DNA of 32,619 nucleotides. Source: a virus. The notes under the pieces were generated by a model, which saw only the letters and a list, made by a program, of their open reading frames with translations, did not search any database and had not been told where the DNA came from. The DNA is taken from IMG/VR virus record IMGVR_UViG_3300020477_000009; one strand, given 5' to 3'. Both the position numbers and the translations under genes were made by a program. Positions 1 to 32,619 of this stretch are shown here, one piece after another (within the stretch, counting starts at the first letter, position 1; each line of letters opens with the position of its first letter).

Positions 1-77
1 GGTGAAAATCGTTTTTTATCTCCCCATAGTCAAACCAAAACTCCTGGTGTTATTCTCTTAGATGATGGAAGTATTTA
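1..77. repeat. Left copy of the 77-bp terminal overlap (identical to 32543-32619). It marks a circularly closed contig.
   Basis: Read directly: ggtgaaaatcgttttttatctccccatagtcaaaccaaaactcctggtgttattctcttagatgatggaagtattta is present at both ends of the window. Confidence 0.95.
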
Positions 78-1305
78 TTCGCATCATGCAGGGGATTTGT
101 TAGGTGATGGACATTCTCACGATGCTTTCGATGTGGCAAGGATATTAGAAGCAAATGGAGATTGGAAAACAGCATTTAATAATGCCAGGAGTGATTTAGG
201 CATACCCCTAGTCACTTATGAAAAACCCATTGATATAAGGGCTTTTAAATTCTTCCACGCCAGCGAGGCCATTAGTAATGCTACCCCTCCAAAGTGGGTG
301 ATTAAGGGCATTTGTGAAGAAGATTCTTTGATAGGTATTTTTGGACCTCCTAAGAGTGGAAAGTCTTTTATAACAGTAGATATGGCGTGTTGCGTAGCTA
401 CAGGAAGGACTTATCACGAAAAAAAGACAAAAGAGGGATTAGTATTGTATTTAGCAGGTGAAGGACATAGAGGGTTATCTAGGAGGTTGTTAGGTTGGGA
501 AATGGTTAATGGTACTGAACTCAAAGATTCTAAATTACACTATTCAGAGAGAGGGGTGCAGATCTTAGACGAATTAGACGCTGAAATGATGCGTAATGAA
601 GCATTAACTTTGGTAGATACTTACGGAGAAGCACCTAAATTGGTTGTAGTAGATACATTGGCGAGAAACTTTGGTCCTGGAAATGAAAATTCTACTGAGG
701 ATATGAATAGATTTGTAGCGCAAATAGACAGGTATTTAAGAGAAGAGTTTAGGTGTTGTGTAATATTAGTTCATCATACAGGACATCATCAGCTTGGTAG
801 GGGGCGTGGTTCAAGTGTATTACCAGCAGCTTTAGATTGGGAGTATAAAGTAGATAAAATAGATAATGAACTATCAGAAGATTGGTCTTTGAATTTAGAA
901 CAAACCTTAGTAAAAGACGGCAAACCATTAAACCCCATGCGATTTGAGTTCCAAGAGACTGAATTTCACAATTTACTTGATGAAGATGGATCTCCCACTA
1001 CTTCTGGTGCGTTAATTACGGGTATATATGTAAAGCCAAAAGCCACTAAAGAGTTAGGTAAGAATCAACAGGTGGTACTTGATGCTATTAAAGATTTGTA
1101 TCACAGGAAGGTGAGAGAGGTTAGAGAAGGTGGGGAAGATGTTTACGATGTTTCGGTTAGTCAAAAAGAGTTAAAAGCACACATAGGCGATGATATGGAA
1201 AGATCTAGTCTGCATGAAGCGAAGAAATCTTTAAATGAAAAACATAAATTAATTGAAAAAACAGAAGATGGTAATTATGTGCCTACAGATAGAGAATACT
1301 TTTAA
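1..1305 (+). CDS. Replicase, C-terminal part: a linker plus a RecA-fold (RepA/AAA_25, DnaB-like) helicase domain. The N-terminal part is 31841-32542 across the circular junction (668 aa in total).
   Basis: Frame 1 is open from base 1 (GENRFLSPHSQTKTPGVILLDDGSIYSHHAGDLLGDGHSHDAFDV...). It joins in frame to 31841-32542 through the overlap. Motifs: Walker A GPPKSGKS (nt 343-366), Walker B-like KLVVVDTLAR, and ILVHHTGH. Stop TAA at 1303-1305. Confidence 0.85.
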   Translation, partial: GENRFLSPHSQTKTPGVILLDDGSIYSHHAGDLLGDGHSHDAFDVARILEANGDWKTAFNNARSDLGIPLVTYEKPIDIRAFKFFHASEAISNATPPKWVIKGICEEDSLIGIFGPPKSGKSFITVDMACCVATGRTYHEKKTKEGLVLYLAGEGHRGLSRRLLGWEMVNGTELKDSKLHYSERGVQILDELDAEMMRNEALTLVDTYGEAPKLVVVDTLARNFGPGNENSTEDMNRFVAQIDRYLREEFRCCVILVHHTGHHQLGRGRGSSVLPAALDWEYKVDKIDNELSEDWSLNLEQTLVKDGKPLNPMRFEFQETEFHNLLDEDGSPTTSGALITGIYVKPKATKELGKNQQVVLDAIKDLYHRKVREVREGGEDVYDVSVSQKELKAHIGDDMERSSLHEAKKSLNEKHKLIEKTEDGNYVPTDREYF

Positions 1306-1320
1306 TGAATAATGATAAGG

Positions 1321-1446
1321 CGTACAAAGAAACGTACAAACGTACAAAGACAGTAAACGAATTTGTACGTTTAGCGTCAAAACGTACAAAAACCCTATGG
1401 GTTTGTACGTTTGGACGTAGTAATTTGAACAAGGGCTATTTGTACA
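1321..1446. repeat. Iteron cluster: seven copies of the 8-mer CGTACAAA / TTTGTACG. Candidate replication origin or initiator-binding array.
   Basis: Direct copies of CGTACAAA at 1321, 1333, 1341 and 1383. Inverted copies TTTGTACG at 1362 and 1402. One degenerate copy TTTGTACA at 1439. Positions 1381-1390 (aacgtacaaa) and 1402-1411 (tttgtacgtt) form a perfect 10-bp inverted pair. The cluster sits in the 154-bp gap immediately after the replicase stop. Confidence 0.8.
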
Positions 1447-1459
1447 TAAAAGAGATGAT

Positions 1460-2449
1460 ATGAGTATAGAGCCACAACAAGAAATGTTCGAATTACCGAA
1501 TTTAGAAAAAATAGCATTTCAATATGCAAGAAAAAGAGGTATGCCATATTATTTCTATAATGATGAAGAAAAATTGTTGGAGTTTAAAAAAATTCAACAG
1601 AGTAAGTTCAAAGAAGGAATAGTAGGGGGGGAGGTTTTACAGTTGTTTCATGGGATAGGATTAGCGTGGTCATATTTTCCCCATCATTGGGAAGTTCAGG
1701 TTGGTAAAAAGAAAAGACCTATAGACGTTTTTTATAATGATGAACTTTTATTAAAAGCATTGAGATCTAGGATAAAATGGGGGGGGAAAGTAGGAGAAAA
1801 GGGATTTATGACTGATGCTAACTTGAGAAAAGCAATTAGAACTGCATCAGGAGTACAGGCAGTTAGTAATTTCAGACCTGTTGCTGCTGCATCTATTTAT
1901 CATAAATACGCAGGAAACGGAATAGTTTGGGATATGAGTTGTGGATATGGAGGAAGACTTTTAGGTGCTTTAGCGTGTGGAAGGGTTAAAAAATATATAG
2001 GTACTGAACCATGTACGAAAACATTTAATGGTTTAATTAATATAAAAAAAGATTTTGAAGATCTAGGTGTTGAGATAGAAATAAATCAACTTGGATCAGA
2101 AAACTTTATCCCCTCCGAACCAGTAGATCTATGTTTTACCTCTCCACCTTATTTCAATACAGAGGAATATTCACAAGAAGAAACTCAATCCTTTAAAAAA
2201 TACCCAACAAAAGAGGGGTGGTTGAATGGATTTTTAAGAAAAACATTAAGCAATTGCCATAAATCATTAAAAAATAATGGCTTACTTATCTTAAATATTG
2301 CTAATGTTAAACAATATAATAACTTAGAAGAGGATGCTCTTAATGTAGCACATGAAGAGGGTTTTCATTTACAGGATATTATAAAGTTAAGATTAAGCAG
2401 TATAAATGGTGGTTTTAAATATGAACCAATTTTTATTTTTAAAACATGA
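1460..2449 (+). CDS. DNA methyltransferase (N6-adenine or N4-cytosine class) with an N-terminal region of about 140 aa of unknown function
   Basis: 329-aa ORF. It has a SAM-binding motif I-like VWDMSCGYGGRLLGA followed about 60 aa later by catalytic motif IV TSPPY (nt 2138-2152). No restriction endonuclease partner is recognisable nearby. Confidence 0.8.
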   Translation: MSIEPQQEMFELPNLEKIAFQYARKRGMPYYFYNDEEKLLEFKKIQQSKFKEGIVGGEVLQLFHGIGLAWSYFPHHWEVQVGKKKRPIDVFYNDELLLKALRSRIKWGGKVGEKGFMTDANLRKAIRTASGVQAVSNFRPVAAASIYHKYAGNGIVWDMSCGYGGRLLGALACGRVKKYIGTEPCTKTFNGLINIKKDFEDLGVEIEINQLGSENFIPSEPVDLCFTSPPYFNTEEYSQEETQSFKKYPTKEGWLNGFLRKTLSNCHKSLKNNGLLILNIANVKQYNNLEEDALNVAHEEGFHLQDIIKLRLSSINGGFKYEPIFIFKT

Positions 2450-2694
2450 GTAAGAGTGAGAAGGGAATCGAATTAACTAATCAATCTTGGGCTAGAACGT
2501 TGCTTTGGTTTGATATAGAGGTATTAATACAGGAAGGCAGCTATGAGCCAGAAAATCATTACAAGGCGTTAATCAAAGGAAAGCCATTACATGAATATAG
2601 AGATATGCAACCAGACGAACTTATTGCTATAAGAGATTGGCTAACAACTCAAGTGATGAAAGAGCAGATAAAAGGCGATGGTCCAAAAATATAA
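2446..2694 (+). CDS. Hypothetical protein (82 aa)
   Basis: ORF with an ATGA start/stop overlap with the methyltransferase gene. Same strand, compact packing. No motif recognised. Confidence 0.6.
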   Translation: MSKSEKGIELTNQSWARTLLWFDIEVLIQEGSYEPENHYKALIKGKPLHEYRDMQPDELIAIRDWLTTQVMKEQIKGDGPKI

Positions 2695-3241
2695 ACCACC
2701 CACCAATCCACACAAAGAAAAAGCTAATCAACTTTGTGCTGAAGTAGAAAAAAGAAGGGCAGAAATTAACAGAAATTGGGGTGAGCATAGATTTTTTCAC
2801 TTACTTGATGCAGATCTGATGAATCGGTTAAGAATGATGCGTAATAAATACGAAAGAAGTAGAGTCACAAGCAACTACTTAATGTTAGTTAATCATGCAG
2901 AAGCAATGTTGAGAGGATATGAAGTGTGCGAAGCCAACGCTATAGAGAGGGGGCATAAACAATTAGATGGTCATATATGGAGTTATTATTACGAAAGAAC
3001 GGATACCAGATTTTTAGTTGTGCTTGATGATTGTTATTATGCTAAAGCAGTAGCTATGTCCAGAAATGAGAAACCAGAACCGATGGTTTTATCTATGATA
3101 GAAATTTTAAGGTTAATACCCGATGATAATTGGATATTTACACTTAATGCAAAGAAAGAGTTTCCAGGCGCAGAGGTTGTTGAACCTACGAGTGAAAAGG
3201 AAATAAAGAGTATGGGACCAGTTTCTAGCTTCCCCGTATAA
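2678..3241 (+). CDS. Hypothetical protein (187 aa)
   Basis: Long ORF in the same-strand gene run, overlapping the previous ORF by 17 nt. No motif recognised. Confidence 0.65.
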   Translation: MVQKYKPPTNPHKEKANQLCAEVEKRRAEINRNWGEHRFFHLLDADLMNRLRMMRNKYERSRVTSNYLMLVNHAEAMLRGYEVCEANAIERGHKQLDGHIWSYYYERTDTRFLVVLDDCYYAKAVAMSRNEKPEPMVLSMIEILRLIPDDNWIFTLNAKKEFPGAEVVEPTSEKEIKSMGPVSSFPV

Positions 3242-3276
3242 GGTGTATTATTAAACTATGACACCAAGGATAATAT

Positions 3277-3489
3277 ATGAAAGACTTAATCAATAAACCA
3301 CCACATTACCGAAATAAGATAGAATGTTTAGATATAATAAAGCAACAAGTAGATGATGTTGGTTCAGTATATGAAGCCCATATATGGCGTTATCTATATC
3401 GTCACAAAAACAAAGGCGCAAACATATCTGATTTAGAGAAGGCAGAATTTTATTTAAAAAAGCTGATTAAACATTATAAGAATCTATAG
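3277..3489 (+). CDS. DUF3310-like small phage protein (70 aa)
   Basis: KPPHY...IECLDII...WRYLYRHKNKG...DLEKAEFYLKKLI matches my memory of the DUF3310 pattern (HY..e.i..i....KYl.R...K...dl.KA..Yl..l). Confidence 0.65.
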   Translation: MKDLINKPPHYRNKIECLDIIKQQVDDVGSVYEAHIWRYLYRHKNKGANISDLEKAEFYLKKLIKHYKNL

Positions 3490-3497
3490 TGAATAAT

Positions 3498-3662
3498 ATG
3501 TGTGAAGATGATAAAAAAGCTATACTAGAACATAGCATAGAGGAAGGTTTATCTTTACATGATGTGGCTTTAAAGTTTGGAGTGACTAAAAGCACGATAA
3601 GAAGATGGGCTTTGAAACATAATTTAACCTTTAAAACTAAGTCACCCTGGAGAAAGAATTAA
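3498..3662 (+). CDS. Small helix-turn-helix protein (54 aa), absent from the supplied ORF track
   Basis: My own translation: MCEDDKKAILEHSIEEGLSLHDVALKFGVTKSTIRRWALKHNLTFKTKSPWRKN. LSLHDVALKFGVTKSTIRRW is a typical HTH. Its stop overlaps the next start (TAATG at 3660-3664). An alternative GTG start at 3489 overlaps the previous stop. The ORF fills an otherwise empty 172-bp gap. Confidence 0.55.
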   Translation: MCEDDKKAILEHSIEEGLSLHDVALKFGVTKSTIRRWALKHNLTFKTKSPWRKN

Positions 3663-4252
3663 TGGTAAGCAGCATAAGAGTCACCGACAATATAAAGAAA
3701 GTGAACAGAGATCTAAAAAGAGCGCAAAAGAAAAAGATACCAGAAGCTACTAAATGGGCTATTAACAACACAGCGTTTAAGTTGCGTAAGGCCTATATGG
3801 CTCAAGCAGAAAAGAAGTTTGATAGACCTACAAGGTTTACTATCAATGCCTTTGGAGTCAGTAAAGCAACACCGAGAGATATGTCTGCGAAAGTTTTTAT
3901 AAAGGATACTCAAGCAAAATATTTAGAACCACAAATTGAAGGTGGTCAAAGCACCAAGAAGCAGAGATCAGGTTATGCAGTACCAACACAACGCCTTCCA
4001 TTGAATCAATATGGAAACATTCCAAGTAAAAAATTAACAGTAGGTGGAAGAGAAATAAGACCAACCAAGACAGGTCTTGGAGTTTACTCAAAAAGTGTTA
4101 AGGGCAAACCATCAGAGTTATTAATTGTTTTTAAAAAAGCAATAAACTACAAAAAGATATTTCCTTTCTTTCATATAGGAGAAAAATTTGTTTCAAATGT
4201 TTTTCCAAAAGAAATGGTCAAGTCCCTTAAAAAAGAACTGGCTAGAAAATAA
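3662..4252 (+). CDS. Lambda gpZ-like tail completion protein (196 aa), located away from the tail module
   Basis: Its size (196 vs 192 aa) and several segments resemble lambda gpZ as I recall it: IPEATKWAINNTA vs VPGAAAMAINRVA; SKATPRDMSAKVFI vs KRATVKNPQARIKV; and the C-terminal FPKEMVKSLKKEL vs LPKELGYALQHQL. Confidence 0.45.
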   Translation: MVSSIRVTDNIKKVNRDLKRAQKKKIPEATKWAINNTAFKLRKAYMAQAEKKFDRPTRFTINAFGVSKATPRDMSAKVFIKDTQAKYLEPQIEGGQSTKKQRSGYAVPTQRLPLNQYGNIPSKKLTVGGREIRPTKTGLGVYSKSVKGKPSELLIVFKKAINYKKIFPFFHIGEKFVSNVFPKEMVKSLKKELARK

Positions 4253-4447
4253 TGAATACCCCAAAACCCTTATACTATAAGGATCATAGGTTCTTCCCAG
4301 GGGAAGGATTGCCCCAGGTTTCACGATTTCGATATTTTCTTAGACAATATCGAAATTTAATAAGATTAAATTCAAATAACCAAACCAGTTCAGCAAACTG
4401 GAACCAGTTTGGGTTCAGTTCAAACTAAAACCGACAGTTTAAGTTCG
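4253..4447. promoter_or_regulatory. Candidate cos / terminase recognition region (a repeat-rich 195-bp gap upstream of the Nu1-like gene)
   Basis: Perfect 11-bp inverted repeat atttcgatatt (4326-4336) / aatatcgaaat (4346-4356). AACCAGTT occurs twice (4383, 4402). CAGTT occurs four times (4386, 4405, 4416, 4435). Hairpin ccagtt-cagca-aactgg at 4385-4401. The position matches lambda cos, which lies just upstream of Nu1. Confidence 0.45.
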
Positions 4448-4996
4448 ATGGCAGAAGAATTAGTGACAAGCAAGCGTGTTGCAGAGCATTTAGACATAAC
4501 GCAAGAATACGTTTCTAAATTAAAGAGCCAGGGAATTTTACCAGGTGGAAGGGGAAGGCAGAAGATGAACTTACGGGACTCTCGCCTGGCTTACATTAAC
4601 TTCCTAAGAACTAGGGCTAGATTGTCTCCCAAAGGTACAGATACCTCTATTAGTGAAGAAAAAACACGCTTAACCAAAGCGCAAGCAGATAAGGCCGAGA
4701 TGGAAGTGGAAGTTATTACTAGAGGAATGTTAAAGGCACAAGAAGTAAAGGAAGGATGGATTGCGTTTGTAAGTAATGTAAGAGCAAAGTTGTTAAACCT
4801 ACCTTCCAAGGTAGCGCATCAGGTAGTGGGGTTAGAAACTTATGCACAGGTAGAAGGATTAATTAATGAAGAAATATATGAGGTGTTAAATGAACTTGCA
4901 TCAAGTGAATTACCAGAATCCCTTAGAAGCAGTATGGAACAAAACAGCGAAAGCGTTTCTACCACCGAAGAAACTAAAAGTATCGAGTTGGGCTGA
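4448..4996 (+). CDS. terS: Terminase small subunit, lambda Nu1-like (182 aa from ATG 4448)
   Basis: N-terminal HTH (KRVAEHLDITQEYVSKLKSQGILP), then RLTKAQADKAEMEVE resembling Nu1 RLTRAQADAQELKN. It lies directly upstream of the GpA-like gene. The track start TTG 4409 adds 13 aa without support. Confidence 0.7.
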   Translation: MAEELVTSKRVAEHLDITQEYVSKLKSQGILPGGRGRQKMNLRDSRLAYINFLRTRARLSPKGTDTSISEEKTRLTKAQADKAEMEVEVITRGMLKAQEVKEGWIAFVSNVRAKLLNLPSKVAHQVVGLETYAQVEGLINEEIYEVLNELASSELPESLRSSMEQNSESVSTTEETKSIELG

Positions 4997-6740
4997 CCAA
5001 CACAGAGTATTAAGTTCTGAGTCAAGTGCTGAACCTGGCAACTGGCGAAGTAGTCGTGCTGCATATCAAATAGAAATAATGGATGCTGTTCTTGATAGAA
5101 ATATAGAAACTGTTGTTCTTATGTCCAGTTCACAAATTGGTAAGACAGAAATAATGAATAACATATTGGGTTATTACATATCTCAAGATCCCTGCCCTGT
5201 TTTAGTTATGCAACCAACTTTAGAGATGGCTAGAACGTGGAGTAAGGACCGATTAAATCCAATGCTCAAAAGCAGTAAGGTCTTAAAAGGTAAAGTAAAA
5301 GAACCAAGGGCAAAGGACAGCGAGAATACTGTACTCCACAAAAAATACGATGGTGGTTTCATTGCAGTAGTGGGGGCCAATTCAGCTAGTGGTTTGGCGA
5401 GCAGACCAGTAAGAATTTTATTAGCAGACGAAGTAGATCGCTTCCCTATAAGTGCTGGCGCAGAAGGAGATCCAGTTTCCCTGGCATTAAAAAGAACAAC
5501 TACCTTTTGGAATAGAAAAATAGTTATGGCATCAACCCCAACTATAGACGGACTATCAAGAATACAAACTGCTTTTGAATCATCAGATAAGAGAAGGTAT
5601 TTTGTTCCGTGTCCAGATTGCCATGAAATGCAAATATTAGAATGGTCAAATGTCCAATGGGATGAAGGCAAGCCAGAGACAGCCAGATATATATGTGTGC
5701 ATTGTGGTTCTCTTTTAGAAGAGAAAGAAAAAATAAAAATGATTAGAAACGGAGAATGGAGAGCAGAAGAAGAAACAAACAAGACAGCAGGATTTCATAT
5801 TAACGAATTGTATTCACCTTGGAGTACATGGGGAACAATGGCTATTAATTTTTTAGAAGCTAAGAAACATCCAGAGATATTAAAGACTTATATTAATACT
5901 TCCCTTGGTGATGTGTGGAGAGATCAAGGGGAAGAGATAGTAAGTGAAGGATTGATGGCACGAAGAGAAACATACGATGAATCGTGTATTCCCGATAACG
6001 TCCTGGTTATTACAGGTGGTGTTGATATACAAAGCGATAGATTAGAATTGCAAGTCATAGGATGGGGATTGGAATCGCACAGCTACGTTTTAGACTATCA
6101 GATATTTTGGGGTGAGACTTCTCAAGCGCAAGTGTGGGGAGAACTAGATGATTATTTAAAGAGAAGATATGAAAGAGAAAGTTTACCCTCCTTACCTATA
6201 GCGTGTGTTGGAATTGATACGGGGTATCAAACTCAAAGCTGTTATAACTTTGTAAAAAATAAAACAGGCAGAAGAATATTTGGAATTAAAGGACAATCAC
6301 AAGCAGGCAAGCCGATTGCAGGAAGACCAACCCAATCGGGCAGACAAAGAATACAACTCTTCCCTGCTGGCGTTGATACAGCAAAGGAAAATATCTTTCA
6401 ATGGCTACAAATTGATGAAGTAGGACCAGGGTATGTCCATTTCCCAAACAATATGGATGAAGAATATTTTAAACAACTTACAGCAGAGAAAAGAGCAGTC
6501 AAGTTTTACAAGGGCGAGAAGCGAGTAGTTTGGGTAGCACAAAGAGAAAGAAATGAAGCCCTTGATACGTTTGTCTATTGTTTAGTTGCTCTACATATAT
6601 TACAACCCGATTTAAAAAAAATATCTTCAAACAACAAGCCACCTAAAGAAGAGTCCATAAAAAGGAACAATCCAATCACTAATCCCACGCTTAGAACAAT
6701 CAAAAGACCTCGTAAGTCTTTTGTAAATAGTTGGAAGTAG
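4890..6740 (+). CDS. terL: Terminase large subunit, lambda GpA family (616 aa)
   Basis: Segments collinear with lambda gpA as I recall it: SSWADQHRVLS...GNWRSSRAAYQIEIMDA, FHINELYSPWSTWG, YINTSLGDVWRD, GGVDIQSDRLELQVIGWG, RERNEALDTFVYCLVAL. AGGTG lies 4 nt upstream of ATG 4890. Confidence 0.9.
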   Translation: MNLHQVNYQNPLEAVWNKTAKAFLPPKKLKVSSWADQHRVLSSESSAEPGNWRSSRAAYQIEIMDAVLDRNIETVVLMSSSQIGKTEIMNNILGYYISQDPCPVLVMQPTLEMARTWSKDRLNPMLKSSKVLKGKVKEPRAKDSENTVLHKKYDGGFIAVVGANSASGLASRPVRILLADEVDRFPISAGAEGDPVSLALKRTTTFWNRKIVMASTPTIDGLSRIQTAFESSDKRRYFVPCPDCHEMQILEWSNVQWDEGKPETARYICVHCGSLLEEKEKIKMIRNGEWRAEEETNKTAGFHINELYSPWSTWGTMAINFLEAKKHPEILKTYINTSLGDVWRDQGEEIVSEGLMARRETYDESCIPDNVLVITGGVDIQSDRLELQVIGWGLESHSYVLDYQIFWGETSQAQVWGELDDYLKRRYERESLPSLPIACVGIDTGYQTQSCYNFVKNKTGRRIFGIKGQSQAGKPIAGRPTQSGRQRIQLFPAGVDTAKENIFQWLQIDEVGPGYVHFPNNMDEEYFKQLTAEKRAVKFYKGEKRVVWVAQRERNEALDTFVYCLVALHILQPDLKKISSNNKPPKEESIKRNNPITNPTLRTIKRPRKSFVNSWK

Positions 6741-6744
6741 TGTA

Positions 6745-6777
6745 TTGACAGATTAAATATGGCACTTAATGTTTTTA
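6745..6777 (+). promoter_or_regulatory. Copy 1 of the conserved 33-nt intergenic element TTGACA-N8-ATGGCACTTAATGTTTTTA (promoter-like)
   Basis: TTGACA at 6745-6750 and TAATGT at 6767-6772 (16-nt spacer). The 19-mer at 6759-6777 matches 18/19 with 20812-20830. It lies in the 59-bp gap between terL and the gpW-like gene. Confidence 0.55.
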
Positions 6778-6799
6778 GTTTAGCTTATGAGGACATAGT

Positions 6800-7390
6800 T
6801 TGGCCAATAGATTTGATTCCGTTAATTATCCAACAAACGTACCAGACACATTGTATGTAGGGGATAACTTTCTATGGAAGAGAGATTTAACTGATTATCC
6901 CGTTGCTAGTTATTCATTAAGTTATTCTTTTCGATTACTTACTTCGGCTGCTACTGAAATAGCGTTAGGTGATTCAGTAATTACAGAAAGTGATACAAGT
7001 GTTTATACAATTAATGTTCCGAGTAGCACAACAACTGATTATACGAAAGGTGACTATACTTATCAGGAATATATAACAAAAACATCTGGATCAGAAAGAT
7101 TGGTATTAAATACAGGGTTGGTAAGTCTTAAATCTAACTTAGATGCTGATACTGGAGATCCAAGGTCAAGTGCCAGAATTATATTACAGGCCCTTGAAGC
7201 CACGATGGAAAACAGGGCTACAATAGATCAAATGTCTATGAGCATCGCTGGTAGGTCGCTTTCCCGTATGTCACCAGCAGAACTGAATGATTGGAAGTCA
7301 CACTACAAAGCGTTAGTAAGTAATGAAGATAAGAAGTCCAGGCGAGATAAAAGCGAAGCAACAGGAACACAAATTAAGGTTAGATTCTAA
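6800..7390 (+). CDS. Head-tail joining protein with a gpW-like C-terminal domain and an N-terminal extension of about 110 aa (196 aa)
   Basis: TTG start preceded by GAGGA (6789-6793) with a 6-nt spacer. The C-terminal ILQALEATMENRATIDQMSMSIAGRSLSRMSPAELNDWKSHYKALV...IKVRF resembles lambda gpW ([40 protein letters not shown]). It occupies the same position as W, between terminase and portal. Confidence 0.55.
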   Translation: MANRFDSVNYPTNVPDTLYVGDNFLWKRDLTDYPVASYSLSYSFRLLTSAATEIALGDSVITESDTSVYTINVPSSTTTDYTKGDYTYQEYITKTSGSERLVLNTGLVSLKSNLDADTGDPRSSARIILQALEATMENRATIDQMSMSIAGRSLSRMSPAELNDWKSHYKALVSNEDKKSRRDKSEATGTQIKVRF

Positions 7391-8877
7391 TGGCATGGTA
7401 TAAAAATATATTTAAAAGAAAAATAAAGAACTCAATAAAGTTTAGGTCATTCGCAGGCGCACAAGGAGGGAGATTATTCGCAGATTGGAAGACTTCAAAT
7501 GCAACAGCAGATCAAGAGATATTCAATTCATTATCCACTTTAAGAAATAGAAGTAGAGCATTAGCTAGAAATGATAGTTATATTTATAGATATTTGAATA
7601 TGTTGGTGAGCAATGTTATTGGACCAAACGGCATCAGGGTTGCGTCAAAGGCCAGAAATGATAATGGTGAACTAGATTTACAAGGGAACAAAGAGGTAGA
7701 AGCTGCTTTCTCAGAATGGGGGCAAGTTGGAAGTTGTACTTTAAATGGCATACAATCCTTCTTGGATTGCCAAAAGTTATTCATTGAATCTGTAGCCAGG
7801 GATGGAGAAGCATTAATAAGAACAGTCCGTTCTAATAGCAACCGATTTGGTTTTGCTATTCAGTTTTTAGAAGCAGATCATTTAGACGAGAACCTTTCAA
7901 CCAAGAACCAGGAATCAGGTAATTCTATCAAGATGGGAGTGGAAGTAGATAGCTTTGGAAAGCCAGAAGCATATTATTTATTAAAAAACCATCCAGGCAA
8001 TTCACCCTATTATAGTGATTATGCTGATCCGAGTAGATATGTAAAAGTTCCTGCTAATGAACTCATACATGGATATTTACCCAATAGAGCAGAACAGACT
8101 AGGGGTGTCCCCTGGACTTCGGCAGTTTTAGGCAGAGCAAAGATGTTAGATGGGCTAGAAGAGTCTGCAGTAGTAAATGCCAGAGTCGGTGCATCTAAAA
8201 TGGGATTCATTGTCAGCCCCGATGGTGAACAATATGTGGGAGAAGATACAGAAGATACTTATACTCAAATAATGGATGCAACACCAGGAAGTATGGAACA
8301 ACTACCATCAGGAAGTGAATTTCGCAAGTGGGATCCAGAATATCCAAACATGATGTTTGATCCATTTCAAAAAGCTATACTTAGAGGAATCGCATCAGGT
8401 CTTAATGTTTCTTATGTAGATTTAGCTAATAACTTGGAAGGGGTGAATTATTCCAGTATTAGACAGGGAGTAATGGAACAAAGAGATTATTACAGAACAA
8501 TACAAAAATTCGTTATTCAACATATGGTTAGGCCAATATATTTAAAATGGCTTGAATATGCTATGACTACGAAACAGGTAAGCATACCAATTACCAAGTA
8601 TGATAAATTTGCCAATCAAGTTATTTTCATTCCCCGAAGTTGGTCATGGATAGATCCACAGAAGGAAATGAACGCCAATGTAGTTGGACTACAGAACGGG
8701 CAGATAACTATGTCTGATATTCAGTCTTCTATGGGACGTGATCCAGAAGAACTTTTCGAGGAGTTATCCAGAGAAAAGGCACTCGCAGATCAATACGGAG
8801 TAGAGACAGCATTTTCACCCTATGGTGCAACCAAGACTCCTGTTGAACCAGATCTAACGGGAGGAGATAATGAATAA
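7390..8877 (+). CDS. Portal protein, lambda gpB family (495 aa)
   Basis: TAATG overlap with the previous gene. QTRGVPWTSAVLGRAKMLDGLEESAVVNARVGA and ILRGIASGLNVSYVDLANNLEGVNYSSIRQG parallel lambda gpB QTRGANVFYSVMEQMKMLDTLQNTQLQSAIVKA and LLRYIAAGLGVSYEQLSRNYAQMSYSTARAS. Confidence 0.88.
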   Translation: MAWYKNIFKRKIKNSIKFRSFAGAQGGRLFADWKTSNATADQEIFNSLSTLRNRSRALARNDSYIYRYLNMLVSNVIGPNGIRVASKARNDNGELDLQGNKEVEAAFSEWGQVGSCTLNGIQSFLDCQKLFIESVARDGEALIRTVRSNSNRFGFAIQFLEADHLDENLSTKNQESGNSIKMGVEVDSFGKPEAYYLLKNHPGNSPYYSDYADPSRYVKVPANELIHGYLPNRAEQTRGVPWTSAVLGRAKMLDGLEESAVVNARVGASKMGFIVSPDGEQYVGEDTEDTYTQIMDATPGSMEQLPSGSEFRKWDPEYPNMMFDPFQKAILRGIASGLNVSYVDLANNLEGVNYSSIRQGVMEQRDYYRTIQKFVIQHMVRPIYLKWLEYAMTTKQVSIPITKYDKFANQVIFIPRSWSWIDPQKEMNANVVGLQNGQITMSDIQSSMGRDPEELFEELSREKALADQYGVETAFSPYGATKTPVEPDLTGGDNE

Positions 8878-8998
8878 GAACTGGCATCTGGTGGGATTTA
8901 TACAAAGATGTATAAACGTGCCACAAGATAAAAGCAAATTCACCCTAGCTTTTATGCAGGAGTCCGTAGTGGGTGTGGCAATAATGCCAGTAAACTAA
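8870..8998 (+). CDS. Possible small ORF (42 aa) in the portal-capsid gap
   Basis: My translation: MNKNWHLVGFIQRCINVPQDKSKFTLAFMQESVVGVAIMPVN. GGAGGAG lies just upstream of the ATG (short spacer). It fills most of a 132-bp gap. No other support. Confidence 0.25.
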   Translation: MNKNWHLVGFIQRCINVPQDKSKFTLAFMQESVVGVAIMPVN

Positions 8999-9009
8999 AA
9001 GGAAAAGCA

Positions 9010-10977
9010 ATGGAAGAAATCATTGAAGAAGCCGAAGAAAAGGAAGAAGAGGAAACTGAAGATTTAGAAATCGAAGTAGAGTTGGAATCTGATTCTGAGG
9101 AACAGCAAACTGAGGATGAACAGCAAACTGAGGATGAACGAAGTTTTGCTGATAAGAAGCAATTTCGTTCTGCTGCTATTCGCAATGAATATATAGACAC
9201 CGAGAACAGGCGTGTTCGTATAGCACTTACGAGTGAGCAACCAGTAAGTCGTTCCTTTGGTTTAGAAATATTAGATCATTCCGAAGATTCGATTGATACG
9301 TCATTTATTGGTCAAGGTAGAAGTCCACTTTTATTAGACCATGATATGACTCGTCAAATAGGGGTGGTCGAAAACTATTTCATTGATAAAGATGCGAAGA
9401 GAACTATCGCAGAAGTGCGTTTCGGAAGAAGCGAACTTGCTGATGAAATTTTTAATGATGTGCAAGATGGCATACGTCAAAATGTCTCAGTCGGGTACAA
9501 CATAACAAGCATGGAAAGAGATTCATCTTTTGATGAACCTGCTTATCGAGTGGCTTTCCAACCATTAGAAGCATCCATAGTAAGCGTTCCAGCAGATCAA
9601 AGTCAGAATGTGGGAATCGCAAGAAGTGATGATGCAGCTAAAGAATTGCCAGAAATAGAAGTAGAGGTAATAAAAGCCGAAGCTGAGAGTTCTGGTGTAA
9701 TAATTAAAAATAACAACATTGGAAAAACAATGGAACAAAAAGAAGAAATAAACGTTGAAGAAGTGAAAGCTACAACTGTTTCAGAAACACAAAAAAGAAT
9801 CGCAAAAGAAAATGATGAGATTCTTGAATTGGGTGCGAGACATCAACAGCAAGAACTTTCGAGACAAGCAATTAAAGATGGAACTGATCTTGAGACATTC
9901 AGAGGACAACTGCTTAACACTATACCTTCTGGACAACCTTTGGAAACTGCCGAAATAGGTTTGACTGAAAAAGAATCCAGAGACTTTAGTATTTTAAAGG
10001 CCGTTTATGCTATGTCTAACCCTACTAATCGTAAGGCACAAGAAGACGCTAAATTTGAATTTGAGGCCTCTCAGGCAGCAAAAGAAAAATACGGAAGAAA
10101 TTCCGAAGGTCTTACTTTACCAAGTGAAGTAATGGGTACATGGACCAGGGACATTAACACAACAGACGATGCAGGCGGCATCGGAGAAGATTTCAGAAGA
10201 GGAGACTTCATCAATGCACTAAGAGATGCGTCTGGTGTTATTAGAGCAGGGGCAACTATATTCCCTGATCTAGTAGATAACGTCAAGATTCCTAAACAAA
10301 CTGGCGTATCAACTGCAACCTGGATTGCAACCGAAGGTGGTGCCGTGACAGAATCAGAACTTACTTTAGGTTCAGTCACGATGTCTCCAAATACCATATC
10401 TGCGTACACAGATATAACTAACAAGATGCTTGCTAATTCCTCTCTATCAATAGAGACATTAGTAAGAAATGATCTTGCTGCTGGTATCGGTAAAGTAGTG
10501 GATACGGGTGCTATGACGGGTTCTGGAAGTTCTGGTCAACCGACAGGAATAAACTCTGCAACTGGCGTTAATAGTGTCACATTAGATACAGCTTCAACCC
10601 CAACTTGGGCCGAAGCAGTAGAAATGGAATCATTGGTTCTAGCTGATAACGTACCATTTAACAGACCTGGTTATTTAACTAACTCAACTGTAGTAGGAAA
10701 CCTAAAAACTACAGCGAAAGCTAGTAATACAGCAGTCTTTATTATGGACGGAGATGGTAGAGTCAACGGACATCCTGTGACTATCAGTAATGCTGTAGCG
10801 AGTGGTTATATTTACTTTGGAATGTGGTCTGATTTATTGATTGGGTTTTTCGGCTCGATTGATATTTTAACGGATCCATATACGGCCGCTACGAACAACT
10901 TAACTAGAATTAGGGCTACCCAATTCTGTGATGTTGCTGTTAGACATGGACAATCGTTCACCAAGGCAACAGCTTAA
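9010..10977 (+). CDS. Single-ORF fusion (655 aa): acidic N-terminus, HK97-type (S78) prohead protease, coiled-coil scaffold-like linker, HK97-fold major capsid protein
   Basis: Protease part: RIALTSEQPVSRSFGLEILDH...SPLLLDHD...NVSVGYN...PLEASIVSVPAD (His and Ser motifs of the HK97 gp4 type). Middle part: a charged, heptad-like stretch (MEQKEEINVEEVKA...ILELGARHQQQELSRQAIKDG). C-terminal part: ...GGIGEDFRRGDFINALRDASGV...TESELTLGSVTMSPNTISAY..., typical of HK97-family capsid proteins. Confidence 0.8.
   Translation: MEEIIEEAEEKEEEETEDLEIEVELESDSEEQQTEDEQQTEDERSFADKKQFRSAAIRNEYIDTENRRVRIALTSEQPVSRSFGLEILDHSEDSIDTSFIGQGRSPLLLDHDMTRQIGVVENYFIDKDAKRTIAEVRFGRSELADEIFNDVQDGIRQNVSVGYNITSMERDSSFDEPAYRVAFQPLEASIVSVPADQSQNVGIARSDDAAKELPEIEVEVIKAEAESSGVIIKNNNIGKTMEQKEEINVEEVKATTVSETQKRIAKENDEILELGARHQQQELSRQAIKDGTDLETFRGQLLNTIPSGQPLETAEIGLTEKESRDFSILKAVYAMSNPTNRKAQEDAKFEFEASQAAKEKYGRNSEGLTLPSEVMGTWTRDINTTDDAGGIGEDFRRGDFINALRDASGVIRAGATIFPDLVDNVKIPKQTGVSTATWIATEGGAVTESELTLGSVTMSPNTISAYTDITNKMLANSSLSIETLVRNDLAAGIGKVVDTGAMTGSGSSGQPTGINSATGVNSVTLDTASTPTWAEAVEMESLVLADNVPFNRPGYLTNSTVVGNLKTTAKASNTAVFIMDGDGRVNGHPVTISNAVASGYIYFGMWSDLLIGFFGSIDILTDPYTAATNNLTRIRATQFCDVAVRHGQSFTKATA
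9100..9135 (+). repeat. Perfect 2 x 18-bp tandem repeat (gaacagcaaactgaggat) encoding EQQTED twice in the acidic N-terminus
   Basis: Read directly: 9100-9117 equals 9118-9135. Confidence 0.9.
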
Positions 10978-10991
10978 TAGCTAAATAGTGT

Positions 10992-11020
10992 GAAGGGGCT
11001 AATAACCCCTTCCACCTTTT
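10992..11020 (+). terminator. Rho-independent terminator-like hairpin after the capsid gene
   Basis: gaagggg (10992-10998), loop ctaataa, ccccttc (11006-11012), followed by cacctttt. It lies 15 nt after the capsid stop codon. Confidence 0.6.
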
Positions 11021-11031
11021 AAGGAAAAGAT

Positions 11032-11244
11032 ATGAAAAAGTACGAAGTTCTTAAAAATTGTGTAATAGAAGGAAGCGATTTTTCTATTGGAGATACAGTT
11101 GAATTAGAAGAACCTATAGCAGTAGGTCTATTGGCTGCAGGCCAAGTAGCTGAACAAGTAGGTGAAACTGAGAAAACTGATCGTTCCGTAGGATTAGATT
11201 CTTCTGATACTAAACCAGTTAAGAAAAGAAGTAAGAAGAAATAA
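11032..11244 (+). CDS. Hypothetical small head-associated protein (70 aa, basic C-terminal tail KKRSKKK)
   Basis: ORF with AAGGAAAAGAT upstream. It lies between the capsid gene and the FII-like connector gene. No motif recognised. Confidence 0.6.
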   Translation: MKKYEVLKNCVIEGSDFSIGDTVELEEPIAVGLLAAGQVAEQVGETEKTDRSVGLDSSDTKPVKKRSKKK

Positions 11245-11246
11245 AT

Positions 11247-11555
11247 ATGGTACTGGAATCTGCTAGTGATTTAGCTGGATATTTTGATACTTCAGCACAC
11301 GGAACAAGTGCTACCATTACTATTAATGGTTCTAGTTCCTCGATTAATGTAATACTTAATAAAGAGTATTTTGCGATTGATCCTGGGATGGGTATTGATG
11401 TTGATGGAACGCAGCCCGTAGTGACGGGTAGAAGTTCCGATATGTCAGGAGTAGATAATGCAGATACCATACTTATTGATTCAATAACTTATAATATTGT
11501 TGACGTACAACCAGACGGAGTGGGCTGTACAGCACTTGTACTAGAAGAACAATAA
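11247..11555 (+). CDS. Head-tail connector, lambda gpFII-like (102 aa)
   Basis: GTSATIT is identical to a lambda FII segment as I recall it. The C-terminal DTILIDSITYNIVDVQPDGVGCTALVL parallels GDTLTIGEENFWVDRVSPDDGGSCHLWL. Confidence 0.6.
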   Translation: MVLESASDLAGYFDTSAHGTSATITINGSSSSINVILNKEYFAIDPGMGIDVDGTQPVVTGRSSDMSGVDNADTILIDSITYNIVDVQPDGVGCTALVLEEQ

Positions 11556-11998
11556 TGGCGCATATTAGACAACAAATACGAGAACGAGCAGCGAGTACGT
11601 TGGGTTCATTAACTACTACGAGTTCCCGTGTCTATCAATCTAGGGTTTATCCACTAGGATCTAATAATTTACCAGGATTGTTAATTTATACTCAGAGTGA
11701 AGATTCGATGCCAGAAACGATGGGAACGTCACGATTAATTATGAGAACATTGTCTCTAGTGGTTGAAGGATATGTGAAACAAGTTAGCAATTTCGATGAT
11801 AAAGTAGATTTAATCTGCAGCGAAGTCGAAACAGCTATGGCAGGAGATATTACATTAAATGGATTGGCTAAAGATTCATTCCTACAATCAACAGAAATAG
11901 TTTATAACGCAGAAGGTGATCAACCAGTCGGGGCGTGTACTATGACTTATTCAGTCATATATGCAAATGCCGAAGCTGATCCCGATACTGCAGTTTAA
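11555..11998 (+). CDS. Tail terminator, lambda gpU / DUF3168-like (147 aa)
   Basis: TAATG overlap with the previous gene. The pattern IRERAASTL...RVY.SRVYPL...LPGLLIYTQSED...LSLVVEGYV...DDKVDLICSEVETAM resembles gpU (LRAAVLDAL...FDGRPAVFDEADFPAVAVYLTGAE...LHIEVFL...ELDAWMESRIYPVM). It lies just upstream of the tube gene. Confidence 0.5.
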   Translation: MAHIRQQIRERAASTLGSLTTTSSRVYQSRVYPLGSNNLPGLLIYTQSEDSMPETMGTSRLIMRTLSLVVEGYVKQVSNFDDKVDLICSEVETAMAGDITLNGLAKDSFLQSTEIVYNAEGDQPVGACTMTYSVIYANAEADPDTAV

Positions 11999-12008
11999 AG
12001 GAACATAT

Positions 12009-12164
12009 ATGGCAAAAAGAAAGATTTTATATTCTCCACAAGGTCAGGAAGCTATTGAAGTACCTGAACACCGAGTAGAGTTTTTAAAAAGCAAAGGTTG
12101 GACTGAAGAGGTGAAAGCCACTAAGTCTGTTAGTAAAACAAAAAAAAATAAAGAGGAAAAATAA
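12009..12164 (+). CDS. Hypothetical small basic protein (51 aa)
   Basis: ATG 12009 is preceded by AAGGAA (11998-12003). The longer track version starting at 11961 overlaps the previous gene and has no RBS. Confidence 0.5.
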   Translation: MAKRKILYSPQGQEAIEVPEHRVEFLKSKGWTEEVKATKSVSKTKKNKEEK

Positions 12165-12554
12165 ATGGCAACACATTCAGGAAAAGACGGACTCGTAAAA
12201 GTCGGTGCTAATACTGTAGCCGAAGTAAGAAATTGGTCTTTAGATCTATCTGCAGACACAATAGAAGATACTGTAATGGGCGATGCAGCCCGTTCATATC
12301 TTGTTGGACTTACAACAGCTTCAGCAAGTTTCGATTGTTATTGGGATGAAACGGATACAAACGGGCAGCAAGCCGTAGATCCAGGATCGTCTATAACATT
12401 GGTGCTATATCCCGAGGGGGCCGATTCTGGTGATAGTTATTTCACAGGTACGGCTCTTGTGACATCAAAGGCAATCACAGGCACGTTTGATGGTATGGTT
12501 GAAGCTAGTTATTCGGCAACTTACTCAGGTGCCGTGACAGAAGCGACAGTCTAA
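12165..12554 (+). CDS. Major tail tube protein (129 aa)
   Basis: It is in the right position (before the chaperone pair and tape measure) and the right size. GKDGLVKVGANTVAEVRNWSLDLSADTIEDTVMGD...SASFDCYWD is typical of small siphovirus tube proteins (TP901-1 / RcGTA g9 type). Confidence 0.7.
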   Translation: MATHSGKDGLVKVGANTVAEVRNWSLDLSADTIEDTVMGDAARSYLVGLTTASASFDCYWDETDTNGQQAVDPGSSITLVLYPEGADSGDSYFTGTALVTSKAITGTFDGMVEASYSATYSGAVTEATV

Positions 12555-12555
12555 C

Positions 12556-12891
12556 GTGAGGGCGATAGATAGAGCAGTATCCCATTTCGATTCTATAGAA
12601 GTAAAAAAGCTAGAGATCGAAGAGTGGGGTGATGAATCAGGCCCTTTAGTTATTTATGCGAAACCATTAACATTAAATGAGTCGCAAAAGTTATATAAGC
12701 TATCGAAGAATGATGATTTAGCTTTGTTGGCCTATGCTTTAATTCATAAGGCATTGGATGAACAAGGTGAACATCTTTTTACTTTAGAAGACAAAAATAA
12801 GTTAATGAATCACACAGACGTTGGGCTATTGACTACGATTGGAACCTGGATAATGGGTTCGGAAGATATAGAGGTAGCCGAAAAAAAATAA
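12556..12891 (+). CDS. Tail assembly chaperone (gpG analogue, 111 aa, GTG start)
   Basis: It lies between the tube and tape-measure genes and ends ...VAEKK-TAA inside an 8-A run (12881-12888). Confidence 0.75.
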   Translation: MRAIDRAVSHFDSIEVKKLEIEEWGDESGPLVIYAKPLTLNESQKLYKLSKNDDLALLAYALIHKALDEQGEHLFTLEDKNKLMNHTDVGLLTTIGTWIMGSEDIEVAEKK

Positions 12892-13031
12892 GGGCCGATG
12901 CTGACCTATTTACCCAATATGCGTTAGCTGATCGTTTACACAAAACTCTTAGTGAGTTGCGTGAAATGACAGTTGAAGAATATGTCCATTGGATAGCGTA
13001 TATCAAGGTATTAGAAGAAAAGAAAAAATAG
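12556..13031 (+). CDS. Predicted -1 frameshift fusion product of the chaperone (gpGT analogue)
   Basis: Slippery heptamer A_AAA_AAA at 12882-12888, directly followed by the zero-frame stop. The -1 frame is open from 12888 for 47 codons (IRADADLFTQYALADRLHKTLSELREMTVEEYVHWIAYIKVLEEKKK). It stops at TAG 13029-13031, abutting the tape-measure ATG at 13032. Confidence 0.65.
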
Positions 13032-14705
13032 ATGGCACAGACGAAATATAAAATAGTAATAGATGCAGTTAACAGGGCTTCAAAAGTCTTCAGGTCTGTT
13101 CAGAAGGGTTTAGCTAAAGTTGGCGCAGTAGCTAAAGGAATGACCAAGATCTTAGGTGGTGTTGGTCTGGCTGTTGCGGCCGTAGGTGCGGCCTTTATTG
13201 CTATGGGTAAAAAAGCATTTGATACCCTGGACAGCATCGGCAAAACAGCAACCCGAACTGGGTTTGCAGCAGAAACCCTACAAGCACTTAGGTTAGGGGC
13301 AGTAGAGAGTGGTTCTTCGGTAGAAGCATTAAATAAAGCTATTGAGAAATTTTCTAAAAATATCGGTGATGTTATTGTTAAAGGTACAGGAGAGGCCACT
13401 TACGCCCTGGACAGAATGGGAATTACTTTATATGACAATGAAGGAATATTAAAAAGCAATGACCAGATATTAAGAGAAGTCACCGAAGGCATAAAAAATA
13501 TGTCAAGTGAAGTTGAGAGAAATTCAGCTTTACAAGGATTTTTTGGTCGTCAAGGTATATTGATGAATCAGGTCTTCGCTGATGGGGTGAGGGGACTAGA
13601 CCTATGGATTTCTAAAGCAAGAGAAATGGGTTTTGTCGTTAATGGAGAAGCAATTAAGTCCGTAGAAAATTTTAATGATAGATTTTCTGAACTGAAATTT
13701 ATGATTTCAGGATTGGTTAATCAAACCTTTGCAGCATTGGCCCCAGGATTAGAAGAACAGATTACTAAATTCAAAGATTGGGCTGTTGAGACAGCTAAAG
13801 CAAAAGGTGGATTAGAAGATATAGGTAAAACTATTGCTTCTACTCTTGTTGAAAAATTAGCAGCAGGACTAGAAGGGATAGGAGTTTTTGCAGATTCAAT
13901 AGAGAAATTTGCAGTTGCCGTAAAAAATAATTTTTATGAAGTTGCCATTGCTGTATCCACTTTTGCTGATTCAATTCCATTTACAGCAGATCAAACCGAA
14001 AATATAGCTAACTTACAATCTAAACTTTCAAAAGCAACAGGGCAAGCAGGCAGATCTATGAAGGTTGCTGCTCAGAGTGTTAGGGCGTTAGGAAAAGGAA
14101 TACTTGAAGCTAATAAACCGACAGAGGATCTAGATAATAAATTAGAAGATTCTAAAGGAAAACTTAACGGGATGCTAAGAGCAGCAAAGGCCTTCGGTTC
14201 TGGTTTTAAAGATATAATGATAAGTTCTTCGAAAGGATTAGATGATTTCAGAGAGTTGGGTGAAAAGGTAGCAATGAAATTAGAATCTGGCTTAACAGAC
14301 GCATTTATGAATATAGGTAAAGGGTTGGATACTATAAGAGATTTAGCAGATGCCGTATTAAAAATGATTGTTCAAGAAATGATAAGAATAGCCATAGTAA
14401 AACCTTTCCTTGCAGGAATTGGTTTTGCAGCAGAGGGTGGAACAGTCGGAAGTGGTAAGCCCTATATTGTTGGAGAGAGAGGTCCAGAATTATTTGTTCC
14501 TGCAACGACAGGAGCCATTGTTCCGAATGATAGATTGGGAGGGGTAGCAGGAGGAGGAGATACTAATGTTAATGTGACTTTTGAAATTAGTTCTTGGGAT
14601 AGTCGAGATACCCTGGAAGCCATTACTCAACAAGCACCTGCGATTGTAGGAATAGTAGAAAGGTCATTTAGAAAACATGGAAGAAGAGGGCCGTTGGGAT
14701 TATGA
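13032..14705 (+). CDS. Tape measure protein (557 aa)
   Basis: Position after the G/GT pair. N-terminal hydrophobic segment, long helical body, and the C-terminal GKPYIVGERGPELFVP motif common in tape measure proteins. Confidence 0.85.
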   Translation: MAQTKYKIVIDAVNRASKVFRSVQKGLAKVGAVAKGMTKILGGVGLAVAAVGAAFIAMGKKAFDTLDSIGKTATRTGFAAETLQALRLGAVESGSSVEALNKAIEKFSKNIGDVIVKGTGEATYALDRMGITLYDNEGILKSNDQILREVTEGIKNMSSEVERNSALQGFFGRQGILMNQVFADGVRGLDLWISKAREMGFVVNGEAIKSVENFNDRFSELKFMISGLVNQTFAALAPGLEEQITKFKDWAVETAKAKGGLEDIGKTIASTLVEKLAAGLEGIGVFADSIEKFAVAVKNNFYEVAIAVSTFADSIPFTADQTENIANLQSKLSKATGQAGRSMKVAAQSVRALGKGILEANKPTEDLDNKLEDSKGKLNGMLRAAKAFGSGFKDIMISSSKGLDDFRELGEKVAMKLESGLTDAFMNIGKGLDTIRDLADAVLKMIVQEMIRIAIVKPFLAGIGFAAEGGTVGSGKPYIVGERGPELFVPATTGAIVPNDRLGGVAGGGDTNVNVTFEISSWDSRDTLEAITQQAPAIVGIVERSFRKHGRRGPLGL

Positions 14706-15304
14706 GTGGTACTTTTCCTAACTCTCCTGCACCAGCTTCTATAGAAGTAAGTTCTATAGAACCTACGCTTATTTCCGTCACCAGCAATTTAACCAGGCAA
14801 GCCAGATCCAGAGGAGGGCAGCGTTGGTCTTTTAGAGTTTCTTTTGCCCCTATGACTAGGGCGCAGTTTGATCCTATTTTTGCTTTCTCCGTTAAGCAAA
14901 GAGGTCAATACGAAACTTTTACTTGGGTTCCAACAACTATAGGAACTAGTAGAGGAGAATCATCGGAAACACCCGTAGTTGATGGCGCATTAAGTAAGGG
15001 TGTGACAACTGCTACTATAAAATCTCTAACTGCTTCTACAAGCAATATTATGAGATCAGGAGATTTCTTTAAATTTACAGGACACAGTAAAGTTTATATG
15101 TGTACTGCTGATATGAGTAGCGATTCGGGTGGGGCAGCTACGCTTGACTTTGTACCAAAATTAACTACAGCAGTTGCCGATGAAGATGCGTTAACGATTT
15201 CGAGTGTTCCTTTTACAGTTGCTTTTACAAGTGATATTCAAACAGGTAGCACTAATGCAACCTCTTATTATGCTTATGGGATAGATTTAATTGAGGTTCC
15301 GTAA
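14702..15304 (+). CDS. Distal tail protein, lambda gpM-like / RcGTA g12-like (200 aa)
   Basis: ATGA overlap with the tape measure gene. GGQRWSFRVSFAPMTRAQFDPIFAFSVKQRGQYETFTWVP resembles the gpM pattern (Y.V.L..l...e...l..Fl...gG...F.W.PP). Confidence 0.6.
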   Translation: MSGTFPNSPAPASIEVSSIEPTLISVTSNLTRQARSRGGQRWSFRVSFAPMTRAQFDPIFAFSVKQRGQYETFTWVPTTIGTSRGESSETPVVDGALSKGVTTATIKSLTASTSNIMRSGDFFKFTGHSKVYMCTADMSSDSGGAATLDFVPKLTTAVADEDALTISSVPFTVAFTSDIQTGSTNATSYYAYGIDLIEVP

Positions 15305-17067
15305 TGGCAAACAGGAACAGTACATCAGCTTTTCAAACAGAGATAGTAAAGGCACAGAATCAACCCATCCATTTAATAGAAGTTTATTTTGATGCCCCTA
15401 CGGGTACTCAATATATGACGGATGCTTATATTCCTATAACTTATAATTCTAATACTTATTCAGCAGCAGGTTATTTTTTAAGTTTCAGCGATATACAGGA
15501 AACCAGTAATTTAGTTATTAACAGCTTAACTATAAGTTTATCGGGTATTGATAAGACTTATATTAATTATGTTTTAGATGAAGATTTTATAGATAGAAAA
15601 GTAATTATAAGAAAGGGCTTTCTTAGTACGACAGACGATTCATTAATTGCAGATCCAGTTTTAATATTTCAAGGCAATATGGATACACCCACTATTCAAG
15701 AGGCCGAAGATGCTGGACGCTGCACAGTCTCTATTACTGCTGCCAATCTTTTTGTAGATTTTGAAAAAACACCTGGAAGGTTTAGTAATACACAATCACA
15801 AAATATTTATTATCCTGGTGATAAAGGATTTGATTATTGTTCAAGAATAATACAAGACGTAGTGTGGGGTGCTGAATTTGATGCTGGCACTAGGGTTTCG
15901 GGTGCAGGTTCTTTGGCAAATGAAGTGGGTAGTATTATTGAAACTAGAGATATAGGATATTCAGCTAGTGAGAGTCTCCCTGTGGTGGGTAATAATATAG
16001 AAGGAAAAGCAGATGGGACAATGGAGTTTACGGATGTAGCCAATGAATATGTAGAAGGAGAGGAGGTGACATTTACTAATTATTCAGGTCATTTTGGAAG
16101 TATAGATGGTTCAACCTATACCATAGCTAGTATTGATGGAAATACTTATAACGTTGGCAATATTTCTTATCCAGAAGCCATCACAACCGATGGGGGTAAT
16201 GAATTACTTATAAATGATAACTCAGCACAACCAGGAGTCACTTCAGAAAATGGTACAAATGAAATAACAGTACCACTTAATCAAGCAAGTGGAATAGTGG
16301 AAGTAGGGGATCAAGTACAAGTAATAAATTTATCAGAGGATGTGGGGGGTATTGAAAAATCACACATAGACGGGTTATTCCATGAAGTGACGGCAACCTT
16401 CCCTAGAGAATTTGTTTTAAGTATAGAAAAGGATCTGGAATATTCTGCCCCACCTTTAGAAACTAACACTAGCGTTTCAGATAGCATACAAGTTAATCAA
16501 ACTGATCATGGCTTATCAACGGGGGATAGTGTAGTTTTAGCAGGTGCATCGGCTACAGGGGGCGTTCCTGCTTCAGAAATTAATAAAACTCATTCTGTAG
16601 GTTATGTATTAGATAGCAATAGCTTTATGATTCCTGTTTCTACATCACCAACCTCTAATGTAGATTATGGAGGTGGTAGTAGTGTGACCATAGGGGGTAG
16701 CGCAACTACACCTCCACCCATTAGCACGACATCGGGGAGTGCAACTGTCACTATATATCAGAATAATCATGGTTTAGCAGTAGATGATAAAGTGACTATA
16801 TCTGGGGCATTAGATGTGGGGGGAATAGAATCTTCCTATTTTAATAAGCAGCATACTGTTGTTTCAGTACCCGATTCAGATAGTTTCACTATAACAGTTG
16901 GGAAAACTGCTACTTCAACAGCAACGGGTGGGGGAAAATTAATAATTATTAGAGTTCCCGTAAAAGCTACAAGCGATGCAACAGGTGGTGGAAAGAATAT
17001 AGAAATCATTATGCAAAAGGGGGGAGGGAGTGAAAAGGCCACCCCCTGGAAAACTTCATTAAAATAA
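15304..17067 (+). CDS. Tail tip hub protein. The N-terminal ~190 aa are lambda gpL / RcGTA g13 (DUF2163)-like. A ~390-aa C-terminal extension carries internal repeats (587 aa).
   Basis: N-terminal part: PIHLIEVYFDA...TYNSNTYSAAGYFLSFSDIQETSNLVINSLTISLSG...RKVIIRKGFL fits the gpL/g13 pattern. The C-terminal part contains four related ~50-aa modules (see findings). Confidence 0.65.
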   Translation: MANRNSTSAFQTEIVKAQNQPIHLIEVYFDAPTGTQYMTDAYIPITYNSNTYSAAGYFLSFSDIQETSNLVINSLTISLSGIDKTYINYVLDEDFIDRKVIIRKGFLSTTDDSLIADPVLIFQGNMDTPTIQEAEDAGRCTVSITAANLFVDFEKTPGRFSNTQSQNIYYPGDKGFDYCSRIIQDVVWGAEFDAGTRVSGAGSLANEVGSIIETRDIGYSASESLPVVGNNIEGKADGTMEFTDVANEYVEGEEVTFTNYSGHFGSIDGSTYTIASIDGNTYNVGNISYPEAITTDGGNELLINDNSAQPGVTSENGTNEITVPLNQASGIVEVGDQVQVINLSEDVGGIEKSHIDGLFHEVTATFPREFVLSIEKDLEYSAPPLETNTSVSDSIQVNQTDHGLSTGDSVVLAGASATGGVPASEINKTHSVGYVLDSNSFMIPVSTSPTSNVDYGGGSSVTIGGSATTPPPISTTSGSATVTIYQNNHGLAVDDKVTISGALDVGGIESSYFNKQHTVVSVPDSDSFTITVGKTATSTATGGGKLIIIRVPVKATSDATGGGKNIEIIMQKGGGSEKATPWKTSLK

Positions 17068-17469
17068 ATGAAAGAGTTAGAAATAATTAAGTTTGCAGAG
17101 AAAGAATACAAGACTCCTTTCAAATGGGGGGTTAATGATTGCAATACTTTAATTCTCAAATTTTTAGATGAAATATATGGATGGGATGTTTTAGATATTG
17201 CGTTTGAAAGATATTCCAACAGAAAGGAAGCAATTAAATTACAAAAAGAATTACCCACTCTCACCGAAGTTTGTTTAAATAATGGGGCAAGAAAAATACC
17301 TCCATCAAGAGCAAGAATGGGCGATATATTAATAATAAGCAAAAGATACTTTGAATTGGGGCATATATGTCTCGGTTCTAAGGTTCTATCGGTAATAGAA
17401 GAGGAAATATCCGATATGGCATTTATTCCCTCTTTTAATGATTTTGATTGGGGGTTAAGGGTAGAGTAA
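17068..17469 (+). CDS. NlpC/P60-type tail tip protein, RcGTA g14 / C-terminal half of lambda gpK-like (133 aa)
   Basis: FKWGVNDCNTLILKF has a candidate catalytic Cys, followed later by GDILIIS and LGHICLG. It lies between the L-like and J-like genes. Confidence 0.55.
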   Translation: MKELEIIKFAEKEYKTPFKWGVNDCNTLILKFLDEIYGWDVLDIAFERYSNRKEAIKLQKELPTLTEVCLNNGARKIPPSRARMGDILIISKRYFELGHICLGSKVLSVIEEEISDMAFIPSFNDFDWGLRVE

Positions 17470-20400
17470 TGGGTGGAGCATTAGCAAAAGCGTTTGTCTG
17501 GATAGCTGCTACGATAGGGCAAGCAGTAATGGTCTTCGGTGCTGGTGTAAAGACAGCAGCCGTAATAGGTATGATTGTCACCACAGCAGTTTTTGTTGCA
17601 GCAGGTTCGGCCCTTATGGGACGTTTAGTAAGAACACCAGATATAGGGTTGGCACAACAAGGATCTATCATACTTTCAAATTCCCCTTCCAATACTGCGC
17701 CAATTCCTGTTATTTACGGCTCAAGAAGGGTTGGTGGAACACGATATTTTGTTGGTACAAGTAATGGCTTTGAAAATGGACAAATGACCAATAAGAATGA
17801 TTATTTACACATGATCATCGGGTTGGGAGAAGGACCTGTTTCAGAAATAACGGCTGTTTATTTAAACAACGTAGAAGCGTGGCCCAATAAGGATAATCGT
17901 TTCGTACACAGCAATCCAAATGGCAATCCCGTTGTTTATATCGAACCACATTTAGGAGAAGCAGACCAGGAAGCTAGTGCTGAATTAGTACATATCGCAA
18001 ACAATAATATATTAGCTTATGAACCAGAACCAGGGACTATACCTGGCATCGGAATACCCATACCAGGATCTTCTCCCTTCTCACAACCCTTTGAATGGAC
18101 AGAGGATCACCGATTAAGGGGTGTAGCTTATCTTTATGTGAGATTACATTTCGATCAAGAGATATTTGCGTCAGGAGTTCCCAATATTACTGCCGATATT
18201 AAAGGAAGACCAGTAAAAGATACCAGACAGCTAGTGAATGGCGTAGTGGGTACAGCTATCACTCGATATAGCAACAATCCTGCATTATGTATTCGTGATT
18301 ATTTAACTAATACCATCTATGGAAGGGCAATATCTGAGGATTTAATAGATGACACTTCTTTTGAAGCAGCAGCTAACTATTGTGATGAAGAGGTGACTTT
18401 TGAATATGTAGAAGATGGCTTTGGTAAATCTGCTACTCAGAAACGATACACACTAAACGGAGTAGTGGATACTTCTGAAAGCAGTTTAAATATTGTTAAT
18501 AAAATGCTAACTGCTTGTAGGGGTTCTTTGGTCTTTAGTGGTGGTAAGTATAAGCTAGTATTAGATAAGGCCGAAACGGCTGCGCTTACTTTTGATGAAT
18601 CAAATGTGATGGGAGATTACGAAATAACATTAGCAGGAAAAGATACTCTAGCTAATAGAGTTGAAGCATCTTTCTTTAATCCCGAAAATGAATGGCAAGC
18701 AGATTTGGCCTATGAAGAAAATACACCAGGAAGAGAGGTTTATGATAATGGATTGTTGTTAGAAAAGAAGATTGAACTCCCATTTACTGCTAATAGGATA
18801 ATGGCTCAATATATTGCTAGACAGAATCTTTCTGCTTCAAGAAATAATATCATTTTAAGTTTTAAGACCACGCAAGAGGGGTTGTTAGCAGAAATAGGCG
18901 ATGTTATTTATGTGAAGTTAGAAGCCCCAGGTTGGGATACTCTTAATTCTAATGCTGGTAAAAAATTTAGAGTGATTCAAATGGAAATAGAAGCTACGGA
19001 TGAAATTAAAATAACAGCCATAGAATATAGCGATGTGGTTTATCAGCTTTACCCACCAGCATACAGAAGTTCATTAGGTACAGCATTACCCCATTTAAAC
19101 GTAGTGCTTCCACCAACCGATGTGACAGCGAGTGAAACCTTATTCTTTAGTTCACCTAAAGTAATAAACCGAGTTAGCATGAGTTGGACACCACCAGAAG
19201 TAGCTTATGCCAGATCTTATGATGTTGCCTATAAAAAACTCAATGATACAGAATTTACAGCCATAGCTACTACCACAGCCAAACAATATACTTTCGATAA
19301 TTTAAAACCAGGCACTTATACTTTTAATGTTCGTGCTAAGAATAACGCTGGATTTACTTCGGCTTATAGTCAAACTACCCTAGTAGTTAAGGGAGTCACT
19401 TCTTTACCTGCTGTTAATCCACCTGCTATAACGGGGGTTGTGGAATCCTTAGTGAGTTCTACGTTGGGTTCTGGTGTAAAAGCGAAGGCGAGATTAACGT
19501 GGAGTGCTATAGCAAATAGTGAATGGGAAGATATAGGAGTTAATATAGAGAGTTATGAAATACAATATAAATTAACTTCTGAAGCTACGAATTATGAATC
19601 TCCTGGTTCTTCGACAGGAACTTATTTTGATTTCTTCGATATAACACCAGGCAATTACAATATAAGAGTTAGGGCTATTAACGATGCAGGCGTGAAGAGT
19701 AATTACGCTGAAACCACTACTGAAATAGTGGCATTAACTGATCCCCCTGCTAATGTATCTAACTTTTATATGAGAGCAGATGGTGTAGAAGCCCATTTAT
19801 CCTGGGAAGAAACAACCGATTTAGATGTTAAGGTTGGAGGAACGTTTGAAATAAGACATTCTGTAGCTACATCGGGGGCAACCTGGATAGCATCTACACC
19901 CATAGGTGATGCCGTACCTGGTTCTTCTAATGGAGTGACGATGCCACTTTTGGTAGGTACTTATTTAATAAAAGCAGTAGATTCCACTTCTCATAAATCG
20001 GATTCTGCTACTACTATAGTTAATACCATATCCCCATCGGTTTTGCAGAAGAGAACTTATCAGACAGTCACCGATACTGCCTTTGCAGGAACAAAAACAA
20101 ATATGGTGGTCAGCGATGGTAAATTAGAACTAGAAGCCGACACACTAATTGATGATATGACAACTCTAATGGATGTATGGGGTGAGTTTGATTCCATAGG
20201 TGGTGTTGATTTAGAAGGTACTTATGAATTTAGCGATAAAATAGATTTAACTCTAGCAGGAGGGGCCACATTATCAGGTGGTGTGACTTTTACTACAGAA
20301 AGTCTTAATGATTACTTAGATATGAGAACTACAAATTTCGATTCATGGGCTGATTTCGATTACAACACTATTTTTGATGATGTAGTGACTACATTATATG

Positions 20401-20801
20401 TATCTTCTACAACGGATGATCCTGCTAGTGGTGGCGCAACATGGAGTGATTGGTCTGAATTTACTATAGGAAACTATTATGGTAGGGGTTTTAAATTTAA
20501 ACTAAAGGTAAATGTAGGAGATTCTTCCCATCAAATTAATGTTTCTCAATTACAAGCGCAAGCAGAGGTTTATTATAGATTCGAGTCTGAGGGAGTCACC
20601 ACAGATGCTTCGGGTTCTGCTTTAACTTTTGATTCATCTTTTAGAGCAGCCCCACAAATTAATATCACAGCGCAAGATCTGGCTACGGGTGATTATTACA
20701 CTATTACGAGTCCATCAGCAACAGGATTCACTTTGAAATTTTTTAACTCAAGTGGAACGGGTGTTTCTCGTTCTGCTTATTATATAGCAAGGGGATATTG
20801 A
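17469..20801 (+). CDS. Central tail fibre / host specificity protein, lambda gpJ / RcGTA g15-like, with three FN3-like domains (1110 aa from ATG 17469)
   Basis: TAATG overlap with the previous gene. Gly/Ala-rich hydrophobic N-terminus as in g15-type proteins. NPALCIRDYLTN..YG is typical of J-like proteins. Three FN3-like repeats lie at about nt 19107-20030 (MSWTPPE...YDVAYKK; LTWSAI...YEIQYKL; LSWEETTD...FEIRHS). Confidence 0.8.
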   Translation: MGGALAKAFVWIAATIGQAVMVFGAGVKTAAVIGMIVTTAVFVAAGSALMGRLVRTPDIGLAQQGSIILSNSPSNTAPIPVIYGSRRVGGTRYFVGTSNGFENGQMTNKNDYLHMIIGLGEGPVSEITAVYLNNVEAWPNKDNRFVHSNPNGNPVVYIEPHLGEADQEASAELVHIANNNILAYEPEPGTIPGIGIPIPGSSPFSQPFEWTEDHRLRGVAYLYVRLHFDQEIFASGVPNITADIKGRPVKDTRQLVNGVVGTAITRYSNNPALCIRDYLTNTIYGRAISEDLIDDTSFEAAANYCDEEVTFEYVEDGFGKSATQKRYTLNGVVDTSESSLNIVNKMLTACRGSLVFSGGKYKLVLDKAETAALTFDESNVMGDYEITLAGKDTLANRVEASFFNPENEWQADLAYEENTPGREVYDNGLLLEKKIELPFTANRIMAQYIARQNLSASRNNIILSFKTTQEGLLAEIGDVIYVKLEAPGWDTLNSNAGKKFRVIQMEIEATDEIKITAIEYSDVVYQLYPPAYRSSLGTALPHLNVVLPPTDVTASETLFFSSPKVINRVSMSWTPPEVAYARSYDVAYKKLNDTEFTAIATTTAKQYTFDNLKPGTYTFNVRAKNNAGFTSAYSQTTLVVKGVTSLPAVNPPAITGVVESLVSSTLGSGVKAKARLTWSAIANSEWEDIGVNIESYEIQYKLTSEATNYESPGSSTGTYFDFFDITPGNYNIRVRAINDAGVKSNYAETTTEIVALTDPPANVSNFYMRADGVEAHLSWEETTDLDVKVGGTFEIRHSVATSGATWIASTPIGDAVPGSSNGVTMPLLVGTYLIKAVDSTSHKSDSATTIVNTISPSVLQKRTYQTVTDTAFAGTKTNMVVSDGKLELEADTLIDDMTTLMDVWGEFDSIGGVDLEGTYEFSDKIDLTLAGGATLSGGVTFTTESLNDYLDMRTTNFDSWADFDYNTIFDDVVTTLYVSSTTDDPASGGATWSDWSEFTIGNYYGRGFKFKLKVNVGDSSHQINVSQLQAQAEVYYRFESEGVTTDASGSALTFDSSFRAAPQINITAQDLATGDYYTITSPSATGFTLKFFNSSGTGVSRSAYYIARGY

Positions 20802-20830
20802 CAAAGGGATGATGGCACTTATTGTTTTTA
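20798..20830 (+). promoter_or_regulatory. Copy 2 of the conserved 33-nt element TTGACA-N8-ATGGCACTTATTGTTTTTA
   Basis: TTGACA at 20798-20803 overlaps the J-like stop codon. TATTGT at 20820-20825 follows a 16-nt spacer. The element lies in the 54-bp gap before the tail-fibre gene. Confidence 0.55.
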
Positions 20831-20855
20831 AATCTAATATTAAAAGGTATATTTA

Positions 20856-22478
20856 ATGGCACAACACGATTACGTCATAGCAAATGCAAATGGGGCCACA
20901 GTTAGAGCAGATATAAATAATGTTCTACTTGCCATATCTTCTACTAACTCTGGTACTTCTGAACCTTCTACCACTTACGCTTATATGTTGTGGTTAGACA
21001 GCGACAATAATCTATTAAAATTAAGAAATGCAGCCAATGATGGCTGGATTACTTTGGGATTATCAATTACTGCGAGTAATACAGTAGATATTAATGGTGG
21101 TGCTATTGATGGAACACCGATAGGTGCTAGTTCTACATCAACTGGTGCTTTTACAACAATTACAGCGAGTTCTACTATATCTGGTACTTCTATAACAGCT
21201 TCTACTTCCCTCTTAACACCTTTAATCGAATATACGGATGGTGATGATGCTATAACGATAGCCGATGGTGGTGGAGTGACTATTGCTGATTTAACGGCCA
21301 CAACAGCCGATATAAATGCTGGTTCTATAGATAACGCTACAGTTGGATCTAGTACAGCTAATACGGGTGCATTTACTACTTTATCGGCTTCAGGGGCCAC
21401 CGATTTAAACAGTACATTAGCAATAAGTGGTAATGTATCAATGGATGGTTCAGCGAATGAATTAAGATTTTATGAAGGCGCAAATTATGTAGGATTTGAA
21501 GCACCTGCTTTAACTGGTGATCAGATATGGGTGTTGCCTACAGCAGATGGAAGCGCAGACCAGGTATTAAAAACAGATGGTTCAGGAAACCTTGGTTGGG
21601 CTACAGCAGGTGGTGGGGGTGCTTCTGATATTGATGATTTAAGTGATTGCTTAGTTGAAAATAATTCTATGTGGTTAGGAAATGATCCTTCTAGCACAAC
21701 CAGTACAGCGAGTTATAACGTGGCAGTTGGGATAACGGCATTGGATAGCATCACTACAGCAGATAACACTACTGCGATTGGTTATAATGCAGGAGAAACT
21801 TGGACAACTAATGGTAATAATGTAGCACTAGGTTATAATGCTGGTGAAACAACAGGAACAACTTGTACTGATGGGGTTTGGATTGGTGCAAATGTTGGTA
21901 GTACAGAAGCTATTGATGGTGGTAAAGCAGGACAAGTAGTTATTGGTGCTTCAGCACAAGTTGGCAATCACGAAAACACAGTAGCTATAGGAAAGTCTTG
22001 CCCTGGTCAGGGAAATAACACAGTCACTTTTGGTAAGAGTGCAAGTTCCAAAGTATCTATAAATTGGGATTCTGGCACGGCTTGGTCGTATCCTTCAGAT
22101 GAAAGAATGAAAGAAAATATAGCCGATATGCCAACTTCAGTAGGTTTATCTTTTATTAATACTTTAAAACCAAGAACTTTTACATGGAGAAAGGTAGAAG
22201 ACTACGATGAGTCGCTTACAAGTTTAGGAGGAACAATGAAAATACCTGATGATACATCTAAAAAATCAGATGGTACACAATATGGTTTTGTTGCTCAAGA
22301 AGTTAAAACAGCTATGGAAGATGCAGGTATTACGCCTGATGCCGATGGTGGTGGTTATGGTTTTTGGACTCAAGCATCGGTAGGAACGCAGCAAGGCGTA
22401 GCCAAAGAAGATTTAATACCTTCATTAGTGAAGGCAATTCAAGAGTTATCAGCAAAAATTACAGCATTAGAAAGTTAA
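20856..22478 (+). CDS. Tail fibre with a C-terminal intramolecular chaperone (Peptidase S74) domain (540 aa)
   Basis: Common tail-fibre N-terminus (ANGATVRADINNVLLAISSTNSG...LWLDSDNNLLKLRNAANDGWITLG). Repeated IDGTPIGASS..TGAFTT modules. C-terminal SDERMKENI (from nt 22095)...QYGFVAQEV...LIPSLVKAIQELSAKITALE matches the S74 auto-cleaving chaperone signature. Confidence 0.8.
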   Translation: MAQHDYVIANANGATVRADINNVLLAISSTNSGTSEPSTTYAYMLWLDSDNNLLKLRNAANDGWITLGLSITASNTVDINGGAIDGTPIGASSTSTGAFTTITASSTISGTSITASTSLLTPLIEYTDGDDAITIADGGGVTIADLTATTADINAGSIDNATVGSSTANTGAFTTLSASGATDLNSTLAISGNVSMDGSANELRFYEGANYVGFEAPALTGDQIWVLPTADGSADQVLKTDGSGNLGWATAGGGGASDIDDLSDCLVENNSMWLGNDPSSTTSTASYNVAVGITALDSITTADNTTAIGYNAGETWTTNGNNVALGYNAGETTGTTCTDGVWIGANVGSTEAIDGGKAGQVVIGASAQVGNHENTVAIGKSCPGQGNNTVTFGKSASSKVSINWDSGTAWSYPSDERMKENIADMPTSVGLSFINTLKPRTFTWRKVEDYDESLTSLGGTMKIPDDTSKKSDGTQYGFVAQEVKTAMEDAGITPDADGGGYGFWTQASVGTQQGVAKEDLIPSLVKAIQELSAKITALES

Positions 22479-22501
22479 TATAAATAATTTAGGAGAGAAG
22501 A

Positions 22502-22765
22502 ATGGATGATAAAGTTAGTTTTAATATTGAATTACCGAATGGTGATGGAATAAAAAAAATAAATTCAATGGAGTTAACAGATAAACAATACTCAGTTGCA
22601 ACACAACTACAGAAATTGCAAGAAAACGTACAACGTTTAGCAAATGCAGTTGCAGAGCTTAATATGAAACAAGATCATTTTCGTTTAAAGCAAAAAGAGT
22701 TGATAGATCTGTTAGAAGAAGATGGGACAGATAGCAGAAATAGACACAAGACTAAAAAGCCATGA
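22502..22765 (+). CDS. Hypothetical coiled-coil protein (87 aa), first gene of the envelope cassette
   Basis: AGGAGAG lies upstream of the ATG. Heptad-like QLQKLQENVQRLANAVAELNMKQDHFRLKQKELIDLL. Confidence 0.65.
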   Translation: MDDKVSFNIELPNGDGIKKINSMELTDKQYSVATQLQKLQENVQRLANAVAELNMKQDHFRLKQKELIDLLEEDGTDSRNRHKTKKP

Positions 22766-22916
22766 GGCTGAGTGCCAACAACGTTGGCGAGAAAATTATA
22801 GACGTTTGGAGTCTATAGAAACACAATTAACCACCCTTAATTCACAAATTAGAATATCCCTGGTGTTCCTGGTAGTCACCCTGGGTAGTTTTTTCTTTGT
22901 CTCGCTTGCTCTTTGA
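22722..22916 (+). CDS. Tail-anchored membrane protein (64 aa): coiled coil plus a single C-terminal TM helix
   Basis: IAEIDTRLKSHEAECQQRWRENYRRLESIETQLTTLNSQI followed by ISLVFLVVTLGSFFFVSLAL. It overlaps the previous ORF by 44 nt, and there is no alternative in-frame ATG. Confidence 0.55.
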   Translation: MGQIAEIDTRLKSHEAECQQRWRENYRRLESIETQLTTLNSQIRISLVFLVVTLGSFFFVSLAL

Positions 22917-23932
22917 TGATAAAGAAAAAATTATTATTATTAGCTTTGGGATTGGTATTTTTTAATTCAGCTTATAGTGAACAAACAGGAGATTGTACTG
23001 CTGGCACAGATAATTGTGAGCAAAACAGTCTAAATACCAGCAATAATACAACTACAAACAACACTAATAATAATATATCGAGTGGAGGGCTAACCAACCA
23101 GAATACAAATATTAATACCTCTAATAATACGTCTAATAGCACCTCTAATAGCACCTCTAATAGCACAACAAACAATACTTCCGTATCAACAAATAATAAT
23201 ATAAATCAAAATTCGTCTTCGGTTAACACAGTTGCCACTACTACAAGCGTGGCAACAAACAATTCTACAGTTAGTTCAACAACCACTTCTGACGTCACGC
23301 AGAATGTGAATAGTGTATCTACATCTAAAATAGAGAATCAAAGTTCATCAATAGCACAAAATACGAACATTAATCAAAGCACTAGTGAATCTAAGGTAGA
23401 GACAGAAAATAGGAATATTAATCAAACACAGGCAGAAAATAGGAATACGAATATTAATAAAAGCGATTCCACCCAAGTAATAAGGCAAGAAATAAAATCA
23501 AAAACACCAGTTGCTTCGGCAGTAGCCCCATCGGTTCTCTCGTATTCGCAAGACATTTGTATATCGGGAGTTTCGGGAGGATTTCAGAATCAGATTTTTG
23601 GTTTATCGGGTGGCGCAGGGGTAGTGGATGAAAACTGCGTTCTTTTGAAATTATCAAGAGCATTACATTCTCAAGGTATGAAAGTAGCTAGTATATCTAT
23701 ACTTTGCAGCCAAAAAGTAGTGTTTACTTCCATGATGCAAGCTGGCACTCCCTGTCCATATTTCGGCAAAGTAGGAGAGGAGGCCCGTAAGGCATGGGAA
23801 GAAAATAAGGAAGACAGACCAGATTATGAGGACTTAAAAGCAAATTATATTCGTAAATGTAAAGGAAAAAAGAACTCAAAGGGGATAAGAAAATCAAAGA
23901 GAACTTGTGCTAAAGAATTTCGCAATAGCTAG
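22916..23932 (+). CDS. Secreted Asn/Ser/Thr-rich protein with a Cys-containing C-terminal domain (338 aa from ATG 22916)
   Basis: TGATG overlap with the previous gene. Sec-type leader MIKKKLLLLALGLVFFNSAYS-EQ. About 190 aa of N/S/T low complexity. Then DICISGVSGGFQNQIFGLSGGAGVVDENCVLLKL...ILCSQ...GTPCPYFG. Confidence 0.75.
   Translation: MIKKKLLLLALGLVFFNSAYSEQTGDCTAGTDNCEQNSLNTSNNTTTNNTNNNISSGGLTNQNTNINTSNNTSNSTSNSTSNSTTNNTSVSTNNNINQNSSSVNTVATTTSVATNNSTVSSTTTSDVTQNVNSVSTSKIENQSSSIAQNTNINQSTSESKVETENRNINQTQAENRNTNINKSDSTQVIRQEIKSKTPVASAVAPSVLSYSQDICISGVSGGFQNQIFGLSGGAGVVDENCVLLKLSRALHSQGMKVASISILCSQKVVFTSMMQAGTPCPYFGKVGEEARKAWEENKEDRPDYEDLKANYIRKCKGKKNSKGIRKSKRTCAKEFRNS
23117..23164 (+). repeat. 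Four tandem 12-bp units (acctctaatagc; two perfect, two degenerate) encoding the TSNS repeats
   Basis: Read directly: 23117 acctctaataat, 23129 acgtctaatagc, 23141 acctctaatagc, 23153 acctctaatagc. Confidence 0.85.
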
Positions 23933-26066
23933 TCTTAGCTTTCTTTTTTGTAGTCTGTTGGGGGCTACTTATACTTATGAAGCCAATAAAAATCTATTTG
24001 ATTTAACGGGAGAATCAGGAACTACCAGCTTAAATTCTGGTGACGACAGCTTATCTTCTGCTTTTAATTTAGATTTTACTTTTGGTTTTTATGGAGAATC
24101 TTTTACTTCGGCTAGAATGGCCACGAATGGCTGTCTTCATTTTGGTTTGGGTACAGGAAGCATAAACTACAATAATTATTGTGGTGATTACACCCCAGAT
24201 CCACTTCCCCACACCACTTATACTTTATATCCCTTTTATACTGATTTAATAAGAGATAGTGATTCTAAAATGTTAGCTAAAAACTTCACAGATAAGGCAG
24301 TTTTTGGTTGGTATAACTTACGGGAATACAATCGTAGTGGTTCTGATAATAGTTTTGAGGTAGTTCTTTGGACTAATGATACTTATGAATTTAGATATGG
24401 AGAATTAGATATTATTAAGCATGATGTGTTAATTGGGGAACAGGGTAATTCTACAGAAAATTATACTTATGTTTATTTTGATGAATGTAGCACAGGAACT
24501 ACCAATTCGAGTAATTGCGTCAGTTATGATTGGAACTCAAGTAGTAATTCTTATAATACAGCACTAGAGGATGGAGGTTCTCTTGCCAATAACGAAGCGT
24601 GTTTAAATGATCCATTAAGCCATACTACTTGCCCCACTTATAACGATGCGCTGTTTGATTATGAGTGTGAAAGAGATTCCCAACATTCTCCGTCTTGCCC
24701 TGGATATAGCTTTCAAGATTCTGTAGCTTATTTTGATTCGTCAGATATTGATTATGGCTATGAAGAAGATTATTACTTAGAAGAATTATACTTAGCTGGT
24801 AGTTGTATGGACGATCCTTCTTATTGCTACGATGATCCTTATTATGGCATGGAATTTACCGATGCCGAATGGTACGAAATAGACTTAAATGAGTTTGGTC
24901 AAGAGCAAGTAGATGATTGGTACGGAACAGAAGTAGAATTTAATAACGAAGGGTACATGGAATGGGAATCTTCCCCGTTAGAGAGTTGGGAAGAGTTAGA
25001 TTATCAAATGGATTTATACGATAATTTTAATGAATTAAGTTATCATGGTGAACAACATATTGAAGTTTTTGGTGCAGAAGAACTAATAGATTTATATACT
25101 TTTGATACCATAATTAGAGAAGGATTAATTAATGAAGAAGAGAACTATACCGATATTGCAACGCTTGAAGAACTGGATGAATGGTTTGAAGAAGAAATGC
25201 AAGAACATTTTTCCGAAGAAGAAATGGTATCCCACGAAGAGGAATTTGAAGAAGATCCCCAGGAAGAACACCAAGAGGAGATATTCGAAGAAGAAGCCGT
25301 TGAAGAGATCTACGAAGAAATAGAAGAAAGAGTAGCCGAAGAAGAGATTGAAAGAGAAGAAGTAGAGGAAAAAAAGGGTGGAATTACCTCTCAGCAATTA
25401 AATGTGGTTGCTCAGACTATATTAGTTGCCAACAATAGTGTTAATAAAGGATCTTTTTCTAACACTTCTAACTTATCCTCGCAAAGTTCCGAGCAGTCCG
25501 ATAACACGAAGAAATCAACCAGTAGTAATATTAGTGGAATATCTACTAGTAGTTCTCCTAGTATTTCCGATCAAATACAAGCAGCCCAATTTCAAACTAA
25601 TACAGTTTTATCTATGAATGATACGGGGGCAGCAAGTGGCGTAAACAACCCATTAACCACCCTGCCTGGGGTAAGTACCAATTTGAGTGTTTCGGATGCT
25701 GGTGTGAAGGATATACAGGTTAAAATTGATGCTGCTGTATCTGGTACGAGTAATACTTCCGAAGCAGATACTATAGCTAATCAAATTATTGCTCAAAATA
25801 TAAAAGACCAACAAGAAGAACAACAATCCCTCCAAGAAGAAACGGGCAAATACGGGGATGAAACTTCTTTAATTGCTTATTTAGATTATGTGCCTGGTTT
25901 TGATGCTTACAGGAATGTTAGCATCCCTAAAGCCGATACCTGGTACGAATCAAAGACCATCTATGAAGATGTAAAAATAAAAGATAATGTTGAGGTTTTT
26001 TATTCTTTAGCATCAACAAGTTTCAATAAGTTGGATGAAATGCTAAAATCAGAACCCAGGTTATAA
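23907..26066 (+). CDS. Large secreted modular acidic protein (719 aa, GTG start)
   Basis: Modules in order: (1) hydrophobic leader LKNFAIASLSFLFCSLLGA; (2) an N-terminal domain with an NIDO-like pattern (FNLDFTFGFYGESFTSARMATNGCLHFG...LYPFYTDL...FGWYNLREY...NSFEVVLWTNDTYEFRYG); (3) a Cys/Tyr/Asp-rich part (CPTYNDA..C..D..HSPSCPGYS); (4) a Glu-rich block of about 80 aa (~nt 25135-25375); (5) a Ser-rich block (~25450-25570); (6) a C-terminal globular part. Confidence 0.75.
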   Translation: MLKNFAIASLSFLFCSLLGATYTYEANKNLFDLTGESGTTSLNSGDDSLSSAFNLDFTFGFYGESFTSARMATNGCLHFGLGTGSINYNNYCGDYTPDPLPHTTYTLYPFYTDLIRDSDSKMLAKNFTDKAVFGWYNLREYNRSGSDNSFEVVLWTNDTYEFRYGELDIIKHDVLIGEQGNSTENYTYVYFDECSTGTTNSSNCVSYDWNSSSNSYNTALEDGGSLANNEACLNDPLSHTTCPTYNDALFDYECERDSQHSPSCPGYSFQDSVAYFDSSDIDYGYEEDYYLEELYLAGSCMDDPSYCYDDPYYGMEFTDAEWYEIDLNEFGQEQVDDWYGTEVEFNNEGYMEWESSPLESWEELDYQMDLYDNFNELSYHGEQHIEVFGAEELIDLYTFDTIIREGLINEEENYTDIATLEELDEWFEEEMQEHFSEEEMVSHEEEFEEDPQEEHQEEIFEEEAVEEIYEEIEERVAEEEIEREEVEEKKGGITSQQLNVVAQTILVANNSVNKGSFSNTSNLSSQSSEQSDNTKKSTSSNISGISTSSSPSISDQIQAAQFQTNTVLSMNDTGAASGVNNPLTTLPGVSTNLSVSDAGVKDIQVKIDAAVSGTSNTSEADTIANQIIAQNIKDQQEEQQSLQEETGKYGDETSLIAYLDYVPGFDAYRNVSIPKADTWYESKTIYEDVKIKDNVEVFYSLASTSFNKLDEMLKSEPRL

Positions 26067-26068
26067 CT

Positions 26069-26434
26069 ATGGAATGGTTTGAAAACAAAACAACCCAAAT
26101 AATAGCTTTAGTGACTATCTTAGGAACTCTCGCTGGTTTTGGTTATCAAGCAAGTACTTATGTTAATAGACTGGAAAACCTGGAAAGCGCAATAAGTTCT
26201 GTTGGAGAAACAGAAAATGCTCAAAATATCATAGAAGAAAGATTTGCTGGTATAGAAACATCCGTAGATTATATTAATAAATCCATAGATGAAGGTATAG
26301 ATGTTTCGTTAAAATCTCATGCAGAGTCCATCAATTTATTAAGGTCCCAACTAGAGGGGTTATCCGTAGCAGTAAAAAATTTAGAGAAAGACGTTGAGAA
26401 ATTGGATAGTAATTCTAATCCATTGGCAAATTAA
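26069..26434 (+). CDS. N-terminally anchored coiled-coil membrane protein (121 aa); i-spanin-like topology
   Basis: TM segment IIALVTILGTLAGFGYQA near the N-terminus, followed by heptad-like sequence (NRLENLESAISS...LRSQLEGLSVAVKNLEKDVEKL). It lies immediately upstream of the holin. Confidence 0.65.
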   Translation: MEWFENKTTQIIALVTILGTLAGFGYQASTYVNRLENLESAISSVGETENAQNIIEERFAGIETSVDYINKSIDEGIDVSLKSHAESINLLRSQLEGLSVAVKNLEKDVEKLDSNSNPLAN

Positions 26435-26437
26435 TAT

Positions 26438-26914
26438 ATGAAGTTTAAATTGGTAAAAAATCTCGTTGGTAGTTTAGCACCCACCATAGGAAGTGCATTA
26501 GGTGGTCCGATTGGGGGAATGGCTGCTAATTTAGTGGCAGAGGTATTGGGGTGTGATCCCGAACCAAAAAAGATTGAACAGGCAATAAGTAATGCCACAC
26601 CAGAACAGCTTTTGCAATTAAAGAAAGCTGAGAAGGAATTTGAAGCAAAGATGAAAGAAATGGATGTTGATATATTTGCCCTGGAAACGGCAGACATTCA
26701 AGATGCTAGAAAAACTTTCTCAGGCGATTGGACGCCAAAACTTTTAGGTACTATCACTTTGTTTGGTTTTTTTGGTTATATATTTATGATTTCAATTTAT
26801 CCATTACCCGATGCAAGCGATGATATTGTTATGCTAATTATTGGTTCTCTAACTGGTATAGCAACAGCAGTTATTAGTTTTTATTTTGGATCTAGCCACA
26901 AAGACACAAAATAG
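26438..26914 (+). CDS. Holin of the 3-TM gene-transfer-agent type (158 aa)
   Basis: The N-terminal Gly-rich amphipathic part, LLQLKKAEKEFEAKMKEMDVDIFALETADIQDARK, and the following hydrophobic helices match my memory of the GTA_holin_3TM family layout. It is adjacent to the lysozyme gene. Confidence 0.7.
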   Translation: MKFKLVKNLVGSLAPTIGSALGGPIGGMAANLVAEVLGCDPEPKKIEQAISNATPEQLLQLKKAEKEFEAKMKEMDVDIFALETADIQDARKTFSGDWTPKLLGTITLFGFFGYIFMISIYPLPDASDDIVMLIIGSLTGIATAVISFYFGSSHKDTK

Positions 26915-26981
26915 CATGACAGAAGCCATACTTTTTTTTTAATTTTAATTTTAATGATTATATTTATAGTGAGGAAATGAA

Positions 26982-27092
26982 ATGGATATATTTATTTTTC
27001 TTTTTGGAATGGTGATTGGCATAATTATTTATTCAATCTTTTTTCCTGTCATAGATGAATTTTTTGATTCTGTAAAAGATAAATTCAAATAA
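26982..27092 (+). CDS. Unlisted 36-aa single-TM micro-protein between holin and lysozyme (candidate lysis accessory)
   Basis: My translation: MDIFIFLFGMVIGIIIYSIFFPVIDEFFDSVKDKFK. GAGGA (26971-26975) lies 6 nt upstream of the ATG. The stop is 1 nt before the lysozyme ATG. Confidence 0.5.
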   Translation: MDIFIFLFGMVIGIIIYSIFFPVIDEFFDSVKDKFK

Positions 27093-27093
27093 T

Positions 27094-27537
27094 ATGAAAG
27101 AGGATTTAAAGGATCATCTTATTAAATTTGAAGGTTTAGTAAATAAACCTTATGAATGTACGAGTGGAAAGCTGAGTATAGGGGTGGGGAGAAATTTAGA
27201 AGATAATGGAATTACTACCGATGAAGCACTATTTCTTCTTGATAACGACATAAACAACGTACTCACAGAATTAAAAGCGCAATTCGTTTGGTTTGAATCA
27301 GCACCCGAAAACGCTAAGCTAGTATTATCCGATATGTGTTTTAACCTTGGTTTGCCTACGCTTTTAGCATTTAAAAAAATGTTATTGGCATTTGCAGAAC
27401 AAGATTGGGACGAAGCAGCAAAGCAAATTTTAGATTCAAAATATGCCAAACAAGTTGGTAGAAGGGCAATCTATAATGCTTCGCTGATAGAAGCTATCAT
27501 GGATGATAAATGGGTGAACAAAAGCGAAAGAACATAG
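27094..27537 (+). CDS. Endolysin, T4-type (GH24) lysozyme (147 aa), with no signal or SAR sequence
   Basis: FEGLVNKPYECTSGKLSIGVGRNL fits the catalytic E-8aa-(D/C)-5aa-(T/S) triad of the GH24 lysozyme family. The N-terminus is hydrophilic. Confidence 0.85.
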   Translation: MKEDLKDHLIKFEGLVNKPYECTSGKLSIGVGRNLEDNGITTDEALFLLDNDINNVLTELKAQFVWFESAPENAKLVLSDMCFNLGLPTLLAFKKMLLAFAEQDWDEAAKQILDSKYAKQVGRRAIYNASLIEAIMDDKWVNKSERT

Positions 27538-27959
27538 AAAACCATAACTCTCGCCTGGGTGCTTTGGGTGAATCTTATGTGACTACTGTACTTTTAGAGT
27601 GGTGTGATTTTGTTCTTGTAGCCAACCACACTACACCTTACGATTTAATTTTAGATCACAACAATAGACTTTATAAAGTACAGGTCAAGACAGTTAATCA
27701 ATCAAAGACTAAGAGTGGATTACGTTATCGCTTTCATGCTATAAGACCACAAAGATCTGAACAATATTATAAGTCTAAAAGCGATATTTTTGCTCTAGTG
27801 TTTTATCCAGAAAAGACTTGTTTATTTAGACCGAATACGGGCAATCAACGTCATTATAGTTTTTCTAAAGCACCCACTAAAGAAGAAGAATTTGATTCCT
27901 TACAACAAACCTTACAAGAATTACACAATGCCCCTACATTAAAACCCATAGATGATTAA
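27510..27959 (+). CDS. Small PD-(D/E)XK nuclease (149 aa), of the type annotated as group I intron-associated / Hjc-like endonuclease
   Basis: GALGESYVTTVLLEWCDFVLVANHTTPYDLILDHNNRLYKVQVKT contains the E...D...(Q)xK arrangement. It overlaps the lysozyme gene by 28 nt. Confidence 0.6.
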   Translation: MGEQKRKNIENHNSRLGALGESYVTTVLLEWCDFVLVANHTTPYDLILDHNNRLYKVQVKTVNQSKTKSGLRYRFHAIRPQRSEQYYKSKSDIFALVFYPEKTCLFRPNTGNQRHYSFSKAPTKEEEFDSLQQTLQELHNAPTLKPIDD

Positions 27960-27992
27960 TTGACTTTAACAGATTGGCACTTAGTCTAAATG
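27960..27992 (+). promoter_or_regulatory. Copy 3 (degenerate) of the conserved element: TTGACT-N8-TTGGCACTTAGTCTAAATG
   Basis: It has the same architecture and spacing as copies 1 and 2, and TGGCACTTA is identical. It starts 1 nt after the nuclease stop codon and faces a 244-bp region with no listed + strand ORF. Confidence 0.45.
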
Positions 27993-27998
27993 GTATGG

Positions 27999-28035
27999 GG
28001 GGGCAAGTTTCTCTCCTATAAAACCACTTGCCCCC
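27999..28035. terminator. GC-rich hairpin in the convergent intergenic region (candidate bidirectional terminator or structured RNA)
   Basis: gggggcaagt (27999-28008) pairs perfectly with acttgccccc (28026-28035), with a 17-nt loop. T-rich tract at 28072-28090 on the + strand. No clean U-run directly abuts the stem. Confidence 0.5.
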
Positions 28036-28203
28036 ATCCTTGCGCATTCTAATGTTCTAGCTTTGTATAGTTTTATTTTTTATTCTTCTTAAATCTTCTT
28101 CTTGACCTTGCTTATTTTTGTTGTTATTATTTTCCATACGATTATTTGGGGGCCGAAGATGTAATGTCTTTGGCTTTCCTAATAATCTGCGTTAAACACA
28201 AGA

Positions 28204-28455
28204 CTACCGATAATGTCTATGTCTATACCATAAGTCTTCATTTCTAATTGAACGCAATCCCACACTATATAACCCGTCTTTTTGTTTCATTACAACAGGT
28301 GCGCCACCTATTCTATAGATGTATTGCCTAAGTCCTTCTGCCGTTTGAAAAGTTAAGCCCTCTATTCGGTGATTGATTAATAGATTTTTAGTATAAGTAG
28401 CGTATTTATGTTCTTTTTTTGGCAAACCTTCTTTTATTTTTATTTCTTTAGTCAT
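28204..28455 (-). CDS. Hypothetical protein (83 aa), last gene of the leftward operon
   Basis: The ATG overlaps the upstream stop (ATGACTAA). Same-strand packing. No motif recognised. Confidence 0.6.
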   Translation of the reverse strand: MTKEIKIKEGLPKKEHKYATYTKNLLINHRIEGLTFQTAEGLRQYIYRIGGAPVVMKQKDGLYSVGLRSIRNEDLWYRHRHYR

Positions 28456-29416
28456 AATTCACTTTCCTTATTTTTAAAGTTTTTTGTCTAATACTATAGG
28501 ACTCTTTTGCAGGAATGACTCTCTCTTCCTTCGCTGAAAAATGTCTAGTAGGCCAAGTCACTTCGTATTCGGTCTTATCGTCTTGATAATAACCATATTC
28601 GCTATCTTCAAGCATAGCCATTAGATTAGCTGTAGCTTCCTTCTTGCGCTTCTCCCATTTCTTTAGTTTGTCCGTTGATAGTTCAATTAGATCTATTTCG
28701 TCTTTGGCAGCATCTTTAAGTTTAACTGGCTTAGAGTCTTCATTGGTCTTACCCCATACAGTTAATGCTTCATCAGGACTAATGGGTGGATAATAATCTT
28801 CCTCTTGGATGCGTCTATCAAAGTCTTTTACAAGTTCGTGAATTGATTTTACGATAACTTCGTTGCGATGATAGATGAATATCTTAAAAGTAGTGGATTG
28901 ATACAATACACATAAAACGCCCCATTGTGCGCCTTTTATATCCATTAAACCCTGTAATTGTAAAGGACCTCGCCATTGTGGGGGTTCTTCTTCGGGGAAA
29001 TCCCTAGTGACTTTACATTCCAATACAACTTCACCAGACATTTCAGCTATATTAGAACCCATTATATAAACCCCTTTATCTGGTTCGTGGTTAACTCTTA
29101 ATTTCTCTCCTGCAAAGGCAATAGCATCCATAGAACCTTCTAGGGGAAGTTCAGGGTGTTTAATAGCATAATCAACATCAAAGTCTGGCATCACTAATCC
29201 TATAGTTTTTACAGCGTGATTTAATAAAGTGTTCTCAAGCAAATCTCCCATAAACATCTGAGGGTTTTGTTCTCCCATAACATCCTCCCCATTTTTTGCT
29301 CTTATACACCTAGACAATACCATTGCTCTACTTGAATTTTCATAAGGCGATATGCCGAATATCCCAGGAAGTATCGAGCAGCTTGCCATATCGTTTCTTG
29401 TTTTTTTACCTACCAT
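28448..29416 (-). CDS. YqaJ-type (lambda Exo-like, PD-(D/E)XK) recombination exonuclease with an extra C-terminal region (322 aa from ATG 29416)
   Basis: SILPGIFGISPYENS..., MGDLLEN, GSMDAI and VVLECKVT follow the YqaJ pattern (S.i..ilG.spy.s / G..lE / s.Dg / lEiK). GGAGA lies 5 nt upstream of ATG 29416. The longer track start at 29443 lacks an RBS. Confidence 0.6.
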   Translation of the reverse strand: MVGKKTRNDMASCSILPGIFGISPYENSSRAMVLSRCIRAKNGEDVMGEQNPQMFMGDLLENTLLNHAVKTIGLVMPDFDVDYAIKHPELPLEGSMDAIAFAGEKLRVNHEPDKGVYIMGSNIAEMSGEVVLECKVTRDFPEEEPPQWRGPLQLQGLMDIKGAQWGVLCVLYQSTTFKIFIYHRNEVIVKSIHELVKDFDRRIQEEDYYPPISPDEALTVWGKTNEDSKPVKLKDAAKDEIDLIELSTDKLKKWEKRKKEATANLMAMLEDSEYGYYQDDKTEYEVTWPTRHFSAKEERVIPAKESYSIRQKTLKIRKVNYD

Positions 29417-29594
29417 AATTGTCTCCATAAATTTCTGAACCAATTTCTTCTGTACTAGCAGTTGCTAAGAATGGTTCTTTTCTTAAAGAAGTATAAATAG
29501 CTGTATAACCATTTTTATAGTTATATTTATATATACTGTTAACAGGAATTTTTTTACTTTTCTCTCCTGCAAGAAAAGGTTTTATATATCTCAA
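29406..29594 (-). CDS. Hypothetical protein (62 aa, TTG start)
   Basis: TTG at 29594 is preceded by GGAGA with a 5-nt spacer. Packed within the leftward operon. Confidence 0.5.
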   Translation of the reverse strand: MRYIKPFLAGEKSKKIPVNSIYKYNYKNGYTAIYTSLRKEPFLATASTEEIGSEIYGDNYGR

Positions 29595-29595
29595 A

Positions 29596-29712
29596 TTATT
29601 CTCCTAACTGATATAAGAAAAAAAACAGAAAACTAAACATGAATAAACAATAAGCTAATTGCCATAAATAGTTTTCCAGATCTGGAAATCTTGGTCTTGA
29701 TTTATAAACCAT
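29596..29712 (-). CDS. Possible unlisted 38-aa hydrophobic micro-ORF
   Basis: My translation of the minus strand: MVYKSRPRFPDLENYLWQLAYCLFMFSFLFFFLYQLGE. It fills the 123-bp gap between two leftward genes. No clear RBS. Confidence 0.25.
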   Translation of the reverse strand: MVYKSRPRFPDLENYLWQLAYCLFMFSFLFFFLYQLGE

Positions 29713-29717
29713 CTTTT

Positions 29718-29969
29718 TCATTTTATTTCCCCTTTTTTTAAAACAATTTTCTTGTCATTAAATTCCATACCACAAAACCAACCTTTTTCTTTTGCGAATG
29801 GTTTGCCTTTTTCAACAAGATTAATTAAATAGTTTTTCTTAATTATTTTTTTTATTCTCTTTACAAAACAAACAGGAACAATAAGACCTTCTTCCATTTC
29901 TGAAATAAAATCGTCTATTCCTCTAAATTCTAAGTCAAATAAAATATCTGAATCACTAACTTTTTTCAT
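29718..29969 (-). CDS. Hypothetical protein (83 aa)
   Basis: ORF in the leftward operon. No motif recognised. Confidence 0.55.
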   Translation of the reverse strand: MKKVSDSDILFDLEFRGIDDFISEMEEGLIVPVCFVKRIKKIIKKNYLINLVEKGKPFAKEKGWFCGMEFNDKKIVLKKGEIK

Positions 29970-29994
29970 CTTATTCTCTCCCCAAGAAAGTGGC

Positions 29995-30189
29995 TTATGC
30001 CACTCCCTCTATTTTATTTAACTTTGTTAATAAACCTTCCAAAAAGACTACCCTTTCTTCTGCTTTCCTTTTGTCCTCGAAAGTCCAAGAGTTCCCTCTG
30101 ATTTTCCTATCACACGCTACTCTCCCCTTCATTATGTTAGATTTAACATTCCATTGCAGTTCATTGAGTTCTTTATAACTTAGCTTCAT
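29995..30189 (-). CDS. Hypothetical protein (64 aa), first gene of the leftward operon
   Basis: Strong RBS AGGAGA 7 nt upstream of ATG 30189 on the minus strand. Charged, helical-looking sequence. Preferred over the antisense + ORF at 29990-30178. Confidence 0.6.
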   Translation of the reverse strand: MKLSYKELNELQWNVKSNIMKGRVACDRKIRGNSWTFEDKRKAEERVVFLEGLLTKLNKIEGVA

Positions 30190-30255
30190 TATTTTCTCCT
30201 GTTATTTAGTTGTTATAAACTTGTTATTGCTTATATTATAAAATTTTATAATATT
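30190..30255. promoter_or_regulatory. Divergent early control region with a perfect 22-bp palindrome (30233-30254)
   Basis: atattataaaattttataatat is its own reverse complement. TATAAT lies at 30247-30252 inside it. TTGTTAT occurs twice (30210, 30221). The region sits between the divergent leftward and rightward operons. Confidence 0.6.
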
Positions 30256-30459
30256 ATGCAACAAATGAATATGGAAAAGAAACCTACTAAGTCAGTTCAC
30301 CTTGACGATGCTATTCATACAGAAATGAAAGCGTATGCTCATTTTAGAGGATTGTTATTATATAAAGCAGTAGGTCTTTTACTTCGTAAAGCATTAGATA
30401 CTATAGAGAAAGAAAGCGAGAGTGGGGAAAATGCAAACTTGGATGTTGGGAATAACTAA
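30256..30459 (+). CDS. Ribbon-helix-helix (CopG/Arc-like) regulator candidate (67 aa; start uncertain among ATG 30256, 30265 and 30271)
   Basis: KSVHLDDAIHTEMKAYAHFRGLLLYKAVGLLLRKALD fits a beta-strand, helix, helix RHH layout. It is the first gene next to the palindrome. No SD precedes any of the three ATGs. Confidence 0.5.
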   Translation: MQQMNMEKKPTKSVHLDDAIHTEMKAYAHFRGLLLYKAVGLLLRKALDTIEKESESGENANLDVGNN

Positions 30460-30667
30460 AGAAGAATCTTATTTAAGACCTGGCAATTCTCCCTGGTCAA
30501 GACTAGTAGCCAAAACACCAGAAGACTCTATTCCAGGGTTGGTATTAGCACAATATAAAGAACCTCTAATTTGCATCCCCTGGTATGTCTATAATGGAGA
30601 TTTTGCAGGAGACAATCGGATAACATCGGTCATTCCTTTTTCAGAGTGGCTAAATAGAGAGGTATAA
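30431..30667 (+). CDS. Hypothetical protein (78 aa from ATG 30431)
   Basis: ORF in the rightward early operon. The track start is GTG 30422, and ATG 30431 is 9 nt downstream in frame. Confidence 0.55.
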   Translation: MQTWMLGITKEESYLRPGNSPWSRLVAKTPEDSIPGLVLAQYKEPLICIPWYVYNGDFAGDNRITSVIPFSEWLNREV

Positions 30668-30672
30668 TTATA

Positions 30673-30864
30673 ATGACTGAATATAATGTAGAATTAATGT
30701 ATATGAAACAACAAGCCAAAAACACCATAACGGCTTTAAGTTGTGATAATGGCATCTTGGAAGAACGTTATGCAGATGGTACAAGAAACGTTTGGATTAG
30801 AACATGGTTAGGTTTTAAACAAAAAGCTAACAGGGAACGATATCGTGAGAAAAGGCATATCTGA
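30673..30864 (+). CDS. Hypothetical protein (63 aa)
   Basis: ORF in the rightward early operon. No motif recognised. Confidence 0.55.
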   Translation: MTEYNVELMYMKQQAKNTITALSCDNGILEERYADGTRNVWIRTWLGFKQKANRERYREKRHI

Positions 30865-31102
30865 ATCTTTAGCTGATTCCCCTTGCACGGGTAGATGTGC
30901 AAATTTGGGGTATCCAGGTCAAGTTAGATGTGTAGCGTGTGGAAGAACCAGGGAGCAAATAGAAAGGTGGGACAGATTACCAGAAGTAGAGAGAAAACTT
31001 ATTAACATAGAGAATTGGGAAAAATATATGTCGAGACAAAAAAGGGATGGATTAATAAAAGATAAAATATCCATAGATAATAAATTAAATGGCGAGAATT
31101 AG
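30845..31102 (+). CDS. DUF1289-like Cys4 (putative Fe-S/metal-binding) protein (85 aa, GTG start)
   Basis: SPCTGRCANLGYPGQVRCVACGRTREQIERWDRLPEVER parallels E. coli YdhL SPCRGICQSDERGFCRGCFRSRDERFNWNKMSDGEK. Confidence 0.65.
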   Translation: MRKGISESLADSPCTGRCANLGYPGQVRCVACGRTREQIERWDRLPEVERKLINIENWEKYMSRQKRDGLIKDKISIDNKLNGEN

Positions 31103-31241
31103 AAAACAAAGAATAACTGTCTATGACGCACAAAAGAAAAGATATAAAAAGACAAGTATTGGGAATAGCCCTAACTCTTTCGGTAATGGCAGAAATAAAC
31201 GTAAGCCGAAACAGAGCAAATACAGAGGGCAGGGCAAATAA
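31089..31241 (+). CDS. Possible unlisted 50-aa very basic micro-protein
   Basis: My translation: MARIRKQRITVYDAQKKRYKKTSIGNSPNSFGNGRNKRKPKQSKYRGQGK (about one third K/R). It fills an otherwise empty 175-bp gap. No clear RBS. Confidence 0.3.
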   Translation: MARIRKQRITVYDAQKKRYKKTSIGNSPNSFGNGRNKRKPKQSKYRGQGK

Positions 31242-31277
31242 GAGTTTTATTAACTAGATAACTATAAGGAGGGAAAA

Positions 31278-31832
31278 ATGATAGATCTAGGTATAAATGC
31301 AGGTAATTCAGGAAACAACTGGATTTCTTATAAACCAAGGGATGATATGTGGACATATTCCGAAGGTGAAATGGACCTAAAAGTGTTTGTGCTTGATTAC
31401 GAAAGCATGAAAGCTGGATGGGGTAAAATTTCAATGGGTAAAGCCCCACAATGGGTATGGGATGAACCCCTGGGTGTCGTTGGGAAAAATCCTGGTGCTA
31501 CACCCGAAGAACAGGATGAATGGTCAAGGGGTATGAGTGTGGAATTGTATGTCCTTGATAAAGAAAAGGGCATTGATGATGTACTTACTTGGGCTTCAAC
31601 GGGTATTGGAGCAAACCAGGGTTTGAATATCATCTTCCAGGAAATAGATAAATTAAGAAAAGATAATCCAGGTTTATCTCCCGTCCTAAAGTACACAGGT
31701 TCAGAAAAGACCACTTATAGAACTCGTATTCCCCAATTCGAAATTCTTAAATGGATAGAAAAACCATTAGCGTTTACAAAAGCAGCAGAAGTTTCTACAC
31801 CAGAAACAGATGAAGACGATGTTCCATTTTAG
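31278..31832 (+). CDS. Candidate single-stranded DNA-binding protein (184 aa) with an SSB-type acidic C-terminal tail
   Basis: Strong RBS AAGGAGGG upstream. The C-terminus ...TPETDEDDVPF mimics the bacterial SSB tip (DFDDDIPF). It lies immediately upstream of the replicase. The body of the protein is not recognisable to me. Confidence 0.45.
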   Translation: MIDLGINAGNSGNNWISYKPRDDMWTYSEGEMDLKVFVLDYESMKAGWGKISMGKAPQWVWDEPLGVVGKNPGATPEEQDEWSRGMSVELYVLDKEKGIDDVLTWASTGIGANQGLNIIFQEIDKLRKDNPGLSPVLKYTGSEKTTYRTRIPQFEILKWIEKPLAFTKAAEVSTPETDEDDVPF

Positions 31833-31840
31833 TCTGAATC

Positions 31841-32619
31841 ATGGAGGGGATAAAAAAATCAGCACAAGTATATTCTGATTTAGGTTTACACTTAGTCGCA
31901 ATCAAGGAGGGTTCAAAAGGTCCTACTACTAAGAATTGGCACAATGAGGGTATTAATGTAAAAGAGTTGAATGAAAATCAAAACATTGGACTCATTCACA
32001 ACCTCTCTAGTACCTGCTCAATAGATATAGATAGTAGAGAAGACGCTATAAAAGTCTTTCAAAACTACTTGGGGTTAGATCCAGTAGAAATGAAAAGAGT
32101 CTATCCCTGTTGGCGTGGTAAAAAAGACGGCATTAAATTTCTATTCAAAATGCCGAATATAGACCATGTGGGGATAAAGAAATTAATTTACAAAGATAAC
32201 GAACAAGTTATTACTGTCTTTGAATTGAGAGGGAGTACAACGGGAACAGGAGTCCAAGACCTACTTCCCCCTAGCGTCCATCCCCAGGGCCATAGGTACG
32301 AATGGATTAATCCATTACCCTCTCAGTTCTCCGATATACCCGAATTACCCGAAAGATTAGTAGAATTGTGGAGTAATTGGGAGATTGAAGAACCAGGAAT
32401 GCTGAATTGTTTAGGGTATTTTAAGCCAGAGACTATTAAGCGACAATTAGAGCCAAACGTAGATTCAGAAGATATTATTACTCGTTTCAATGCTACCTAT
32501 AGCGTTGAAAATATTTTGTTAAAAAATGGCTATGAAAAGAGGGGTGAAAATCGTTTTTTATCTCCCCATAGTCAAACCAAAACTCCTGGTGTTATTCTCT
32601 TAGATGATGGAAGTATTTA
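31841..32619 (+). CDS. Replicase, N-terminal part: bifunctional primase-polymerase (Prim-Pol) domain. Open at the window end; continues at base 1.
   Basis: My translation shows no stop from ATG 31841 to 32619: MEGIKKSAQVYSDLGLHLVAIKEGSKGPTTKNW...CSIDIDSRED...VFELRGSTTGTGVQDLLPPSVHPQGHRYEW. The K.P...W, DxD and PPS.H..G..Y.W motifs are of the Prim-Pol type. Position 32543 is a codon start and equals base 1 of frame 1. Confidence 0.8.
   Translation, partial: MEGIKKSAQVYSDLGLHLVAIKEGSKGPTTKNWHNEGINVKELNENQNIGLIHNLSSTCSIDIDSREDAIKVFQNYLGLDPVEMKRVYPCWRGKKDGIKFLFKMPNIDHVGIKKLIYKDNEQVITVFELRGSTTGTGVQDLLPPSVHPQGHRYEWINPLPSQFSDIPELPERLVELWSNWEIEEPGMLNCLGYFKPETIKRQLEPNVDSEDIITRFNATYSVENILLKNGYEKRGENRFLSPHSQTKTPGVILLDDGSI
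32543..32619. repeat. Right copy of the 77-bp terminal overlap (identical to 1-77)
   Basis: Read directly; see the left copy. Confidence 0.95.

Follow-up and report, generated by a model that had tools for sequence, protein, structure and literature searches.

Two conserved intergenic elements of a marine siphovirus are probable host-type internal promoters with matched distal blocks

Two copies of a 33-nt element in the genome of a lytic marine siphovirus, one ahead of the head genes and one ahead of the tail fibre, are probably internal promoters for a host RNA polymerase of the sigma-70 type. Promoters of this type are an ordinary kind of feature. The new result, and on the present comparison the sole unusual aspect of the elements, is the matched evolution of their distal block (positions -19 to -7), a clean and quantifiable signal at sites 14 kb apart. 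If the elements are host-type promoters only, their description amounts to routine annotation; if the matched block does not stem from gene conversion, it points to a phage regulator and offers a route to its identification. For uncultured marine phages there are practically no transcription maps; in this case two probable internal promoters could be located by sequence comparison alone, and they provide start sites for the head and fibre blocks that can be put to the test.

The stretch of DNA analysed, referred to as the window (32,619 nt), is a complete, circularly permuted genome of a lambda-like marine siphovirus of ~32.5 kb. Positions 1-77 and 32543-32619 are identical, and this 77-nt terminal overlap, which leaves 32,542 unique bases, indicates a circularly closed assembly. 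Contigs with 99.9% identity, including NCBI MK892534.1 (32,542 bp), come from many ocean metagenomes. The phage is a member of the CRP-822-type marine phage family, whose gene order it matches, and its nearest isolate is Roseobacter phage CRP-811, with 47% identity in the MCP. The family is globally abundant, with hundreds of complete genomes, and SAR86 or SAR11 are the predicted hosts of its low-G+C members: published predictions name SAR86 for the low-G+C subgroup V and SAR11 or NAC11-7 for the low-G+C members of subgroup III (PMC12629253). The same paper contains no promoter analysis, and the word 'promoter' occurs in it 0 times. An INPHARED megablast with 18.6 kb of the window gave no match. 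Host assignment via a genome scan was rejected; it yielded a single 10.9-kb contig binned as Dehalococcoidia. A capsid homologue is labelled Flavobacteriales; the two labels conflict, and both contigs are probably phage DNA. We collected relatives via the connector protein, J, capsid homologues and a gpU alignment. The RecE-like protein as an anchor recovered zero relatives among metagenome contigs, the endolysin recovered one near-identical strain and nothing else, and a search for holin-like homologues reached SU10-like podovirus contigs, not relatives.

The genes and signals around the elements are listed below. Tail genes lie between capsid and J, and an accessory cassette follows the fibre, with the endolysin next.

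4409-4996, + strand: TerS
4890-6740, + strand: large terminase subunit, TerL (phrog_15, E 2e-251), upstream neighbour of copy 1
6800-7390, + strand: head-tail joining protein (connector), TTG start, first gene 3' of copy 1
7390-8877, + strand: portal, after head-tail joining
9010-10977, + strand: protease-major capsid fusion, after the portal
10990-11022, + strand: terminator-like hairpin after the capsid gene
17448-20801, + strand: central tail fibre, J-like, upstream neighbour of copy 2
20856-22478, + strand: tail fibre/spike, first gene 3' of copy 2 (Peptidase_S74 in identical strains)
27094-27537, + strand: endolysin
27510-27959, + strand: PDDEXK_5-like, last + strand gene before copy 3
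28204-29969, - strand: short leftward operon, with early rightward genes next

The hairpin after the capsid gene reads GAAGGGG...CCCCTTC followed by CACCTTTT (MFE -17 kcal/mol, z -3.0). This hairpin probably acts as an attenuating terminator that separates head from tail genes, and it is background to a segmented transcription map. Upstream of TerS, a 196-aa gene (3662-4252; phrog_1924/phrog_27) is tail-completion-like. Its homologue stands immediately 3' of a gpU-like gene in four distant relatives (L087, L095, L102, L134), which indicates that this structural gene was relocated ahead of the packaging genes in the window lineage. A four-gene cassette at 22913-26914 is found in the same order and with 47-87% amino acid identity in SU10-like podovirus contigs (L149 6485-10477, L150). 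It encodes a secreted Asn/Ser/Thr-rich 339-aa protein, proteins of 719 and 121 aa, and a holin-like protein of 158 aa. The cassette looks like a horizontal transfer of a module between unrelated phages, probably with a common host.

The 9-mer TGGCACTTA occurs in the window at +6760, +20813 and +27975 only, and its reverse complement has no exact occurrence. The three copies are all intergenic and on the + strand, and they are preceded at 9 nt by TTGACA, TTGACA and TTGACT, respectively. These results reproduce what the original prediction had reported on copy number, intergenic placement and the TTGAC(A/T) at a fixed distance. A 16-nt spacer places the -10 hexamers at TAATGT, TATTGT and TAGTCT, and copies 1 and 2 have ATGGCACTTAWTGTTTTTA in common. 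The three elements are composed as follows.

6745-6777, + strand: copy 1 (first junction, J1); -35 TTGACA 6745-6750; spacer 6751-6766, distal part ATGGCACT; -10 TAATGT 6767-6772; T-rich discriminator 6773-6777; predicted start ~6779-6781; leader with SD GAGGA 6790-6794 and the head-tail joining TTG at 6800
20798-20830, + strand: copy 2 (second junction, J2); -35 TTGACA 20798-20803; spacer 20804-20819; -10 TATTGT 20820-20825; discriminator TTTTA; predicted start ~20832-20834; leader with SD AAGG 20844-20847 and the tail-fibre ATG at 20856
27960-27992, + strand: copy 3; -35 TTGACT 27960-27965; spacer 27966-27981; -10 TAGTCT 27982-27987

Copy 1 begins 4 nt past the TerL stop, and the TGA stop codon of the J-like gene (20799-20801) lies inside the -35 hexamer of copy 2. 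Both copies are co-oriented with the genes that follow and lie 28-31 nt ahead of start codons with an SD.

The threefold occurrence of TGGCACTTA is by itself unremarkable, as 669 9-mers have at least three + strand copies in the window versus 422 in shuffles. The composite pattern TTGAC[AT]-N9-TGGCACTTA was observed three times versus 0 in 300 dinucleotide shuffles. TTGACA itself is found on the + strand only twice, both times within the elements, against a shuffle mean of 12.6 and a minimum of 4. This roughly six-fold depletion on the coding strand is consistent with selection against stray -35 elements. A weight matrix trained on relatives only gave 33 bits for copy 2, 30 bits for copy 1 and 13.6 bits for copy 3, with a shuffle maximum of 15.4 bits, and copy 2 ranked among the best promoter-like sites of the window. 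Neither the word count nor the matrix scan found a copy in the window beyond the three, and the possibility raised earlier that further copies might be scattered inside genes can be set aside.

Copy 1 occupies the junction between TerL and the head-tail joining gene and copy 2 that between J and the tail fibre, and the element recurs at both in dozens of relatives from metagenomes, as had been anticipated for equivalent positions of related genomes. At the first junction it is kept down to 35-46% connector protein identity, and at the second in relatives with 75-90% identity of the fibre N-terminus. More distant relatives have a promoter-like site at the first junction only, copy 2 being missing, and in CRP-811 the TerL and connector genes abut and the element is absent. 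In a conservation profile built from 34 distinct versions of the element, TTGAC is invariant (2 bits per position), the last A of the -35 is present in 27 of 34, and the spacer is 16 or 17 nt long and nothing else. T-12 and A-11 are likewise invariant, at 2 bits each, and T-7 is found in 31 of the 34 (1.6 bits). The non-consensus positions G(-18) (1.7 bits), C(-14) (1.3 bits) and G(-8) are also conserved, T(-13) carries 0.95 bits, and the proximal spacer is nearly free (0.2-0.7 bits). As read from these versions, the invariant positions are a sigma-70-type promoter signature, and they coincide with the geometry originally proposed, that is, a -35, a 16-nt spacer and a weak -10.

Two broader scans returned matches that we rejected. 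An exact scan of IMG/VR for ATGGCACTTAWTGTTTTTA gave 11 matches, all to one unrelated AT-rich sequence without TTGACA, and thus a chance match multiplied by near-identical contigs. A 28-nt pattern scan recovered the relatives plus two further matches that are likely due to chance, one in a primase-like ORF on the other strand (L049) and one in an unrelated 74-kb contig (L050).

From the anatomy and conservation of copies 1 and 2 we infer that RNA polymerase initiates there and that it does so with a sigma factor of the sigma-70 type. Both copies would lie inside a long rightward transcription unit, in which the host polymerase would use the -35 TTGACA, the 16-nt spacer, the weak -10 TAnnGT and the T-rich discriminator. 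Transcription would start ~7 nt past the -10 and yield a leader of 20-25 nt carrying the SD; with the relatives included, SD-bearing leaders measure about 20-30 nt. Copy 1 would thereby re-initiate or boost expression of the head genes (connector, portal and protease-capsid), and copy 2 that of the tail fibre and the downstream accessory and lysis genes. Against this reading stand -10 hexamers that agree with the consensus at no more than 3-4 of 6 bases, an uncultured host, and the absence of the element from CRP-811 and of copy 2 from more distant relatives. The original prediction had placed the elements at the start of late gene blocks. This is imprecise: copies 1 and 2 precede the head and fibre genes, but TerS, TerL and the tail-completion-like gene lie upstream of copy 1, and no + strand gene at all follows copy 3.

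We analysed the co-variation of the two copies in six lineages that have both junctions: the window, L146, L061/L148, L160, L057/L147 and L072/L082/L169. Over positions -19 to -7, copies 1 and 2 were 0.95 identical within the same genome versus 0.77 when permuted, and none of the 720 permutations other than the true pairing of J1 and J2 attained the observed identity. Over the 9-nt proximal spacer, identity was 0.35 versus 0.34, and 346 of the 720 permutations attained the value of the true pairing. The distal block present in both copies of each lineage is given below.

window: TGGCACT-TAwTGT
L146: TGGCACT-TATGGT
L061: TGGCACT-TATCGT
L160: TGGAACk-TAAkGT
L057: GCTACA-TAGTGT
L072: TGCAACT-TACGGT

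Since the distal block agrees between the two copies of a genome and changes from lineage to lineage, independent evolution of paralogous sites is excluded. Either short-patch conversion has occurred repeatedly and left the proximal spacer untouched every time, or a lineage-specific reader has exerted selection on the block. Short-patch gene conversion could have produced the co-variation. That the distal block is also read by a lineage-specific component encoded by the phage is possible, with the balance somewhat against it; the candidate reader could be a protein of the repressor/operator type that overlaps the -10, or one that modifies RNA polymerase. The earlier suggestion that the conserved spacer is the site of a phage-specific factor thus gains indirect backing from the within-genome co-variation, but no such factor was found.

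In its more specific form, this idea holds that positions -19 to -7 are the site of an unrecognised, fast-evolving specificity factor encoded by the phage, a repressor, activator or RNA polymerase modifier unlike sigma, Q, MotA or Ogr. We offer it tentatively and regard it as rather unlikely. If it were true, the factor would co-evolve with its sites like lambdoid immunity specificity, yet control structural-gene promoters, and a motif repeated in a sister clade, TACAACAACTTAsGG, would be the site used by a diverged form of this system.

No sigma, Q, antiterminator or activator domain was found in the window ORFs with PHROGs and Pfam beyond a 57-aa HTH_23 protein (3489-3662). Its segment DVALKFGVTKSTIRRWA resembles sigma-70 region 4.2, with a weak match to Pfam Sigma70_r4 (E about 1e-3). 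As the reader, the 57-aa protein was rejected on account of its recognition helix, which is invariant across lineages. A conserved 187-aa protein was also discarded in this role; its AlphaFold model (pLDDT 80) had no fold match in the PDB. The 196-aa protein was rejected as a split-sigma partner, being a tail-completion-like structural gene. PDB sequence searches with the 196-, 187- and 57-aa proteins were uninformative.

Several known systems share features with the elements. Immunity-specific operators of lambdoid phages co-evolve with the repressor; those of lambda, 17-bp pseudo-palindromes read by CI/Cro, come in groups of three within the early control region. In lambda PR/OR1 and PL/OL1, as in the window elements, a spacer of 16-17 nt follows a -35 close to consensus (TTGACA/TTGACT), and their operators, like the distal block, are repeated within the genome, lie over the distal spacer and the -10, and differ by lineage. 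The distal block thus resembles an operator in being repeated, lineage-specific and overlapping the core promoter. Unlike lambda operators, however, the window blocks are single, non-palindromic and located at structural-gene junctions. By inspection, their dyad symmetry is limited to AC-N5-GT, and no cognate repressor was found among the ORFs.

The late promoters of P2/186/P4 (Ogr/B/Delta) and Mu (C) likewise occur as several similar copies before head, tail/fibre and lysis operons. They combine a poor -35 with an upstream activator site (in P2, TGT-N12-ACA near -55), whereas the -35 of the window elements is perfect, the specific block overlaps the -10, and a search for zinc-finger or C-like activators was empty. 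Factor-dependent late promoters of the P2 Ogr, Mu C and T4 gp55 types therefore differ from the elements, which have a consensus -35 and occur in a genome whose ORFs yielded neither a sigma nor an activator domain. T4 middle promoters (MotA box) also pair a sigma-70 -10 of the form TAnnnT with a phage-specific upstream motif, but in the window the -35 is retained and MotA/AsiA homologues are absent. The sister-clade motif TACAACAACTTAsGG, which at two of three junctions stands beside -10-like hexamers without a -35, is closer to the T4 middle layout. Lambda PR'-qut likewise has a lineage-specific element between -35 and -10 in a late promoter with TTGACT/TTGACA. It is present in one copy per lambdoid genome and needs a promoter-proximal sigma-dependent pause element as well as Q, and unlike in that system neither a pause element nor Q is detectable in the window.

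In the strongest rival to the host-promoter reading, the distal block is primary and the elements are promoters for a specificity factor encoded or modified by the phage, such as a divergent sigma, a sigma-appropriation protein or a Q-like protein acting between -35 and -10. The lineage-specific, within-genome match of the distal block would fit this proposal, as would the conserved non-consensus G(-18), C(-14) and G(-8) and the presence in a more distant clade of its own repeated motif, TACAACAAC(T)TAsGG. However, a perfect host-type TTGACA is found in nearly all versions, and T-12, A-11 and T-7 are retained, so that unmodified host sigma-70 should suffice. The empty search for sigma, Q and antiterminator domains and the lack of a sigma-like fold in the 187-aa candidate argue in the same direction, and a Q-type mechanism is ruled out in that no -10-like pause element downstream of the elements is conserved among the versions in relatives. 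We consider this explanation improbable.

A second rival views the repeats as short homology linkers at module boundaries, through which co-infecting relatives exchange modules, the likeness to promoters being secondary or coexisting. The three copies indeed lie at the boundaries of the packaging, head-tail, fibre-accessory-lysis and early-left modules, mosaicism is highest in the interval from copy 2 to copy 3, where the SU10-like cassette lies, fibre genes diverge directly past their conserved N-terminus, and the phage encodes a RecE-like exonuclease. The shared stretch is merely 15-24 nt long, though, and conservation is not even but falls on promoter-defining positions and leaves the proximal spacer free. 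The element is strand-specific and keeps a fixed distance to start codons, linkers would leave the invariant 16/17-nt spacing unexplained, and there is little chance that this is what the elements are.

The element might instead act as RNA on read-through transcripts, as a processing site, a protein-binding site or a structured leader. It is strand-specific and probably transcribed from upstream, given that no terminator precedes copies 1 and 2. Yet no terminator-like site was called at the elements, RNAalifold found 0 conserved pairs in 17 element versions, the folding energy of the element equals that of shuffles (z ~ +0.2), and Rfam and tRNA searches gave no match. Two separately conserved hexamers at fixed spacing are the signature of a DNA promoter, and a role as RNA is very unlikely.

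Slightly less probable still is that the element marks the start of conserved micro-ORFs coupled translationally to the downstream genes, an alternative put forward in the original prediction. Such ORFs exist: an ATG lies within copies 1 and 2 and opens MALNVF... (33 codons from 6759) and MALIVF... (14 codons from 20812), the stop of the second overlaps the fibre ATG, and ATG, TTG or GTG is frequent at this position (A 21, T 23, G 32 of 34). Their coding nature does not hold up. In L004, L013, L057 J1 and L038 J3 the start is replaced by ACG, and among the versions codon positions 1 and 2 vary (GCA, GAA, CAA, CTA) whereas position 3 is invariant, the reverse of coding constraint. Length, frame and stop also vary, the ORF of L032 running past the fibre ATG; no SD is conserved upstream, and the promoter's own transcript would begin 3' of the ATG.

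Sigma-54 promoters, suggested by the identity of TGGCAC with the -24 consensus, can be dismissed with near certainty, as they had been before: the pattern TGGCAC-N5-TTGCW is absent from all copies even with 2 mismatches allowed, relatives show TGCAAC, TGGAAC or CGCTAC in place of TGGCAC, and neither an activator nor a UAS was found.

Within the host-promoter reading, copy 3 is a member that has either degenerated or specialised. It is the weakest of the three, its 13.6 bits falling inside the shuffle range, and starts directly after the stop at 27959; it is nevertheless kept in 99.5%-identical strains (L055). In the lineage of L038, L041, L042 and L048, a third element of the form TTGAC[AGT]-N9-[CT]GCAACTTACAAA stands exactly 7 nt ahead of the ATG of a holin-like gene (L038 16578-16615, L048 19145-19182, and also L041 and L042). 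This gene is a homologue of window gene 26438-26914, and the endolysin is next. The -10 of the third element is TACAAA, and the gap of 7 nt to the ATG is constant although its bases differ (TTGACGC or TTAAAGG), which suggests a leaderless lysis mRNA. Since window gene 26438-26914 arrived within the SU10-like four-gene cassette, copy 3 may be displaced or vestigial; it may be what is left of the promoter found ahead of the holin-like and endolysin genes in the related lineage.

A G/C-rich hairpin (27997-28035, + strand) begins at the predicted start of copy 3 and has no T-run on either strand; the region 27985-28110 that contains it folds with an MFE of -24.6 kcal/mol (z -2.4). Copy 3 may thus fire a short transcript, capped by a 5' hairpin, antisense into the leftward operon. 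After the hairpin, a 161-nt segment (28042-28202) is missing from the 99.5%-identical strains L055 and L158. The segment holds a strong + strand promoter-like site, TTGACC-17 nt-TATTAT with TG (28102-28130), that faces antisense into the leftward operon.

The sister clade, with capsids 60-64% identical to that of the window, carries a different repeated motif, TACAACAAC(T)TAsGG or TACAACAA(C)(T)TAsGG. It was found in L059 (2720-2746, 7629-7655 and 21490-21516), at J1 and J2 of L062 and at J1 of L014, L015, L088 and L090, that is, in the early region, between TerL and the connector and between J and the fibre. At the TerL-connector junction the TTGACA element follows it closely; at the early and J-fibre sites it adjoins -10-like TATTAT, TAATAT and TATGAT, with no clear -35.

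The window contains no leader palindrome. At the TerL-connector junction of distant relatives (L099, L121, L126, L127, L132, L110, L112, L117, L086 and L143), a perfect or near-perfect palindrome, TAGATTAATCTA or TAGATATATCTA, is located ~5-10 nt past the -10, and these leader palindromes could be operators. In L005-L010, TTGCAGTTGCAA occupies the palindrome position of the same junction.

What the first reader, a model, noticed from the sequence alone, without database searches (positions are those of the whole stretch)
22502..26434. Five-gene envelope-targeted cassette of unknown function between the tail-fibre gene and the holin
Seen: five consecutive + strand ORFs, overlapping or nearly abutting, fill the 3.9 kb (about 12% of the genome) between the tail-fibre stop (22478) and the holin start (26438). 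Read by eye, their topologies are: (1) an 87-aa soluble coiled coil; (2) a 64-aa coiled coil with one C-terminal TM helix; (3) a 338-aa protein with a textbook Sec leader; (4) a 719-aa protein with a hydrophobic leader; (5) a 121-aa protein with an N-terminal TM anchor and then a coiled coil. Established: virion proteins of tailed phages fold in the cytoplasm and do not normally carry cleavable Sec leaders. The canonical Gram-negative lysis set is holin, endolysin and spanins. I recognise none of the five as a known phage family. Inference: the set looks like a co-expressed late module that places two anchored coiled-coil proteins in the inner membrane and exports two large proteins to the periplasm or cell surface. 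It could be an unconventional outer-membrane disruption (spanin-replacing) system, a superinfection-exclusion or receptor-masking system, or a secreted adhesin/matrix factor. This is my best candidate for an undescribed system in the window.
Basis: partly seen in the sequence, partly recalled or inferred. Interest (0 to 1): 0.8.

Follow-up and report, generated by a model that had tools for sequence, protein, structure and literature searches.

The report
Exported three-gene module in lysis cassettes
Three of the five genes form a conserved, uncharacterised set of exported and membrane-anchored proteins that thousands of marine phages, including cultured SAR11 and Roseobacter phages, usually carry next to their cell-bursting genes, which points to an undescribed step in how these viruses handle the host envelope.

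Summary
The five ORFs and their topologies are real. The functional unit is three genes, not five.

- **The trio.** p3 (22916-23932) has a Sec leader, an Asn-rich linker and a disulfide-type helical domain. p4 (23907-26066) has a Sec leader, an adhesin-like beta domain, an acidic linker and a conserved C-terminal domain. p5 (26069-26434) has an N-terminal TM helix, a coiled coil and a C-terminal NPL motif.
- **Conservation.** The order p3>p4>p5 holds in about 100 fetched loci. These include sipho-, podo- and myovirus genomes: HTVC202P, HTVC023P, HTVC115P, Mosig, CRP-207 and CRP-810.
- **Family size.** p4 and p5 each have more than 2,300 protein clusters. p3 has 1,864 clusters at 50% identity.
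- **No known relatives.** No Pfam, NCBIfam, PDB or Foldseek relative of known function was found.
- **Lysis linkage.** A holin, endolysin or spanin lies within 3 kb in 33 of 47 loci with enough flank. Holin-like genes are sometimes interleaved within the trio.
- **Not a simple spanin substitute.** Canonical i-/o-spanin pairs sit beside the trio in 20 loci. This window has none.
- **The other two genes.** p2 is a loosely linked XhlA-like lysis accessory. p1 is an orphan.

Best guess, at about 0.35: an inner-membrane-anchored periplasmic complex that assists envelope disruption at lysis. The function is unproven.

The parts
22502..22765 (+). p1: 87-aa soluble coiled-coil ORF. An orphan, not part of the conserved module.
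   Evidence: ORF with an AGGAG Shine-Dalgarno sequence and no hydrophobic segment. No homologue in about 145 related loci. Only sub-threshold Pfam hits.
22722..22916 (+). p2: 64-aa XhlA-like small membrane protein with an N-terminal coiled coil carrying the motif HE..C..R[WY] and a C-terminal TM helix. A lysis-cassette accessory that is only loosely linked to the trio.
   Evidence: TM helix at aa 41-64. Pfam XhlA E=0.026, below the family cut-off. Homologues in about 20 loci, placed before p3, next to a holin-like gene, or between p5/holin and the lysozyme. Mosig has a protein of the same design right after p5.
22916..23932 (+). p3: exported protein. It has a Sec leader (aa 1-22), an Asn/Ser/Thr-rich linker (about aa 37-190, 23021-23482) and a conserved four-Cys domain with a basic two-Cys tail (about aa 200-339, 23510-23929).
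   Evidence: Leader and Cys positions. phrog_20531 3.6e-14. 12 phage records by tblastn. 1,864 clusters at 50% identity. AF2 gives six helices at pLDDT about 90 for the last 100 residues, while the Gly-rich Cys loop is unmodelled. No PDB fold match. N-x-N alternation in the linker exceeds shuffles.
23907..26066 (+). p4: exported 719-aa protein. It has a leader (aa 1-20), an N-terminal beta-sandwich of NIDO/RemA-N type (aa 22-191, 23970-24479), a Cys-rich segment (aa 194-307), an acidic region (about aa 310-495), a Ser-rich disordered region, and a conserved C-terminal domain with a terminal helix (aa about 640-719, 25824-26063).
   Evidence: More than 2,313 homologues, none with a Pfam domain. 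Profile hit to the RemA N-terminus, 8gl6_D, 8.1e-9. NIDO E=0.0066, sub-threshold. AF2 models beta strands 22-191 at pLDDT 70-88 and the rest poorly. The C-terminal motif is shared with divergent middle genes of other lineages.
26069..26434 (+). p5: 121-aa bitopic protein with a conserved N-terminal TM helix (MEWFENKTTQIIALVTILGTLAGFGY), a periplasmic coiled coil and the C-terminal motif NPLAN.
   Evidence: Sequence. 2,409 homologues. NPL lies within the last 9 residues in 77 of 79 distinct homologues, and 76 of 79 have a TM helix. The motif is kept in roseophages, Mosig and HTVC115P. Only a weak hit to phrog_739 Rz-like spanin, E=0.029.
26438..26914 (+). Putative holin (158 aa) with two C-terminal TM helices. 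It starts 3 nt after the p5 stop.
   Evidence: phrog_1544 2e-27, function unknown. TM helices at 102-124 and 128-151. The same family lies beside the trio in other loci. Its architecture resembles GTA_holin_3TM, but there was no Pfam hit.
26982..27092 (+). 36-aa single-TM ORF between the holin and the endolysin.
   Evidence: ORF. Called as a gene by JGI. Function unknown.
27094..27537 (+). Soluble endolysin of the T4-lysozyme type.
   Evidence: PF00959 2.2e-9 and phrog_7 2.7e-17. No N-terminal hydrophobic segment.

Best explanation
p3, p4 and p5 form one co-inherited, late-expressed periplasmic complex that belongs functionally to the lysis cassette.

**Shown**
- p5 has the sequence of an N-in/C-out inner-membrane anchor with a periplasmic coiled coil and a conserved C-terminal NPL tail.
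- p3 and p4 carry Sec-type leaders and conserved cysteines typical of periplasmic proteins.
- In some lineages p3 also has a C-terminal TM anchor.
- The three genes travel together between unrelated phage backbones and usually sit beside, or interleaved with, holin, endolysin or spanin genes.

**Inferred**
- The conserved C-terminal domain and terminal helix of p4 dock on the p5 coiled coil and/or the p3 helical domain.
- The long linker lets the lineage-variable, lectin/adhesin-like N-terminal domain of p4 reach an outer envelope component, such as the outer membrane, its attachment to peptidoglycan, or a surface glycan layer.
- Once the holin and endolysin have acted, this inner-membrane-to-outer-envelope tether helps to break or detach that outer layer so that virions escape.

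It works like a spanin-type trans-envelope device, but it is not a member of the spanin families and can act alongside them.
For: - **Co-occurrence.** The order p3>p4>p5 is invariant in about 100 loci. These include cultured sipho-like, podo- and myovirus genomes.
- **Proximity to lysis genes.** A holin, endolysin or spanin lies within 3 kb in 33 of 47 loci with at least 3 kb of flank on both sides, usually within 1 kb.
- **Typical orders.** Lysozyme-holin-p3-p4-p5. Holin-p3-p4-p5-XhlA-like in Mosig. p3-p4-p5-i-spanin-o-spanin-lysozyme. p5-holin-lysozyme in the window.
- **Interleaving.** Holin-like genes sit between p4 and p5 in some lineages.
- **p5 architecture.** It has the i-spanin design: TM helix plus coiled coil, 103-218 aa.
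- **No spanin here.** The window has no lipobox ORF on the + strand and hence no o- or u-spanin there. The window's endolysin is soluble. About 15% of phages are reported to lack spanins (bioRxiv 10.1101/515445).
- **Export.** Leaders and conserved Cys support export of p3 and p4.
- **p4 design.** Its N-domain changes between lineages (NIDO/RemA-like, CBM_4_9-like, Cys-rich) while its C-terminal motif is kept.
Against: - Canonical i-/o-spanin pairs coexist with the trio in 20 loci. The trio is therefore not needed as the sole outer-membrane disruptor there.
- No lipoprotein or beta-barrel feature links any partner to the outer membrane.
- No enzymatic domain was found.
- In HTVC202P the trio lies before the terminase, about 20 kb from the M15 endolysin. 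14 of 47 loci show no recognised lysis gene within 3 kb.
- p5 is encoded on the opposite strand in one lineage.
- No physical interaction was tested, because no multimer prediction was available.
- The loci are phylogenetically related, so the 33/47 count overstates the number of independent observations.
Confidence: 0.35

Rival explanations
1. Lysis-timing control. The trio is a periplasmic sensor or antiholin system, analogous to T4 RI acting on the periplasmic domain of holin T. It would delay or synchronise holin triggering, for example in response to superinfection.
For: - The trio is close to holin genes and sometimes interleaved with them. p5 abuts the holin in the window and in L117/L118.
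- It coexists with complete holin-endolysin-spanin sets, which fits a regulator better than a redundant disruptor.
- p3 has a strongly basic tail, and an EF-hand membrane protein lies next to p5 in some lineages.
Against: - Three proteins totalling about 1,180 aa (about 11% of this genome) is a large cost for a regulator. Known antiholins are small.
- There is no homology to RI/RIII or other antiholins.
- The variable lectin-like N-domain of p4 is not explained.
- The trio is far from any lysis gene in HTVC202P.
Confidence: 0.18
2. Superinfection exclusion or receptor masking. The periplasmic or surface complex blocks DNA entry or hides the receptor, protecting the infected cell or preventing loss of progeny on cell debris.
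For: - The proteins are exported. The N-terminal adhesin/lectin-like domain of p4 is swapped between lineages, as expected for something that tracks a host-variable structure.
- The module moves between unrelated phages like a moron.
Against: - It is placed in late or lysis operons rather than early or lysogeny regions.
- No outer-membrane targeting signal was found.
- It is present in strictly lytic phages, where late exclusion gives little benefit.
- No homology to known exclusion proteins was found in Pfam, PHROGs or NCBIfam. PADLOC was not searched.
Confidence: 0.12
3. Adhesin or matrix proteins released at lysis. p3, with its Asn-ladder or amyloid-prone linker, and p4, with its adhesin domain, are stored in the periplasm and freed at lysis. 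They then aggregate cells, debris or virions, in the manner of the 'sibling capture' idea proposed for pelagiphage curli modules.
For: - The p3 linker shows N-x-N alternation that is conserved as a pattern in very distant homologues.
- The p4 N-domain resembles that of the gliding adhesin RemA and NIDO.
- Long low-complexity linkers are typical of extracellular proteins.
- There is a precedent: exported curli modules are transferred between pelagiphage families (PMC9599517).
Against: - The p5 membrane anchor, and the C-terminal TM anchor of p3 in several lineages, tie the complex to the inner membrane.
- There are no CsgA/F/G hits.
- There is no route across the outer membrane before lysis.
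Confidence: 0.1
4. Virion or assembly proteins whose hydrophobic N-termini are not signal peptides, such as fibre accessories encoded after the tail-fibre gene.
For: In this window the genes follow the tail-fibre gene directly. Large proteins with beta-rich N-domains are common among fibres.
Against: - The same trio occurs in sipho-, podo- and myovirus backbones and at different genome positions, including before the terminase.
- Leaders and Cys pairs are conserved.
- Chromosomal p3 homologues with leaders exist in Caulobacterales.
- There are no hits to structural PHROGs.
Confidence: 0.04

Closest known systems
Two-component spanins (lambda Rz/Rz1; T4 PseT.3/PseT.2, PF26831)
   Same: The genes lie in the lysis cassette. 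One partner (p5) is a type II inner-membrane protein with a periplasmic coiled coil of similar size. The partners are exported and cysteine-bearing. The presumed reach is across the periplasm.
   Different: - There are three partners, not two.
- No outer-membrane lipoprotein was found: the window has no lipobox ORF on the + strand.
- p3 and p4 are 5-15 times larger than an o-spanin.
- There is no significant sequence match (phrog_739 E=0.029).
- The trio coexists with bona fide spanin pairs in 20 loci.
T4 lysis-inhibition system (holin T, periplasmic antiholin RI)
   Same: Sec-exported periplasmic proteins are genetically tied to lysis. A bitopic membrane protein has a periplasmic domain.
   Different: There is no homology. 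The proteins are much larger. The N-terminal domain is lectin-like and variable. The T4 r genes are not in one cassette with t.
XhlA (PF10779) of Bacillus PBSX-type lysis modules (applies to p2 only)
   Same: A small protein with an N-terminal coiled coil and a C-terminal TM helix, located in lysis cassettes.
   Different: The Pfam score (15.1 bits) is far below the cut-off (34.7). The host here is Gram-negative. Its role is unknown.
Pelagiphage curli (T8SS) modules (Wittmers et al. 2022, PMC9599517)
   Same: A multi-gene module of exported proteins is carried by SAR11 phages and exchanged between phage families. The low-complexity segments are Asn/Gln-rich.
   Different: There are no CsgG, CsgF or curlin-repeat hits. 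The trio is present in cultured HTVC023P, whereas that paper states its newly found AMGs, which include the T8SS, are not present in the cultivated HTVC023P-type phages.
TonB/TolA-type inner-membrane-anchored, periplasm-spanning proteins
   Same: An inner-membrane anchor, a long charged or low-complexity linker and a distal binding domain. One p4-like protein is even annotated 'tonB' in MW202481.
   Different: Here the anchor (p5) and the linker plus binding domain (p4) are separate polypeptides. There is no TonB_C or TolA domain and no ExbB/TolQ partner.
RemA N-terminal domain / NIDO (applies to the p4 N-domain only)
   Same: A profile of p4 matches residues 8-170 of Flavobacterium RemA (8gl6_D, 8.1e-9). 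The motif DD..S....L.F.F.FYG..Y....ATNG.L.F is shared.
   Different: RemA is a T9SS-secreted gliding adhesin. Nothing else in p4 resembles it. The NIDO hit is sub-threshold.

Membership tests
Two-component spanin | i-spanin: N-terminal TM helix (type II) followed by a periplasmic coiled-coil domain | tested here: met
   p5 has a TM helix at about aa 10-27 followed by coiled coil. 76 of 79 distinct homologues have the TM helix. This is architecture only.
Two-component spanin | o-spanin: small outer-membrane lipoprotein with a lipobox Cys, whose gene is embedded in, overlapping or adjacent to the i-spanin gene | tested here: not met
   The lipobox scan found no candidate on the + strand of the window. 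It readily found o-spanins (..LMAGC / ..ASGC.. PP.[FY]HPPLP) in other loci. p3 and p4 have SPase I-type leaders.
Two-component spanin | Sequence membership in a known spanin family (Rz-like PHROG, PF26831 and similar) | tested here: not met
   The best match is phrog_739 at E=0.029. No Pfam or NCBIfam hit was found. This Pfam copy gave no PF26831 hit even for a known carrier, so that single model could not be tested.
Two-component spanin | Acts as the genome's outer-membrane disruptor (one spanin equivalent per phage) | tested here: not met
   The trio coexists with i-/o-spanin pairs in 20 loci.
XhlA (PF10779), for p2 | Pfam score at or above the gathering threshold | tested here: not met
   15.1 bits against a cut-off of 34.7, E=0.026. 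Topology and cassette position do match.
Curli / T8SS module of pelagiphages | CsgG pore, CsgF and curlin-repeat subunit | tested here: not met
   None of these families hit any trio protein or the scanned neighbours in Pfam.
T4-type antiholin (RI) / lysis inhibition | A periplasmic protein that binds the periplasmic domain of the holin | not testable with these tools
   No homology was found. An interaction would need multimer modelling or experiment.
   No structural PHROG or Pfam hits. tblastn of p4 against 50,697 phage records found no match. Foldseek found nothing at E<=0.001 in the PDB.
Conserved p3-p4-p5 module (defined here) | Co-occurrence and fixed order of the three families in unrelated phage backbones | tested here: met
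   After the first viral-contig scan, p3 was in 86 loci, p4 in 85 and p5 in 74. After all scans the counts were 140, 99 and 98. The trio was verified by eye in HTVC202P, HTVC023P, HTVC115P, Mosig, CRP-207 and CRP-810.

The most novel reading that the evidence does not exclude
The trio is a previously unrecognised class of phage envelope machinery. It would be an inner-membrane-anchored, three-protein periplasm-spanning complex built from three families with no characterised relatives. It would carry out a step of host-cell exit, or control of exit, that the holin-endolysin-spanin paradigm does not cover. It is carried by the most abundant phages of the surface ocean, including SAR11 and Roseobacter phages of all three tailed morphotypes.
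Probability: 0.3. Interest if true: 0.85.

Novelty: categorically new. Interest (0 to 1): 0.72.

Why it matters
SAR11 and Roseobacter phages are among the most numerous viruses on Earth, and their lysis of hosts drives a large share of marine carbon turnover. How they breach the host envelope is essentially unstudied, and many carry no recognisable spanin. A three-gene exported module that takes up about 11% of a 32-kb genome must pay its way. It is kept in thousands of protein clusters and exchanged between sipho-, podo- and myoviruses. If it acts in lysis, it adds a new component class to the holin-endolysin-spanin scheme. If it does not, it is a new kind of phage manipulation of the periplasm. 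Cultured host-phage pairs exist (HTVC023P, HTVC202P, HTVC115P, Mosig, CRP-207, CRP-810), so the question can be tested directly. The solitary chromosomal p3 homologues in Caulobacterales and Hyphomonadaceae also point to an uncharacterised cellular periplasmic domain family.

Tried and rejected
- **Nucleotide search** of 20500-28000 against 50,697 phage records returned only a 77-bp fibre match. There is no close cultured relative.
- **tblastn of p4** against the phage records found no match.
- **Pfam, PHROGs and NCBIfam** on all five proteins and many homologues returned only coiled-coil or low-complexity noise. The exceptions were phrog_20531 (function unknown) and sub-threshold XhlA, NIDO and CBM_4_9 hits.
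- **PDB sequence profiles.** p3 gave nothing at E<=10. p4 matched only the RemA N-terminus.
- **AF2 plus Foldseek.** The p3 domain is confidently modelled but has no PDB neighbour. BFVD returned only uncharacterised phage proteins. The whole-chain p4 model was too poor for a fold search (pLDDT 52.9).
- **Curli/T8SS identity** was considered after reading PMC9599517 and rejected, because there are no Csg hits.
- **'Spanin replacement'** was rejected as the sole reading after finding coexisting spanin pairs.
- **Promoter and terminator scan** of 20500-28600 found counts no higher than in shuffled sequence. This gives no evidence for a separate transcription unit.
- **Fusions of the p3 domain to known domains** were sought among 1,864 representative proteins. 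The top 150 are all short stand-alone proteins.
- **Literature searches** for pelagiphage spanins or lysis and for HTVC023P lysis found no description of this module.
- **HTVC027P transcriptome.** The published time course (PMC12753301) could not be used, because HTVC027P did not appear among the p3 tblastn hits.

Full report
**What the window is.** It is a circular permutation of a 32,642-bp JGI marine metagenome contig. It encodes a siphovirus-type late operon on the + strand: large terminase, portal, major head protein, tape measure, distal tail protein, J-like protein and a fibre with a Peptidase_S74 chaperone domain. Its tail module is 27-40% identical at protein level to that of Pelagibacter phage HTVC202P. 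No cultured phage is close at nucleotide level.

**Observation.** The five + strand ORFs are present exactly as described, and they overlap or abut.
- A hydropathy and composition script confirms no hydrophobic segment in p1 and a C-terminal TM helix in p2 (aa 41-64).
- p3 has a classical n-h-c leader (MMIKKKLLLLALGLVFFNSAYS|EQ). p4 has a hydrophobic leader. p5 has an N-terminal hydrophobic helix followed by coiled coil.
- Downstream lie a 158-aa protein with two C-terminal TM helices (phrog_1544, function unknown, a plausible holin), a 36-aa single-TM ORF, and a soluble T4-type lysozyme (PF00959).
- No promoter-like or terminator-like signal exceeds the shuffled expectation across 20500-28600. 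Nothing therefore separates these genes from the late transcript.

**The conserved unit is three genes.** p4 has more than 2,313 homologues (E down to 1e-233), none with a Pfam domain. A scan of IMG/VR returned 155 relatives, of which 80 loci were fetched. Jackhmmer over all ORFs of the fetched loci found p3 in 86 loci, p4 in 85, p5 in 74, p2 in 18 and p1 in none. The order is always p3>p4>p5. After adding further loci the counts were 140, 99 and 98. p5 alone has 2,409 clusters at 90% identity, and the window's exact p5 sequence occurs on 36 contigs. A profile of the p3 domain finds 1,864 clusters at 50% identity. The best 150 are all short stand-alone proteins.

**Cultured phages carry the trio.**
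- HTVC202P gp24-26 and HTVC023P gp45, gp46 and gp48, followed by an M15 peptidase.
- HTVC115P gp54, gp53 and gp49, and the myovirus Mosig 00202-00200.
- Roseobacter phages CRP-810 gp53-51 and CRP-207 gp75-73. In these two records p5 is annotated 'lysozyme', and in CRP-810 p3 is annotated 'OmpA family'. No Pfam support was found for either label.

**Anatomy of p3.** It has a leader, then an Asn/Ser/Thr-rich linker of very variable length. The linker's N-x-N alternation exceeds shuffles, even in very distant homologues. Next comes the motif PP.SA.APS...SQD.C, a Gly-rich loop and then NCE.LKLS. After that lies a helical domain containing MGMKVA..S.LCQD.RVF.AM..AGTPCPY, with four conserved Cys. 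AF2 models the last 100 residues as six helices at pLDDT about 90, but not the Cys loop. There is no PDB neighbour and only uncharacterised phage proteins in BFVD. Some lineages end p3 with a C-terminal hydrophobic anchor.

**Anatomy of p4.** It has a leader and an N-terminal beta-sandwich whose profile matches the N-terminus of the Flavobacterium adhesin RemA (8gl6_D, 8.1e-9) and, weakly, NIDO. This is followed by a Cys-rich segment, a very acidic stretch (145 Asp+Glu in 719 aa), a Ser-rich disordered stretch and a conserved C-terminal domain ending in a helix. In other lineages the N-domain is different: CBM_4_9-like in HTVC202P gp25, Cys-rich in MW202481, and other types elsewhere. The C-terminal motif (..PGF..Y...IPD..Y...IY.....DN......M...QY) persists, and an HMM built from the window family detects it.

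**Anatomy of p5.** It has a strikingly conserved TM helix, a coiled coil of 103-218 aa, no Cys, and NPL within the last nine residues in 77 of 79 distinct sequences.

**Genomic company.** Among 47 loci with at least 3 kb on both sides, 33 have a recognisable holin, endolysin or spanin within 3 kb, usually within 1 kb. For a 40-60 kb genome my rough expectation by chance is 10-20%. The loci are not phylogenetically independent, although at least six different arrangements occur.

Arrangements seen:
- lysozyme-small-holin-small-p3-p4-p5 at the end of the late operon of PolA/RNR podovirus-like contigs
- holin-p3-p4-p5-XhlA-like in Mosig
- XhlA-like-holin-like-SNase-p3-p4-p5-i-spanin-o-spanin-lysozyme
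- p5-EF-hand/TM protein-GTA_holin_3TM
- holin-like genes inserted between p4 and p5
- the window's fibre-p1-p2-p3-p4-p5-holin-36aa-lysozyme

Counter-examples exist. In HTVC202P the trio sits just before the terminase, far from the M15 endolysin.

**Relation to spanins.** A lipobox scan found no candidate o- or u-spanin on the + strand of the window. It readily found o-spanins with the motif PP.[FY]HPPLP, preceded by an i-spanin, in other trio-bearing loci. Profile searches put such pairs in 20 loci, in at least three arrangements. The trio is therefore not simply a spanin substitute. It may still take over that role where spanins are missing, as here. About 15% of phages are reported to lack spanins (10.1101/515445).

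**Cellular relatives.** A genome scan with the p3 profile gave 48 loci. Most are phage-like contigs mis-binned into MAGs, and they again show p3, a gene of about 2 kb and p5. Thirteen loci from Caulobacterales, Hyphomonadaceae, Micropepsaceae and related MAGs, including a complete Hyphomonadaceae chromosome (CP096134.1), carry a solitary p3-like gene with a leader, an N-x-N-rich linker and the Cys domain. It sits in conserved housekeeping synteny next to genes that resemble a crotonyl-CoA reductase-like oxidoreductase and methylmalonyl-CoA mutase (both read by eye), with no p4 or p5. The p3 domain is thus an uncharacterised periplasmic or secreted domain with cellular members.

**Interpretation.** The shown facts are export and membrane anchoring, strict three-gene co-inheritance across unrelated phages, and a strong but not universal tie to lysis genes. 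The rest is inference. I favour (about 0.35) an inner-membrane-anchored complex spanning the periplasm. In this model p5 is the anchor and p4 docks by its conserved C-terminus and uses a long linker to place a lineage-specific binding domain on an outer envelope component. The complex would assist disruption or detachment of that layer once the holin and endolysin have acted. The rivals are a lysis-timing sensor or antiholin (0.18), superinfection exclusion or receptor masking (0.12), adhesin or matrix proteins released at lysis (0.10) and virion or assembly proteins (0.04). The remainder is unassigned.

**p2 and p1.** p2 is best seen as a separate XhlA-like lysis accessory. Its topology and cassette position match XhlA, but its Pfam score is below threshold. 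p1 has no support beyond its ORF.

**Novelty.** None of the three families has a Pfam, NCBIfam or PDB relative of known function. The literature searched does not describe the module. The only published pelagiphage exported module, the curli T8SS (PMC9599517), is different. I rate the trio as categorically new in kind, with the caveat that it may prove to be a distant functional variant of spanin-type machinery.

Noticed in passing
L014-L018, L015, L057, L077 (for example L016 5647-6015, minus strand): In one lineage the p5 gene is inverted. It converges on p4, with the two stop codons overlapping, so it would be transcribed with the opposite-strand operon. The protein sequence is fully conserved.
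   Followed up: partly
L106, L109, L113, L115, L117, L118, L122 (for example L117 4091-6743): An expanded module: p3, a short p4 (about 300 aa) and three extra leader-bearing proteins lie before p5. X1 is about 165 aa with Cys near both ends. X2 is about 125 aa. X3 is about 135-147 aa, with a 'RAGDLDC...NC..LY..EL' loop that resembles the p3 Cys loop by eye, plus a coiled coil. None has a Pfam hit.
   Followed up: partly
L117 6752-7469; L112 5222-5569; CRP-207 gp72 (L092 3870-4226): A small protein with an N-terminal EF-hand (PF13202 2.3e-5) and two TM helices recurs next to p5. It is followed in L117 by a GTA_holin_3TM holin (PF11351 2.9e-24). In L112 it sits between p4 and p5. This may be a Ca2+-sensing lysis component.
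   Followed up: partly
L115 9693-10400; L122 9524-10234: A class 3 lipase (PF01764 3.5e-23) is encoded directly after p5 in two loci. It is a possible membrane-lipid-degrading lysis enzyme.
   Followed up: no
L132-L144 (for example L142 5521-6414, Hyphomonadaceae chromosome CP096134.1): Solitary chromosomal homologues of the p3 Cys domain occur in housekeeping synteny, each with a leader and an N-x-N-rich linker. Their neighbours resemble a crotonyl-CoA reductase-like oxidoreductase and methylmalonyl-CoA mutase (read by eye). This is an uncharacterised cellular family.
   Followed up: partly
window 26982-27092 (+): A 36-aa ORF with one TM helix (MDIFIFLFGMVIGIIIYSIFFPVIDEFFDSVKDKFK) lies between the putative holin and the lysozyme. 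JGI called it as a gene. Similar 37-aa TM ORFs occur in L007 and L095.
   Followed up: no
HTVC202P gp23 (L001 4414-4686); CRP-810 gp50; CRP-207 gp71; HTVC023P gp51; L108 8875-9165: Small, very basic proteins with the motifs 'PSAYANAY' or 'SAAYWA' recur immediately beside the trio in several unrelated phages. Their function is unknown.
   Followed up: no
CRP-810 gp51 and gp53; CRP-207 gp73 (L091, L092): The GenBank annotations 'lysozyme' (for the p5 homologues) and 'OmpA family protein' (for a p3 homologue) have no support from Pfam or NCBIfam. They look like mis-annotations.
   Followed up: yes
window 27510-27959 (+): A PD-(D/E)XK endonuclease (PF11645 3.2e-8) overlaps the 3' end of the lysozyme gene by 28 nt, at the end of the late operon.
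   Followed up: no
window 9010-10977 (+): The 655-aa major head protein also matches a 'major head and protease' PHROG (phrog_4523, 2.5e-38) over aa 49-339. This suggests a fused protease or scaffold-capsid gene.
   Followed up: no

What the first reader, a model, noticed from the sequence alone, without database searches (positions are those of the whole stretch)
23907..26066. 719-aa exported mosaic protein: NIDO-like N-domain, Cys/Tyr/Asp-rich region, ~80-aa poly-Glu block, Ser-rich block, distinct C-terminal domain
Seen: the leader LKNFAIASLSFLFCSLLGA. Residues ~50-190 follow the pattern F.F.FYG..F.s..m.tNG.l.F ... l.PF..Dl ... v.W..l..y....n.FevvLw....y.F.Y. I associate this pattern with NIDO-type extracellular domains. 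Next come CPTY/CPGY-type Cys motifs. Then an extraordinarily acidic stretch (EEENYTDIATLEELDEWFEEEMQEHFSEEEMVSHEEEFEEDPQEEHQEEIFEEEAVEEIYEEIEERVAEEEIEREEVEEKK). Then a Ser-rich linker and a ~150-aa C-terminal part. Inference: this architecture is typical of extracellular adhesion or cation-binding proteins, not phage structural proteins. It is unusual cargo for a 32-kb phage.
Basis: partly seen in the sequence, partly recalled or inferred. Interest (0 to 1): 0.65.

Follow-up and report, generated by a model that had tools for sequence, protein, structure and literature searches.

The report
Exported NIDO-head protein in phage lysis cluster
The 719-aa gene is real and encodes an exported protein with a nidogen-like (NIDO) binding head. 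It is not odd cargo: it is the large subunit of an uncharacterised three-gene envelope module that hundreds of marine phages carry next to their lysis genes.

Summary
The ORF (23907..26066, +) and every described feature are present. The architecture is conserved in about 1000 metagenomic homologues.

The NIDO call holds by transitive evidence:
- NIDO is the only Pfam family hit, but below threshold (16.4 vs 25 bits).
- The family profile matches bacterial surface-protein repeats that Pfam calls NIDO (hhalign 99.9%).
- It also matches the N-terminus of the Flavobacterium gliding adhesin RemA (E 1.6e-22).
- A confident AlphaFold model (pLDDT 86.8) is a beta-sandwich with no solved counterpart.

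The "unusual or host-derived cargo" reading is not supported:
- No close relative was found in 185,579 bacterial species genomes, against at least 570 IMG/VR viral contigs.
- The gene sits in a fixed cassette: the exported, Cys-rich 339-aa protein, then this protein, then a 121-aa membrane-anchored coiled-coil protein. Both partners flank it in 76 of 83 loci.
- In 63 of 86 loci the cassette lies within 3 kb of endolysin, holin-like or spanin genes.
- Partner homologues occur in cultured Pelagibacter and Roseobacter phages, all labelled hypothetical.
- Canonical spanins often co-occur, so this is not a spanin substitute.

Function is unknown. My best inference is a periplasm-spanning envelope complex that acts at or around lysis.

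The parts
23907..26066 (+). Gene B: 719-aa exported mosaic protein (the finding)
   Evidence: ORF confirmed. 966 homologues at E<=0.01 share the same architecture.
23907..23966 (+). Sec-type signal peptide, residues 1-20, with predicted cleavage after LGA
   Evidence: It is the only strongly hydrophobic segment. Its sequence varies between homologues but is always hydrophobic, and it ends just before the conserved YxYE. No SignalP was available.
23967..24479 (+). NIDO-like beta-sandwich head, residues 21-191
   Evidence: Pfam NIDO is the only family hit, at E 0.009, below its cut-off. hhalign to bacterial NIDO repeats gives 99.9%. The profile matches RemA residues 51-216 at E 1.6e-22. AlphaFold model: pLDDT 86.8, pTM 0.88.
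24480..24716 (+). Cys-rich region, residues 192-270 (C194, C204, C232, C242, C254, C264; CPTY/CPGY motifs)
   Evidence: These cysteines are invariant in the family. The unit C.GYAAAY..QQC..D.LY...C is present in 1 to 4 copies in homologues.
24717..25121 (+). Tyr/Asp/Glu-rich segment, residues 271-405 (net charge -40)
   Evidence: Composition. Poorly conserved and variable in length.
25122..25373 (+). Poly-Glu block, residues 406-489 (50% D+E, net charge -39)
   Evidence: An acidic block is present in all full-length homologues.
25374..25442 (+). Conserved segment L.VVA.T...A..SV, residues 490-512
   Evidence: Aligned in 100% of full-length homologues.
25443..25706 (+). Ser/Thr/Asn-rich linker containing the SPSISDQ motif, residues 513-600
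25707..26063 (+). Conserved C-terminal domain, residues 601-719 (ETG.Y...IAY.GYVPGF..Y...WY...IY...DN...F...QP.L)
   Evidence: Alignments A1 and A6. Distant family members end in ..SQY... An HMM of this domain hits Pelagibacter phage HTVC115P gp53 at E 1.1e-4 among 4765 ORFs.
22913..23932 (+). Gene A: 339-aa exported partner. It has a signal peptide, an N/T/S-rich spacer, a Cys-rich domain of about 100 aa (AGTPCP motif) and a basic tail. It overlaps gene B by 26 nt.
   Evidence: Immediately upstream of B in 76 of 83 loci. Matches phrog_20531. Homologues occur in cultured pelagiphages and roseophages.
26069..26434 (+). Gene C: 121-aa protein with an N-terminal transmembrane anchor, a coiled coil and a C-terminal NPLA motif. 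It starts 2 nt after the stop of B.
   Evidence: Adjacent to B in 76 of 83 loci. The transmembrane region and the NPL end are conserved.
26438..26914 (+). Holin-like membrane protein, 158 aa (phrog_1544, two C-terminal transmembrane segments), 3 nt after gene C
   Evidence: Next to the cassette in 20 of 83 loci.
27094..27537 (+). Endolysin (Phage_lysozyme)
   Evidence: Pfam E 2.2e-9 and PHROG endolysin.

Best explanation
Gene B encodes the large, Sec-exported subunit of a three-protein envelope module made of A339, B719 and C121. Marine phages of several morphotypes carry this module inside or next to their lysis gene cluster.

Shown:
- B has a leader peptide and a NIDO-like beta-sandwich head related to repeats in bacterial surface adhesins such as RemA.
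- B has conserved cysteines, which fits disulfide formation outside the cytoplasm.
- B has a hyper-acidic and Ser-rich spacer of about 330 residues that varies in length, followed by a conserved C-terminal domain.
- B is translationally coupled to an exported Cys-rich partner (A) upstream. Downstream it is coupled to an inner-membrane-anchored coiled-coil protein (C), then to a holin-like gene, with an endolysin gene 180 nt further on.

Inferred:
- Late in infection, C (and A, in the relatives where A ends in a membrane anchor) sit in the inner membrane facing the periplasm.
- B docks to them through its conserved C-terminal domain.
- The long acidic spacer lets the NIDO head reach and bind a glycan or protein of the cell wall, outer membrane or cell surface.
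- The complex therefore acts on the envelope at or around lysis, for example by controlling or assisting envelope breakdown or progeny release. It does not act as a virion part.

The exact role is not established.
For: Architecture and conservation:
- ORF and features.
- NIDO-like head.

Cassette A-B-C:
- A and C each flank B in 76 of 83 loci.
- In the window A and B overlap by 26 nt, B-C are 2 nt apart and C-holin-like are 3 nt apart.

Lysis-cluster context:
- In 63 of 86 loci an endolysin, holin-like, i-spanin or o-spanin gene lies within 3 kb, usually 0-1 kb.
- The same arrangement is seen in HTVC023P (gp45, gp46, gp48, then the M15 endolysin gp49), in CRP-810 and in a freshwater phage.

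Envelope targeting of all three proteins:
- Signal peptides on A and B, and a transmembrane anchor on C.
- A-type proteins with a C-terminal transmembrane anchor.
- Extended ORFs give signal peptides to the pelagiphage proteins in the B position.

Not a virion part:
- No structural-family hits.
- The cassette lies next to replication genes in T4-like contigs and upstream of the terminase in HTVC202P.
Against: - No experiment and no homology to any protein of known function outside the NIDO head.
- Export was inferred without SignalP.
- Physical interaction of A, B and C was inferred from synteny only; no multimer model could be run.
- The cassette is not always next to lysis genes (HTVC202P, HTVC115P and T4-like contigs).
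- The region between tail-fibre and lysis genes is also a classic site for moron insertion, so adjacency alone does not prove a lysis role.
- Canonical spanins often co-occur, so no missing lysis step is obviously filled.
- Homology between B and the proteins in the B position of cultured pelagiphages is weak (E 1e-4 in a small database; hhalign 22% for the T4-like type).
Confidence: 0.4

Rival explanations
1. Superinfection exclusion or receptor masking. The exported complex coats or blocks a surface receptor or the periplasmic route of DNA entry. This would keep out competing phages, or keep released progeny from adsorbing to debris of the lysed cell, as T5 Llp does for FhuA.
For: - All three proteins are envelope-targeted.
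- The head domain differs between phage groups: NIDO-like here, weakly CBM_4_9-like in HTVC202P gp25, and labelled carbohydrate-binding in AP013540. This is what a receptor-specific binder would show.
- Late expression with the lysis genes would fit masking at the time of release.
- Pelagiphages are abundant, so co-infection is plausible; superinfection defence has already been proposed for the pelagiphage curli module (PMC9599517).
Against: - Known exclusion proteins are small and usually expressed early or from prophages.
- No hit in PADLOC.
- No domain is shared between the B head and the phage's own tail proteins.
- The need for two partners and an acidic spacer of about 330 residues is not explained.
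Confidence: 0.2
2. One reading: a surface adhesin or aggregation factor carried as an accessory gene. It would make infected cells stick to particles or to sibling host cells ('sibling capture'), possibly with calcium bound by the acidic block.
For: - The head is homologous to repeats in bacterial surface proteins that carry T9SS or other sorting tails, and to the adhesin RemA.
- The layout of signal peptide, head, low-complexity stalk and C-terminal domain resembles anchored adhesins.
- There is a precedent: curli (T8SS) modules in pelagiphages (PMC9599517).
Against: - No recognisable route across, or anchor in, the outer membrane: no beta-barrel, no lipobox, and no known sorting signal in Pfam or NCBIfam.
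- The partner proteins are inner-membrane anchored.
- No close bacterial homologue exists.
- The cassette is embedded in lysis clusters rather than in accessory-gene islands.
Confidence: 0.15
3. Virion-associated protein: a tail fibre accessory, receptor-binding protein or capsid decoration whose hydrophobic N-terminus is not a signal peptide.
For: In the window and several loci the cassette follows tail-fibre genes. Glycan-binding heads are typical of receptor-binding proteins.
Against: - No structural PHROG or Pfam hit.
- The conserved leader ends at a fixed point, and there are 8 invariant cysteines.
- The conserved end is C-terminal and the variable end N-terminal, the reverse of most fibres.
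- The cassette lies away from structural genes in T4-like contigs and in HTVC202P.
- Both partners are membrane or exported proteins.
Confidence: 0.05
4. Outer-membrane destabiliser: the hyper-acidic block strips Mg2+ and Ca2+ from lipopolysaccharide, giving an EDTA-like effect that helps the last step of lysis.
For: Net charge is -114 with the acidic block conserved. The gene lies in a lysis cluster.
Against: - Seawater and the periplasm hold divalent cations at millimolar levels, far more than a protein could sequester.
- This does not explain the conserved NIDO head, the C-terminal domain or the partners.
- Spanins are already present in many carriers.
Confidence: 0.05

Closest known systems
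NIDO (nidogen-like) domain, Pfam PF06119, as found in repeats of giant bacterial surface proteins and at the N-terminus of the Flavobacterium johnsoniae gliding adhesin RemA (PDB entry 8gl6, chain D)
   Same: - Same sequence signature: DD..S..L.F.F.FYG / S.NG.l.F / l.PFW.DL / W....Y / N.F.v.L...g.i.F.Y / tIG.
- hhalign gives 99.9% to the bacterial repeats, and the profile hits RemA residues 51-216 at E 1.6e-22.
- The proteins are extracytoplasmic.
   Different: - The score against the Pfam model itself is below the gathering cut-off (16.4 vs 25 bits).
- There is a single copy at the N-terminus, fused to a Cys-repeat, acidic, Ser-rich and C-terminal-domain architecture that the bacterial proteins lack.
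- There is no T9SS or other sorting tail.
- The gene is phage-encoded.
- The function of NIDO is itself unknown.
Two-component spanins (Rz/Rz1 type; T4-type, PF26831)
   Same: - Encoded in the lysis cluster.
- Gene C has the i-spanin topology: an N-terminal membrane anchor followed by a periplasmic coiled coil.
- The module plausibly spans the periplasm.
   Different: - No lipoprotein partner is present.
- B is about 10 times larger than an o-spanin and has a globular binding head.
- Canonical i-spanin and o-spanin pairs lie right next to the cassette in many loci, so it is not their substitute.
Curli (type VIII secretion) modules of pelagiphages (PMC9599517; PMC7029224)
   Same: - A multigene, Sec-dependent envelope module.
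- Carried by unrelated pelagiphage lineages (podoviruses and myoviruses) and absent from the host genomes.
- Suggested roles are aggregation or superinfection defence.
   Different: - No Csg family hit for A, B or C.
- A different number of genes.
- The module here is embedded in lysis clusters.
Envelope morons and exclusion lipoproteins of coliphages (lambda Bor/Lom, T5 Llp, phi80 Cor)
   Same: Phage-encoded proteins that are exported to the host envelope and often lie beside tail-fibre or lysis genes.
   Different: - Those are single small lipoproteins or beta-barrels, often with bacterial homologues.
- This is a conserved three-gene set with an 80-kDa acidic subunit and no close cellular homologue.
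TonB-like periplasm-spanning linkers
   Same: A long charged low-complexity spacer joins a membrane-proximal end to a distal binding domain. One B-position protein was even labelled 'tonB' in GenBank.
   Different: No TonB C-terminal domain or ExbBD partners were detected by Pfam. B itself has no membrane anchor.

Membership tests
NIDO domain (Pfam PF06119) | Score against the Pfam model at or above the gathering cut-off (25 bits) | tested here: not met
   With the N-domain scanned alone, NIDO was the only family reported: E 0.0091, 16.4 bits. 9 of 15 family members hit NIDO, best E 0.0011. The full-length scan gave no hit.
NIDO domain (Pfam PF06119) | Profile-level homology to domains that Pfam does call NIDO | tested here: met
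   The family profile finds multi-copy repeats in giant bacterial proteins at whole-protein E 1e-19 to 1e-57, and Pfam calls NIDO in these proteins. Of 10 such repeat segments, 8 hit NIDO only, 4 of them above the cut-off. hhalign of the phage profile against the repeat profile gives 99.9%, E 1e-32, over 148 columns.
NIDO domain (Pfam PF06119) | Same three-dimensional fold as a solved NIDO domain | not testable with these tools
   The confident model (pLDDT 86.8) is a beta-sandwich. Foldseek found no PDB match (best E 0.2). RemA is in the PDB by sequence (8gl6_D), but no chain matched the model by fold.
Sec-exported protein | N-terminal n-h-c signal peptide with a small residue at position -1, and a mature part that starts at a conserved position | tested here: met
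   The leader has K3, a 15-residue hydrophobic core and LGA before TYTYE. Homologues end in LSA, FSFA, LSS or VSS before YIYE. No SignalP was available and cleavage was not tested.
Spanin (i-, o- or unimolecular) | A lipobox lipoprotein and/or a membrane anchor, small size, and being the only outer-membrane-disruption candidate of the phage | tested here: not met
   B has no lipobox and no transmembrane segment after the leader. The window has no lipoprotein ORF. Canonical i/o-spanin pairs sit beside the cassette in many loci.
Tail fibre / receptor-binding protein | Homology to structural families, or a fixed place in the tail module | tested here: not met
   No PHROG or Pfam structural hit. 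The cassette lies outside tail modules in T4-like contigs and in HTVC202P.
Host-derived moron | Close cellular homologues and/or deviant composition | tested here: not met
   No relative was confirmed in 185,579 species genomes; the scan used strict family motifs, so only close relatives would be seen. G+C is 0.36 against about 0.37 for the genome.
Pelagiphage curli / T8SS module | CsgG, CsgF and CsgA/B domains | tested here: not met
   No Csg family was reported for A, B, C or their pelagiphage counterparts.

The most novel reading that the evidence does not exclude
The A-B-C cassette may be a new functional class of lysis-cluster genes. It would be an exported tripartite complex, anchored in the inner membrane and spanning the periplasm, with an interchangeable glycan-binding head (NIDO-like here, other heads in cultured pelagiphages). 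Phages of SAR11 and other marine oligotrophs would use it to time lysis, to complete lysis, or to protect released progeny. This step has no counterpart in the holin-endolysin-spanin scheme.
Probability: 0.25. Interest if true: 0.8.

Novelty: new variant of a known kind. Interest (0 to 1): 0.6.

Why it matters
Phages of SAR11 and other streamlined marine bacteria are among the most abundant viruses on Earth. Most of their genes are unannotated, and how they lyse their hosts is barely studied.

This work links a very common orphan protein family to three things:
- a defined domain (NIDO-like);
- two fixed partner genes;
- a genomic setting, the lysis cluster.

It also shows that relatives of the partners exist in cultured Pelagibacter and Roseobacter phages. 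That turns an anonymous ORF into a testable three-gene module. It also gives the NIDO domain, whose function is unknown even in animals, a compact microbial model.

Tried and rejected
- **Full-length Pfam, PHROG, NCBIfam and PADLOC scans of B** gave nothing meaningful.
- **tblastn of B against 50,697 GenBank phages** gave no match. Megablast of the first 25 kb of the window also gave none.
- **Full-length AlphaFold model from 32 close homologues** was poor (pLDDT 51.6) and its Foldseek hits were meaningless. Only the N-domain, modelled with a deeper alignment, gave a usable model. That model has no PDB neighbour.
- **Profiles of the A domain and of the B C-terminal domain against PDB sequences** gave no hit. 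Pfam on the A domain gave only noise.
- **Spanin-substitute idea:** rejected, because canonical spanins sit beside the cassette in many loci.
- **Shared head with the phage's own tail proteins:** none found.
- **GenBank labels on relatives were not reproduced by Pfam**:
  - 'OmpA family' for CRP-810 gp53;
  - 'tonB' in MW202481;
  - 'DUF2730' in AP013540.
- **The DUF2730 / Mu gp25 'releasin' idea for gene C** therefore stays an untested lead from memory.
- **Homology of the T4-like 276-aa neighbour to B** could not be shown (hhalign 22%).
- **The third homologue search, with the C-terminal domain profile,** returned only 28 short fragments and was uninformative.
- **Promoter and terminator scans** were at chance level.
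Full report
**1. The observation**

The ORF 23907..26066 (+) exists, starts with GTG and encodes 719 aa. An AAAGAG stretch lies 5-11 nt upstream of the start.

- **Leader.** MLKNFAIASLSFLFCSLLGA is the only strongly hydrophobic segment of the protein.
- **Conserved N-domain pattern.** F.F.FYG / NG.L.F / PF.TDL / GWY..EY / FEV.LW...F.YG.
- **Cysteine motifs.** CPTY and CPGY.
- **Acidic block.** The quoted string is verbatim. Residues 406-489 are 50% D+E with net charge -39.
- **Ser-rich linker.** Residues 513-600 are 49% S+T+N.
- **C-terminal part.** Residues 601-719 are distinct and conserved.

The mature protein is about 79 kDa, with pI 4.05 and net charge -114.

The architecture is not a chance ORF. 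A search with residues 1-407 found 966 proteins at E<=0.01, all from marine metagenomes. All full-length ones repeat the same order of segments. Mean identity to the window protein, by segment:

| Segment | Identity |
|---|---|
| N-domain | 76% |
| Cys region | 53% |
| C-terminal domain | 45% |
| Leader | 35% |
| Tyr/Asp-rich, poly-Glu and Ser-rich spacers | 27-41%, variable in length |

The leader differs in sequence between homologues but is always hydrophobic. It always ends with a small residue directly before the invariant Y-x-Y-E. Eight of the ten mature cysteines sit in invariant columns. Both points are what an exported, disulfide-bonded protein would show. SignalP was not available.

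**2. The N-domain is NIDO-like**

- The full-length Pfam scan gave no NIDO hit.
- Scanned alone, the N-domain hit NIDO (PF06119) and nothing else, but below the curated cut-off: E 0.0091, 16.4 vs 25 bits. Nine of 15 family members hit it.
- A profile of the N-domain searched against 1.84 billion representative proteins found 2720 hits at E<=0.001.
- Beyond the phage family, these hits are giant bacterial proteins of 1000-4600 aa with 2-12 copies of the domain.
- Pfam calls NIDO in those proteins. It appears together with subtilase, Ig-like, T9SS Por_Secre_tail or IPTL-CTERM domains, so they are secreted or surface proteins.
- Of ten such repeat segments, eight hit NIDO only, and four of those exceed the cut-off.
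- hhalign of the phage profile against the repeat profile gives 99.9%, E 1e-32.
- Against all PDB sequences, the combined profile hits one protein: RemA, the gliding-motility adhesin of Flavobacterium johnsoniae, residues 51-216, E 1.6e-22.

With this deeper alignment AlphaFold gave a confident beta-sandwich (pLDDT 86.8, pTM 0.88). Foldseek found no solved structure like it (best E 0.2). It did find several uncharacterised phage proteins in BFVD, the best at E 2.8e-11 with TM 0.68.

I therefore file the domain as NIDO-like: a member of the NIDO superfamily by transitive homology that does not pass the Pfam model itself.

**3. Not a lone or host-derived gene**

- A scan of one genome for each of 185,579 bacterial and archaeal species, using the family's most conserved motifs, confirmed no relative.
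- G+C of the gene equals that of the genome.

In the 83 loci held at that point (L001-L083), the 339-aa upstream gene (A) has a homologue directly upstream in 76. The 121-aa downstream gene (C) has a homologue directly adjacent in 76. In the podovirus contigs C is inverted but still adjacent. The other genes of these loci are mostly unrelated to those of the window: the major capsid protein matches in only 2 loci. The carriers include a siphovirus (the window: tape measure, Dit and J-like proteins), podoviruses with family-A DNA polymerase and others.

- **Gene A** has a signal peptide, an N/T/S-rich spacer of very variable length, and a domain of about 100 aa with four invariant cysteines and an AGTPCP motif.
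- **Gene C** has a conserved N-terminal membrane anchor, a coiled coil and a C-terminal NPL motif.
- **Spacing in the window.** A overlaps B by 26 nt. C starts 2 nt after B. A holin-like membrane protein (phrog_1544) starts 3 nt after C. A 36-aa membrane peptide and the endolysin follow.

**4. Relatives in cultured phages**

B itself has no tblastn match in GenBank phages. The A domain does have matches:

- Pelagibacter phages HTVC115P, HTVC202P, HTVC023P, HTVC033P, Mosig and Baldr;
- Roseobacter phages CRP-207 and CRP-810;
- Ralstonia jumbo phages;
- two freshwater phages.

In the pelagiphages examined (HTVC115P, HTVC202P, HTVC023P) and in the uncultured phage AP013540, the next gene encodes a protein of 430-505 aa. 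It has a different beta-rich head (weakly CBM_4_9-like in HTVC202P), a Glu/Pro/Lys-rich acidic spacer and a C-terminal end like that of distant B-family members (..MQYR). The next gene but one (in HTVC023P after a 51-aa ORF, gp47) encodes a membrane-anchored coiled-coil protein ending NPLG, NPLAQ or NPLR.

An HMM of the B C-terminal domain hits HTVC115P gp53 at E 1.1e-4 among 4765 ORFs. This is weak but consistent with the synteny. The GenBank starts of HTVC115P gp53 and HTVC202P gp25 appear to be too far downstream, because the extended ORFs begin with signal peptides. All of these genes are annotated as hypothetical. The paper describing these phages says nothing about them.

**5. Genomic setting**

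I searched the 86 B-carrying loci held by then with endolysins, two holin-like proteins, an i-spanin and two o-spanin lipoproteins taken from these loci. In 63 of the 86, at least one such gene lies within 3 kb of the cassette, usually within 0-1 kb. A common order is A-B-C, i-spanin, o-spanin, lysozyme. The same setting is seen elsewhere:

- In HTVC023P, gp45, gp46 and gp48 are followed by the M15 endolysin gp49.
- In CRP-810 and in a freshwater phage, the cassette also lies next to a lysozyme gene.

Canonical spanin pairs are frequently present, for example in L086 with a PF26831 lipoprotein. The cassette is therefore not a spanin substitute.

The association is not universal. In HTVC202P the cassette lies before the terminase. 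In T4-like contigs a shorter version lies among replication genes.

**6. Interpretation**

- **Shown:** an exported mosaic protein with a NIDO-like head; a fixed three-gene cassette of envelope-targeted proteins; a setting in the lysis cluster; restriction to phages.
- **Inferred:** C sits in the inner membrane, as does A in the relatives where A ends in a membrane anchor. B docks to them through its conserved C-terminal domain. The long acidic and Ser-rich spacer lets the head reach a ligand in the cell wall, outer membrane or cell surface. The complex acts at or around lysis.

I give this 0.4. The rivals are:

| Rival | Confidence |
|---|---|
| Receptor masking or superinfection exclusion | 0.2 |
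| Virion component | 0.05 |
| Cation-stripping destabiliser of the outer membrane | 0.05 |

Nothing computed here decides between a role in lysis itself and a role at release.

**7. Comparison with known systems and novelty**

The head belongs to a known domain superfamily whose function is unknown. The whole protein and its cassette match no described system. They are not spanins (no lipoprotein, and spanins co-occur). They are not Csg or curli proteins (no family hit). They are not Bor, Lom or Llp-type morons (three genes, no cellular homologue). They have no PADLOC hit.

I rate it a new variant of a known kind: phage-encoded exported envelope proteins that carry a NIDO-like domain. I give 0.25 to the reading that the cassette is a new functional class of lysis-cluster genes.

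Interest is 0.6. The family is very common in ocean viruses and is now testable in cultured pelagiphages and roseophages, but the function remains inferred.

Noticed in passing
window 1..77 and 32543..32619: The first 77 bases are repeated exactly at the end of the window. The window is therefore a complete, circularly closed or terminally redundant phage genome of 32,542 unique bases. Its major capsid protein is closest (46.8%) to that of the 32.6-kb Roseobacter phage CRP-811.
   Followed up: partly
L170 6470..7987 (HTVC115P gp53) and L171 6457..7785 (HTVC202P gp25): The GenBank start codons of these two pelagiphage genes appear to be too far downstream. The ORFs extend upstream to ATG codons that add typical signal peptides.
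   Followed up: yes
L086 10001..12446: In this 59.8-kb contig the B homologue is split into a 677-aa gene and a 141-aa gene. The second carries the C-terminal domain. The cause is a frameshift, either real or an assembly error.
   Followed up: no
window 22722..22916; L084 12629..12838; L070 5894..6160: A 64-69-aa tail-anchored protein family (motif SHEA.C..RW.EN.RRL, C-terminal transmembrane segment) recurs close to the cassette, on either side of it, in different phages. It has no family assignment.
   Followed up: no
L022 3211..3477; L048 32..250; L070 348..614; L086 8070..8279: A small lipoprotein family of 69-88 aa (MKNLISISLLGLVLTGCSTIES...) lies near the cassette in several loci. It is distinct from the o-spanin-like lipoproteins.
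   Followed up: no
L087 8001..10268 and most of L090-L169: In T4-like marine phage contigs of up to 197 kb, a short A-type gene (about 190 aa, with a C-terminal membrane anchor) is followed by a block of three more conserved proteins of about 290, 165 and 125 aa; the last two have signal peptides. All are unannotated. The block was found in at least 48 distinct loci.
   Followed up: partly
homologues P0015, P0018, P0020, P0024: The database lists a precomputed Pfam accession, PF27836, for a few B homologues. The local Pfam copy did not report it, so a very recent Pfam family may already cover part of this protein.
   Followed up: partly
L172 3833..4588 (CRP-810 gp53); L173 4272..5378; L211 5231..5455: The GenBank product names on cassette relatives are 'OmpA family protein', 'transport protein tonB' and 'DUF2730'. 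Pfam scans did not reproduce any of them at E<=0.05 to 10.
   Followed up: yes
L207 5704..7256 (Polynucleobacter kasalickyi VK13 chromosome): A distant A-like protein (262 aa) is followed by a 250-aa protein with a signal peptide. The pair sits among metabolic genes of a cultured freshwater bacterium, not in an obvious prophage.
   Followed up: no
window 27510..27959: A 149-aa ORF overlaps the end of the endolysin gene by 28 nt. It has no hit in Pfam, NCBIfam or PADLOC.
   Followed up: no
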